The notes under the pieces: generated by a model | What the model saw: only the letters and a program-made list of their open reading frames with translations | Database searches by the model: none | What the model was told of the DNA's origin: nothing | In this document: in pieces, positions 1 through 64,000 of the stretch | Layout of the letters: each line of letters starts with the position of its first letter | Position numbering within the stretch: position 1 is the stretch's first letter | Assembly: GCA_021432655.1 (NCBI GenBank) | Contig: MU271316.1 | Span: 1-64,000, forward strand | Direction of reading: 5' to 3' | DNA from: Atractiella rhizophila | Lineage: Eukaryota | DNA: 64,000 nucleotides | Position numbers and translations under genes: made by a program

Positions 1-750
1 TTACTTGTTCAAGTTGGGTAATGATTATGGAGCAATCGACATTTCAATCAGTTACAATGTATGAGAACAAGGAGCCAGACGCCAAAGGCTTGAGAGGGTA
101 TTGACATATGACGAAATGAGCCAGTAGTGTCTCCCGTAGACAAACATGTCCACCGCTTCAGCTACAGCGAACTCTCTTTACAATCAACACCATTGCTCTC
201 CACCTTTGCAATTTCCATATGAATGATATATCACTTCCGCAGAGGTCCTCAAGCTCCACATGCTTCCCTTGAAAATGTTCCTGCAAACCACCCTCATCAT
301 TGCATGTTTTACAATATCGCTCACATTTATGTTACAATTACTAAAAGATGTAAAAATTGCAAGCGGTTCAGAATAGCGTAACAGGCGCCTGTCTTCCTGA
401 AAATTTCAGCAATGATCTTGTTCATTGGCACTAAAACCGTTATTGATCATCTGTTTATCGTCATATTTCACCATAAGGATTCAAAACAAGGGCTTTAATA
501 GCTCACATTTGTTCAATCATTCTTAACATATTTTCATTTTAATGGTATTACTATTAAACGTCTACATCATCTTGATCATTTGTCATACATTCAAGTTTGT
601 ATATACCCCAAATTGATTCTACACAATTGAGCCCCTCGCTTGCGAAAGTATACATCCAATGCATGCACTACTTTCAGTAGGGTATCAATCTATCCATGTC
701 TGTCGCCAATCTTTAACGGCTGCCTGGCCGCGTTTCATGAAACTATGGTT

Positions 751-1085
751 CTCAGACCCCTCTACACGAGGTGTCGATAACCTATCGACATGGGCCACTT
801 TCAACAACATTGTACTCATGAGACCCCTCTACACGAGGTGTCGATAACCTATCGACATGGACAACTTTCAACAAAATTGCTCCCCTCAGACCCCTCTACA
901 CGAGGTGTCGATAACCTATCGACATGGACCACTTTCAACAAAATTGCACATCTCAGACCCCTCTACACGAGGTGTCGATAACCTATCGACATGGGACACT
1001 TTCAATAAAATTGCACCCTTCAGACCCCTCTATACCAGATGTCGATAACCTATCGATCTGGTGCAGTTTTGCCAAAATTGCACTT
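751..1085. repeat. Tandem repeat, 67-bp unit, 5 copies, two hairpins per unit
   Basis: AGACCCCTCT recurs at 754, 821, 888, 955 and 1022 (exact 67-bp period). The 40-bp core AGACCCCTCTACACGAGGTGTCGATAACCTATCGACATGG is identical in copies 1-4. Confidence 0.95.
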
Positions 1086-1316
1086 ATCGTTAATAATGTA
1101 CAGAGAACAGATTTCTAAACTGCTATAAATTAATTTTGCAACTTTGAATGTACTTTGTTTCATTCGACATATATGCCGAGTATGAACTAAAGCTCTCCAA
1201 CGAAGCAAGGATTTCAATATATAAGTGTTTCAAGATGTCTTAGAGAGGACATTGCCTGTGCCTGCGAGTGTTTATACGTACATGATATTTTGACTGGATT
1301 GTTATTCCTATCTATG

Positions 1317-2345
1317 GCAGGGTTCTACCCTGGTCGACTAAGAGACAACAGTTTTGTAATCATGCTGTTTTTATTAGGGCAGGGTCACACCTTGGGTGCC
1401 TAGGAGGCAAGGATATAGCCAGGATCCTGTTCCTGGCAGAGGCAGTGTTGGAACCTGAGCGGCATGGAGGGGCAAGGATATAGCCAGGATCCTGTTTGCG
1501 ACACACGCAGGGTTGTACCCTAGGCGGCGAGGAGGCAAGGATGTAGGCAGAATCGTGTCCTGACACACGCAGGGTTGTACCCTAGGCGACGAGGAGGCAA
1601 GGATGTAGGCAGGATCATGTCCTGACACAGGCAGGGTTGTACCCTGGGCCGCGAGGAGGCAAGGATTCAGCCAGGATCCTGTTCCTGACACAGGCAGGGT
1701 TGTACCCTGGGCCGCGAGGAGGCAAGGATTCAGCCAGGATCCTGTTCCTGACATAGGCAGGGTTGTACCCTAGGCGGCGAGGAGGCAAGGATGTAGGTGG
1801 GATCCTGTTCCCGACAGCATCAGGTTCATACCCTGGGTGCCTAAGAGGCAAGCATGTAGCCAGGATCTTGTTCCTAACAGAGGTAAGGTTGTACCCTGGG
1901 CAGCCAGGAGGCAAGGATTCAGCCAGGATCCTGTTCCTGACAGAGGCAGGGTTGTACCCTAGGTGCCCAGGAGGCAAGGATTCAGCCTGGATCTCATTCC
2001 TGAAACAGCCAGGGTTGAACCCTAAAGTACCCTTAGTAGGCGGCGGGGAGGCAAGGATGTACACAGCATCCTGTTTCTGACAGCATCAGGTTCATACCCT
2101 GGCTGCCTAAGAGGCAAGGATGTAGGCAGGATCATGTCCTGCCATAGGCAGGGTTGTACCCTGGGCTGTGAGGAGGCAAGGATTCAGCCAGGATCCTGTT
2201 CCTGACATAGGGCAGGGTTGTACCCTAGATGCCCAGGAGGCAAGGATTCAGCCTGGATCTCATTCCTGAAAGAGCCAGGGTTGAACCCTAAAGTACCCTG
2301 AGTAGGATCTTGTTCTTTACAGAGGCAGGGTTGAACCCTAAAGTA
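1317..2345. repeat. Minisatellite, ~60-bp unit, ~16 degenerate copies
   Basis: Consensus near GGCAGGGTTGTACCCTAGGCGGCGAGGAGGCAAGGATGTAGCCAGGATCCTGTTCCTGACACA repeats at a ~60-61 bp period. The overlapping repetitive ORFs are by-products. Confidence 0.95.
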
Positions 2346-2358
2346 CTGTCAGTAGCCC

Positions 2359-2691
2359 GCATAGTTCATTCATAGCGCTTTGCCTACGAAACTGTATCAA
2401 ATGAGCAAGGCCAATATTTGACCAAACGTAGCTAATGGAGTTCAAGCACAACTCACGATGGCCTGGTGAATGGGTCCTCATGCCTCCATCCATCCAGTTC
2501 AGTGTGCCTCGATCATCGCGATGCGTTGGATGCAGTTTGCTCTGCCCTGTGGATCTCCTGTCGAGATGTACAGCTCCTCTGCCTGCTTGAATCGCTCCAG
2601 CGCTTCGTCGTTCCTCCCACATCGGAAATCAATGTCCCCCATGGATTTGATGCAGTTTGCTCTGCCCTGTGCACTTCCCATCGAGTTGTAC
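2359..2691 (-). other. 3' end (last TPR repeats, stop at 2499-2501, 3' flank) of a paralog of the NLR-TPR gene, cut by the assembly gap
   Basis: Encodes GSAQGRANCIKSMGDIDFRCGRNDEALERFKQAEELYISTGDPQGRANCIQRIAMIEAH*. The flank 2359-2500 aligns with 6627-6765. Confidence 0.85.
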
Positions 2692-2716
2692 NNNNNNNNN
2701 NNNNNNNNNNNNNNNN
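2692..2716. other. Scaffold gap (25 N)
   Basis: Run of N. Confidence 1.
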
Positions 2717-3450
2717 TTGAACAGAGATTCCCAACGATAATACGGGGTGACAATCAGAGCGCAATAATCCTCGCGAAACATCCCGCAAACCACAATCGAA
2801 CGAAGCACATCGGCGTGCATTATCACTACATGAGAGAAAGGGTTCAGGGCAAGGAAATTGCGATGAAGTGGGTCCCTACTTCGGAGATGTCAGCGGACGT
2901 GTTCACAAAAGGGTTGGGTGCTGAGCCACATTACCCTTTCTGCTCGTCGTTAGGACTGCTATGAGGGGATGGGGGATACAAGCGGGGCGTTCTATTGAAG
3001 ATGTAAGACCCGTGGAAACGGTCTGTCCAATTCTATTATCGGGTTACCATTAGAACGCTGATGTGCACGGGGGACCATCGAGACAAACACGGGGATTGAG
3101 TGGACCGAAACGGGATAGGGCATGGAGAGGCGGAAAGAGGAGGGGCACGAAGGTGGAGGAGAGGTGTGCCGCGATCGAGGAGGGGTGTTGGAGGTAGAGG
3201 TATCCAGTGTGGTACGATCACCGCACACGGGTGTACGTACGAACGGTCAATGACCTGCTCTCCCTAGGTGCTTACCACCAGGGATGAGCAGGTAGGAGTC
3301 TCGGATAATAGTCATGCTAGGTGCTTACCACCAGGGATGAGCAGATCCACACCTCCCTTCCCTGCGTCCGCTACTGCAGCTAAACTACTCGGCTGGTTCA
3401 TAAGGGCCTGACACGTCTGTTATGCCCTCGGTTCTGCTTACCCTACAGGT
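2717..3450 (+). mobile_element. Ty1/Copia LTR retrotransposon 3' end: RNase H C-terminus, polypurine tract, probable 3' LTR (right edge uncertain)
   Basis: IIRGDNQSAI...NHNRTKHIGVHYHYMRE...WVPTSEMSADVFTKGL is the Copia RNase H signature, with a stop at 2964. A purine tract GAGGGGATGGGGGATACAAGCGGGG follows. A 28-bp direct repeat lies at 3264-3291/3317-3344. Confidence 0.85.
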
Positions 3451-3899
3451 CACACGGGAGGCAATAAGCTGTCCGTTCGCTAAAATTTTAGGCTCCAGAC
3501 GATCCATCCGCCGCTCCATGCCATCTTTTTTTCTTTTCAATGACGACAACCCCAACCTGAACAAGTGCTAGTTGCCAATGATAGAGACCACTGCTTTATG
3601 ACTTGACATGTTGATTTTTCTACAAGACATCTGTCCTGCAAAAGAGCTGCCCTGTTCCCACCACGGTATGTCATGGCAAATTTTGGGAGTATTAGTAAAT
3701 TTCACTTGTCTCTGGCTTGTACTTCAACGGGTAGAGAATTGTGTCCCCCTTCAATCGGCCGTGACTTGTTCCATTGATGCATTGTAAATAAGGTGAAAGC
3801 AAGAACCCGGCCGTAAACATGATTGTGTTGTGTCTCCTGTGTCAAGCTTTGAAGGAGAAAGGAGACAAGCAGATATTAAATCTAGATGTCTTGTTGCCT

Positions 3900-4800
3900 T
3901 ACTGTCAGCCTGTCAGCAAAGTCTGAAGGTATAAGAAATGTGCTATCTCCGTCATTGCCCTGAATGCATGGTAGAGCAATGTCGCAGAGCGAAGTTGGTC
4001 AATGTGCGCAAATCAGCGCACAGAACAGAAGTTTTTGTACTTGTTTGCGCTCGTTTGCGCCAAGCGGGAAAAATGCAAAGGGACATAGCCCATACCTTTC
4101 TTCAATGTTATCTACGTCGTCTGAAATGGAAACGTACTCATGGGACTGTACTCAAAGAATAACGGAATGGCAACCAGTTTTTTACTGCTTCTCTTATGAA
4201 AGCTCCATCGTCACCATCCCCTGATTGATCCCAATGTGCATTGTGAGAGTTTCCCACTTCCAGCCCCCATCCTTTCTCCCCTTCCAATTCCACTGCCATA
4301 GCTAGACGGTAAATCCTATACCTCAATGTTGAAGCATGGGAAACCTACCAGGTAACAGCATGGGTATCAAACGTATGATGCTCTTCGAAAACACTGAGCT
4401 CTTTCTGCATGGAGAACGGGCAAAGAATCCCAAATTTGGTCTTGGAGTTTAGGCTTACCCTCCTGTTGACATACTGGCTATGAATAACTCGAACAGAGAG
4501 TGCAGCGAACGAGGTCAACGCCACTTCTGCATAACTTCCAACGAACAGCACTTTTTCTCGGCCTGGCTCTACGTCGTTGACCCCACGTTTGGGTTGAAAA
4601 GGTGTCAAATGATGGCCGGTGCTAATGATGGCCTGTGTTATGGTTCGTGCCAAATTCACAGACAAAAATTAATGCAATTGTGTTATTAGGTCAAAGCTCT
4701 TTACGAATCAAAAGGACTCTACTGTTGCAGAGCAGAGATAATCGCTGGCAAAACAGTTGACCTATCTCAATTCATACGGTTAAAAGACAACTAGTTCTCA
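3900..4800 (+). mobile_element. Possible decayed DNA-transposon relic (CxC/KDZ-like)
   Basis: Broken frames with Cys-rich pieces and fragments TYSWD...CFSYE and STVAEQ...LTYLN, loosely like CxC/KDZ transposases. Many stops. Confidence 0.2.
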
Positions 4801-6762
4801 GGTCAAGACAGCGAGACTTGGGGCCATGAGCATTATTTTTGACGATGGGCATCAAATCGATACCGAGAAGGATGAATGTGTATTAGTACCTAAGATTTAT
4901 TATTTACAATAACAGTGGTGGTAGAGATCTAGAAATACAGCATTGGGGTAATTAATCAAAAGTTATATGTTCTCTAGAATAAACTTGCCTGAACGACAAC
5001 TTATCTGAAGGACAAGAAATCTGGCAGAAATGGCGAAAGATTGCGTATTCCTATAGGCAATAAGGGTTTAGGACGAGAGCAGCATCAAGTCAAGCAAGCG
5101 AGAGCGGGCAAGAATAAATGTGACGTTATTTGGCTTTTCTTGCTTCGATTCTGCTTTGACATGTTCAAGGAAGAGGGTCAAGCCTCAACAAACATCAGCC
5201 TGTATTCTTCTTTCAGATAACTTAACACAATACCGAGGGAGCATCTCAGAAATCTAACAACTACACGTCAGATGATGTGAATACAAAGAAGATTAAACAT
5301 CCGATACGAAGGTGCTTGCAAGCTTGCGTGGAAGGCAGATTTTGAATTGAGATGCAACCAAACCGTGGTGCATTGTGTATCATCAGAGCAGATGATTGTT
5401 AACTGATGGGCACATCAGAGGATTCTTGGGCTGATTTGAGAAATCTGTGACAAAGATGATGAATGGCAGTTTGCACGCCAAGGTCAGGCCAGCATAAGTT
5501 AACCACTAGAGTATGCCTTTATTGCAGTGACTGGACCTGAAGGCCTAGTTCTATATTTCATCGTTTCTGTTGAGAACAAATGGGCAAATGTTATCCCCCA
5601 ACAACAACAAACGCGCAGTGGCTTGCTCGATGCTCACAAAGTTCCTTTTAATAAGGGTTCAATGAGACAGGGGGATCACTGTGGGTTACAGAAATGGGGA
5701 AGCATTTGGATCATGATGGCATAACTTATTTCATTCTATTGCACATGGTGAGGGAGGTGTGAGGGCTCATCCTCCTCCGCTGAAAATCCAACCAAAACAC
5801 CAATTCTTGCAGTCAGTCCTCCTGTGCTCCGACACGAACACACACTATGAAGTTCTTAGAGAAAGATCGTATGAAGACGATCCTAAAGCTGGTGCCCAAA
5901 GCGACACAGCCATTGCAGCACAGGCATGGTGACGAGAGCAGGCTGTGAGGTGGGAGGACGAGGATTCGCACTTGGAAAGGTTGAATCGTACGTGGAAAAG
6001 AAGAAATTGCAAAAGTGGTTCTGTGCGCTGGAAGTCGCGGACGGACGGCTGAGGGCAAGTGTTTCGAGTTGGAAGGAGAGCTGGACGATAGAGGTGTGGA
6101 GATTGTGGAATCAAGGGAAATTGGAGGGAAGGAGAAGGTCAACCTGCTTTCGGGAGTAGAGGAGATGGGGAGGTGGTTTGATATGCCTTCTGAGGAGAGA
6201 AAGTCATTGGGGATATCGTGGTAGATCATTGATAGCTTGGATATGGTCATGGACCATCGTACTGAAGTTGTGCTCATATGTTTGTAAGTGTCTTTGCACT
6301 TACACATGAGCAGTATGTCTATGATACAATGCCTAAACGTGGGTCTGATAACAATCTTCATCATCGACGGAGTTCTTCGTCAAGAATGTTGAAGGTTACT
6401 TTCGGGTCAAAGTTGCGTGCGCTTGTCATTAAATGATGGCGTGGAGCCAAGCCTGACCGGGTTCATGACCTCAAAGAGGATGTATTTCAGTTAGGATTGA
6501 GTGTCTACATGTCCTGAGAATCATGACTGAACGTAATTTCCTTTGATTTCTCTCTTTACATGGAGTTGACCCTGAATCCATTCGCACTTCTTCATGAAGC
6601 TCAAAAGTTCTCTTTATACGAGTTAGCATAGTTCATTCATTGCGCTTTGCCTACGAAACTGTACTAATGAGCTAGGTTAATGTTTGCCCAAACATAGGTA
6701 CTGGATATCAAGCATGACTCACGATGGCCTTGTGAATGGGTCCTCACCTCCGTCCATCCAGT

Positions 6763-9700
6763 TCAGTGTGCCTTGATCATCGGGATGCGGTCGAGGCAGT
6801 AGGCCCTACGTTGATCAGCCGTCGAGATGTACAGCTCCTCTGCCTGCCTGAATCGCTCCAGCGCTTCGTCGTTCTCCCGCATTGGAAATCGATGTACCCC
6901 ATGGATTTGATGCAGCTTGCTCTCCCCTGTGCATTTCCCGTCGAGATGAACAGCTCCTCTGCCTGCTTGAATCGCTCCAGCGCTTCGTCGTTCCTCCCAC
7001 ATCGGAAATTGATGTACCCCATGGACGCAGCTTGCTCTCCCCTGTGCACTTCCCGTCGAGATGAACAGCTCCTCCGCCTGCTTGAATCGCTCCAGCGCTT
7101 CGTCGTTCCTCCCGCATCGGAAATCGATGTCCCCCATGGATTTGACACAGTTTGCTCTGCCCTGTGGATCTCCTGTCGAGATGTACAGCTCCTCTGCCTG
7201 CTTGAATCGCTCCAGCGCTTCGTCGTTCCTCCCGCATTGGAAATCAATGTCCCCCATGGATTTGACGCAGTTTGCTCTCCCCTGTGCACTTCCTGTCGAG
7301 ATGTACAGCTCCTCTGCCTGCTTGAATCGCTCCAGCACTTCGTCATTCCTCCCGCATTGGAAATCAATGTCCCCCATGGATTTGACGCAGTTTGCTCTCC
7401 CCTGTGCACTTCCTGTCGAGATGTACAGCTCCTCTGCCTGCTTGAATCGCTCCAGCACTTCGTCATTCCTCCCGCATTGGAAATCGATGTACCCCATGGA
7501 TTTGACGCAGTTTGCTCTCCCCTGTGCACTTCCCGTCGAGATGAACAGCTTCTCTGCCTGCTTGAATCGCTCCAGCGCTTCGTCGTTCCTCCCGCATTGG
7601 AAATCGATGTCCCCCATGGATTTGACGCAGTTTGCTCTCCCCTGTGCACTTCCCGTCGAGATGAACAGCTTCTCTGCCTGCTTGAATCGCTCCAGCGCTT
7701 CGTCGTTCCTCCCACATCGGAAATCGATGTCCCCCATGGATTTGATGCAGCTTGCTCTCCCCTGTGCACTTCCCGTCGAGATGAACAGCTCCTCTGCCTG
7801 CTTGAATCGCTCCAGCGCTTTGTCGTTCCTCCCACATCGGAAATTGATGTCCCCCATGGATTTGATGCAGCTTGCTCTCCCCTGTGCACTTCCCGTCGAG
7901 ATGAACAGCTCCTCTGCCTGCTTGAATCGCTCCAGCGCTTTGTCGTTCCTCCCGCATTGGAAATCGATGTCCCCCATGGATTCGACACAGTTTGCTCTGC
8001 CCTGTGGATCATGCAGTTTGCTCTGCCCTGTGCACTTCCTGTCGAGATGTACAGCTCCTCTGCCTGCTTGAATCGCTCCAGCGCTTCGTCGTTCCTCCCG
8101 CATCGCAAATCGATCTTTGCAATGGCTTGGACACAGTCCGCTTGGTTTCTAATGCTTGTACTGTTCTTCATAGAGTCATGCAGCTCTGTTAAGGCTCTAC
8201 TAGTATACCCTCGAAAATCAAGTTCTTGTCCAAGGTAGAACTGCAAGGGACTCATCACCGCGGTGGACAACTCCTTTCTTGATAGCATTCTCTGGAGCAG
8301 TTGCGTCGTATCAAAGCTCTTGGATTGGAGGATGTTTGCATTTTTCAACATGAATGCTTCAATGCTTTCGTTCATTTCTGGAAGGTGCAGTAGACTGTCA
8401 AAAACGACTTGTTGAAGGTTCACATATTCATCCCTGAACTCCAGTAAGGCATCTTGCTTCTTTGCCCCATCAAATTGGTCGATTCTTCCTTGTGCTTTAT
8501 TCAATAGGCAATTGGTGAGGGGCCGAAGAGAATCCTCGACTCGTAAAGAGCACGGGTCGATTTGCCTCAAAACAAGTTCATTGATATATTTTCGAACTGG
8601 TGCGAGCATACGCAAGCGTCTCTTCACCCCAGGAACGTTGTCTGCAAGGCCAACATCCAGAATGGAGTCAAGGGAACGATAGTCTCCCACAAGTAACTCT
8701 TTCAAGTCGAAGAGCAGGAGACCATCTGGAGACCAAGACAGAAATGATAAGGCGAGGGAACTGCCCGGTAGTTCTTTGAGAATGGGAGATGTGAGAGAAA
8801 ATCTGAGTGATATCTCTAGAGTGGGAGTACCATCTCTGCCATCAGCTTTCTCTGAAAGAACTGCGTCGGCTCGGTGTTGCCACTCTCTGAGAAGGTCAGC
8901 TGCGCTCGAGAAAGGATCGTGACGCGCTCTCAGAGCAAAAAGGCGGATCGATAGTGGATGGTAATCCAAGCACGATAAAATGTCTTGTGTGACTGCCACA
9001 TTTTGTGGATCGCGACCATTCTCATAGAAGTGACAAAAGGTATTGGTTGCTGCTTCCTTATCCTCAGTCAGCGTGTGAATGACAACTGGCACAAAGGCAG
9101 TGTTATTCAGCTCGATATGAGGAGCACGATGCCCACGCATGGCAAGGACGAGTATGGAACCTGCTCCAGATTCCCCAACAACGGCCTGAAAGAAATGTTG
9201 CATCCGTTTCGAATCTGAATGTGCAGGTGTCTCAAAATTGTCCAAGATGAGAAGACATTTATTGCTTCGAAAAAAGTGAGCAACGGCCATCAAATCTGTC
9301 GTATCCAACTGGCGAGATAGAGTGAAAACACGGGAACACAGATGGCTCTCGAGCGCAGCGAAGGAAGTGAAGCCGTCACATCGGACCCAAAAGCGTCGCT
9401 CAACCCAAAAATCTCCCTCTTGAATTATGAAAGCAGCTTTCACAAGCTCGTCATGTAATGCAGCAAGTGCGACGGTCGATTTTCCGTTTCCGGCTAAACC
9501 TATGATTGCTACGTGCTGGCCACGTAGAATGGCGGTCCGCACATCTTCAACCTCCTTTGTTCGTCCGTAGCAAAGCCCTCGTGGCGGGACAGATTCTTTC
9601 TCATGAACCGCCACTCGAGCGGGATGAGCTGAGGGACATGTCATTACTCCATGCATGGAGGCGGATAATAAGCGTACCGAGGATTACAGATTCCGCCACG

Positions 9701-11058
9701 GCCTTCATTTCATAACGGAATCCTTCCAAATGAGCTTTCGTCTGTCCCACCACTTCCTTCATCCTCCCAAACTCGTCCCATTCGACATCACCCAGCGTGT
9801 CAACGTTGAATCGATGGTAGCAATGGCCAATCCCACGCATCCGCATTTCGTCCTTCATTGTTTTGTCGACACGAGAGCAGTCTTCGACGACTTTTTTGAA
9901 GGCATCCTCGATTTCGTTCGAAGTCGACCCAAGTTTCACTGCGGAACGAATACCAACACCCAAAGAGAGGAAACAAATGACTTCAATCCCAGCCCCCCAG
10001 ATCCTCTTTGCCTCTGTCGCAGCGAAAGAGGATGGGTTGTTGTTGCCAAACAGAACATACTCTGTCTCGTCAAGAGTGATGGGAGGAAAGAACGTCGGTT
10101 CCGCGGATGTCGCTCTCGCAGCCTCTACTATGGAGCACTCGGCAGATCCGCCACCAGAGGGGAGACGGTAAGTGCGCATCTCTAGAGGAACTACTGAGTT
10201 GGCTCGGTAAGTCGCAACGACAAAGGCTCGACATCGCTCATCAGAGTTGGGATCGAGCATTGGAAGGCTCGCGTCGCCCGAAGTGGCGAGCATCGATCTT
10301 TCGGACAATGGCGCGTGATCTCTGACAATCCTCTCCAAAACGCGTTCAAAGGCCCTGTCGGAATAAGCGGATGAGCTCTCTGCAGGGTCTGGCTTTTCGG
10401 AGAAGACTTCTTTTACGATCTCGTTGAAAGCGTGCATACACTCCCGGACAGTCATCCCCAGCCTCCCAAGCATCAAAGCAATCCATCCTCCGGTCGAAGT
10501 CCCACAGATAAGGTCGAAGAATTGGCACGGTTGAAGGGTTTGAGGGTCTGGCTTCCCAGGAAGGAGATCGGCGACTTGCTCCATAATGGCCTCGAGCATA
10601 TAAAGGCAAGAGAAAGCGCAAACACCACCATTGTCGATCGAAAGGATCCTAAGACCTTTACGGTTGACTGTCTTGATGTCAGCGAGGCGAGTCTCCAAGG
10701 TCGGGTCGATGGTACGGAGAGCGGGGGACAGAGGTTTGGGGAAGACAGATTGCGTTACCGGATCAGGTATCGTAACTCGTCCAGGGAGATCAACATCTGC
10801 CTGCATCCTCTTGTTGGTGATATAGGCCTCTTGCTCTCTCTCCCTGCCCCTCCTGTTGGGACCATGTGAACCATCTATTCGAGTATTGCTGGGCGGCTGC
10901 ATACTGCTCGAAGTGTTCGAGTATTGACTTGGAGGATGTGATGGGAGATGTTGTGCAGCTTGCAAAAGTGCATGATCTTGGAGAGGCTCGTGTTCAGAGC
11001 GGGCAACAACGAATGCATGGTGGCAGGGAGCAGGCGGAGGGTCACCGCGATTGGTCAC
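6763..11058 (-). CDS. Fungal NLR-like protein: patatin-like domain + NB-ARC/STAND NTPase + highly conserved TPR repeats; frameshifted in the repeat array; start uncertain
   Basis: Patatin motifs LRILSIDNGG, FDLICGTSTGG and ARATSAEPTFF. A phase-1 intron at 9677-9629 (GTACGC...CCTCAG) joins this in frame to Walker A GLAGNGKST and Walker B LLILDNFE, then eleven 40-aa repeats. Confidence 0.9.
6820..8115 (-). repeat. 120-bp coding tandem repeat (40-aa TPR-like units), 11 copies
   Basis: The CAGCT(C/T)CTC... anchor occurs at 6832, 6951, 7066, 7186, 7306, 7426, 7546, 7666, 7786, 7906 and 8052. Confidence 0.95.
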
Positions 11059-12508
11059 ACCGCAAGAGGGATTTTGACCACTTTGTCTGACACCAAATCC
11101 CGATCATGACCATGTTCGAGACGTCCGACAGGATATGAACCCTTACCTTATCAGTTCTAGTTGTCCTGTAGACCCCTCTATAGGTGTATTCATAGCTATT
11201 GCTTCTGTCAGCTCTCACGAGATCTGACTTCGCCAAAGGACCGAAACTAACACCCGCTTGCCGATCCGTCGACGCTCATCTTTATAGCTACTAGTTTTGG
11301 TTTCTTTCAACGTCCTATTGACTGTTACTAACAAACCCAAAAAGTCAGCCAAACCAGTTAACAAGGCGATCCCAAAATAAACAACAGAGACAGATTCAAC
11401 TTTCAACGGATTTAACGTCTCAAGGGACATTGATGACTGGCGGCACTTTGTTGCTCTGTGACATGTACCAGTTTCATTTCACTTGGCTCCAGTGATCTGT
11501 GCCTGTGAAACTTGTTTCCAACACACCAATGTGACACCTCACAAAGCACTGTTCTAGAGTGCAACTTGAAGAACACACCTTCGACGGTATCCCAATTTTC
11601 AGAAATTCTGGAAAGTGAAGAATCTCCCCCTTCTCAAATGGGCCACTTCGAACAGCAGTTATGAATTGATCCAGATCGATCAGATAAATTATCTGACCAA
11701 TCCTGTTCCTTTCCTTTCTGCTATAACAAGTGTGTTGGTTTGTGTCCTCCCCTCAGAACATTAACCCTTGCTAGCCTTTGCCCCTTGGACGCGGACGGAC
11801 AGATCGGAGAAGAAAAAGGACGAGAGGGCGGGCGGGCCATCCGCGGCGCTCTGGCAACTGGTTGACAACTTCTGACTACGACTCCGCAACAGCTGACGGC
11901 GCATTTTGCAGAATTTTCAGTACGCGTTTACTAGAGTTGAAACCGGTGAACGCTGGTGGTGTGGCAGTCGAATATGGATTCCGTCTGCTTGAGGAGCGCT
12001 CCTTGTTGTTCGCGGGGGTGTTCAAGACCAGGTTTAGGGGATATTTCCACAGGATAGGCTTGATGCCGAGTCAAGATGGTTCAAGTTGTCGTAGAACGTA
12101 AGAGCAACCTAGCAGATCCCTTTGCCCGCTCTAGCTGTCGTTCTCCATCGCCATGTTGCTGTTCCCACGCTGGCGGGTATCCACCCTGTTTGACACCCGC
12201 GGTCGACGGGCATGGCTGGTGGAGGCTGTATAAATACCTGAGTGCGACAATGTTCCGTGCAAGGTTCACAATTACTGTATTGATTCACATTCTCAACAAT
12301 ACTCAGCGTCACTCACTTACATTTTCGTGCACCTCAACGACCACGAACCTATCAAAATATCAGAACATCAGCATTAGAACCATCCGCCCCTTCCAGGGAA
12401 GAAAAACGAATTCCTAAGTGTTCCAACAACGAGAAAACATCTCCCCCACAGTGATTGGTGCATAACTACTGTCCTCTAGTGTCAATTGTGGCTTTGTCTT
12501 TTCACCTG

Positions 12509-13560
12509 ATGGATCAGGCGGTCATCGATAGCTGCCGGGCTATCAACAAAGCGACGGATTCCTATTCCTCCTACTGGGACACCAACACGCTCTCTCCCAC
12601 TGTCACCCCTTGCATATACAAAACTGGCCCTTTGTGGCACAAACGCACAGGGCCGGAGGCACAAGGAATCGTGCGAGAACCCCGCCCCACTACCGTCATT
12701 CGATTCAGCCTATTTGGGGATCTGTTCGTGACTCCCTTTCGGTACCCTTGACCTCCATCAATCCCCTCGCCTACGCTGATGCCGGGGAGGCTGAACCCTT
12801 TTGCTCTTTTATCATTTCCATCGGTGTGGAACCCAAGTTGTTTGCATACAACGATGCAGTTACTGCTGGGGCCGCCGTCCAGAGCGTCCCCGCGGATGTT
12901 GGTCATCCGACTATCGAGGTCGCGTTCGTAGAATCCGTCATTCATCGTCATAGCGCTGGTCGCAAGCTCCTCTCGTTCAATCCCCTTTGGGACAAACTCC
13001 CCGAGCTACGCATGCCATTTACCGACGTTCTTGGGGTGGCCATTGCACCCGCTAAACATCCCCATCATGAAGGGACGGGTGCGCTGTTCTACCGCCTCAG
13101 TAGTAGCGACGACCGTGTCGACCTCCTTACTTGTGCCCACGTTGCCCGTCCCCAGAAGCTTACAAAAACACGGGCATGATGTGGAGCTCAGGACAGCCAC
13201 AAGAGGATGTAATTGCGCTTGGTACGGGGCATACAGCAATGCCGTTACGGCTATCATGGGGGTGATTGGCGAACAGTTCGAGAACATCGAAATTTGGAAT
13301 GACGCGCCTAAGCGCTCAAGCGACTGGGAGATCCAGTCGAAGGGGAACTCGCAACGATATCCGCGGCGCGTGAGGAGTACAGGGACTTGATCAGAAAGGC
13401 TGGGATGACCACCGAACGGGCGAATGCCCTTTATGATGAAGTGACTAAACACCGTAGCATCGCTCACCAAAGAGTCATGGACTATGTCCTTCACTCTGAA
13501 AAGATTGAGGCCGTTCACCTGTCAACTCATGGACTGAAGGATGCTCCAGATTTGCACGGC
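12509..13560 (+). pseudogene. Frameshifted relic of an uncharacterised basidiomycete family with a possible trypsin-like (Ssy5/S64-like) region
   Basis: IISIGVEP...IEVAFVES...PFTDVLGVAIAP...EGTGALFYRL...LLTCAHV. Homology continues across at least three frames. Confidence 0.5.
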
Positions 13561-15588
13561 GGCATTGCCCAGGCTAGGACTTCCATCGACGCGCTTGAAG
13601 CACTCGGTTGGAACGAAGAAGGGCAGCGAGGTGGAAAAAGGACGGTGGATGCATTGGCCCGCTTGCTGGGGTGACGAGGCGGAGGAATGACCTACCGGGG
13701 CCTATTGGACAACCGAGGGATAGAGACGCTTGCAGATCTTGGTCTCTCAGATGTATCTCCCTTGAACCCTCGCCGCTCTCCGATTACGTGGTGCGTGGTG
13801 CAACGACCGCAGGATGCAAGCAAGTTGCTGCTCTCCTTTGATCGCCCGTTCCTGCTAGCGAGAGGGAAGCATGTACAGGTTGATGCCTGTGTCAATCTGC
13901 AAGAATGCATCATTCTTCTTGGTGGGTGCGTGGAGTAAAGTGACAGAGAGGAAGTGGAGTTGATAGTAGCTGGGGGGGAGTCGGTGCTTCTGAATGGCGC
14001 GAGATGGCGAAGACTGCGAACATGTTACCAACTTTTCAGATGTATTCAGCGACTGTGGAATACTGAGACCTGTACCGCCCACGCGAACTACGATGCTCAA
14101 GCGCATCTCGACTAATGAGCAGGAAAGCAAGGAATAAACCTACCACAGGCTTCCAGACCTTCATCCAGCCGTCGCCGACACAACTCACCCACCTTCCCGC
14201 CCTGTCCTTCAAGGGGTTTGTTTTCATCCCTTGTGGCGGCATAGTTGGGGGCATAAAGTAAAGGTCCGCCCTCGAATTGTTTACTTTCTTATATCTCTGT
14301 CCGTTTCCTTGACTAAGATAATTTTTAGGCCCTCTTTATCCTCCAGATGGGGTTACGCTCTCCTAGTCACTGCCATCATCTCCGCTTGCTACCGCTATGG
14401 CATCCTGTCACGTCTCCGCCGTCACCTCTCGATGACACCTGTTTGTGTTATTGTCTCACCTTCTTTTCTTTTAAGGTCCCTGCTCAGATGCCATGAGGAT
14501 GAGTAAATAGGATAAAAGGTATGTTTTATCACTTATTTTTATTTCTCACGTCTTTCATTATTTTCTGCTTCATACGCTCTGGGATAGGTCTCCTTTAATG
14601 CACCCATCATCTTCTCGCGTTTTTGACACTCTTTTCGTCAGCTGCCATCGATGCCTCATGTCCTGCAGCTGTCCATCCAAGGCGTACTACACTCATCACC
14701 ATCCGCCTTATCCTGTTTCGGGCCACTGTCACCACCACACCACTCTCCCCACAGCGGGTGCTGCTCACAAATGGACAGTGACCAATTTGTTCCCTTCTTT
14801 CTGTTTTTTGAAACTGATATGGATTACGACAGGACCTTCACTTCTCTCCTTCCGCTTGCATCATTCTCCCGCATTCACGCTAATTATCGACAAATAGCCC
14901 ATACCGTCATCATCCCTCCCACAGTTTGCAATTTTGTCATGATACTGTTAGCTACTTTCAACAGCAGTGTGTGCCAGTAATATAAATAACGAACAAATGA
15001 TGTGTACATTTATTACACAATGCATTGGATGTTGGGAATGACTGAACGATACTGAAATCAAAACTATTTGTGTATTACAATTGACTGAAAGAGCCTTCCT
15101 CGAGCTTTGATTTAATCAAGGTAATCGTAGATGGAGGAATCTAAAAGTTGGGCGTTCTAATGGCGACGTATAAAAAGACAAGAGGCTGAGGCTGAGACGG
15201 TGTATCTATACGGTGGTGTACTGACTGGCAAATTGAAATCAGCAGTGGCAATTGAAGGATATTGAAGGCCTGAGCCGGATAGAAAGAAGCTGCACGCTGC
15301 TCTGCCTGGCTAACTGAACTGCTCAACCTCGTTTGGAACAGTTCTAACGCTGACCTGACCAGGTTTCGAGCCGATCCTTTGGGGACTTAATTCTTGCATA
15401 TGCCGAAGATGGACTGTTTTGCCGCATTTTCGTGCACGCTTGCTACACACAAAACTTCTCTCTCTGCCATAAATTTCAATTAATTCAACATACACTCCTC
15501 GCCTCGAATCAAGCTTGTACGAGACAGGTGAAGGAGAACAACAACGTTGGAATGAAAGAACAGTTTGAGACCTCAGATAGTGATCATG

Positions 15589-16996
15589 TCAATCATAGGC
15601 CTCGTCAGCACTTTTCCTCACTAACCGTCTTACTTTCTTCTTGTACTCTGGTCTCGCGCAAATCAGATCCAAGACTATTGGTAAATCACAGGGAAAAAAA
15701 AGCACCTTTTGGATTCTCTCTCCATTCTTTCGCCGCGTCAATGTTTGCCGGCGATTCTACATTCGGGTTCTCCGACGACAGCATTGAAATGACGCTGACC
15801 AACTAAAGCACCATAATTACTAACACCGTTGACAAGGATGGCGAGGCACTCACGATCGACTCGACGGTATGAACGGGGAGCCAACGCTCGCCTGCATCCT
15901 CGTATCCGTACTGGTCTTCACCTGGAGCATGGAGAATAGAAATGCAGACGCCGCCATCGTTATAAACTGCTCCATCGCCAACCAATCAGAACAGCTCTCA
16001 GAATAGGGACAGCGAGGAAGGCCCACTGTTGGGATGCCACATTTGTGTAAGGAACTTCATCTTCGGTGGAAGGAGGGGGAACTCAGGAGGGAAGGAAAGC
16101 CGAGCTTTTAGAAAGCCCCCTTCGTACAGGGTATCTTGCGGCCTAAAGTCAAAAGGTGGTAAGTTCCCGAAAAGCGTGTAAATTTGAATCAGTAGTTGAC
16201 TAGGACGGTGATAACGGGTTAAACGTAGAGATGCAAAAACCAGAGTGGGAGGGAAACGTAAATGTAAACATTGCTTGTGCCCTGACTTCGTTTTACTTCC
16301 GACTTAACCCACATCATGCCTGTATTGAGGTATTGAGGCCTGACTCAAACAAGATTACGGGAACATCATAACACACAAAGAAACCGCATATTAAGTCCAT
16401 TCTCTGGAAGCAAATGTAAAACGATCCAAGCAACACATGAGCATGGACCTTGACCACTCAACAGCTGTTAGCTCATCGGTATAACATGATCTTTCAATAC
16501 TACGAGCGAGATAGCGCAGGAGCTCTTACCCTCTGCTTTCCACGATCACAGATGTAATCAATCACCAGTGATCGAGGATAGGCCCAAGAGGTGGCGACTT
16601 CCGCAAATGCCAGCCTCTAGCAGGGGACTCTCAAAAGCTAGCATGGAAGGTACGAGGAAACCGTACTATCAACACGCTACACAAGGATATGGCACAGATA
16701 ACTAGCATGAGATGTGTGGCTATTTCGAATCGCACGACAAAGCGATTCCATGGATCGTTCCAACTTTCGAAATCGCCAGCAAGACTCCCTCTTACCGAAG
16801 CCAACAAACTTACGGAATGATCAGTATTTCCCACTCATAGATGTTATCATCATCCACCAATCCCGCACTGAAGCCCTCGACGGGATGTTTCTGAAGTTCT
16901 GGTTGCCGTTATCAACCCTGCGAGAATGCCCACGATCATAAGATAGAGCGCACCTTTGAGCTGTCGACGCAATTGCAAAGCTGACGAAGATGCCAT
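15589..16996 (-). CDS. Ubiquitin-conjugating enzyme E2, acidic-loop class (UBE2G1/Ubc15-like)
   Basis: Spliced product [124 protein letters not shown]...EYKKKVRRLVRKSADEAYD*. HPN motif, catalytic Cys and acidic insertion are present. Confidence 0.95.
16143..16813 (-). other. Unusually long (671 nt) stem-loop-rich intron of the E2 gene; possible ncRNA host
   Basis: GTAAGT donor at 16813 and TTTAG acceptor at 16143. Several 5-8 bp stems inside. Most other introns in the window are ~50-60 nt. Confidence 0.55.
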
Positions 16997-17377
16997 TCTG
17001 GTCTGAAGCCGTTGATTAAGCGTTGATGAAGCCGTTGATGGATTCGTTCTCATCAACCCGGGCGGGCGGGAAAGGAAGTTGGGAAGTCTTGGTCGACATT
17101 ACAATTGATTATGTCTCCCAAGCTGGTACGGTGCGGTACGGTTCACGGCAACAATCCGTCTATGACGTCAATCTTGGAGCTGAGCGAAAGCCAGCAATGG
17201 ATGCATGATGGATGGAGCTTGACGGAAGCAGCTAATACACGTGATGTTCCTTTGCTCATCAACCACGAAGCTCAAGCCCAGCCTCTGGCCGTAACCCACT
17301 GGCATCCCTACCGAGCACCTTACGAAACGCCTCATTGACTCTTTATTACAATAATTTGTCCCAGATTGACGGCGAAG

Positions 17378-18557
17378 ATGACATTGCCCATACCCTGGCC
17401 AGTACCAGAAATGTTACGCGTCCACCCACCCCCTCGCCCCACCTCACTGGCCACTGAATCCGATAATGCGACCTCCAGCCGCCAGTCAACCGCACAAGGC
17501 GACTTCCGGTGGTTGGAATTCCATTATGGTGGGAAGATGTGTGTTTTCACACAGCTGTCGAGCGGTGCGGAGTGGTGCCGCGTACTGGAAGTGCGGAATG
17601 ATTTTTTGGTATGTTGCTCTATTTGGCAACAACTGTGAACTGTGTAGGACAATATGGTATTAACAATTTGGGATGAAGCAAGACGCGCTGAAGATGCTCA
17701 ACTTGCTGCCAATCGATTTTCGAAGTGAAGGATATCAGAACCTCTTTCCGTCCGTATTCAACCAACCATTTGATATCGGCACCCTGGGCTTCCTGCCTAA
17801 CATAGATGTTTTGAAATATTTTGTTTTAGTCGAAGAAGGACATCTACGATATCGCGAAGATTGCCTCTCGAAAGGGCAAGGAGACCCTGGCAGATTTTCC
17901 TATTCAGAGTTCTATGGCCAATTCGACGCCAGCGGTGTAGAGTTCGACGCATACTTCATTAGGAGCAAGGCGGACCTCAAGCGAATCTATAGATCCCTCG
18001 ACAACGAGCTGTGCTATACCGACGCCAAAGCACCTATCACATCTTGCCATCCTTTTCCGCGGATCAAGCTATTCCTTTCTTTAACAATCACGATTTGGGT
18101 AGAAGTGGATCGACTGAACACGATGCACAAGAGTGCAACGGCAGATCCATACGTTTGGTCTTCTTTTAACCCGTTGCTCGAAGCTGAGGCGGTATAGGTC
18201 AATTTACAACTCGCCCAATATCTGAAAGCTTTGTGGACGGCGTCGCCGTCCGACCGTACGGAATTAGACTCCTGGAGACCACACTTTCTTCCGGTTCCAG
18301 GGCTCTGGCCGTATGCAGAAGAGTCACCTGGTTTTACTTTATTCTCGACCACCATGCCTACAGGTACCGATCTCCCAGGCTTGTCATTTACCTCACAATC
18401 GTGTGCTCTAACTTGGTCTTTGCCTGAATTTGACTATCAAGAGAAACCACAGCCAGAAGCGAAACCGAAAAATCTCAAATTCTCAGGAATGACAACGGAG
18501 GAAGCTATGTCGCAAGCACTTGCGTCCAGGGGTTTGACCATCGTAGCAGAACATTGA
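17378..18557 (+). CDS. Uncharacterised multi-exon protein, possible HNH_2-type endonuclease domain
   Basis: MCVFTQ...EWCRVL...YQNLFP...FDIGTLGFLP loosely matches the fungal HNH_2 pattern (C..T...H...N...FD.G). Successive ORFs are separated by intron-like gaps. Confidence 0.4.
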
Positions 18558-18771
18558 CTCGTTGAGTAACTTAGTCAGGGTTATGGAAACAGTGAATTTT
18601 TTGTTGGACGGACGCGCTGTTTGAACATTTCATCCTGTATTTGGATGCTGAAATATATGTGTATTTGGGACAGGCCACTACAACTGGGCAAGGTGGACGA
18701 AAATTTGTTTTCAGAGATAGTAACACAGTTGTTTATAACTTCGTGTTGATAAGGGGCTCGTCATCCCTTCA

Positions 18772-20823
18772 TCAATTATACAGGTCAAATGAACCTTCGG
18801 CTCGATCCAAACCGACTATTTTCCTCTCTGCAACAGGAGCTGCAACTTCCCAATCATATGCCAAAGTCATCTTTGCCCCTGGTTCCAAGTCCACCTTCCA
18901 CTCAATCGCTCCCATGCCCTTCTCCCCGTCTTCTCCCTTAACACGACTGGCATAGATTCCCTTCCCGCAATCTGTCCACGTCCCGTCTTCTGCCAATACA
19001 GGTAATGTGAGCCTCACGATGAGGTTTTCATCTTGAGACACAGGAACTTGATCCTTTATGTGAATGGCGATTCGTGTCCCTTTGGTGTTGTGGATGAACG
19101 TGCGCTGCGAAAACGCCTGCACCTTCATTCGAGAGAGGATTCCGGTGGTAAAAACGCGTTTGACGAGCGGGTGATAGACCAGTCGGACAGAAGAATCCAC
19201 GCTGTTCAGCTTTTAGTTTATTCAACACCTTAATAATAGGCATACCCAAGGTGAATAAGAAATTCCTCGTTCACGCTGACGTCCCGCAACGTCGAGTTCG
19301 CCACAAAGCTCCCATCTAGGTAGACCGCAATCGGACCGCTAAGAAGCTGATAATCTGACGAGTTTTTGACTTTACTCTATAGAGTTATTTAACGCGCCTT
19401 CTGTACCGCCCAGAGAGAAACACACATTCAAGTACACTTTCGGCATTTTCCTTGGGACAGCAATCCATTCCAGGGCAGCGTTCAGACCGAGTTCTGCGAT
19501 AGTAACGGTTTTGGTTCTTTCTTTCCTTTGGGATAGAGTCGACCCTCCAGTTAGGATCGTCGTTGTGCCAGGAACATCGAATGTTGCGCTCAGATGGCTT
19601 TGTTGCCTCACAGAGGCAGTTGCCATTGTTGCTTGGTGCGGAAGGGGAGCGTCATCATCGAAAAGCCCAAAGCCCATGTCCTCGTCGGACTCTTCGCGCT
19701 CAGCATTATCCACACCACCTTGAACTTCCTTCGCAGCAGGGCGGTGGAAAGATATTGGCCCTTTCAAACGAGTGAGGACGTTGCATTCGTCGAGAGGAGC
19801 AGCTCACAAGGATCCAGCGTTGGCGGCACGTTACTGAAAGACGGCTGGGACGTGGACAATGTGACGGAGACGGCCCTCCAATCCTAGACTATCATGAGAA
19901 TTCGATCGAATCTGGGAAACAAAACCTCACCTCTCCCGTATGCTGAGAGATTTTGGCTTTATAAGTGAGACGCACAGGTTTCTCGCCCTGTTTCGCAAGG
20001 AGGGTCGTAATGCGTCCATCGTATAAAGGCTCCCAACTCGCATCGTTCACAGCTGGGACGGTTTCAAACAGCTGTTCAAAGCAAAAGCGAGGGACGGACC
20101 GTATGTCATCGTCAGCTGAACTTCAGTATCATCCGCCGCCCAGACACCAATCTTTGCCTGTGACCGCAGCATGTCACTCTTTCCTTGCAATTTTTCCATT
20201 TCTTGCCTATTGATTTTGTCCGTTTCCGCTGTGATAGATTTACTGCAAGTTTGAAGCTTTTCATTGATTTCCCTGTACTCGTCATCCATCAAAGCTCGTT
20301 CCTTGCTCTGAAAACCGATTATGGAAGCAAGTTGATCAGGGTTTACTGGTATATCTGCTCAGCGTCTAGGAAATTCTATCAAGAATAAAGGGTACGCACC
20401 ATCGCGCGGCGTGATGGCTTTCGTGTATGCCACTAAGATTTGAATCCTCTCTTGTAGGCGAGATTTTGCATCATTCAGCTCCTGCTTTTCCTTTTCCAGA
20501 GCAGCAAGGCTGTCGGAACGTAGAATAGGACGAAAAATTGGAGAAGTTGTCAAAGCAACATGTTTCAGAATTATCTGTGCGTGCCCTGCTCCTTCAACTC
20601 TGCGAGGCAGTCAAAATCTGGAGACTGGAGGAAGGAGAAACGCAGACGCTGACTTTAAGCTGTCGAGCACAATGTTGGACGGTAAATCTGAAATCACCAC
20701 CTCATTTTCTTCCTTTTTCACAGAGCAGTTTACGGTCCTTTTGATCTCGGCTCGAGCGGTGTAGAGCGTGACGTGACTGATGGGAAAGGTGGAAGCAGAA
20801 AGATCAACTGTGTTGATAGACAT
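18772..20823 (-). CDS. DUF4140/DUF4139 (mucoidy inhibitor MuiA-like) protein, multi-exon
   Basis: N-terminus PISHVTLYTARAEIKR...VISDLPSNIVLDSL. Later LEWIAVP, LLSGPIAVYLDGSFV, IKDQVPVSQDE and IEWKVDLEPG. Confidence 0.85.
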
Positions 20824-22035
20824 TTTTTGGATTGTTGAATCACTAATAACAGCTGTTGTGCAAACGGTGTCGCCCTTATGCTTGCTTGACACTACTATCA
20901 GTGTCCCCACTTTTGAATGAAGTAAACAAGTCACACACGAGTCACCCTCGGAAACGCGGCGGCTTCTCCTGAGTTGGAGTTGGCAATCGTGCAAAATACA
21001 GGAAGTCACAGGAGTGCGGCGTCCATGACCTTGGAAGAATGTCATCCGCCAACTAAGGGATTTGCAATTTTCCTACACCGCATTAAAGTACACGCAACTC
21101 TAGGAGACGCTCCTTTTTAAGCGTCTGAACGGCGCGTTCAGAGACGAGAAAGCGTGATAACGAAGCTACGATACTCCTTATCTGAGGCATCGTTGGCGTA
21201 AAACGTCGTGCACGATATGCACTCTTTCGAAATCATCCTTAAGACGACACTCTTCCTGAAGAGACCTGTATCAAACCTGGCACTCCAATCGCGAATTCGA
21301 TGTTCTTTGTATTATCTCAAAAATTTGAACTCTCCTCTCAACGATCGACTGCCTCGCCTGGAAATGCTTTGCAGGACTGCCGCGGTGCTTGAACACATTG
21401 TCTCATCAATGTATAAGAGGAAGGTAAATAATAAGGAACGAGACTTGGTTCCGACATGGGTACCTGAGTCGTGACGGCTGCTTGGCAGAAGAACATTCAG
21501 GAACCCTGCAGCATCTCAAGAGTCAATTGCTAGGGAACAAATCGAGTCATCAAGAACACTAGGCTCTGGGTTCAAGGAAGCCCAACAGAAATGGAGCATC
21601 GTCTCGAGTGTACGATAAAACGATCCCATTTGATACAGAGATGTCAACAACGTACTTCTCTCCTCCCCATCCTTTACTGCCACAAAGTCTCCAGAAGCTC
21701 CCACTGCATTGATCCTTGTTCCTCCTAATGACTCCCGAGGTTGAGATTAGAGGATGATTCGTTGAAGATCTTATTGCGAATCTGTAATTTATGCAGCATC
21801 TGGGGTAGTTTTCTGATGTTTAGAATAAAGCGAAGACGTGCAACAAAGAATATCACTTCGTAGCAATGAAAATGATGAACCTTTGTTGTCCACGTTATTG
21901 CACGTGGGGCATTCAAATGACGAACGCAAATGCAAGGCAACAAGCCTTTGTTTCGAACGCGTTACAATTCTGCACATCTGTTCTCTTTCTCACTCTGCAG
22001 CCCCAGCTCAACCCCTTCCCAGCGTCGCATGAGAC

Positions 22036-24386
22036 ATGCCCACGTCCCGTGTGCTCACCTTCCGTGACACTTCCCCAGTTGACGAGCTGGAGTTCGACCT
22101 ACCGCATCCCTCTTCAACCCGTCCCCTCCCTCCTAATCCAATTCCACTCTCCATCTTCCCACCAGAAATAATAACATCTATAGGCGCCCAATGCGACTTT
22201 CCTTCTCTTCTCGAGTTCTCATGCGCATCAAAGCGGATACGAGCGCTCCTCTTCGTCTTGCTCTTCAGGAGCGTGGACATCACTAAGACCTATAAGAAGG
22301 AAAGTGATAAGGCGCTGGATTGGCTCTGGAAATTCAGGACTTTCGGCTTATCGCGCGTGGGAGGGGTTATCAGGCACTTGTCCATTCGAATTCGCGAGCC
22401 TAGCAGGGATCAAGGATTCGCCTACGACAAGGAGGGGTTGAGGACGTGGGCTCAACAGAACTACTACAACACCCGACATCGATTCGTCATTTACAGGTGG
22501 AAGGAGGATGAGCCGGTCGATGAGGATTTAGAGAAGCCGCCATGCGACTGGGGGTTGAAGGAAGGTGAGGTGTTGAGCGAGAAGACGGTGAGGGAGTTGG
22601 AACGGCAAGCAGGCTTATTAGACCTTAGACCCGAAGGTGGGTCTCTCCTCTGCGCTTTCTAAGGCACTGATCCTATTGTTGTGCGGTATCGACAAAGAAC
22701 CAACTCCTCCTCCCAAGTCCCCCAGCCCACCACCAATGCCTCCCCGCTCTCCCTCTCCTGAGCCAAAAAAGATCCCCACTAAAAGAGCACCTAAACGAAA
22801 GGCGAACACTACACGTGGGCGGAGAAGTAAACGAACGAAAAGGAACAAATCTTCGCCTCCACCTGTTGAGGGGAAAGAGGATGAGGAACAAACTGAGGTT
22901 CAGGAAGCGTTCGTGGAGCAAACCGGACATAAAGAAGAGGCAGTGGAGAAAAATGATGAGGAGGACGAGAAGGAGGTCAAAGGAGAGTGGACTCCACTAC
23001 CGCGCGCTCCGTACGCTCTCAAGCTGCCTTATACCGTCGCTCCCTTGCCGCCACGAGAGAGACACAACGACCTCACCCGTTCAATCGCCCAGCGTCTCGC
23101 TCCTCAACTTTCCTCCCTAACCATTAGGCTCCCTAAATGGGAAGACAGCCTACTCAATTCACTCCCCAAAGAAGCCGATCCTGAACAAGAAAGGTGGTGG
23201 GAAGCTATTGGGAAGGCAACCGGGCTGGAATGGTTATTTGAGCATCAGAACGAAGGCTGTTGGGATAAATTGAGACATTTGGAAATCATGATGGATGATC
23301 AGAGTTCAAGAGCGCTCGCAGTTGTCTATTGGTTGCTCAAAAAGATTGGGGTGAATCGTGAGCTTTCCCATCGACAATCTGTATCGTGCACGGCTGAGTG
23401 GCATGGATGGAACAGTCAGGAGTCTGATCCTCACCGGCGTATATCGACTCCCTCCCAAACATATTCCGCTGCTCGACCTCATCTCCTCCCTCCCCATCGT
23501 CCACCTCTCAATCAAAATCGGCGTGCACGTTGTTCACCCTTTCTTCTCCATCTTCACACAACCCCCCACTCCTCCCTCCGCAAACTCCCTCGCTCTTTCC
23601 GCGCCAGTTCAAGCCTTCCACAAGCTCAAGAGCCTACACATCACCTTCTCTCCAGGCGAAAGCACGAGGATCGGGCTTCCCCTCCTCTTCCCGTTTCTTT
23701 CCTCTCTTCCTGACCAACTCGAGGAGCTTGCACTCTCCCGGTTCGCTCCCATCAACTTCGACCCCTTCGACGCTAACAGGATTATCGAATTCCCCAGTCT
23801 GAGAATCCTCAGACTCTGGCTATTACCGTCAGAAGAGACTGCCCGATCTTTCGCTCTGTTTAGAGCCTTTGAAGGGGCGAGGAAATTAGGGTTAATCGAA
23901 TTGAGGGGAGACCTGAAGGATGTGTCAGGCAGTAATACGAGGGATGACAAGCTGTTTCAGGGAGGATGTACGTCTCCCATTTCCTCTTTCCCTCCGTTCT
24001 TTGTATTTCGGTTTGATCCTGAATTGTACGCACTGTAGATGTCAGTAGTCTTTCGACCCTCGTTCACTGGCTTCATCAGGATCTCTGGCCAGAACTCGTA
24101 CAAATTAACATAGGACACCCCAATTACAAGACCGACGTCAGTTTATCTTTCTCCTCTTCCTCTCCTCCTTTCTACTCGCACTATGCTAACGTCGAGTCGG
24201 TTGGTGACACAGAAGTTCAGCCGCCCGAAACATCCCGACAACAAAGACGACTGGCACTTCAACCCACGGAACGATGGAGCCGTGAGAGCCTTGATGGCAT
24301 TCAGAGGCGGAAGAACTGTGAAGTGGAAAGCGCAGATAGGACCTTGGCCAAAGAGAAAGAGGAGGGACGTAGATTCCGATTATTGA
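22036..24386 (+). CDS. F-box-like protein with LRR/RNI-like C-terminal region
   Basis: FPPEIITSIGAQCDFPSLLEFSCASKRIRALL..LFRSVDI is an F-box pattern. LxxLxL repeats follow downstream (LKSLHI, LEELAL, LRILRL). Confidence 0.7.
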
Positions 24387-24637
24387 TCCTCTTTCACCGG
24401 GTTCCATGAAAGCCGTTTGGCGTTACCTTCTTTTGATATAACCCTTAGTCGTCATCCATTTTCGAATCAAGTTTGAAGTAGATAATTGTTTGCAGGTAGC
24501 TTGTCAGAGGTGATAGTTTGTAGTGGTTACGTTGCATATTTACTTCGCATGCAGGTTGACTAAGGTAAAACAAATGTTATTTGTACAGTTTCATCAATCC
24601 GTCTCTTCTTTGCGACAAATTCGAGGACACTCAAGCA

Positions 24638-25771
24638 TTAACTAGCCATACTCTCACTCTGAATCAACCCCGCCTCCTCCAACACACTCCACAGCCGTTC
24701 ATTTTCTTCTCTCAATCTCCGGTTCTCCTCCCGCAGGAGCTCATTTTCATGCCCTAATCTGTCCGCCTCTGAAATTTGAGAAGATAGGATAGATTTAAGC
24801 TCATCATGTTGAGCTTTGGTATTGCGAAGGATGGAGAGCTGCAGGAGATGGAGCTCAGAGGTTAACCTGTACGTCATAGCCGTGAGAATATGAATGCAGC
24901 CGCCTGTATAACAGACGAACCGAGCGACGATATCCTCTCCATGTTTAGCTGTCTCCCCACCAACGCCGCGACTAAGAGGAGCTGACTCGTCCTGTCTCTC
25001 TTTAACAGACAAAGCGCTTCGCGATCCTTGTCTCCTCATCGCGCGTCCGCCGCTGAGGTCCTCTATAGTCCCATTCCTTTGCTGACCCAGCTCTTCTTCT
25101 TCCCTTGCAGCCTGACTCAACGCTACGCGGGATCGTATCTTCCTAACCCCATGTTGTTCAAGCACTTCTACCACTGCTTCTGTAGCATAACTTCCCTTCC
25201 GACTCCTCCTTCCATCTGTCTCCGTACTTCCCTTCTTGCTCCTCGTTCTCTCGCGTTCTCGTCCTCCGACGACTTGGGTTGGAGTTGGGTTGAGGTCGGA
25301 AGGAGTGGAGGTAGCTCGCTGCAATGGTGTCGGCAAAGGACTAGAGTTCGAGCGACGACGTTCCTTCCTTCCTCCTCCTCCGACACCGCGTAGACGGCGA
25401 AGCCAGACCTTATCCGCCTGCGTGATGGTCGCGTCTCTCTCAGCAGGGGACTCATCTTTCTCTGCTTTGCGAGGAGATGCAGGAGGACAGTCCTTCAGAG
25501 GAACTTCGATGTCGACGTTCGCTTCCGTCGAATGAGACGAATTAGCTCGAGAGCGCGACTTCGATCGTCCCAGATTAGAAGATCGGAGGGGATTTCTTTC
25601 AGGCAAGGTTTCCAGTTTCGGTTTAGCCGCATAGGACGTTTTCGTAGGAGATAACGAAGGAGCAGAGGAAGATTTCGGCATTCGAGTAGTAGGATGTCGA
25701 GCGTCGGCGGCGAGAGAGGAGGTCGACGAGAGGGAGGGAAAACGCAGTCCTTCAAGAGGGATCGAGGACAA
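24638..25771 (-). CDS. Hypothetical low-complexity protein with C-terminal coiled coil
   Basis: 377-aa ORF, Ser/Arg-rich, ending ENELLREENRRLREENERLW. It probably contains one in-frame intron near 24870-24920. Confidence 0.7.
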   Translation of the reverse strand: MSSIPLEGLRFPSLSSTSSLAADARHPTTRMPKSSSAPSLSPTKTSYAAKPKLETLPERNPLRSSNLGRSKSRSRANSSHSTEANVDIEVPLKDCPPASPRKAEKDESPAERDATITQADKVWLRRLRGVGGGGRKERRRSNSSPLPTPLQRATSTPSDLNPTPTQVVGGRERERTRSKKGSTETDGRRSRKGSYATEAVVEVLEQHGVRKIRSRVALSQAAREEEELGQQRNGTIEDLSGGRAMRRQGSRSALSVKERQDESAPLSRGVGGETAKHGEDIVARFVCYTGGCIHILTAMTYRLTSELHLLQLSILRNTKAQHDELKSILSSQISEADRLGHENELLREENRRLREENERLWSVLEEAGLIQSESMAS

Positions 25772-26634
25772 GGTAGAAGTGCGCGCATTGCGACGGATGC
25801 TCTCTGTCCACCGAAGTACAGTGACTTCTTCAGGAGCCCTTTCTTGCCCTTTCAGCTAGGAGAGGCACGAACCAGCAAACTCCTTCGGTGTGCCCAGGCC
25901 CTCCAGCTCCCTGCGCGTCCGATAGCGCTCCAACGCACCAACATTCGCGTTCCCGTCTCTCAACGGTTTCCGTCCTTCTCTACCCTCCGCCACAATCGTC
26001 GTGCCCCCAGGCGTAGAAATAGGGAGGGTCTTGTTCCTAGACCCAGAACTAGAGCGCTCAGACTTCGAACGCGAGAGATGAAGCTGTGGCGGGAGTGATT
26101 TGCCCAATATCTGTGCTCGCGCGTGAGATACAAGGATATGTAGTGAGGCAGACGCACGTGTGTGGACATGATTCCTCAAAGTATCAGCCTTGCCGTCTGC
26201 CTTGCTGTAGGTTCCAGAAACTTGGTCGTTGCTCAGGACGCGTTTCCAGCACGTGCACGCATTTTCCATTGAGTTGAGTTGACCTGCGTTGGTGTTGGTT
26301 GCTTGACAAGTCTAGTTCTCTTCTCTCAGTGTAAAGTCAACCTAAGGATCCCTCGTGGGCATCCTTTACTGTATAACGCTTGACTAATACTTGACTCTGA
26401 AAGTATGGAAACGCGATTGTTGGTCACATGGCATTTTGTTCTGGAGGACAGACATGTCACTCAACCATTTTACATGCCAGTAATACCAAAGCTCATTTTA
26501 CTAGTAGACCGATATCATTGTTCCACTGAGGTTGTAACTACTGTCAATTACAACAATTACGAAGATGAACAAATCCCGAAGGCGAAATTGAGCAATATAA
26601 AACAATACTTCTCTCTGGAGCATCCGACCTCTTT

Positions 26635-28786
26635 TTAATACGCGTCATCATCCCAATCCACCTCGTCTTCCTCGCCATAGGAATCCGCCAACCCAGACAT
26701 GTCCTCCAAGTACATCCTCTCTGCCGTCCTCACCCCAAGAGTCTCCTGCTTTTCCAACTTCTTCCTCTTCTCCCGCTCTTCGCTGGTCAATTTTGAGGAG
26801 CAGTCCATCACCTCTTGAAAGAGGGTGAAAGGTAGCACACCGTGCTCCTCTACGACGTGCAACATGACGGGAGAAGAACGGACAGAAGCCTGCAAACAGA
26901 AACGATCAACTCCAAGATCTCCTGAATCGAACGAGGGGGAGATAAGGAGACTAACCCAATGTTTCACAAGATAGCGGATATGCACATCCCTTATTTCTTC
27001 GTATGTGTTTGAACAATTGGACAGCAATTCGAGGAGGACGTTATGCGGTGTCAGTTGAGCAGCGATGTTCTGCAGCGCGGCTGCTTTGAGTGATTCCATC
27101 TCGTATGCTTCACGGCATCCAACATCTGTTGAGTGCCTGATGGAGAAAAGCAAAGTGGAGCAAGACGCACCATGGGCAATCTTGAAGACTGATTTCGGGG
27201 AAACAGGGACGATGTCCTCTTTCCCTTGTTCCATACCTGTAGCCTGCCTATCAGTTCCTCATATGAAAATGCGGCAATGAAAAGTATAACCTCTCGCCAT
27301 TGTGTCCTGCACCGCATCTTCATCTCCCCTCTTTCGTTTAAGCTTCTTCCTCCCCTTCGTCGTCCCAACATCAGTCCCATGTAACGAAGCAACGCCAACG
27401 ATTCTCCTCGCCTCTGCAAGGGAGGAAAGTGGAGCGAATTCAATCGTACTACTGAAGAGGTAGTAGAGGACGGCTTTGTAGGTAGAATAGCAGGTATGAG
27501 GGATGGGGATGAATTTGTACGATTTCATGGGACGGGGTAGGGTTTTGGAGACCTAGTGCCATCTCGTCCATCAGTGGTTCGTCGCGATACGAGATTCGGA
27601 GACGCACATAGGAGGCCTGGTGCGACACGTCCCGCTCGACATCTGAATCGTCCTCTGTGACTTCAGACTTCGTGACAGTGACTACTTTGGGGGGAGGAGC
27701 GGTGGAGAGGGATTCCGCGAAACCATCCGATTCGAACACTGACATCCCAATCATTCCCACATTCTAGGATCGAAAAAAGCAGAAGAGGCACACTCATTTG
27801 AAAATAGTTGGAGAGTCCAACAAGTAATTTCGAACTCGCAAACAGCCTCATCTCTTTTCCACCACTGTTTTTGTTGGGAAAAGTGAAGACGGTGTCGGAA
27901 TAGAGAGGGTCGTTGAAGATGTTGAGGTAATTGTCGATCCGTTTGTGAAGTTCTTCCGATTGGCGTTCTCCGTTCTCAATGAAATTGTCGAGGGAGCAGA
28001 CAGAGAGTGATATCCCGATTTTATCCTGTTCCGTCAATCAGAATGATGCAGTCTAAAGGAGCGGCGCCTCAGCGCAAGAGAGAAGTTACAGCATCTTGAT
28101 ATGTTGGAAGAATTATACAAAGGACAGAGGTAAGGACGGGCAAGATGGGAAGGACGAACATGTATGGCATCCGCATCCACCATCACTGTCCACATCTCCG
28201 AGTCCACGGTAGAACCCCCTCTTCTCCTAGTCTCCTCAGCTGTGCCATCCCTCTTCCTGAATATGACGTTGCGCTTCTCCACCGTCGTAGGACGCTTGTC
28301 CTCAAGGTTGAGCATCTGCCATCAGCCCAGTTCTTGCAGTCAACAACGGAATCGAGGAAGTGTGTGGGACGAACCTCGACGATGCAGAGCTTATCGGTCT
28401 TCCGTACAGGATTTGGTCCATGGGGGCGGAGGGTGAAGGAGAGGACGATGCGCTTGTTGCCTGATGGACCAGCAGTGACGCTGTAGTCTCTCGTCGAGCT
28501 CAACCTCGTCGTCAACTGTGTCACAATACATGAGTAAACAATTGGTGGGTCGAAGTAACACACCTCCCATCCGCCATCCACGAAAGTTTGAGAGATGGGC
28601 GTGGAGAGAGGTGACGGGGCAGAACGACCTCCATGATTGTGTGTACTCGGTATGATACCGCTTCGTCGAAGAGCCTCGCTTTCGATAGCGTGTATGGAAA
28701 ACTCCCAATTATATGACTCCTGCGTAACGATCACTTGGGGATAATGATGCAAAATGGATGCGACGCACCACGAATTGCGAGGACAT
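26635..28786 (-). CDS. BTB/POZ-domain protein, multi-exon
   Basis: FNDPLYSDTVFTF...LFASSKLL...YFQ..FESDGFAES; YSTYKAVLYYL; SPKSVFKIAH..YEMESLKAAAL...LTPHNVLLEL. The start MSSQFV joins ESYNWEF through a phase-0 intron. Confidence 0.85.
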
Positions 28787-29649
28787 AGTCAACTTGAAGT
28801 TGCAATAATACGCCTGAGAGAGTCAGGTAAGGTTGGTTTTGCGCAATGGACTTTGAGCTGGATTTTGAGGATGGCGACTTGCAAGCACAGCCACTGGAAG
28901 CTGGCGAGTAGGATTATAAGTAGCACTGAAAGTAGAGCTACAAGGGGACAGGAACGCGTTATTGTTGGATGCAGATAACCCTCATCAACCGGCATCACTC
29001 GCCAAAGTCTTGGCAGCTCAGACAAACTTCAAATGGATGTCATTTATAGAATGTAGGACTCTCAAGAGGTTGGTCCCGGTAGAGGTGAAGAGAGATGGGG
29101 ACATGTGCAACTCCGAATGGACAAAGGCACAGAGGGAGGCTTGTAGGTCTAAAGAGGTGCTGTGTTCTTTGCCGCACGTCACGACGCAGACGTGATAACA
29201 GTGAGAGGTTGGAGAACGTAGAGGACGTCTGTCGTGAAATATGGATCTGCCTACTCACTGGTCACATGCATTGAGGCAACTGAGCGCCATAATGCCTATT
29301 GACATGTTGATCTATTTATTGACCATTGTTCTCTGGCTCAGAATGGTGCAGGAGGCGTTTCAGCTTGACTTGGTGATAGCAAGTGCTTTGCACACTGATC
29401 TCTTCAACTTGATGAGACATTCTGCCCTACTAGGAAACAGCGTATCCTGTTTCCAATTGGCATAATTGAAGTCGTTCCACATCATTCCATTATGCACACG
29501 ATAGTAAATAATTGACAAAATATGCTTACGATTCACGATTCCTATTCTCCAGGACGTGGTAACCCCAACCTATATCCCATTGCTTCCGCTGCCTTAACCT
29601 CCTTCATCATGATCCTGGACTTTTCGTCGCACTTCCTTTGTGCCTCTTT

Positions 29650-30444
29650 CTAGGCTGCTTTCGACCGACCCTCTTCTTGATTCTCCCCCTTGACCGATAC
29701 TGTCTTCCTTAGATATTCCACGCGATAAATTACACATCCATTTACGCGAAGACCTTCGAGTTCTGAGACCCCAAAAACAGTGGGATTTACTTTCAGCGTC
29801 TTCCTTATTTTTTTAGTTAAAGACTTCGTGCCTACAGGTAATGGGAGGTAGGAGAAGTACGAACCACTAAATAGTCCACCGCTCATCAAATCAAACCATA
29901 CCAGAGGCAGTTTCTCCTTCATCCTCCTAACTTTTCCTCTCACCTCCCATTGATGCTTCAAAGGAAATCCCTCATAGGTTTCAAGCGGTACTTCATCAAA
30001 CAATCTCGACAATTCGAACGTATAAATGACGGCCAACTCGTATCTCTTCTCGAACAGATATCCGGTGGCGGCGTCAAAAAGGGCACAGGCGCGAAGTATT
30101 GGATGGAGGGATGGGTTAGGGAGGAGCCACAACGAATAGGAATACGACCTCTCAGCTGTTTTTGGGTACTCGAGATGTTTTAGAATGTCCCAGAGCTTAA
30201 TATCCTCCGCTTCGATGGGTTCAGGAGGTGGCAGTAGCGTACTCTCTTTCTTTGTGAAGAAGCGGGACATTTGATCCTTATTGAGACTGGGATATTTGCG
30301 TTTATAAGTGCCGATGGTAATAGAGCTGACAGGGCACCTATTGAATGTTGTTTTTTTGCTCCGTGGTTTCGTCTGTGGTCGTTGCGCTATTCCTCTGAGA
30401 ACATTTTCCTCCATGGATCCTGCGCCCCCGCCCGCCTGTGTCAC
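29650..30444 (-). CDS. Hypothetical protein
   Basis: 264-aa ORF with protein-like composition; no family recognised. Confidence 0.5.
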   Translation of the reverse strand: MTQAGGGAGSMEENVLRGIAQRPQTKPRSKKTTFNRCPVSSITIGTYKRKYPSLNKDQMSRFFTKKESTLLPPPEPIEAEDIKLWDILKHLEYPKTAERSYSYSLWLLPNPSLHPILRACALFDAATGYLFEKRYELAVIYTFELSRLFDEVPLETYEGFPLKHQWEVRGKVRRMKEKLPLVWFDLMSGGLFSGSYFSYLPLPVGTKSLTKKIRKTLKVNPTVFGVSELEGLRVNGCVIYRVEYLRKTVSVKGENQEEGRSKAA

Positions 30445-32505
30445 CCCACTCGAGAACCTCGATAATCGACAGAATAGGTGTGGCTTTCCCTTGTTTGTTA
30501 CACTCTAGGTAAAGGATCATATCTCAGCTGAAAATCATCCTTGTGTCTTGGATGTTGTTTCTGTGCGTATTGTTACACATTCTAGCCCTACGGTATGGTG
30601 CGTTGGTCGTTCAAACGACATCTGTCTTTAATGGAACCACGACAGTGTTGGTGATGAAGGACTGGTGCAGTTCCCACGGTTGTGAGAACAGACGGAGAAC
30701 TGAGGCCGAAAGGCGGGAAGCGGGATCGGCAGGTGTTTATCTTTTTCGCGGTCTCGCCATTAACTTCCTCTGACAACGACGAACCAGTTCTATCCGTGCC
30801 TACATTTGCTTACAACACGTTGTCTACACTATTTGCTCGATGGCGTCAAAGAAGGCTCTCAAGACTTCTCCCAAGTTGAGAGGAAACGATAGGTCAGTCG
30901 TTTTCTACCTTCTGCTACACATGATCTAATTTTTAGCTGCAGACTGTACAGAAGGTGGAACAGACGGCAAAGAGTAGCAGGCTTTGCAACCGAAGAACCG
31001 TTCGTCATTCCTGCCCTTCTTCCTGTTGCCACTCACCTCTTGCTCTGTAGGTCGGTGGTGCAGAAGGCGGTTTCGATGACCAAAAAGGCCATCGAAGTGT
31101 AAGCCTGTTTAATTCGATGGAAGGCAATAACGGAGCTTTGGATAGTCCAAGTCAGAGAATCAAACTCTGGTGGTCAAACAGGAGCTATGGATCTCTCGGA
31201 GAAGGAATAGGGTATGTTCCCATATTACTCCTTCTTATTTCGGAATACTAACTTGTTGTTATGGTAGGGATACTCAAGACGCGTTTTCATATGGACAGGA
31301 CGCAGCGGTTGGAGCTCCCCTCTGCTCACGCCGTTCTACTCGCTCCCAATGATCCATTCATTCTCATCTGCCGTCTTGGCACTTCATACAGCTATTCCCT
31401 TTTGCCCTCGTCCCTCGGGCAAAAACACACTTGTCTTATCGAAAGCACAAAGTTGTTCATCCAGTCTAAGAGGACCATGGAACTCATGGAAAAAATTCCT
31501 GCTAGACACTTATCCTCGTTTGTCTGACAATCACCTACGAAATCGAGCCAAAGAAATTGGCAAGTGTGAAGGAGGACAGGTTTCGACCATCTGTTCCTCT
31601 AGTTTCGCTTCTTTTCTGAAGTCAATTGAGGCTGAACAGAGATTCCATATTGCTCCATATTGTACTTCCTCTTGATTAATGTTGCCCACTAGCGCATTCC
31701 GTTTGCGTGGAGTAGATGAAAGGAAGGATAATAGATGAATAAACGCAACTCCCTGTTTAAAATGTGGAGGAAGAACATTAACGCAGCTGACTACTTTGGA
31801 GTCAAAGCTAGAGATTTAGCGGAGCGATGTCTCTGATGAAGGGGAGCTGACGTTATTAGAAGCAGAGGTACCAGAATAACTCTTCCACCACTGTAAGCAA
31901 GAGAACTAACCACAAGAAACATAAGTAACGGAAACATCTCCACCCGCCTGCCTCCACCCTCTCACCATCTCCCCGCTTCTCTTTTGCTTGGCGGAAACTC
32001 TTTTTGGGTGGGGTGGACGCAAACAATGTTTAAACTTCTTTGACAACTTGTTATGCTATTGGGCGTTACCTCGAGGAACACACCGCACTGTTCCAAACAG
32101 TGCCAACCTCCTCTCCGCAGGAGGACTTCATTCACTGTCAGAAAACAAGGATGTAGTTCTACACCATCTCACAGAAAAGACACACATCTTATCTATTCGC
32201 TTCTCTTATTCCGCATTCCGATTTCCCTTCGCTTGGCAGCCGTCTGCCAAAGTTGCAGTCTCCGACTTTATTCACGTTTTTGGCGGGTAAAAATCTTCAA
32301 AGCGTGACGACTTGGAACCATCCATGGAGCCATCGATATGAACTTCGAACAGCTGCAATGCAGGATGAGTTACGTGCTCAATGGTAAATCAAATTTCAAC
32401 TATGCGAATGAGATATACAATTGGCTGCCTATTGTGTATTCTCTATATCTACGTCTATCCTATCCATTTCTCCCTCCAAGTTTTCGAACAAATTCGTTGA
32501 ACCAA

Positions 32506-34777
32506 ATGTTCGCTCCTACGGACCTCTACGCCTTCCACCTCTCATCTCGCTTCGTTCCTAGCGTCCTTAGTCTCCTTCCACTCATCCCCCTGTCTTTTTT
32601 CACCTGGCTTCATGTCCTTTACAGTCTTGTCCTCAGATTCAGAAGCAAGGGAAGGGACGCTCATCGGAAGACGTACGGCAGGCGATTTTATGCGACTGCA
32701 GGAGCACTAATCGCGATAGCATGGTGGGCTGAACACAATATTGGAGGCAAAGCAGGAGAGGCCACCGTCAGTTTGGGAATGAGGGAGGGGTTGAAGGTAA
32801 GTTTTGAGATGCATCAATTTTTGCGTTTCTTTTGGTCAAAACAAGACCAGCTGACACATTCTCTTACCGCCTGCACGATTCTGATGGACCAGAGAAGAGG
32901 ACTGATGATCTCATAGGTGATCATTTTACCGCTTCTGCTGCAACGCATCCCTTCAAGGACGTGTTATCCTTCTCCTGCACCGTCCACCACTTTCGCTTCG
33001 TCATTCCTTCTTCCAATCCCAATCGTCCTTTTCTCCTACTTCTCAGCATCTGTCTGTTCCCACTCTCTCGCCGATACCTTTCTCTACTTCTTACTCACAG
33101 CCCTGCCGGCGTTCGAGTTCGTCGTTTTGGCGAGAGAGCATCAGGACAGCGTACAGAACGAAGACGAACGAAGGGGATGGTTCCACTTTCTGCTGAATGT
33201 ATCTCCTGTTAGTGCTCACTTGCCTCTCTTGGAGAGACGAAGTGCTGACTCGGATCATTCAGTACGCACTCCTCTCCTACCTGTGCTTTTCCATGCCCCA
33301 TTTGCTACCCCTTCTCTTCAACACCACTCCAAACTCATTCCGAACATCTCTGCCAACTTACCTTTTTTTTCCTCCCACATATCAAAACTACTACCTAATT
33401 CATATCCCGAGCCTCCACACGGTACTTCTCAGCCTAGACCTCCTCTTCACGACTTATATAGCAACGAGAAAGGTAGACCTTTTCTCTTCATTTGCGATAT
33501 GCAACATGTTGCTTCTCCTGGGAATGGACGGGCTCGTGAGCTGGAAAGGATGGTTAGGCGGTGGGAAGGGAATGGAAACCGACGATACGAAAGTGTGGGT
33601 GATAAGCGGAGCACTCTGCTTGGTGATGGTACTAACACTGGAGAAGCCATGGTACCGTTCGACTCGATTGGAGAAGCAAGAAGTTCTTGTCCCTCTTCAT
33701 ATCATGGGGCAGGAAGAGGAGGAGGAGCTCGATACTCGCGCTGCAATCCACCCGCCGCTATCGCGAGTGCTTGTCACCCTCTTTCCCCTCGCGCTGCTCC
33801 TCCTCACTTCTCCAATCTTTCCCCAGAAACCGAAAGAGATTGACATTGTTATCTCGTATTATGAGGAGGTCTCCGACTTTTTACGCGTTTCTCTTTCCAC
33901 CCTCCATTCCTTGCGCTCAATTTCGGACCGGGAGCCAAGGATTATCGTCTATCTGAAAGGCAGCGTGGCGCCAGACTGGCTGGGTGAACAGGTAGATCTT
34001 GTTGTGCATGGACTTCCTGATACTGGCACGGAGGGAGGAACATATTTAAGGCATATTGTGAGGAACTATGGGCTGCAACGCGGGAAAGAGGACGAGTCTA
34101 CTTGCACTAAAGGGATTATCAATAAATTCTCTCGTGCGCCGCTCGCACCTATGGATAGCTTGCTGATTAGGAGAACAGACTGCACCACTGCCCTCGCTCC
34201 GCTCACATTGTTCATGCAGCCGCATTTGGCTCCATTCTCCACTCCTAAGATCGAGCTGATCACGGATTCAACGGGATTCCTTGCAACCACGTTGATATTT
34301 CCTTCGAACTGCAGAAATGCGACGTTTGAAGGAATGAAGGATATCTATCACATGTTCAAAGGGAAGGAGTGCGTTGATGGAGACCTTCAAGCGGTGCGCA
34401 ATCCTCTTGTCTGTTCACAGGCTCTGAGTGAGTGGCTGATTTGTTCAAGGCGACGTACCCAGGACAATTCGTGGTATCGCGGCAACGAATTCAAGGAAAC
34501 GCACTCTCAACTTATGAGGATCTGGGTCATATATTAGAAGTGCTGGCGGGGAGTGGCATGCGCAAAGATGGATGGTGGAATAGTCGTTCGTCCTCTCTTT
34601 CATTGCCAAAGAACATGTTGACTGTTGACAGGGACAGAAAACCAGTTCTTTGGACAGTCTTTGGAAAGATCTTGGCCAACAATCTTCGATTGTGAGGACC
34701 CGACAATGGTGCAGAGGTGTCCAGAGAGTGACTGGTTGGCTAAAAAGCGACAGTGCCAATGCTTTGACAGCACATAA
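32506..34777 (+). CDS. Multi-pass membrane protein with C-terminal DUF3431-like domain
   Basis: Several hydrophobic segments, then DIVISYYEE...IIVYLKG...LPDTGTEGGTYLRHIVRNY...TLFMQPH...GQFVVSRQRI...LERSWPTIFDC. Confidence 0.75.
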
Positions 34778-35736
34778 CCGCTTCGCAATCCATGACAGCC
34801 GGAGATCAAGATATGTTAGCATGTGCTTCGATGGAGAGAAGCTACTCTTTTTGCACTATGTGTTTGATGAACAATTGTGGTTTGTTCGTGTGATCGGTTC
34901 ATTCAGGGACAAAAGGCACATTATATGTTTGGAAACCTCTGATGCATTCGTCCCATTCATAATGTATCCCTACTTTCTCGTCATCCTTGCTGTTACTTGG
35001 CCGACAAGACCAACCAAAGTCCACATCCGGCTGAAAAGCTAATTGCTTTCTCAATTTATTCCAAGCGAAAAAAAGACCCTTTCAGTTTGTCGATCCTTCC
35101 CTGTTCGATGCGGTATGCACCCTCTTCCTGGGCAACATTTCTCACCCATCACGCTCTTGTGCCAACTGACTCTACTAGTAACAAGACGGTCCGTCCGTGA
35201 CGGTGAAGAGCCTTATATGTGAGAGCTCACCTGCACATGTTGCTCAGGTACTGCAGGCAACAGGTATGGTAGCCATGGTGCTCCCTCGTACGTCCGTATG
35301 ATTCCAACAAGGTTTCGGAAAGAATCCTATGGGCTCAGCAACGGAGGAACAAATTCGCCATAACTGGATTGATTGGCAATTGTACTCGTTGTAGTGATGT
35401 TCAGTCCTTTCAGTGCTGTGATGTAGGTGGACTTCGTGGAATCTTGCTTGGCTTCTCTGAATCAGTGCAGTGTCTTCCTGTCTTCCTGCTTCTCATGAGC
35501 CAATAGGTCTCTCTGCAGTCGTTGCGACTTAGTAGGGGTGAAGGAAGTGAGGTAATTCATTCAAAGAGAATTCATTTCCTTTCTTTTTACTTCTCCTCAG
35601 TTTTCGCTTCTTCATACCTCGCTTCTTGTCCAAGCGGTTTATCTGCCACTCACTTATAGTTTTGTTATCGTTGTGATACTTCTATACATTTCAAGCCCTG
35701 CTGATTCCTGATGATTCCTAAGGAAGAAGTCCCTCA

Positions 35737-36548
35737 TCAACCTTCCAGCGGCAACGTCCTTAGCGATAGGGCGACGGCAGTAGTAGTAGTCCTAACAGTC
35801 CAACTCGAGTGTGAATCGGAGTAGTAGAGGAAACCTTGTTCATTTGTTTGACAGAGAGTAACGCTTGAAACCTCTCCCTCCTCAACAGCGTGACAGACTT
35901 TGGCGGTTGAGTGGAATCCGCGCCTTTGAAGGACTTGTTGCTTAGTTGAGAGCGAGGAGGGAAGAGAACGTGATAGATAGCCCCAAGGTCCCCTCCACAT
36001 TGGGACTTTCGGAACCCGCAATAGGAAGCCCGAGGGATGTTGTGAGGGGACCAGAAATAGGTGCTAACGGTTCGAAGTTTCAAGCCGGGACAGGACAGGA
36101 GGGCTTGAAACGAAGAGCCTGTACATCGACTTGCGCAATTCGATTTCGACATCCGAAAGTTGGTATTCGATCAAGAGGTCGAGGACGCTTTCAGCGGACC
36201 GGACCATACTGCTTTGTCGGTATGCAGGGAATCGGGAGGCACGCCTATCCAAACGATGACTGGTCCGAGTGTTGGGCACATTGAATCATTGCTGTGCGTG
36301 AGGAACCTAGCGGCGTCTATCAAAGGGCAAGGCACAGAAGGTTCCTTCAGCAAATCGCGAATTTGTGGGCCAAGTTCGCCCCAGACGCCGTTGATGGGGT
36401 GTCCAGAGACCTTGCGAAGGGGGCGGTTCTCGAATCCGTTAATAGTTGCCACGGATATTTTTGTCCTGGCCAGTGCGATACAGAAGCTGGGGGTTAGATC
36501 CATAGTAGTAGACATCTGTCTCCTGTAGTGTCGGGGGGTGTTAATCAC
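35737..36548 (-). pseudogene. Second decayed relic of the family seen at 12509-13560
   Basis: GHPINGVWGELGPQI..LL...IDAARF...PVIVWIGVPP...DVEIELRKS...YHVLFP spread over several frames. Confidence 0.45.
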
Positions 36549-37116
36549 TAGGACGCGGTGCTCAGCGCTGGAGGAGGTAGCGTGATTAGGGCACTTACTC
36601 TCATTGTGCTACTTCAAGAGTTTATAGAAACTCGAGTCGGATGGTATCGAGAGGCTGGATGGACGGACGCTGGTGAAAAGTGGTTGGTGGAGAAAGAGTA
36701 GCAGGCATTCCTTTAAATTTGGAATAATGATCCCTTAAGCGAGAGGAGTATCGGAACCGGAACACGGTCAGATACTGTGGGTGATTCAGCCAGTCAGACT
36801 CAGCAGTTGCAGGTCAGGCTGCAGTTGTGCAGTTATGCAGGCAATGCAGTATATGTTCCGAGTCTACAATACACGCTAAACATGTCAAGTTTTATTTTTT
36901 AAGAGCCGTAGCATCAGCATTGGCGCCATAACCCAATCTCGTTTCAGCGATCAACAATGCCAAACAGAAGGTGTTTATCCCAATGCAATCGATCTCTTTG
37001 TTCTCTTTTTGCCTTCGCCCTTATCTCTTCGTTTCCCTTTCCCCCTTATCCCCCTCCCTACCCTTGCTATCCTTGCGGCCTTACCATCCTGACTTATCCT
37101 TCTTGTCGCTAATGCC

Positions 37117-38901
37117 ATGGGCACATCCGAGAATGTAGCAAACGATTACGCCCAATGGGCATCATCCCTCCAACTCCGCCTCCAGAACCTCGACCTCTGG
37201 TCTCTCATTCGTCCTTCATCTCCTCCTCATACTCGTCAGCATGATAGCCAACAACACCCAGACATGAAAGCCAAATGGGCACAGAAGAACGTCCAAGCGC
37301 GCACTCTCATACTCGACAACCTACCGCGCTCGTTTGCTTCCAAAGCGTGCCAGCTTCCTGACGCCAAAGGCATCTGGGAGGCTGCACGGGAGGAGTATCA
37401 GGTGAAAGGACGTGAAAGAGAGATGGGGACGGAAGGGCGGATGGATCGTTTGAGAAAGGCGTGGGAGGACAAAGGGGTTATCGATCCGTCTTCCGCTGAC
37501 CAATTGGACGCGTTCGTTGCCTCCCGCCTTGCGCTCAAAGAAGGCATCAACAGCTCCATCTCTGAGTCTGCCGCCGGCACCATCGTCCAGCCCGTTACGG
37601 ATCAGGACGTAGCTACTTCGCTGCTGGACGCTCTTCCCGATCATCCTCCCTGGTCCAACATCCGTTCCCTCTTCCAATCCTCCACAGGGACTCCATCTCT
37701 CGATCTCTCCCTCTCTTCCGTCCGCACCGCCATCCTCTCAGCATCAGCCACAGCCAACCTCTTTTCTCATCCCCAATCTCAGAACCATCTCGCACAGGAG
37801 GAGAAAAAGCGAAAGTTCGAAGAGACGCAGCCGTCGTTGGACACTTTCAGGCAGGACGGCGAGGGAATACCACCCACTCCGGTAACGGGTCAATTTGCTC
37901 GATTATCTTTCGCTCGTCCATCTCATCCTCACCTACGTTCGCGCGAAACGTCGATGAGCGCCGCACTCCAGAGAGATGAAGAGGAAGCCGGATCGGGAAA
38001 GGACAAAGAGAGCGGTTACAAAGCTTCCCTTCCGACAATAAAAGAGAGCACGATCATTCGCCCCCTCTCACGCCCGTCCACCTCCAAACCATCCGAGAAA
38101 GCGGACACAGTCATCGTAAATGGGAAGTCGCATCTCGCATATTTGAGTCGTGACCGCTCAGGATCAGGGATGAGATACCACCCCTACCCTCCCGTCACTC
38201 CCCTTCTCCCGCGTTTCTCTCACTCGTATCCACACCGTCCGTCCGCCCATGCATTCAACGTCAACGTTATCAATAGTAACGGATTTGTGCTCCCGACCCT
38301 TCCTCCCAACATGCCTCAGCCCAAAGGATGGGTCGTCATCCATCCCAATGGCGTCGTTCAATCCCTTCCAAACCATCCCAGACCGCAACCGGCATTTCCA
38401 CCACAACCACAACCGCGACCACATGAGAGAGTGAAGGAAAGGTTGTCGCAACCTGATACCGTCAACGAGAGTGACACGGAGGTAAAGATGGAAGAGATCG
38501 ATATTCCTCCTCCTTCTCTCGAGCGGCAGCGAGGCGGAAAGACGCGAGGAGGATCTTCGCTCGGGAGTCGAAGCGGTAGTGTACGGGACAGTGCTAGCAT
38601 TGGACGATCTACGGAGGCAGAGATGGAAGACCCGCTGGATGAGAAGGGGACGATAGCAGAGTTGTGTGGTTCGTCCCAGTTGTCTTTCTGGAAAGAGCGG
38701 AATGTGATTCGACGCGTGGATACAGACCGTTGTAGACTGAAAGGACTTGGGTGCACCAAGGTCGATGGGAGGAGACAGTGCGAGGAGTGCGAGGAGACCG
38801 CGTTCCAATGCACGTGCGTGCCTCCCGTCCCATTCCCTGCTCTCTAGTTTCGCTCCAGATCCAACAGTCAACGGTGACTTATGTCTTGTCTGACAGATAC
38901 G
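37117..38901 (+). CDS. Copia Gag-like N-terminal domain fused to a C-terminal Zn(II)2Cys6 cluster; 3' end uncertain
   Basis: NDYAQWASSLQLRLQNLDLWSLI, WAQKNVQARTLILDNL, AKGIWEAAREEY and DQDVATSLLDALP match the Retrotran_gag_2/UBN2 pattern. Removing intron 38669-38725 gives CDRCRLKGLGCTKVDGRRQCEECEETAFQC. Confidence 0.8.
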
Positions 38902-40193
38902 GTAAGACCTCGACACGCCTTCTCCTTGAAGCAAGCTACGCACGCATGAGATCGAAGGCTTGTAGTGTGTCCAGATTCCCCTTCCTTCCTACTGTGCTGA
39001 TTTACGGTGCTCGTGCATAGATATGTGCAAGACCCGTCGTGTTCGTCCTCTTGTTCCTTAGCACTACGCAATAACTTACCACTGTTGTATTGTCGATCGA
39101 TAGAGGAAATGCATTCCCAATACTAAGGGCCAAAGAGGATTGAAGGAGCCTTGTCAAGCGTGTAAAGAGGCTGGGGACGCGGCTCGGTGCTAGTGTGTCC
39201 CCTCCATGCCATCTGCTACATGTCTAACTCTCCTGGCAGTTTTGCGGATAAGGACAGGAGGGAGACGTGGAACCAGAGGATTTCCGTTTCCTCCTAACTC
39301 GTTTCACAGTAACTTGCAGTTGTTTGATTTTGAATTTTGATTAGTTTGCAGTTGAGGATCGTTGTTCAAGTGTACTACTGAGTCGCAGTTTCAGCTCGAA
39401 GTCTTGGTTTTGGTTTTGCAATTGGTAGTTCCTCAAAATATGGCTTCCTATATGCTTGTACTACTATATTACGGTCGCTTGTTTGCTGTTTACTATTTAC
39501 CAGATACTCGAGTTCGCATCGCAATTAAATCGTAAAGTTGTGAAGTTGAACCTTTGGCAGTTCCACGTCGCAAATATGCATCCTCCTTCGCAACTCTTTC
39601 TAACATACCTTTTCATATCCGTAACAGTTCTGCAGCCTGTAAAACTCGCTGAAACTTTCGACACAAATGGACATTGCCTCTTCAACAATTCACCAATTCA
39701 AGCTCCGATTGAGTCAGAGGTGCAGGGGAGAACATCATCGCGGCATTCATAGGACGCAGGTTGTTGGTGAAATGTTCAACTTGTAAGTCTATACAATATA
39801 CATCGTATCTCAGTGGTCGATTCATCCATGAATTTTTCTCTCCAGTTGTCTTTCAGGTCAGGCTGATGAGCGAAACCATTGGCAGGGTAGAACTACTAGT
39901 AGTGATACCCCCACACCCCAATGTCCGCAGCCCCAATATGCCTCTGCAGATTCCAATGTACCTCTCAATGCGGCGCGCATCCTGGTAGTCAGCGGGGCTT
40001 TTGTTAGCCACGTTCACCCCGTTCGTTCAGTGTCACTGGCAGTTCCTCCCCATTTCAGTTGCTCACAGATCTGAGGCTTTCTTTGGCCGGTGTGGGTGTG
40101 AGTGATCAAAGTATTATTAGACAGAAGAAGGAATATAAGTAGGTCACTGCCCGTTGCTGCCCATGATATGGAAACACCCCAAGCAGTGTGGTC

Positions 40194-43100
40194 ATGATAC
40201 GTCTCTACCTCAAATCATTGTCCCTACTTTTCTTTCTGTCTCTATCTTCTCTCGTGCGCGGAGAAGAAGAGCCAGCAGATAAAAGGACAAGTGCATCTCG
40301 AAGGGCAGAGTTTATAATTGTGGGTGTTACCGCACTTATCGTCTGTGCCTTCATCGTGTGCGTTGTTCTGTTCATTGATTCTATTCATACAACTCTTTCC
40401 TGAAACATGGTGAAGACAGGCTTGGCGTGACGGGATATGTGATTGCTGGTGCCTTATCACCCTCCCTTGTCGCCTGCTATCGATTCTATCCTGGCCGTTC
40501 GTCATCGTGGAATGGATTCTCCTACTTCCTCAGGTTATCCTTTGCATTCCTGAGGATCGCCGCTTCAGACTCAGATTTTGGATCAACCCTAGCCCCTCTG
40601 CGAGAAACAACAGAAGATTATATTACATAGAAAACATCATGAAGAAGCTACTCCGTGATCCGACTTATGACTTGAGTGTTTCTGAAAAGCTCCGCTTTAA
40701 ACGGTGAGCCATTCTATTGACCTTTCTCTCCAAAGTGGAGTGTCGACACAGAATTGGCGAGCAGAAAAGTCGAAAGATATCTCCAGAGCACCAATCAGTC
40801 ACATATCGCATGCTTTCGCTCAGTTTGGCTGATCTTCGATCGACAGTTGGATCAACTTTTTCAGGTGCTGTACGCTTTATTGCCTTTTGAATGTTTCCTC
40901 CCACTGTGGGAGCAGAGGACTCGTCAAACCCTCTCAGGCCTTCAAAAAGCGGTTGGACTCCTTGATTATTCAGTGTCGGACCTCGTAAACAGAGATCATG
41001 CTGGCCTTCCAAATACGTTTGAGGGCTGGCTCGCGTTGTGCTGGCAGGGGTCGAGGAGCCGCCGCGCACAGACGGCGGATTTGGACACGGTATGGCCGTC
41101 TCCTCAAATGTCAAGGCCATACTGATCTCGGTTGGAATAAGGTGAAGGGTATGGTCAGAAAATCCCTTTTCTCTAAATCGTTTCAGGAAGATGGAAGGAA
41201 GGGGATCAGGAGCTCAATTCTCAAATGGTACCAGAAAGAAATGGGAGAGGAGGTGGCAGGACCCGAGAAGAGCCACTTAGACGACTTACCGTACCGTTCA
41301 ACTCGTTGCAAGAAGGGAATGGAACAAGATAGCAATCTTCTGATAAGATGTGCTACCCTTTGCCGTGCGTTTATTTCTTTCATCAGCATCATCGGAATTG
41401 TGTTGATGCTGCAGCAGTCAATATTGATGCTCCGTCGCATACCATCTCCTACGACACCCTTCTGTCCACTCCTATCCTCAACCATGAGCGCTCCATTCCA
41501 CAGCAAGCAGCGGAAGAACGTATGGAGAGGGTTTCTTCATTATTTAAGGATGTAGAGGCAATGGGAGAATGGAAGGACCAGATAACAAGCTTGAAGGATC
41601 AGGTCCTACCTCTTTCTATTACGTCAAGTCTCGCTGATAGGTGATACAGTTGATCTTGATTTGCGCGAAGAAAACATTGCAATCACATGCCCCAGAGAGA
41701 TTACAACGTTCACTTTCAGCGGGTAAGGGAGGAGATGAAGGTCTGCTTATCGCCTTGGTACTGGTTAGAGGAGCTAACGGACGATGAAATAGACGTCAAG
41801 CGCATCCTGGATCTTGTCAAGCTCGTACCCGACCCCCAAGAATGTGAAGCCGCAGTCAAAGTTATGGCACAGTGGATCTTAACAACAACTAAAAGAAGTC
41901 GAGCGGAGATAATACAAGGCAAAGTTGCAGAAGCTTACAATGTTGAGGCTGAAGAGGCACCCACCCCATCGACATTCGTCGAGCGCACGGTTGCCGCTTT
42001 GAACGCCATAGACGTAAAGGTGACAACATTAGGGGAAGGTCCATTCTTTGCTCAAGTTACAGATAAGGTGGCATTTTTCGTAGGGGTAGTAAGCATGCAC
42101 TGACACCTTGTAGGCATCGACGGAGCTTGTAAACATGACAGACGGGGCAGCGAACCTACTTTCGTCATACATTGACGCGGCCTTGAGGAAGCGAGGGAAT
42201 ACATTACAAACACCTTCACTTGACGTCAACGATGTGGTTGGGATTTTACCTCTTACAGGATAATGCAGCAGCTAAATTTCCATCTAGTGGCGAGTATTTT
42301 CTTTCCTCGACGCGAAGGATATCTTTCTCGAGCTGCACGCTCGGCTGCTTGCGAGGAGGATTATGAGATTCGAATTCAAGGACGAGGGGAAGGAGAGAGA
42401 AATCGCTCGACTTGTTTCAGGCGAAGTGTCAGAGTATCAGGGACGAAAGATCTTGCGAATACTTGCAGGTGCCGGCATTCTGGTGACACAAGCCTTTCGC
42501 TTGACTTAATTTGTTAGTAGATGTGGACTCTTCGAACGCATTGATTGGCCGATTTAATCACGAAAAGAAGTCCAGAATCGGTTTGTCCCTTTCCGCCGAA
42601 AACAAGTCTATAGGTCAAATTGTCCTCGCAGCTTTTAACGCCATCGTCCTCTCTGCTTCTGTGTCGACTTTCACTCTATCGGAGACTGATGGCATCAAAC
42701 TTCCCAAGGAGCTTGAACCGTTACATGACGAGTTCAATGAATTTTTTGCTAAGGATCAGCGGTAGGTTTTCGTTCTACGCGTTGAAATGAAGCTCAAAGC
42801 TCAATGCGAGGCAGGGGTAGGAAGTTGACACACGTGCTCCATCTTTCAACCGTAGAGCTTCAGACGCGATTTACGAATGAAAAATACACAATCCATGCGT
42901 CCCTCCCCCAGGCCGCCATTCTCCTTCTCTTCACCCTAGCCAGGACAACTGCCACCCTCGCTATAATTGCGGAAGAAGTAGGGTTGACGGAGGAGGCTGC
43001 GAAGCCACTCCTGAAGGGACTGGTCAAGCAAAAGCTCTTACTGTTCGATGATGAGGAATTTCATCTGAACCTCCGTGAGATGTTCCTCAGTTGAAAGCGC

Positions 43101-43609
43101 CAACAATGTTAATTTTCTCTGCTCAGAGTATTGCAGCACAAGAGTTCGAATACCCCTTCACCGTCTTCATGTGGGCAAGAATGAAGAGGAAATATCTACG
43201 GCAATGAGGCAGGTCGATAAAAGTCGACAGCTCATCATTGAGGCGGCAGTGGTTCGGTTTGTCGCTCACCTTCTCCAGTCTTGACCTCCTTTGATTCCAT
43301 CATTTTCGTTAGGGTGATGAAGTGCTCCAAACAGCTACCGCGACAAGATTTGCTGAAGGTCTGTCTTATATTACATCAGTTATGGGTTAAGTTCCTCTGG
43401 TGCAGGACACAATCAGCGCTGTCCACGGCCACTTTAGGCCGACTGATGAGGATATCAAACACGCTATTAGAGAACTAGTCGAAAAGGAAGTCTTACGGGA
43501 GATCGATGGAGAACCTGCGAAATACGCTGTGAGTCACCGCTGCTTTGCTTTGTCTCGGTTCCAGTAGTCTGACAAGCGCCGAACGCCGAATGGATAGTAC
43601 GTCGCATAA
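40194..43609 (+). CDS. Divergent Cul1-like cullin with N-terminal signal-peptide-like and hydrophobic segments (copy A)
   Basis: Cullin motifs ANLLSSYIDAALRK, EDIFLELHARLLARRIM, LPKELEPLHDEFNEFF, GRKLTHVLHLSTVEL, QAAILLLF, IEAAVVRVMK and LVEKEVL...YAYVA*. The 5' exons encode MIRLYLKSLSLLFFLSLSSLVRG and FIIVGVTALIVCAFIV. Confidence 0.85.
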
Positions 43610-43920
43610 CTTTACAATATTCTCACACAGGAAGTTGGGACTTGCTGAAGCACTTGCGGTTTATGCGCATCATGTACCATTTTACTTGTATTTGAATAGT
43701 TGCATTCACTAGATTGTTGTTGTAAGTAACACTGGGCCACCTTTCTATCTACTGACACTCGCAAGGAGGACAACAATGTTCTGTAACGAACACTGGTGAC
43801 CAACTTATGACGTCACCCGTCTTTCTTTACCTTCCCAAGTTAAAACCGTCTTCGAATCTGTGATCATCATCAACGAACCACTTTACAGTATTCCCTCAGA
43901 GATCCAGAAATTCATCCCAT

Positions 43921-44275
43921 ATGCCCTTGATTCCCCAAATCGTCAAAGACGTCGCCGGTATCTCGTCCAGTACAAACGATCCAAGCCATCCAGTTGCTCC
44001 CACCGTTACCATTGTACCTATCAATTCTAAATTACCCGATGGGAAAGCATTGAATCCTCAGTCTGAAAACGCGGCGGATACTGTGGAGTTTCCTGAACCA
44101 GTCAAGAGTCGGGATTTGGATTTAGGAGGACCGCTAAAGGAAATGGAGGGCAGGAAACCCTAGGTTTGTCCTCTGTTCTTATCGGACACAATTGGCGCTC
44201 AGCGCTCTTCTTACAGGTCTCCAGAGACGCAGTGATGGTTATGGTCTCCTCTTGCGCCACATTTGATCTTTAGTC
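43921..44275 (+). other. Possible 5' exons of an unknown gene, with a decayed duplicate at ~47994-48205
   Basis: 80-aa ORF followed by a GTTTGT...TACAG intron-like segment; aligns by eye with 47994-48205. Confidence 0.35.
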
Positions 44276-44870
44276 ATGATGAGAAATGATCTTAAAGTAC
44301 CCAGCGTAAAAGGCAAATCTGAAGGTCGGATTGATGCCCATAATAAAGAAGAAACACAAGTACAAAGAAGAGATTTACTCTGGTTATTCTGAGCCTTTTA
44401 AGTTCCAACTGGCCCGGTAAGAATTCAACAACAATCCAAAAAAAGCCCAACAACCCTTCAAATTGGAAGTCCAATTGGAAAACCAACCCCCGGGTCAAAT
44501 AAGGTTTGGAAGGGGAAGGTAAGGCCCAAAACAAAGGAAAAAAAGCCTGGAAAAAGCCCAAAAAAAAAAACAATTCAACAAAAACCCGGCAAACGTGGGC
44601 CCCCCCAAAATAAATAACCCTAATCACACGGTAAAGGCTCCGTTTCAAGGATGATATGCGCATGCTGTGGCGCCACAGTGCCCGCTGAGCCAGCACAAAT
44701 CGGACAACGACCCTCCCGTTCCCAAACTGAATCCAATGTCGATACGAATGTGTGTGTGTGTACGCTTGCGACCTGGCAATGCGCCGCGTCATTCGCCGCT
44801 CAAGTAGATAATCGAGTATTCGTGATATAGGTAAACTGGGTTTCATGGAGTTCTATGGAGTTTCTACCAC

Positions 44871-46166
44871 CTAAAATTGCGACTGGAGTTCGTAGACTCC
44901 ATCAGAAGGGGCTTCTTTGACCTAGAAAAGGTCACATCACTCAACATGATTCTAACAAATTGAAGAGAAAGGTTAGGTACCCATTCCGAGAGGATCGACA
45001 AAAGGTTACGAAGGAAGTCTTTGAGGGTGCGGTCCTTCTTCCGTTTCTGGTTCTCAACCACGCTCACAGCATAGGTCCATTCATCTTCTTCTTGTTTCAC
45101 CAATCCAAAGATCCAGTTCTCACCATCGGTGAGACAAAATTTCAGTTGACTTAATCTGAATGCCATCAATGAAGAGCTGCGATTGACTGCTAATATGAAC
45201 AAAATACGTACTTCGCAGACTTTGCGATTACCAGGGCCTGGCCGATAACTTCTGGAAGGCAGTAGCCCAATCTGGAATCCAGACGCTTTGCCTCCGTGAC
45301 AAATAAGCGAGCTTTCGCAATGGCATACACCAGGTCATAAGGCCTAGCGTTGTTCGCATCCAGAAGTAATGCTGTGTGAAGTCAACAGGTCAGCCGTTCT
45401 AGCTTTGAAGTGTAACAGACTAACATTTCACAACGCCGTCCTGGGCTTGAGAATCATATTGAACAATCAAATAGTCAACTTTGCCACTCAAATAGAGGAT
45501 ATGGCCTGTTTCTCTGTTTTGGAATGGAATACCTTTATCAGGCCCAGGCACCTTTTCAGGTAGGATCGCGATATCGAGTTTACCCTGGTGGGTTATTCTG
45601 TACAGGGAAATGAAAATGGCATCGATGATCGTTCGTGACCCTGCTTCAAACTGAAAGACGTCGCGTACAATAGGGCGAAGAGACAACAAAACACTAACCT
45701 CCATGCTGAAGCAGCAATGAATTTCTTCCAACGAGCGTACCAAGGCATCCGATTCTTTGTCCAAGTCGGGAATGCTCGCTGCAACCTTTTTAATCTGATC
45801 GTTTTTAAAAACCAGAACGCCTGATGACTTTACGCCAATGGGTTCCAGGTCTTTGAACTGGAGAGATGAGAAAGCTATCTTCTGGAGATCGGCGAAATCA
45901 AAAAATAAATAAAATAAAATACAGCGTCTACAAGCTGAGGAATACCTTACTTTTTTCGGAGCTCTCTCTAGCAAGGCTTCTAGTATCTCGATATCATGCT
46001 TAAGTTGAGATATTGCCGTAGCTGTCTCTTCGATCCCTTCGAGATCCTCCTTCACACTGTTTAGACTTTGCACCAGGGATCTCATCTTGGCCAGGTCAAC
46101 CGTGGACTCTTCCAAACTTCTCCTACCCCTTTTGTAACCTCTTAGCGCTGCATTTGATGGAGACAT
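44871..46166 (-). CDS. Coiled-coil + PD-(D/E)XK restriction-endonuclease-like (Crinkler-REase-type) protein
   Basis: EAGSRTIIDAIF...LSGKVDYLIV...LFVTEAKR...EVIGQAL...FCLTDGENWIFG, split by short introns. Confidence 0.65.
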
Positions 46167-46818
46167 GGTTGTCGATGGGTGCAGACGACAGTTTCAGCCT
46201 TGGATGATGAAGGAGGAACCTAATACCAAATGTTAATGATCCCCTGGGGGACAACTGCGAAAGTACTTCCATTCATCTATTATTCACTCATTTTTACTGT
46301 AATTTGTTTCCATGAGGCTTTATTATTGTGCAAGGTCCTGCACTGATGTTTAGCGGGACTCCTTCTTGCTTATGAGCTCTTATGTGAAACAACCTCACCT
46401 AGTGAGTCTGAAGCCTTTATCCACACAAAGCGGCGCTGTCAGGAGAACTCACCTACCAGACATATGGGAACCCTCTCGTATTCCCTCCTACAGCGGTGTT
46501 AGGGCAGACACTATGTGCGGTTGCTGATGGCCATGCCTCTGTAGTGGAGATAATCCGAAGGGCATGATATGACATGAAGACTAACCTGTAGTGGAGATAA
46601 ACCTGAGAGAATACTCTAAGGTCACCTCCACAACACTCTGATCTATATACAAGCGGAATAACATTGCCACAGATGACAAGATCATATGCCTCCTCCTTTC
46701 GCCACTCGCGCACTTGCACATTTCCACTTTCATTGAGTGTATTCTGGAACTGTGGCAACTTTTCTTTTGCCACAGGGATCTTAGCTATAAAAGCCTTTCA
46801 CCTGCAAGTGCGAGACTC

Positions 46819-47235
46819 ATACTTATTTGTTATCTCGCACTTCGCCGGCAATGCAGTTTCCTTACATACTGAATGCAACAAATACTTATTTGTTATCTCA
46901 CACTTCGCAGCACTTGCACATCCATCGACAGTGTGTAGAAGAGAGCAGATGAAACATGTAAGAGAACTAAAAGGGGAAAGTGACAGTGGGATTACGCGGG
47001 GTTAAAAAGAAGAGAATAGACACAATTGGGTGCACAGTCGTCCGTTTGCGGCTAAGTGGTGATGCAGGCGCAAATGGGTGAACGGGCGACCGGGCGCCGA
47101 TTTGCACACGGACAGGAGGCGCAGAGTGGCAACGGGAGACGGATTTGTATAGAATGCAAACGGGCGAACAGGCGCCGATTTGCGGGGAACGCAAAAGGGC
47201 GATAGGAGACGCAATCTGGTGAACAGGCGCCAGTT
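46819..47235. repeat. Short degenerate direct repeats
   Basis: ATACTTATTTGTTATCTC(G/A)CACTTCGC occurs twice (~46819, ~46882). A GGCGCC(G)A(G)TTT-containing unit occurs three times (~47093, 47171, 47226). Confidence 0.6.
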
Positions 47236-49026
47236 TACATAAGATGCAAACCTGACAAGCGGTTCCCATTATACATCTCCTCCACATATGACTGCACACA
47301 CTGTACGACTGGTGCTTATCATGTCCCCAAAGGACCAAGCCCTCAACCAAATCCAATCCTACATTAACGTCGTCTGGTAGAAGTACGAGTGCATGCCAAA
47401 GCACATACACCTCAACAGAGGAACGGAGTATGTAAACAAAAAGTCAAGGGAGCCAGTACGACTTAGTTACGTTAATGTGACCATGTTCATGTTAAGGGCG
47501 GCGACCAAGCTCTGCACTTGGCATTGGGTGGAAAGGTTACTATGATGTTCTGGACAAGCTTAAGTTCCATGCATAAGTTCCATGCATGTGCAGCTCGATG
47601 GAGACCAGCTCGCACTAAATAGAGTCGAGAACAGTGTCTCACTGCTCACTGGATGAAAACTGGAATAGCTCATGGGAGAGATAATTGCCAACTGTTCCAG
47701 GGGCAAAGATTAGATGTGTCAGTAATGAACACGAATGAAAGCGGTGCAAGCACAAACCTCACAAGTGCCACAAGGCTGCCCCCCTCAAAGTGGTCAGACG
47801 GTCAAGTTTCCATTCTGGGCTCCCCAGATGCATGAGGCATTTCTCCCAAACATCTCCACGGCTTATGCCTGGTGAGGCATGAGGAAAGATTGGCTGATAA
47901 CGATTAAATGGCTATTTCAAGAATAAGTTGGATCAAAGGCTACAAGGCACACTAGAGATATGGGCAGCTACTATTTACAAGAGTGTATGTGTCCCCCACT
48001 GTTACCATTGCACCTAACACTTAGCCAAGGAGGGAAGTGGGAAAGCATTGGATCCTGAAAGTGCGGCAGATACTGTGGCTTTTCCTGAACCTGTCAGTAG
48101 TACCCCCTCACATGATGTGAAGAGGATTTGGATTTAGGAGGACAGGAAACCCTTAGTTACCTGCATCGTTGGACACAGGCGCACTCAGAACCCTTTTTGC
48201 AGGTTGGGCAGAGGTCAAGGATCAGACTTGTCTACTTACACCACATTGTTAGTAATTCTGCTGTCATCAGTGTAAACAAGGTATAAAGGGGAAGCTGGGA
48301 TCTGGATAGGTGTCTGTAATGACTGACGAAAAGGCCATTCAGCCAGTCCAATACCATAATACTGTTGAAGATGTGTAAAATGTTTGTAATACTTTCTTCA
48401 TGAACATTCTGGAAGTTTGTATTTGCCACAGCTCTCATGTATATAAAACACATGTTCTTGTGTTGCTGCTGCTCATGTGCTCAACCAAACATAATACATT
48501 TGTCTGAAATTAACAAAGCAGCAGAGAAAAACAACAAATACCCTTCAAGAGTCAGACTCCAACCAGTATTTAATTTATTGGCGTGTATGGAGCACCATAG
48601 TAATGATCCCAGAATTCTGTTTTGTTATGCATATTCACCTTGAAGCGCCTGCATTGTATGCTGAACTGCCTCAAGCTCGATATCTCACAGATATTGTGGA
48701 AATCTAACGAGTATGTGATCTGTTTAGCTGATATCTACAGGCAGTCTAAAGGGTAGTACATAACCTGATTCTTCTGTGAGCATAGCAACGTTATTGTGGT
48801 AATCAACCTTAAAGGATTCGGATGTTCAATATAAAGTGAGAAGATGCCGCGGTCCTCAAAACTTCCCCATAACCAATAATCAATGAAGAATGATTTTTGA
48901 GCATTTCATTTGCATTTCACAGCTCGAATACTCTGAATCCTGGTGGGTTCGGTGTGGGGGTGGGTCTTGGGTAAGTTCATAAAAGCACAAATCCCTAAGG
49001 TGGTACCTGGTCATTCAAATATCATC

Positions 49027-50609
49027 ATGGTCATGTTACCCCCCCAACCATTATTCCTTTGCCTCAGTTTGTCTTTCGTGCGCGCACAAAAAGAGGCACA
49101 AAACAAAAGCGGAGCTGACACTGGTACCATTGTCACTTTCTGCATCAGTGCACCAATTGTCTGCTCTTTTTTGGTAATTTGGTTTAGGTGCGTGCTTGCT
49201 TAAATTTATGTTCCGATCCATTGATCTCATTCAGACATGAGCGAAGGCATTGCTGGAAAGCTTCCTTTGGTAATTGGCGGCCCATTATCACCTGCATCAT
49301 CACTCCATTCTTGCCTGTTATATTTGGAGTCATTATCGCAGAAAGGATCCTTCTGGTGCTCCAGATAATCCTTTGCAATCCTGAGGATCGTCGATTCAGC
49401 TTCAACCTCAGCTCCGGGAACGGTAACGGATCGAGCAATAACGGCGAAAGATTTCATCATATTGAACATGTCATGAAGAAGCCACTTCGAGATCCTTTGT
49501 TTTACCTTAACAAAGGTGAGAGGTTGCATTTTAAAGGGTGAGCGTCAATGTCTCTCCAAAGACTGCTGAAACGCAGTTGCTATCAGTCAAGTCGAATGGC
49601 ACCTCCAAGGATTCAACCACCCGCGTGTAACTTGCTTTCGCTGCGTCCAACAAGCCTTCGATGGACAATTGAACCAGATATCTAAGATCCTGCTGCGCTC
49701 ATTGGATTCCAAAGGGTTCCTTGTACAATAGGAGGTGAGAACTCGTAGAGCCCTTTCAGGCCTTCAGAAAGCCGTTCAAATCCTCGAGTATGTGGTGGCC
49801 GACCTGTACATCACGGCGATGCTAGCCTTCCAACTGGGTTCGAAGAGTGGCTGACATGCCAGCATCACGCTGTATGCAATTCTCTCCCACAGGGAAAACC
49901 AAATTGAACTATTCACAACCAGTCATTGAAGCAGATGCTCCAAGTCCAAGACGCTCTCTTCTGCACTTCGCTTCAGGAAAGTTCCGGAAATGGGATCAGG
50001 AGCTCGATTCTGAGATGGTATGGTGAATTCATTTGAATTTGCGTGGGTCCCACTGCATTTGAAAGCCCCAGCTGATAGCTGTTCAGAATTTACCAGCAAC
50101 AAGGTCAGAATACCACTTCACCGAGAGAACACGGAGAAGGATGAAGAGTACACACTGACAATGAAACAAGCCGATAACAGTCGATTACTCGCCGTAGAGG
50201 CAGCCGTGATTCGGTTCGCAGTTCATGTCTCAACTTGTCATCTCATTGAATCTGATCGCTTTTAGGGTCATGAAGAGGTCTCGACAGCTCATACTACAAA
50301 ACTTGGTGACGGCGGGTTTTATATTGCAACTTACACGGGCTAATTGCCCTCTAACTCAGGACACCATCAGCTCTCTGCAAGGCCAATTCAAGCCTGTTGT
50401 CGATGATATCAATACTGCCATCAAGATGCTCGTGGAAAAGGAAATATTGAGCAAGATGAACAGCGAACCTGAGAGATTTGCTGTGCGTCTCTCCTTTCCA
50501 TATGATCGTCGTGGCGTGGTATAACTCCACAACCTCGGCGGAGATTCTGGACCTGTGAAGCGGCACTACCCAGTTTACGTGCAGCATTTCGCGCCATATT
50601 TGCGGTTAA
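49027..50609 (+). pseudogene. Internally deleted cullin paralog (copy B) with the same signal/TM exons
   Basis: Same exon layout as copy A. TAG at 49729-49731 replaces a Trp. The sequence jumps from IRSSILRWY (~50020) to the EFHLNL-equivalent and retains VEAAVIRVMK. Confidence 0.85.
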
Positions 50610-51766
50610 ATTGTTGCACTCCTGCTCTCACGTCGTTGTCAGGTACTGAACTTGTTTTTGATATGGTTTGTATGAGTATTTGCAGTATCAACGGCGTATC
50701 ATTTGGCCGTGTAGGTGATGTCCTTGGAATATGACTCTACGTTACTGCTATTATACTTCGTTGGCTTGTTGATGAGTACTCGGAGCTACTTCTCGTTGCA
50801 ATCGAATAATGCCTATTCGGGTGCCTTGTACATTCTCTTTGCGAGGAACTCCCACAATGGGTTATCAGCCATCCATCCACACAGTCATGGCAATTAAACA
50901 ATTCTTCTGCGGTGAGGAAGTGAAGCTCTAGTTCAAGTTGATTCGGAGGGGTACGAGAGAGCTAGACTAAGAAAGATGTACCTCACCAAATCACGGTGGT
51001 GGATATGTATGTAGTTATTGGAAGAACTCAGAGGATGCACCGAATAGCCTTTCAGGAGCGATCGAAGTTCATTGGAGCCATTCATTAAGGAGTCCGCGCC
51101 AAATGCTCTATCTCCCGAAAGCTGGATCAATCTCCCAATGACACCTGCTGCATTTTAGATGGAAGGCTTGGAGCCTGACGCGCGACGGCGCTTGATTTTA
51201 TGGTATTGGCGCAGATGACTGGTTGTTGAGTGGTCTCTGGGACGACACGGTACAAAGGATGTGCAATTTCTATCGACATTCGGATAACTCAGAAGGTAAG
51301 ATAAGGTCGATTTGGTGATGGGGATAGGATCGACTCTGGTTCAACGCTCGGACCTTTGACAGGAGACTGATGCAACAGATTTCGTGCCTGTCATCAGCAT
51401 TTCGGTGTGATCCCTCCGTATTGAGGAGTCACGAAGAATACATTCATTCTCGGAAAGGGCATGTCGATTGTTCCCATAAGGGTTGATGCGGCCTTCAAGC
51501 TGGCGCATCGTGAAGCGAATCCAGAATGTGAACCTGGTAGGATAGCGCAGAGGACATATGACTTCCAAGGGACGAAGAATGGAACACGAATATTTGAAGG
51601 GTTGGACTGAGTGGGTATAATCTGCCTACAACCTTTTGGGCATGTTAGGGGAGGGAACAACAAGAGATAGATGGCTTACTATTTACAAGAGTGAATGCGT
51701 TCCTCGACCTTCTTTCACTCCGAATCAGTAAGCAGGTTCAAAAAAACATAACAAGAATGCATACAT

Positions 51767-52754
51767 CTATACCATCCTCTGCGTCTGGATATGAATCTCC
51801 CTCTCCACCTTTGCATCCATATCCATCGTCTCCTCCTCCTTTTCCACTCTATTCGATATCCTCACATCCCCCTCCAAACCACTTGAGAACCTAAGATCTC
51901 TCTCCTTCGTCTCCCTCTCCCAACCCTTCAGCCTGCTCAATACGCCTTCGAAACCGACCTTTCCAACCTCTGCATTTTTCTCATACCTATCCAAACTGAA
52001 CCTCTCCACCCTCTCCCTGACCATCTTCGTGCCGACTAAGTTCCCACCGGCTCCAGCCCGCACGTCAGCGATGGTGTGGAACCGCGTCTTTTGGTCTCCC
52101 CTCGGCGAGTACGTGATCAGTTCCTTCACGGCGAGGATGGACGCCATGGTGATGTTAGAGGAAGCTTGGATGATGCTCGGACGTTGGACCAGCGGTGAAT
52201 TGTCCGGCGTGGAGTCAGGTGGTGGAACGGGTGGAGGATGGAGCGAGACGAATGTGACTTCTCGGATGAAGGCTTTCTCGGAAGAGCCGAGGAGCTGGCT
52301 CAGCAAATGGCACAGTCAGTAAATTGAGTCAGGTTAGACAAGAGAGAGCTCGTAGTGTCTATCAATGCGACAATTTGATATGTCCATAGAACGTTAACTA
52401 GTTCTCTGGCAGGCCACAGCAAGTAACAGAAAATGAAAAATGAACAGCGGTCATCAGGACTCAAAACTTTTGGGAAAGAAACAACGATGGAAAACGTACC
52501 TTGACGATCCACCTCGGCGCACTCTGTTCTACCCCGATCAACCTCTCAGTCCTCAGTATGCCCGTGGGCAGCATATCCCTGGAGAGGACGTCGACGCTGA
52601 TGACATGAGGGGAGGATGGGTTCGGATACTTCTGGAAGAGTGAGTAGGCTACGTCTGGGCATAAACCTAGTGAGCTCTAGTAGGATGCAGAGCAGAGGGA
52701 ATAGACAGTACGATGGAAGGGATATCCGTATTCCACTGTGTTTGACCACAGCAT
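51767..52754 (-). CDS. PRELI/MSF1 (Ups-family) mitochondrial lipid-transfer protein
   Basis: KYPNPSSPHVISVDVLSRDM..GILRTERLIGVEQSAPRWIVK...SSNIT..SIL.VKELITY...ERFSLDRYEKNAEVGKVGFEGVL. Confidence 0.9.
52324..52464 (-). ncRNA. Candidate intronic box C/D snoRNA (~140 nt)
   Basis: The minus strand reads TTGAG-TC-CTGATGA ... CTGA-CTCAA: C box, D box and terminal stem in canonical spacing, inside a ~200-nt intron of the PRELI gene. Confidence 0.65.
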
Positions 52755-53616
52755 CGCTCTCTATTAGTTGTCTACGTGTTGGATGACGTAACAACATTCT
52801 CTCAGCCGTAGTTCTAATCGAGTAATCCGCGGCTTGTGCAGCATGCCGCTATTATGACTCACGTATACTATTTGGGTCACCACGTGACAATCATAAGTCC
52901 TTCCATCTGTGCAGCTTCATAAAGCTGCATGACGCACTTGTAAAGTACAGAATGACGATCTCAGATTGCTCGATTGGCGGGTGAGATTCTGCGCTTCCAT
53001 CGCTGCCTCGCTTCTGGTCTCAATGGCGTTCTCTTCCGTCTCGCGTCACCTTGTCCAAGGCGCTTTACTTCGTTTTCGTGATGGACATGATTCACATTCT
53101 TTTTTGCTTGCAAGTTCACGCGAGTGGAACAACGATCAGCCTCTCACTCCCTCACTTGATCTTCACGTTTTTCTCAAAACAAGCAGAAGTAAGCGACTGT
53201 GCAATTCGCGTCTTCCCCATCTGACCATCGATCCGAGGCCCATCGATCGATATAATTACTCTACATAGGACTTCCAATCGATTTCATCTCCCCAGGTTCC
53301 CGTTCCGAATCGGTGTCAAGCACGCCCCCCGCGCGTGTCGTACCCCGCCCACTCGCTCGAACTCGCTTCTCAATCTATTCGGGTCCATTGTGACGTTTGG
53401 CACTAATTAGCTGGGCCGCATGCCACCTCGACGTCCGCCAGAGGAATTGCAAACGTTACCGCGAGCGCACGCGTGCACTCAACGAGGCAGAGGCGGCCGC
53501 TACTGTACATTCGTCTTCCCCAGCTTCCCCAGACCCCATAAAAAAGGCACCTTCCTCTTCAATTGCCTCTCTCAGGCTTAGAGTGAAGCTGCTCCAAGTC
53601 GAAAAAAGATCACAAA

Positions 53617-56600
53617 ATGAGGTCCCTCTCCCTCGCTCTTGCAGCTGCCACCGTTTCGGCGTCACACATCGACTTGACGTTTGGACAGCAAATCCAGTCG
53701 AGGAGTCTAAACACGACCAACGGCAACATCACCTCGCCCAACTCTGACGGAGGCATACTCTGGAAAGACGCTCATGCGAGGGCAAAGAAGATCGTGGCTC
53801 AGTTGACTGTCGAAGAAAAGGTCGGACTCGTCACTGGACAAGTCGGCAGATGTGCTGGTAACCTGAAGCCAGTTGAGCGATTAGGCATTGGAGATATTTG
53901 CGCGTACGCTCTCTCCAAGTCCTCTTCAAACAGGCTGAGCTGAGACGGCAACAACAGTCAAGATGGACCAGCAGGAGTTAGGCCGACGACTGGTGCGCTT
54001 CCGTTCTTCCCAACTTGTGCTCGATTTTCGACTCTAATGCGCTCGCTCAGGTGTCACTCAATTCCCTGCAGGCGTGACTATCGCGGCAACATGGAACGTA
54101 AGCCGTTATTCTCTTCTTTTCGCCTTCATACTGACCGTTCCCCTTGCAGCGAGACCTCATGTACAAGCGCGGAAAGTACATGGGGCAGGAGTTTTACGAC
54201 ATGGGCGTAGGTATCGGTACGTTCCTTCACCCAACCACACACGGTCGAGGTTGACTGAATGCCATCCAGCCCTTTCCCCAGTCACTGGTGGCCCTTTGGG
54301 ACGCAGTCCTTGGGAGGGACGCAACTGGGAGGGCTTCTATTCTGACCCGTACGGTGCGTCCACATCCTTGTTCTTTACCTTGAAAGTTCAACGCTGATGA
54401 GCTGGTCACAGGTACTGGCGTCGCTGCGTACGAGACCGTCACTGGCATGAGGAGCTCTGGGGTCTTGACGACCGCCAAACATTGGATTGGGTTTGTTTTC
54501 ATTGCTCCACCCGTCAGAGCCCACGTTGACGAAAATGCAGGAATGAGCAGGTACGAAGGTACAACCATCAAGTGACATTCTTAATTCCTTCATCAGGAAA
54601 CCTACCGCAATCTGTTCAACGCTACCGCGTCGTACTCTGTATTCCCCGCATCAGGCCAGCTCCCCATATCGGCCAACATTGGTGCGACTGCTCTCTTCCT
54701 CTTTTCCTTCATCGTTTAAGCGTGTGCGACAGATGATCGTGCCATCCACGAACTCTACATGTGGGGATTCGCTGAGGCCATTCGAGCGGGAACGGACTGT
54801 GAGTCTTCCCGCTCGTGTACCAACCTCTGTCCTCATTCGGCATGTAGACGTTATGTGCTCTTACAACGAAGTCAACAACACCCACTCTTGCTCCAACTCG
54901 TACTCCCTAAACGTGAGCAGTCTCTCCCATCCCGATCCTCCAACCTGAAGCACTGCAACAGGGCCTGCTCAAAACTGAGCTCAACTTCCAGGGCGCCATC
55001 ATGTCCGACTGGGGAGCCGTGTAAGCAAATCCTTCGATCCTCTTCCCTGACTAAGGAAGATGACGCTACTTCTTTAAGGTGGAGCGACGAAAATGCTCAA
55101 TTCGTCCTTGGCGGATGTGACATCGTCATGCCTGGATATAACTGTAATGCTCCTTCCGCTCTATCCTCCTCCGCTGATTCAGACATGAAGATGGCGGATC
55201 GCTCGGTTCATTCTGGGGCAACGTCCTCGTCGAGCAAGTGAACAACGGCACTGTCCCACAGGAGCGTATTGACGATATGGTTTGTCTCCAAGCCTGATTT
55301 AGCTCTCAATGGGCTCACGGACGATGACCAGGTCATAAGAACTCTCACTCCGTGGTACGCGAGCGGTCAGGGCGACAAAGCTGTCCCTCAGGTCCCCTTC
55401 AACGCCGTGGATAATCCTGGCTTTCCCGTTTCGTACAGGAACGTTCAGAAATCAGACACACCCGATCTCGTCAAACAGATTGGCCTTGAGGCGCACGCTC
55501 TTCTGAAGAACCAAGGAGGGTTGCCTCTGAAAAAGGGAATCCAAAGCGTACGTTCTCTTCTGCGGAAAGACAACCCTGGGTGATAAGAGGTATAGATTGC
55601 CGTCATTGGAAACGATGCCGGCTCCAACTTTTTGGGACCTAGGGGATGCGGACCATTCAACGATGCTTGCCCTATCACCAACCCCAATGGAACGTATGTC
55701 AATCCTCCTGAACCGCTGTCGGCGAATACTGATGACCCTGTAGCATGTCCATCGGAGGAGGTTCCGGCGCTGTTTGGCCTCACAATCTCATCACACCCCT
55801 CTCCGCGATTCAGTCCTATGCTCAACAGACTAACACCTATGTTGAGTACACCCTCAACAATACCAACTTGGACCGTGTCACTGCCGTGCGCTGCCGTTCT
55901 GCTAATTGAGGACGGTGCCTAACAAAAATGTTACCAGACTGCTGCAAGTGGCGACGTTGCACTCGTCTTCGTTAATGCCTACGCTGCTGAAGGCCAGGAC
56001 CGAGAGAATTTGGACCTGTCTGACAACGGAGATGCCATCATCAAGGCTGCTACCGCAGGAAACAACAACACAGTCGTCATCTTGCAGTACGTCTTCCGAA
56101 TATTCGTGAAAGACTCCTGCTCATTCATTATGAAGCATTCCGGGACCCGTGCTGTTGGAAGAGTGGATCGAAAATGACAACATTACCGCCGTCCTTTGCT
56201 CCTTCCTTCCTGGCGAACAAAGCGGAAACTCGCTCATCCCTATCCTTTTCGGAGACGTCAGCCCCAGCGGAAAGCTCCCATTCACTTTGGGCAAGAGTGT
56301 GGATGACTGGCCAGTGAGTAATCTGGCTGCTCTGCCAAATACACGTGTTGATTATCGCCCAGCCAAACACAATTGTCAAGGATCCGGTGTACGCCCCTCA
56401 AGCCGACTTCACGGAGAGGTCTGTCCTCCTTCTTTCTCCGTCCCCAAACTCATCTCAGCGACCTCTGCAGCTTGAAAATCGATTACCGCTGGTTCGATTC
56501 TAAGGGTATCGAACCCCGCTACGAATTCGGATACGGTCTCTCTTATTCTTCTTTCTCCTACTCGAACATCAAGCTGCAGAAGACCTACAAGCGTGATCAG

Positions 56601-57016
56601 AAGGCACTCCAGAGGACCGCCGAGCCTTTTGTTGGGGCAGATGGTTACAAGTCGCTCTACGACATCATCGCAGTCGTCTCAGCTTCGGTTACCAACACAG
56701 GCAAGTACACTGCTTCAGAAGTTGCTCAACTCGTACGTCCCTCTCCTCCTCAGTGTACTTTCCACTCACTAGCAATTTGCAGTACGTCGAATTCCCTGAA
56801 TCGGTCGGAGAGCCACCGAGGGTACTTCGAGGTTTCGACAAGCTCCAAAATCTGTCTCCAGGATCCTCGCAAACTGCATCCTTTGAGATCACCATCAAGG
56901 ATGTTTCCATCTGGAATGTGGTGAAGCAGGCTTGGGAGATTCCTGACGGAACCATCACCTTCCACGTCGGCGCATCTTCACGTAACTTACCTCTCAAGAC
57001 CTCCACTGCCTTCTAA
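53617..57016 (+). CDS. Secreted glycoside hydrolase family 3 beta-glucosidase (many introns)
   Basis: Signal peptide MRSLSLALAAATVSA; LTVEEKVGLVTG, DGPAGVR, GRNWEGF, KHWIG, VMCSYN, nucleophile motif IMSDW, PSGKLPFT, IDYRWFD, YEFGYGLSY and an Fn3-like tail. Stop at 57016. Confidence 0.97.
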
Positions 57017-57637
57017 AAGTCAGAATTTCCCACGGTGTCTCATGTAATTACTAATCCCCTCGCGCATTTTTGTGACTAAGAAACAATGCATCCCCCTCAT
57101 ATCCAGCTTTCCCGTCTCATTTGTACTTCCGATTTTGCAGTTTCCCTCCCTTAGTACAATCAACACGCAGGAAACCCCACTGTATCGGCAGCACATCCAT
57201 GGCTCGGTTTCCATTCCTCTCTCGACTCATGCGAGGATTTTCCATTGATAGGAGTAAGACTGGCAGACTGAGAAACAGGATCGTGCCTGAGATAGTGTAG
57301 AGCCTAAAGAAGAAAATGGCCCCAATCCTGGAAAAAAATGGTGCAAACAAAACAATGAAAATTGACAGTTGCAGGAAGTAGCTTAGGTTATCATGAAGAG
57401 ACAGGAAGCGAGCGTTCACATGTTCTCGCGAATGCGGACATGCGAGCAGGAAAAGGTCTCGGTCAGAATGATTGTATAACAAGGTATGCAATGTTAATTA
57501 CACAATCGGTTGAGTACATACAACCATTCAAATACAAGTAAAAATGCTGCAATGACACGCATCAAGCATAAACGGGATAGTGGGGAAACTGACAATGCCT
57601 CCAGCGGGTCTCAAGTTCGCTATGTGAAACACTCAGG

Positions 57638-60600
57638 CTACGCCACGTACTACCCAACATGTCACTTAGAATGGGATCAAGCCCAATTAGAAGGAAGAGG
57701 GAGACACACAGCATATTTCTCAGTCTCTCCATCAATCTTACTTAAGAATTCCTTTTCGACCAACAATCTAATTGCTTTATTGATATCCTTGATAGCAGGC
57801 TTGAATTGGCCGTCGAGAGCCATGATCGTGTCCTGCACGAGGTAGCATTAAGCTCATGCCTGATGCAATAGAGCACGCACCGTCACCAAGTTCTGTCGTG
57901 TGAGCTGTCGGGAACACTTCATCACCCTGAGGGAAATGCATGGGAATCAACGAGATAAGTGATAAACGGCGCAACGAACCGAACGACCGCTGCCTCTATG
58001 GCAAGGGCTCGACTCTTGCCAACTTGCTTCATTGCCAGCGATGCGTCATCTCCATCCTTGCCTGTTTTGAAGCGGTGAAGTGGTATTCGGATCTTCTTGC
58101 TGATGAATTCTGAGCGACGATTAGCATTGGCGTGACTTTCGAAGTTGGAAGGGCTTACGGAGGTTCAGGCGAAATTCGCCGTGTTCGAACAGTACAAGCT
58201 TGTGCTTGACCAGCACCTGGAGGAGTGGTTTCGCAGCCGCCTCCGATAGTCCTACTTCGTTCGCAATTGTAGCGAGGTCGGCACTTGTTTTGTCGTCGGC
58301 GAAAAGGAGGAGAATGGCGGCTTGGGGAACCGATGCATGAATCGTATACTTGACATTTGTAAATTGCGTCTCAAGTTCTACCGTTGAAAGATGGAGAAGG
58401 TGTGTCAACTTCCGTCCACTGCTACCCAGTGAACTTTACTCCCGGCGCGGTCACAAAACGCACCGCTGCTCCTTAGCAAAAAATTCTTTGAACTCGTCGT
58501 GTAATGCTTCAAGTTCCTTGGGAAGTCTGATGCCTTCAACTTCGGATGGAGGAAAACATGATACAGAAGCAGAGAGTACTATAGCATTAAAACCTGTGAA
58601 ATGACCTCAATCCGTCTACTTGCTCCCAGTACAAGAAGATGACAAACCAGTGTTGGACTTCTTCTCGTTGTTGAACCGTTCAGCCAATGCGGCTGAGGAG
58701 TCGAGATCTACCGAAAGAAACTCACCGCGTACATTGTAATATGACAAAGCGCTACCTGCAAGCATTTGGATGATCTTCCGCCCATGCTCTGATTTCCCTC
58801 CTGAAACCAATCGGGCGACTTCCCTTTCCTTCTCCTCATGCATACATTCAAATCTCACGATCCTTCTTGCCAGTCGTCGACCGTGAAGTTCGAGAAAGAC
58901 GTCTTTCGCTTCCAGGAAAGAGTATACTTGTAACTAAATGAACTCAGCCAACCATGTTATGCTGGAAATATGAGGAAGACCCAACCATACGGTGGACAAT
59001 GTCATCAAGTGAACCCTCTAGTGGGTCTTCTTGTTTCCTCAGGGCGTCGTCAATGTATAACGAAAGCAAGTTCGCCGCCTGAACTGTTGTGTTGACGAGA
59101 TGTGTTGAAGCCTGCGATGTATCAGCAGTGCTTACACCCAAGGAGGACACCACCTTATGTGTAACATGATCAAAGAAGGGACCTTCCCCTAAAGCTCTCA
59201 CATGAAGGGGGACGGCTTTCAAAGCAATGACAAGGCGTTCGACAAAGGATGTGGAGGCGAGTGCGTCTTCGGCGACGTCTCCAGCAGCAGTATGTGTCGC
59301 ATTCTCCTCTTGATTTCCCATAATAACCTTCGTCAAGATCCATTCGGTAATGACCGTGACTACAGCTTCACATTCTTCGGGGTGCGGCAAGAGTTTGACA
59401 AGATTCAGGATGCGCTTGAGATCTAGGTCATGGCCCATCAGCACTCCTAATACCGCTCAAGGCAATAAGCTGACCTTCCTCCCCGTCCTTCCCTGCTGTA
59501 AGCGAACGCCGCAATCTTTCTGGGTCAGTCGATTGCAAAGTTTTCTTTGCCACGATCAGAAGCAGCTGTACAATCTGTTAGCGGCGGCACCGTATAGGGA
59601 TGGAGAGCAGACCTGCTCCTTTAGGCTTGTTATCTGCTCCTTCCATTGTCCCATCGCCTCCTCGTCTTCAAACAACGCAAGGACTCTCCTCTGACGCGAC
59701 TCCGCCGCTTCTGGTGGAATCGATCGCTCATGGTTGAGGATAGGAGTAGCCAGAAGGGTGTCGTATGAAGAGGTGTTCGACGGAGCATCAATATCAACTA
59801 TTCCAACATTAATGCAATTCCGATGAAGCAACTACACGTACGACAAAGGGTCGCACATCTTATCAGAAGGGCACGGTCTTGCTCGAGTCTTCTTTTGTTC
59901 CTCCAACCCGGTGACAAGTACGGCAGATCATGTAAGTGGCACCTCTCCCGTTCCACCACATCCTCTCTCGTCTGCTTTTGGTACCATTTGAGAATCGAGC
60001 TCCGGATTCCGTTTCCATCACTGTCCTGAAGCTGAGGAGAGAAAAGAGTGCTTTTGACCATATCCTTCGTCGACTGGTTAAGACCAAAGGTCATACAAAT
60101 TGAGTCAGTATTAAAGAAACGAAGCATGCATACCATATCTTGACTCCACCTCAACCACTCCTCGAACTTTTTTGGAGTCCTAGAAGACCCTCTATCCACC
60201 ACATCCGCCATAGAATAGTCGACGAGTGCAGTCGCTTTTTGAAGACCTGAAAGAGCTCCACGACTCCTCTGCTCCCATGATAGAAGGAACGATTCCAAGG
60301 CTAATGAATGCAACGCGCCACTAGCAAGGCCCTTTAATTGAGTATTCAAAGCTTCCCAAACCATATCAAAGAAATCTGTAACCCAACAGTACCTCCCAGT
60401 AAACCTTTCAACCTTCCTTTCACCCATTGATGTTACTATAGTACCTCCAGATATGGATACAGAGGCTCACGTCTTAAAGCGGAGCCTCTCAGATGCATCG
60501 AGATCATACGATGGCACACGAACTAGTAGCTTCTTCAAAACCTGTTCTACGCCATAAAATCTTCTCTTATTTCTCGCAGATCGGCTGGGGTCAAGCCAAA

Positions 60601-60962
60601 ACCTAATGTTGAAGCGACGACTCTTGGGAATACAGAGGATGATCTGAAGAAAAAGTAGGATCCATTCCACGATGTTGAAAGGCAAGCATAACAGGCGACG
60701 TAAGAATCCGATAGTTTGGTGCCAACGATCACTGCGGTCCCTTTGCCCTTGTGTTTCAGCAAAGAGCTCCAGGGCTGGACATGCACACAATAACTCACCA
60801 GAAAATAAAACAGCCAATGATTACTATCCAAATGCAGGCACCAGAGATAAACCCAACTAATTGCCCAGTTCCCAGATTTCTTTGCTTCCCTTCCTCCGCG
60901 AACACTGCAAAAGAAAGAGACAGAGAGAGAAGCAGGGATACTTTGAACTGGCAATGTGTCAT
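57638..60962 (-). CDS. Divergent Cul1-like cullin with N-terminal signal-peptide-like and hydrophobic segments (copy C)
   Basis: Begins MTHCQFKVSLLLSLSLSFAVFA-EEGKQRNLGTGQ-LVGFISGACIWIVIIGCFIFW. Then ANLLSLYIDDALRK, KDVFLELHGRRLARRIV, GRKLTHLLHLSTVEL, KKIRIPL, IEAAVVRVMK and LVEKEFL...YAYVA*. Confidence 0.88.

Positions 60963-64000: not shown

Follow-up and report, generated by a model that had tools for sequence, protein, structure and literature searches.

Two genes in the window, the 64,000-nucleotide stretch of Atractiella rhizophila DNA analyzed here, were each predicted to encode a single polypeptide in which a membrane anchor precedes a cullin (copies A and C), and they are candidates for membrane-resident scaffolds of cullin-RING ligases (probability about 0.7). 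For this explanation, a single reading frame, the identity and fold of the cullin, and the neddylation motif were demonstrated. The largest class of ubiquitin ligases is built on cullins as soluble backbones, and to our knowledge every described cullin reaches membranes via partner proteins. The first-pass annotation of the window had described a three-gene family of cullins in which a signal peptide and transmembrane segments precede the cullin; this held for A and C, but the cullin of copy B was decayed by a stop codon (TAG), a frameshift and the loss of about 470 residues, and the family proved to comprise at least eight loci.

The gene models of A and C were built by RNA-guided and paralog-guided splicing (Table 1), and a greedy longest-ORF splice model of the gene was dropped because its introns were wrong. 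Both copies were full-length and homologous end to end in tblastn and spliced alignments, with about 50% identity, and the 15 introns of C, all GT..AG, matched all 15 of A in position and phase. The model of A agreed with the corresponding NCBI protein (P0001) without mismatch across all 705 P0001 residues and exceeded it by 129 N-terminal and 37 internal residues (A 262-298). The peptide strings, start codons and six anchor introns reported in the first-pass annotation were reproduced, and its placement of hydrophobic exons and cullin in one reading frame, across two phase-2 introns, was borne out by the spliced models of A and C. The anchor introns of A, B and C were all GT..AG, phase 2 and 47-61 nt long, beginning with GTGAG (4/6) or GTGCGT (2/6). 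Each of the three start codons had a purine at position -3 and was preceded by an in-frame stop, at a distance of 9 (A), 30 (B) or 13 (C) codons, with no in-frame ATG between. The initiating ATG, an open frame and phase-2 GT..AG introns were retained in 3/3 window copies.

Table 1. Coordinates of copies A, B and C and of their features, counted from the first letter of the window.
Feature	Position	Strand	Description
Copy A	40194..43609	+	16 exons, 871 aa, anchor and full-length cullin; no internal stop
A exon 1	40194..40357	+	ATG, signal-peptide-like stretch, short polar stub, TM1
A intron 1	40358..40415	+	Predicted; 58 nt, phase 2, GTGCGT..AG
A exon 2	40416..40703	+	Second hydrophobic helix (..ILCIPEDRRF), linker of ~20 aa, first residues of cullin repeat 1
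Annotated start ATG of A	40639	+	Inside A exon 2
A intron 2	40704..40764	+	61 nt, phase 2, GTGAGC..AG; same intron used in NCBI model
A micro-exon	43313..43358	+	46 nt; codes for neddylation motif VRVMK, Lys815
Copy B	49027..50609	+	Decayed paralog; anchor exons 1-2 intact, remainder broken
B intron 1	49188..49234	+	
B intron 2	49538..49586	+	
B in-frame TAG	49729..49731	+	Replaces Trp of A, C and P0002; ends 202-codon ORF
B WH-B/neddylation remnant	50087..50482 (about)	+	Fused to N-terminal part after loss of ~470 residues
Copy C	57638..60962	-	16 exons, 852 aa, anchor and full-length cullin
C exon 1	60799..60962	-	ATG, signal-peptide-like stretch, TM1
C intron 1	60798..60741	-	
C exon 2	60471..60740	-	Second hydrophobic helix and linker; Leu123 where A has annotated start Met
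C intron 2	60470..60417	-	

The body of A and C is a true cullin of the Cul1-like type, consisting of three cullin repeats, a cullin-homology domain, and a WH-B domain with the neddylation lysine in VRVMK. The cullin body recognized in the first-pass annotation was confirmed by Pfam searches with P0001, which corresponds to A residues 130-871 and is identical apart from the 37-aa gap: Cullin (PF00888) scored 151 bits against a cut-off of 33.2, and Cullin_Nedd8 (PF10557) 55.6 bits against 36.9. The Cullin match covered profile positions 170-602 of 620, cullin repeat 1 being missed by Pfam. The motif V-R-x-M-K was nearly invariant across 102 aligned cullins, and its lysine was found in A (see Table 1) and in C (Lys796); a conserved C-terminal Y-x-Y-V-A, which corresponds to the cullin Y-x-Y-x-A, was present as well. 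Among solved cullins, Cul1 was the best match by sequence (5e-37, 131 bits), followed by Cul2 (117), Cul4B (83), Cul3 (72), and Cul5 (60). Cul1 ranked first by both sequence and structure, with a small margin over Cul2 in what is a best-match ranking rather than a tree of named cullins.

The fold was tested on P0002, a paralog with 53-56% identity to A. Its AlphaFold model (pLDDT 89.9, pTM 0.80) had the elongated shape of cullins, with three cullin repeats and a globular C-terminal domain, and its residues 1-735 aligned to residues 27-776 of human Cul1 (Z 33.8 over 667 residues). Full-length structural alignments were obtained to Cul1, Cul2, Cul3, Cul4, and Cul5, and Foldseek gave full-length matches to Cul1/Cul2. 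The family therefore resembles Cullin-1/Cdc53, the SCF scaffold (PDB 1LDJ, 1U6G), in its full-length fold, its Cullin and Cullin_Nedd8 domains, the VRxMK lysine, and the Y-x-Y-x-A C-terminus, whereas it differs in the number of paralogs in one genome (at least eight) and in an N-terminal extension, about 120 residues long, in which a signal-peptide-like stretch is followed by a transmembrane helix and then by a second hydrophobic helix. Only the C-terminal half resembled other cullins in sequence, with an identity of about 30%.

Hydrophobic segments of this extension were scored by Kyte-Doolittle hydropathy, using 19-residue peaks for the transmembrane helix (TM1) and 11-residue peaks for the signal-peptide-like stretch. 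TM1 was located at residues 36-60 in A (peak 2.45), 32-54 in B (2.36), and 30-57 in C (2.56), and the helix of the paralog P0005 reached 2.26; hydrophobic spans of about 19 residues or more were found in all four. A peak of at least 2.2 occurred in just 2 of the 152 stored proteins outside the family (family models P0001-P0006 and P0153 excluded). The signal-peptide-like stretch peaked at 2.40 in the first 30 aa of A, 2.21 in B, and 2.31 in C, and its h-region ended in V-R-G, V-R-A, or V-F-A before polar or acidic residues, a possible match, judged by eye, to a cleavage site with small residues at -3 and -1. The second hydrophobic segment was found at residues 67-101 in A (peak 2.06), 68-103 in B (2.56), and 70-94 in C (2.15), and a motif around ILC(I/N)P..RR was common to A, B, C, and the independent paralog P0006. 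Exon 1 was weakly conserved (33-43% identity), with A-C differences spread flatly over the three codon positions (25/25/28).

Searches beyond the family gave no relatives: comparison of A exon 2 with longer proteins yielded 0 hits among 74 candidates, metagenome scans yielded 0 relatives among 369 pattern matches to the anchor-exon profile and 165 to the family profile, Pfam returned only chance-level matches to the anchor exons (E 0.09 or more), and an ESM Atlas search with exon 2 returned no usable hit. An AlphaFold prediction of the N-terminal part, made for P0006 with a 12-row alignment, was unusable (mean pLDDT 44.6). Among the other stored cullin-like proteins, P0094 (from a rotifer) and P0102 also had a hydrophobic start; as singleton models truncated at the N-terminus, they were rejected as precedents.

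In the public annotation, translation of A begins at the internal Met of exon 2, which would yield a soluble cullin and leave the upstream exons as 5'UTR or a separate upstream ORF. The NCBI models P0001 and P0002 share the M-K-K start, A, B, P0002, and P0006 all contain the internal Met, and with this start the P0002 model already matches Cul1 from residue 27 onward. However, C has Leu at this position, and if translation began at its next Met, cullin repeat 1 would lose its first helices. The region before the annotated Met was, moreover, as conserved as the one after it: over the 69 aligned codons of exon 2 before it, A and C were 55% identical, compared with 51% over the next 112 annotated codons, and their differences were distributed over codon positions 1/2/3 as 26/15/30, a coding-type pattern. 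In A, no ATG precedes the annotated start within exon 2, and an in-frame stop lies ahead of the exon 2 reading frame, so that translation of the conserved part must start in an upstream exon. The frame was open across the two introns in three copies, the ATG that opens exon 1 of A is the first that scanning ribosomes reach and lies in good context, and the annotated start is merely the first ATG of a contiguous ORF. We consider the public reading of a soluble cullin quite unlikely. Soluble isoforms might nevertheless be made in addition, from the conserved internal Met.

RNA evidence was obtained mainly from run X19, which was transcriptome-like in that all 15 listed joints were present (13 GT..AG, one CT..AC, and one TT..AT). 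Over A, five places between 41462 and 43180 shared one contig depth, 36.3. With this depth, the 16-exon model predicted values of 30.6/29.1/26.9/25.3 for four bins, and 30.6/29.0/27.0/25.4 were observed, whereas the NCBI model predicted 24.9 for the first bin. The first bin requires 500 covered nt, which puts the 5' end of the contig near 40149 when both introns are taken as spliced; the latest possible end, 40268, falls inside exon 1 and precedes the annotated ATG by no less than 371 nt, both figures assuming a single contig. By this arithmetic, with one contig covering the gene, a fully spliced RNA contig seems to extend into exon 1 of A. Joining of exon 1 to exon 2 in A is thus inferred from the sequence together with the single-contig depth arithmetic. 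In addition, record 18 of run X3 left 45 letters unlisted between 43255 and 43404, matching the A micro-exon.

The anchor is largely missing from the public models of the family, which number seven: P0001 (A), P0004 (C), and five paralogs on other contigs (P0002, P0003, P0005, P0006, and P0153). Five of the seven begin downstream of the anchor, including P0001 and P0002, and P0006 begins inside the second hydrophobic helix; P0003, P0004, and P0006 are fragment models, P0004 covering the last 434 aa only, half the length of C. The signal-peptide-like stretch and TM1 are carried by P0005 alone, a 776-aa protein in which they are joined to a cullin without the second hydrophobic helix. This independent joining counts for the one-polypeptide reading of A and C. 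The present models correct the public ones, in which the anchor is missing from A and P0002, 37 internal residues of A are omitted, and C is halved. All of the at least eight loci were named Atractiella rhizophila. The lineage-specific family proposed in the first-pass annotation was supported.

Copy B is a dead or truncated, internally deleted copy, with disabling lesions relative to the intact paralogs. Besides the in-frame TAG (Table 1), it contained a frameshift near 49808 and a deletion of roughly the stretch that corresponds to A residues 290-755, with a change of frame at the junction near 50030, and its C-terminal tail differed from the conserved Y-x-Y-V-A. The condition of B, the fragmentary P0003, P0004, and P0006, and a copia-type gag ORF just upstream of A (37093-38844) would fit a family that consists entirely of duplicated DNA decaying beside transposons, with A and C nonfunctional. 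This is very improbable, as 871 and 852 codons remain open over 15 introns in A and C at about 50% identity, A lies under the apparently fully spliced RNA contig, and X19 contigs covered the examined part of C at a depth of about 8.5-12. No RING, Skp1, BTB, or F-box domain was found in the genomic neighbourhood, among 82 ORFs of at least 110 aa and 62 further ORFs of at least 55 aa.

In the predicted chain of A and C, the signal-peptide-like segment comes first and is separated by a polar stub (12-16 residues) from a single transmembrane helix. Next comes a conserved hydrophobic helix, about 17-19 residues long, which is bounded by prolines and has polar residues at i and i+7; a basic linker of some 20 residues then leads into a complete Cul1-like cullin. 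The N-terminus would insert into a membrane of the secretory pathway, forming a type I anchor or, should the signal peptide stay uncleaved, a two-helix hairpin. With the second hydrophobic helix in or on the cytosolic leaflet, the cullin would face the cytosol, and its adaptor-binding end, cullin repeat 1, would be kept close to the bilayer, at most about 20 residues away. The distal C-terminal domain would recruit the RING protein Rbx1/Hrt1 and become neddylated, and the outcome may be a membrane-resident cullin-RING ligase for membrane or membrane-proximal substrates, in a family expanded to at least eight loci in one fungus.

This topology depends on the second helix. With 17-19 hydrophobic residues between prolines, within a segment of about 35 residues in A and B, and with peaks of 2.06-2.56, it is long enough to span the membrane; if it does, or if the anchor is cleaved after secretory entry, the cullin-fold body would be lumenal or extracellular and have a role other than that of a ubiquitin-ligase scaffold. 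The flank after TM1 in A was not net positive, which counts against the proposed explanation. However, basic residues lie on both sides of the second helix in B and C and after it in all copies (R-R-F), which fits both ends on the same, cytosolic side, and the neddylation motif and C-terminal residues are conserved as in working cytosolic cullins, while we know of no ubiquitin or NEDD8 machinery in the lumen. A lumenal or extracellular body is accordingly judged unlikely.

The cytosolic, membrane-fixed scaffold proposed for A and C can be compared with two known arrangements. Integral-membrane RING E3 ligases such as Hrd1 and Doa10/MARCH6 are non-cullins that carry the RING in the membrane protein itself; the proposed likeness lies in a membrane-fixed ubiquitin ligase with a cytosolic catalytic part, and the difference is that the membrane protein here is the scaffold and would recruit a separate RING subunit. 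In partner-recruited cullin-RING ligases, which employ lipid-modified or membrane-bound F-box/BTB receptors or viral Vpu with beta-TrCP, the cullin is soluble and the receptor or adaptor touches the membrane. These likewise bring a cullin ligase to a membrane, but in A and C the anchor lies within the cullin chain. In the collection of papers searched, none used any of six phrases for a membrane-bound cullin, in agreement with the first-pass statement that no described cullin is known to have its own secretory-pathway anchor. We give roughly even odds that these are the first cullins that are integral membrane proteins, forming a lineage-specific, multi-copy set of predicted ligase scaffolds with the receptor end no more than about 20 residues from the bilayer. 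If so, the scaffold itself can become membrane-resident, the family would offer a natural system for studying how a membrane-fixed receptor end affects substrate choice, and a root-endophytic fungus would possess private ligases for membrane or secretory-pathway substrates.

Copies A and C of the cullin-like gene family are probably genes for full-length cullins that carry a membrane anchor at the N-terminus (probability of about 0.7). The window was eukaryotic DNA rich in introns, and the start codons, peptides, and six N-terminal intron coordinates proposed for copies A, B, and C in the first-pass annotation were all recovered from its sequence. These introns were 47-61 nt long, of the GT..AG type and in phase 2, starting with GTGAG (four of six) or GTGCGT (two of six). 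All three start codons had a purine at position -3. Reading upstream in the same frame, a stop came after 9 codons in A, 30 in B, and 13 in C, and no in-frame ATG intervened.

The model of copy A was built from contig pieces of the RNA runs, the public protein P0001 (NCBI model of A), and a purpose-written small spliced aligner. It comprised 16 exons encoding 871 aa with the C-terminus Y-A-Y-V-A, and had no mismatch across all 705 residues of P0001. The latter begins at an internal Met, residue 130 of A (nucleotide 40639), and lacks 37 residues (A 262-298; window 41090-41246) that are present in the paralogs and supported by RNA depth. Copy C also had 16 exons (852 aa), and its 15 GT..AG introns were equal in position and phase to those of A. 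Its public model, P0004 (57638-58930), contained the last 434 residues only, with an intron-derived start. The public protein models of both copies look wrong.

Features of the window, with the evidence for each
Feature	Position	Strand	Evidence or remark
Assembly gap, 25 N	2692-2716		
Patatin-like phospholipase, nSTAND1 NTPase, and TPR repeats in large ORFs	6780-11103	-	domain matches
ORFs with DUF4139/DUF4140	18775-21072	-	domain match
584-codon open frame, copia-type retrotransposon gag domain	37093-38844	+	about 1.3 kb upstream of A
Copy A	40194-43609	+	
Intron of A	41365-41417	+	contig of run X2
Intron of A	41741-41792	+	X3 contig, plus a loose end in X1
Intron of A	43075-43126	+	run X3
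Micro-exon of A, 46 nt	43313-43358	+	run X3 record 18, 45 letters unlisted at exactly this spot
Copy B	49027-50609	+	
PRELI-like domain ORF	51770-52315	-	domain match
Glycoside hydrolase family 3 (GH3) gene, GH3 C-terminal and Fn3-like domains	53900-57100	+	many introns of about 50 nt
Copy C	57638-60962	-	

The hydrophobic exons had been proposed to be fused to the cullin in all three copies; conservation and reading frame supported this for A and C, and RNA depth supported it for A, whereas copy B was broken. Exon 2 of A was a single open frame starting right after a stop, and its first ATG was the annotated one. Upstream of this ATG, A and C were 55% identical over 69 aligned codons, with differences at codon positions 1/2/3 of 26/15/30; identity over the next 112 annotated codons was 51%. 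At the annotated Met of A, C has Leu. Exon 1 was 33-43% identical between copies, and the A-C differences were flat across codon positions (25/25/28). Copies A, B, and C share a motif around I-L-C-(I/N)-P-x-x-R-R with P0006, an independent paralog model. In P0005, encoded on another contig, a signal-peptide-like start, a transmembrane (TM) helix, and a cullin occurred in a single protein of 776 aa. It was the only one of the seven public family models to carry the signal-peptide-like stretch and the first TM segment (TM1); five began downstream of the anchor, and P0006 began within the second hydrophobic helix.

Sequencing run X19 behaved as a transcriptome: all 15 listed joints were present, of which 13 were GT..AG, one CT..AC, and one TT..AT. 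Its contig depth was given as 36.3 at five places across A. At this depth, the values predicted by the exon model over four consecutive bins were 30.6, 29.1, 26.9, and 25.3 (observed, 30.6, 29.0, 27.0, and 25.4), whereas the public model predicted 24.9 for the first. Presupposing one contig over A, with the exon 1-2 and 2-3 junctions as predicted, the first bin requires 500 covered bases, and therefore a contig 5' end near 40149 with both N-terminal introns spliced. Under any splicing assumption, the 5' end would lie at or before 40268, which is within exon 1 and precedes the annotated ATG by 371 bases or more. Neither of the two N-terminal junctions was among the joints listed; 52 further joints and 225 further pieces lay outside the listing.

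Copy B retained intact exons 1 and 2. In exon 3, a TAG (49729-49731) replaced the Trp of A, C, and the paralog P0002, the frame shifted near 49808, and a counterpart of about A residues 290-755 was missing. Similarity to A picked up again within the WH-B domain (about 50087-50482), and the copy finished with an unrelated tail. Given the TAG, frameshift, and loss, B is a decayed copy and not the third cullin gene that had been claimed. It showed low-level transcription: one contig from run X1 covered 49277-49536, ending one base short of the predicted donor, and run X19 had a joint at 50211/50265. A 202-residue anchor-only protein could be produced from B.

Among the neighboring features, the domain set at 6780-11103 corresponded to a fungal NLR-like architecture. 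The region between A and B (43435-47436) was transcribed (X19 depth 38-179), and a Pfam search of its open frames gave no matches. X19 contig depth was about 1000 on the GH3 gene vs. about 36 on A. Within the GH3 gene, contigs of X1, X2, and X19 omitted 102 bases with TT..AT ends at 54491-54594 and had six other letters instead, which could stem from strain variation, a problem in the assembly, or an intron boundary set in the wrong place.

The cullin body had been claimed from sequence alone, and Pfam searches bore it out: P0001 scored 151 bits against Cullin (cut-off, 33.2; profile positions 170-602 of 620) and 55.6 bits against Cullin_Nedd8 (cut-off, 36.9). Among solved structures, P0002 matched Cul1 best (5e-37), followed by Cul2, Cul4, Cul3, and Cul5. 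Its AlphaFold model (102 aligned sequences; mean pLDDT 89.9, pTM 0.80) matched full-length Cul1 and Cul2 in Foldseek, and VIA-align placed residues 1-735 on human Cul1 27-776 (Z 33.8, 667 aligned residues). The neddylation motif V-R-x-M-K was nearly invariant in the alignment, with Lys815 in A and Lys796 in C. Taken together, these scores, fold matches, and motif identify the soluble part as a complete cullin. A basic linker of about 20 residues joins its first helix to the hydrophobic extension in front.

HMMER, run exhaustively against 1.84 billion cluster representatives, returned 2738 proteins with E values of 0.001 or lower. Besides the query, only P0004 (1.4e-143), P0005 (4.3e-135), and P0006 (5.7e-47) were family-like; the next match was an ordinary cullin (6.3e-40; 31% identity, C-terminal half only). 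P0002 and P0003 were added by a word-based search and P0153 by a cluster look-up. Two metagenome scans found no relatives. All seven models were named as Atractiella rhizophila proteins and lay on contigs of six different lengths. Together with B, at least eight family loci were counted, and with B decayed, the earlier description as a three-gene family does not hold. The copia-type gag frame may be tied to how the family spread. Cullins are generally soluble. In the papers covered by the search, "transmembrane cullin", "membrane-anchored cullin", and like phrases were not found; among the matches listed in a looser search were only soluble cullins acting on membrane proteins via partners, and of the 15 papers naming A. 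rhizophila, the 13 listed were community or taxonomy studies. Within that literature, no description of the architecture was found, and it sits in one public "hypothetical protein" model.

The 19-residue hydropathy peak of TM1 was 2.45 in A, 2.56 in C, 2.36 in B, and 2.26 in P0005; that of the second segment was 2.06, 2.15, and 2.56 in A, C, and B, and 2.34 in P0006. A peak of at least 2.2 occurred in 4 of the 159 proteins collected here, namely P0005, P0006, and two unrelated cullin-like singletons whose models are truncated at the N-terminus. These two, the rotifer protein P0094 (fused to an unrelated N-terminal domain) and P0102, start with a hydrophobic stretch but have no cullin repeat 1, and are probably artefacts of gene modelling. 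The N-terminal stretches (11-residue peaks, 2.40 in A, 2.21 in B, and 2.31 in C) closed with V-R-G, V-R-A, and V-F-A, followed by polar residues. AlphaFold was unusable for the N-terminal part (pLDDT 44.6). The second helix was conserved, with prolines at both bounds and polar residues seven positions apart; the residues after it were R-R-F (A, B, and C) or R-R-L (P0006), and basic residues also preceded it in B and C. Judging from its sequence, both ends of this helix may lie on the cytosolic side, in which case the cullin would stay in the cytosol. A membrane-resident cullin-RING ligase would be a plausible mechanism, for which Hrd1/Doa10 and lipid-anchored F-box proteins are systems for comparison.
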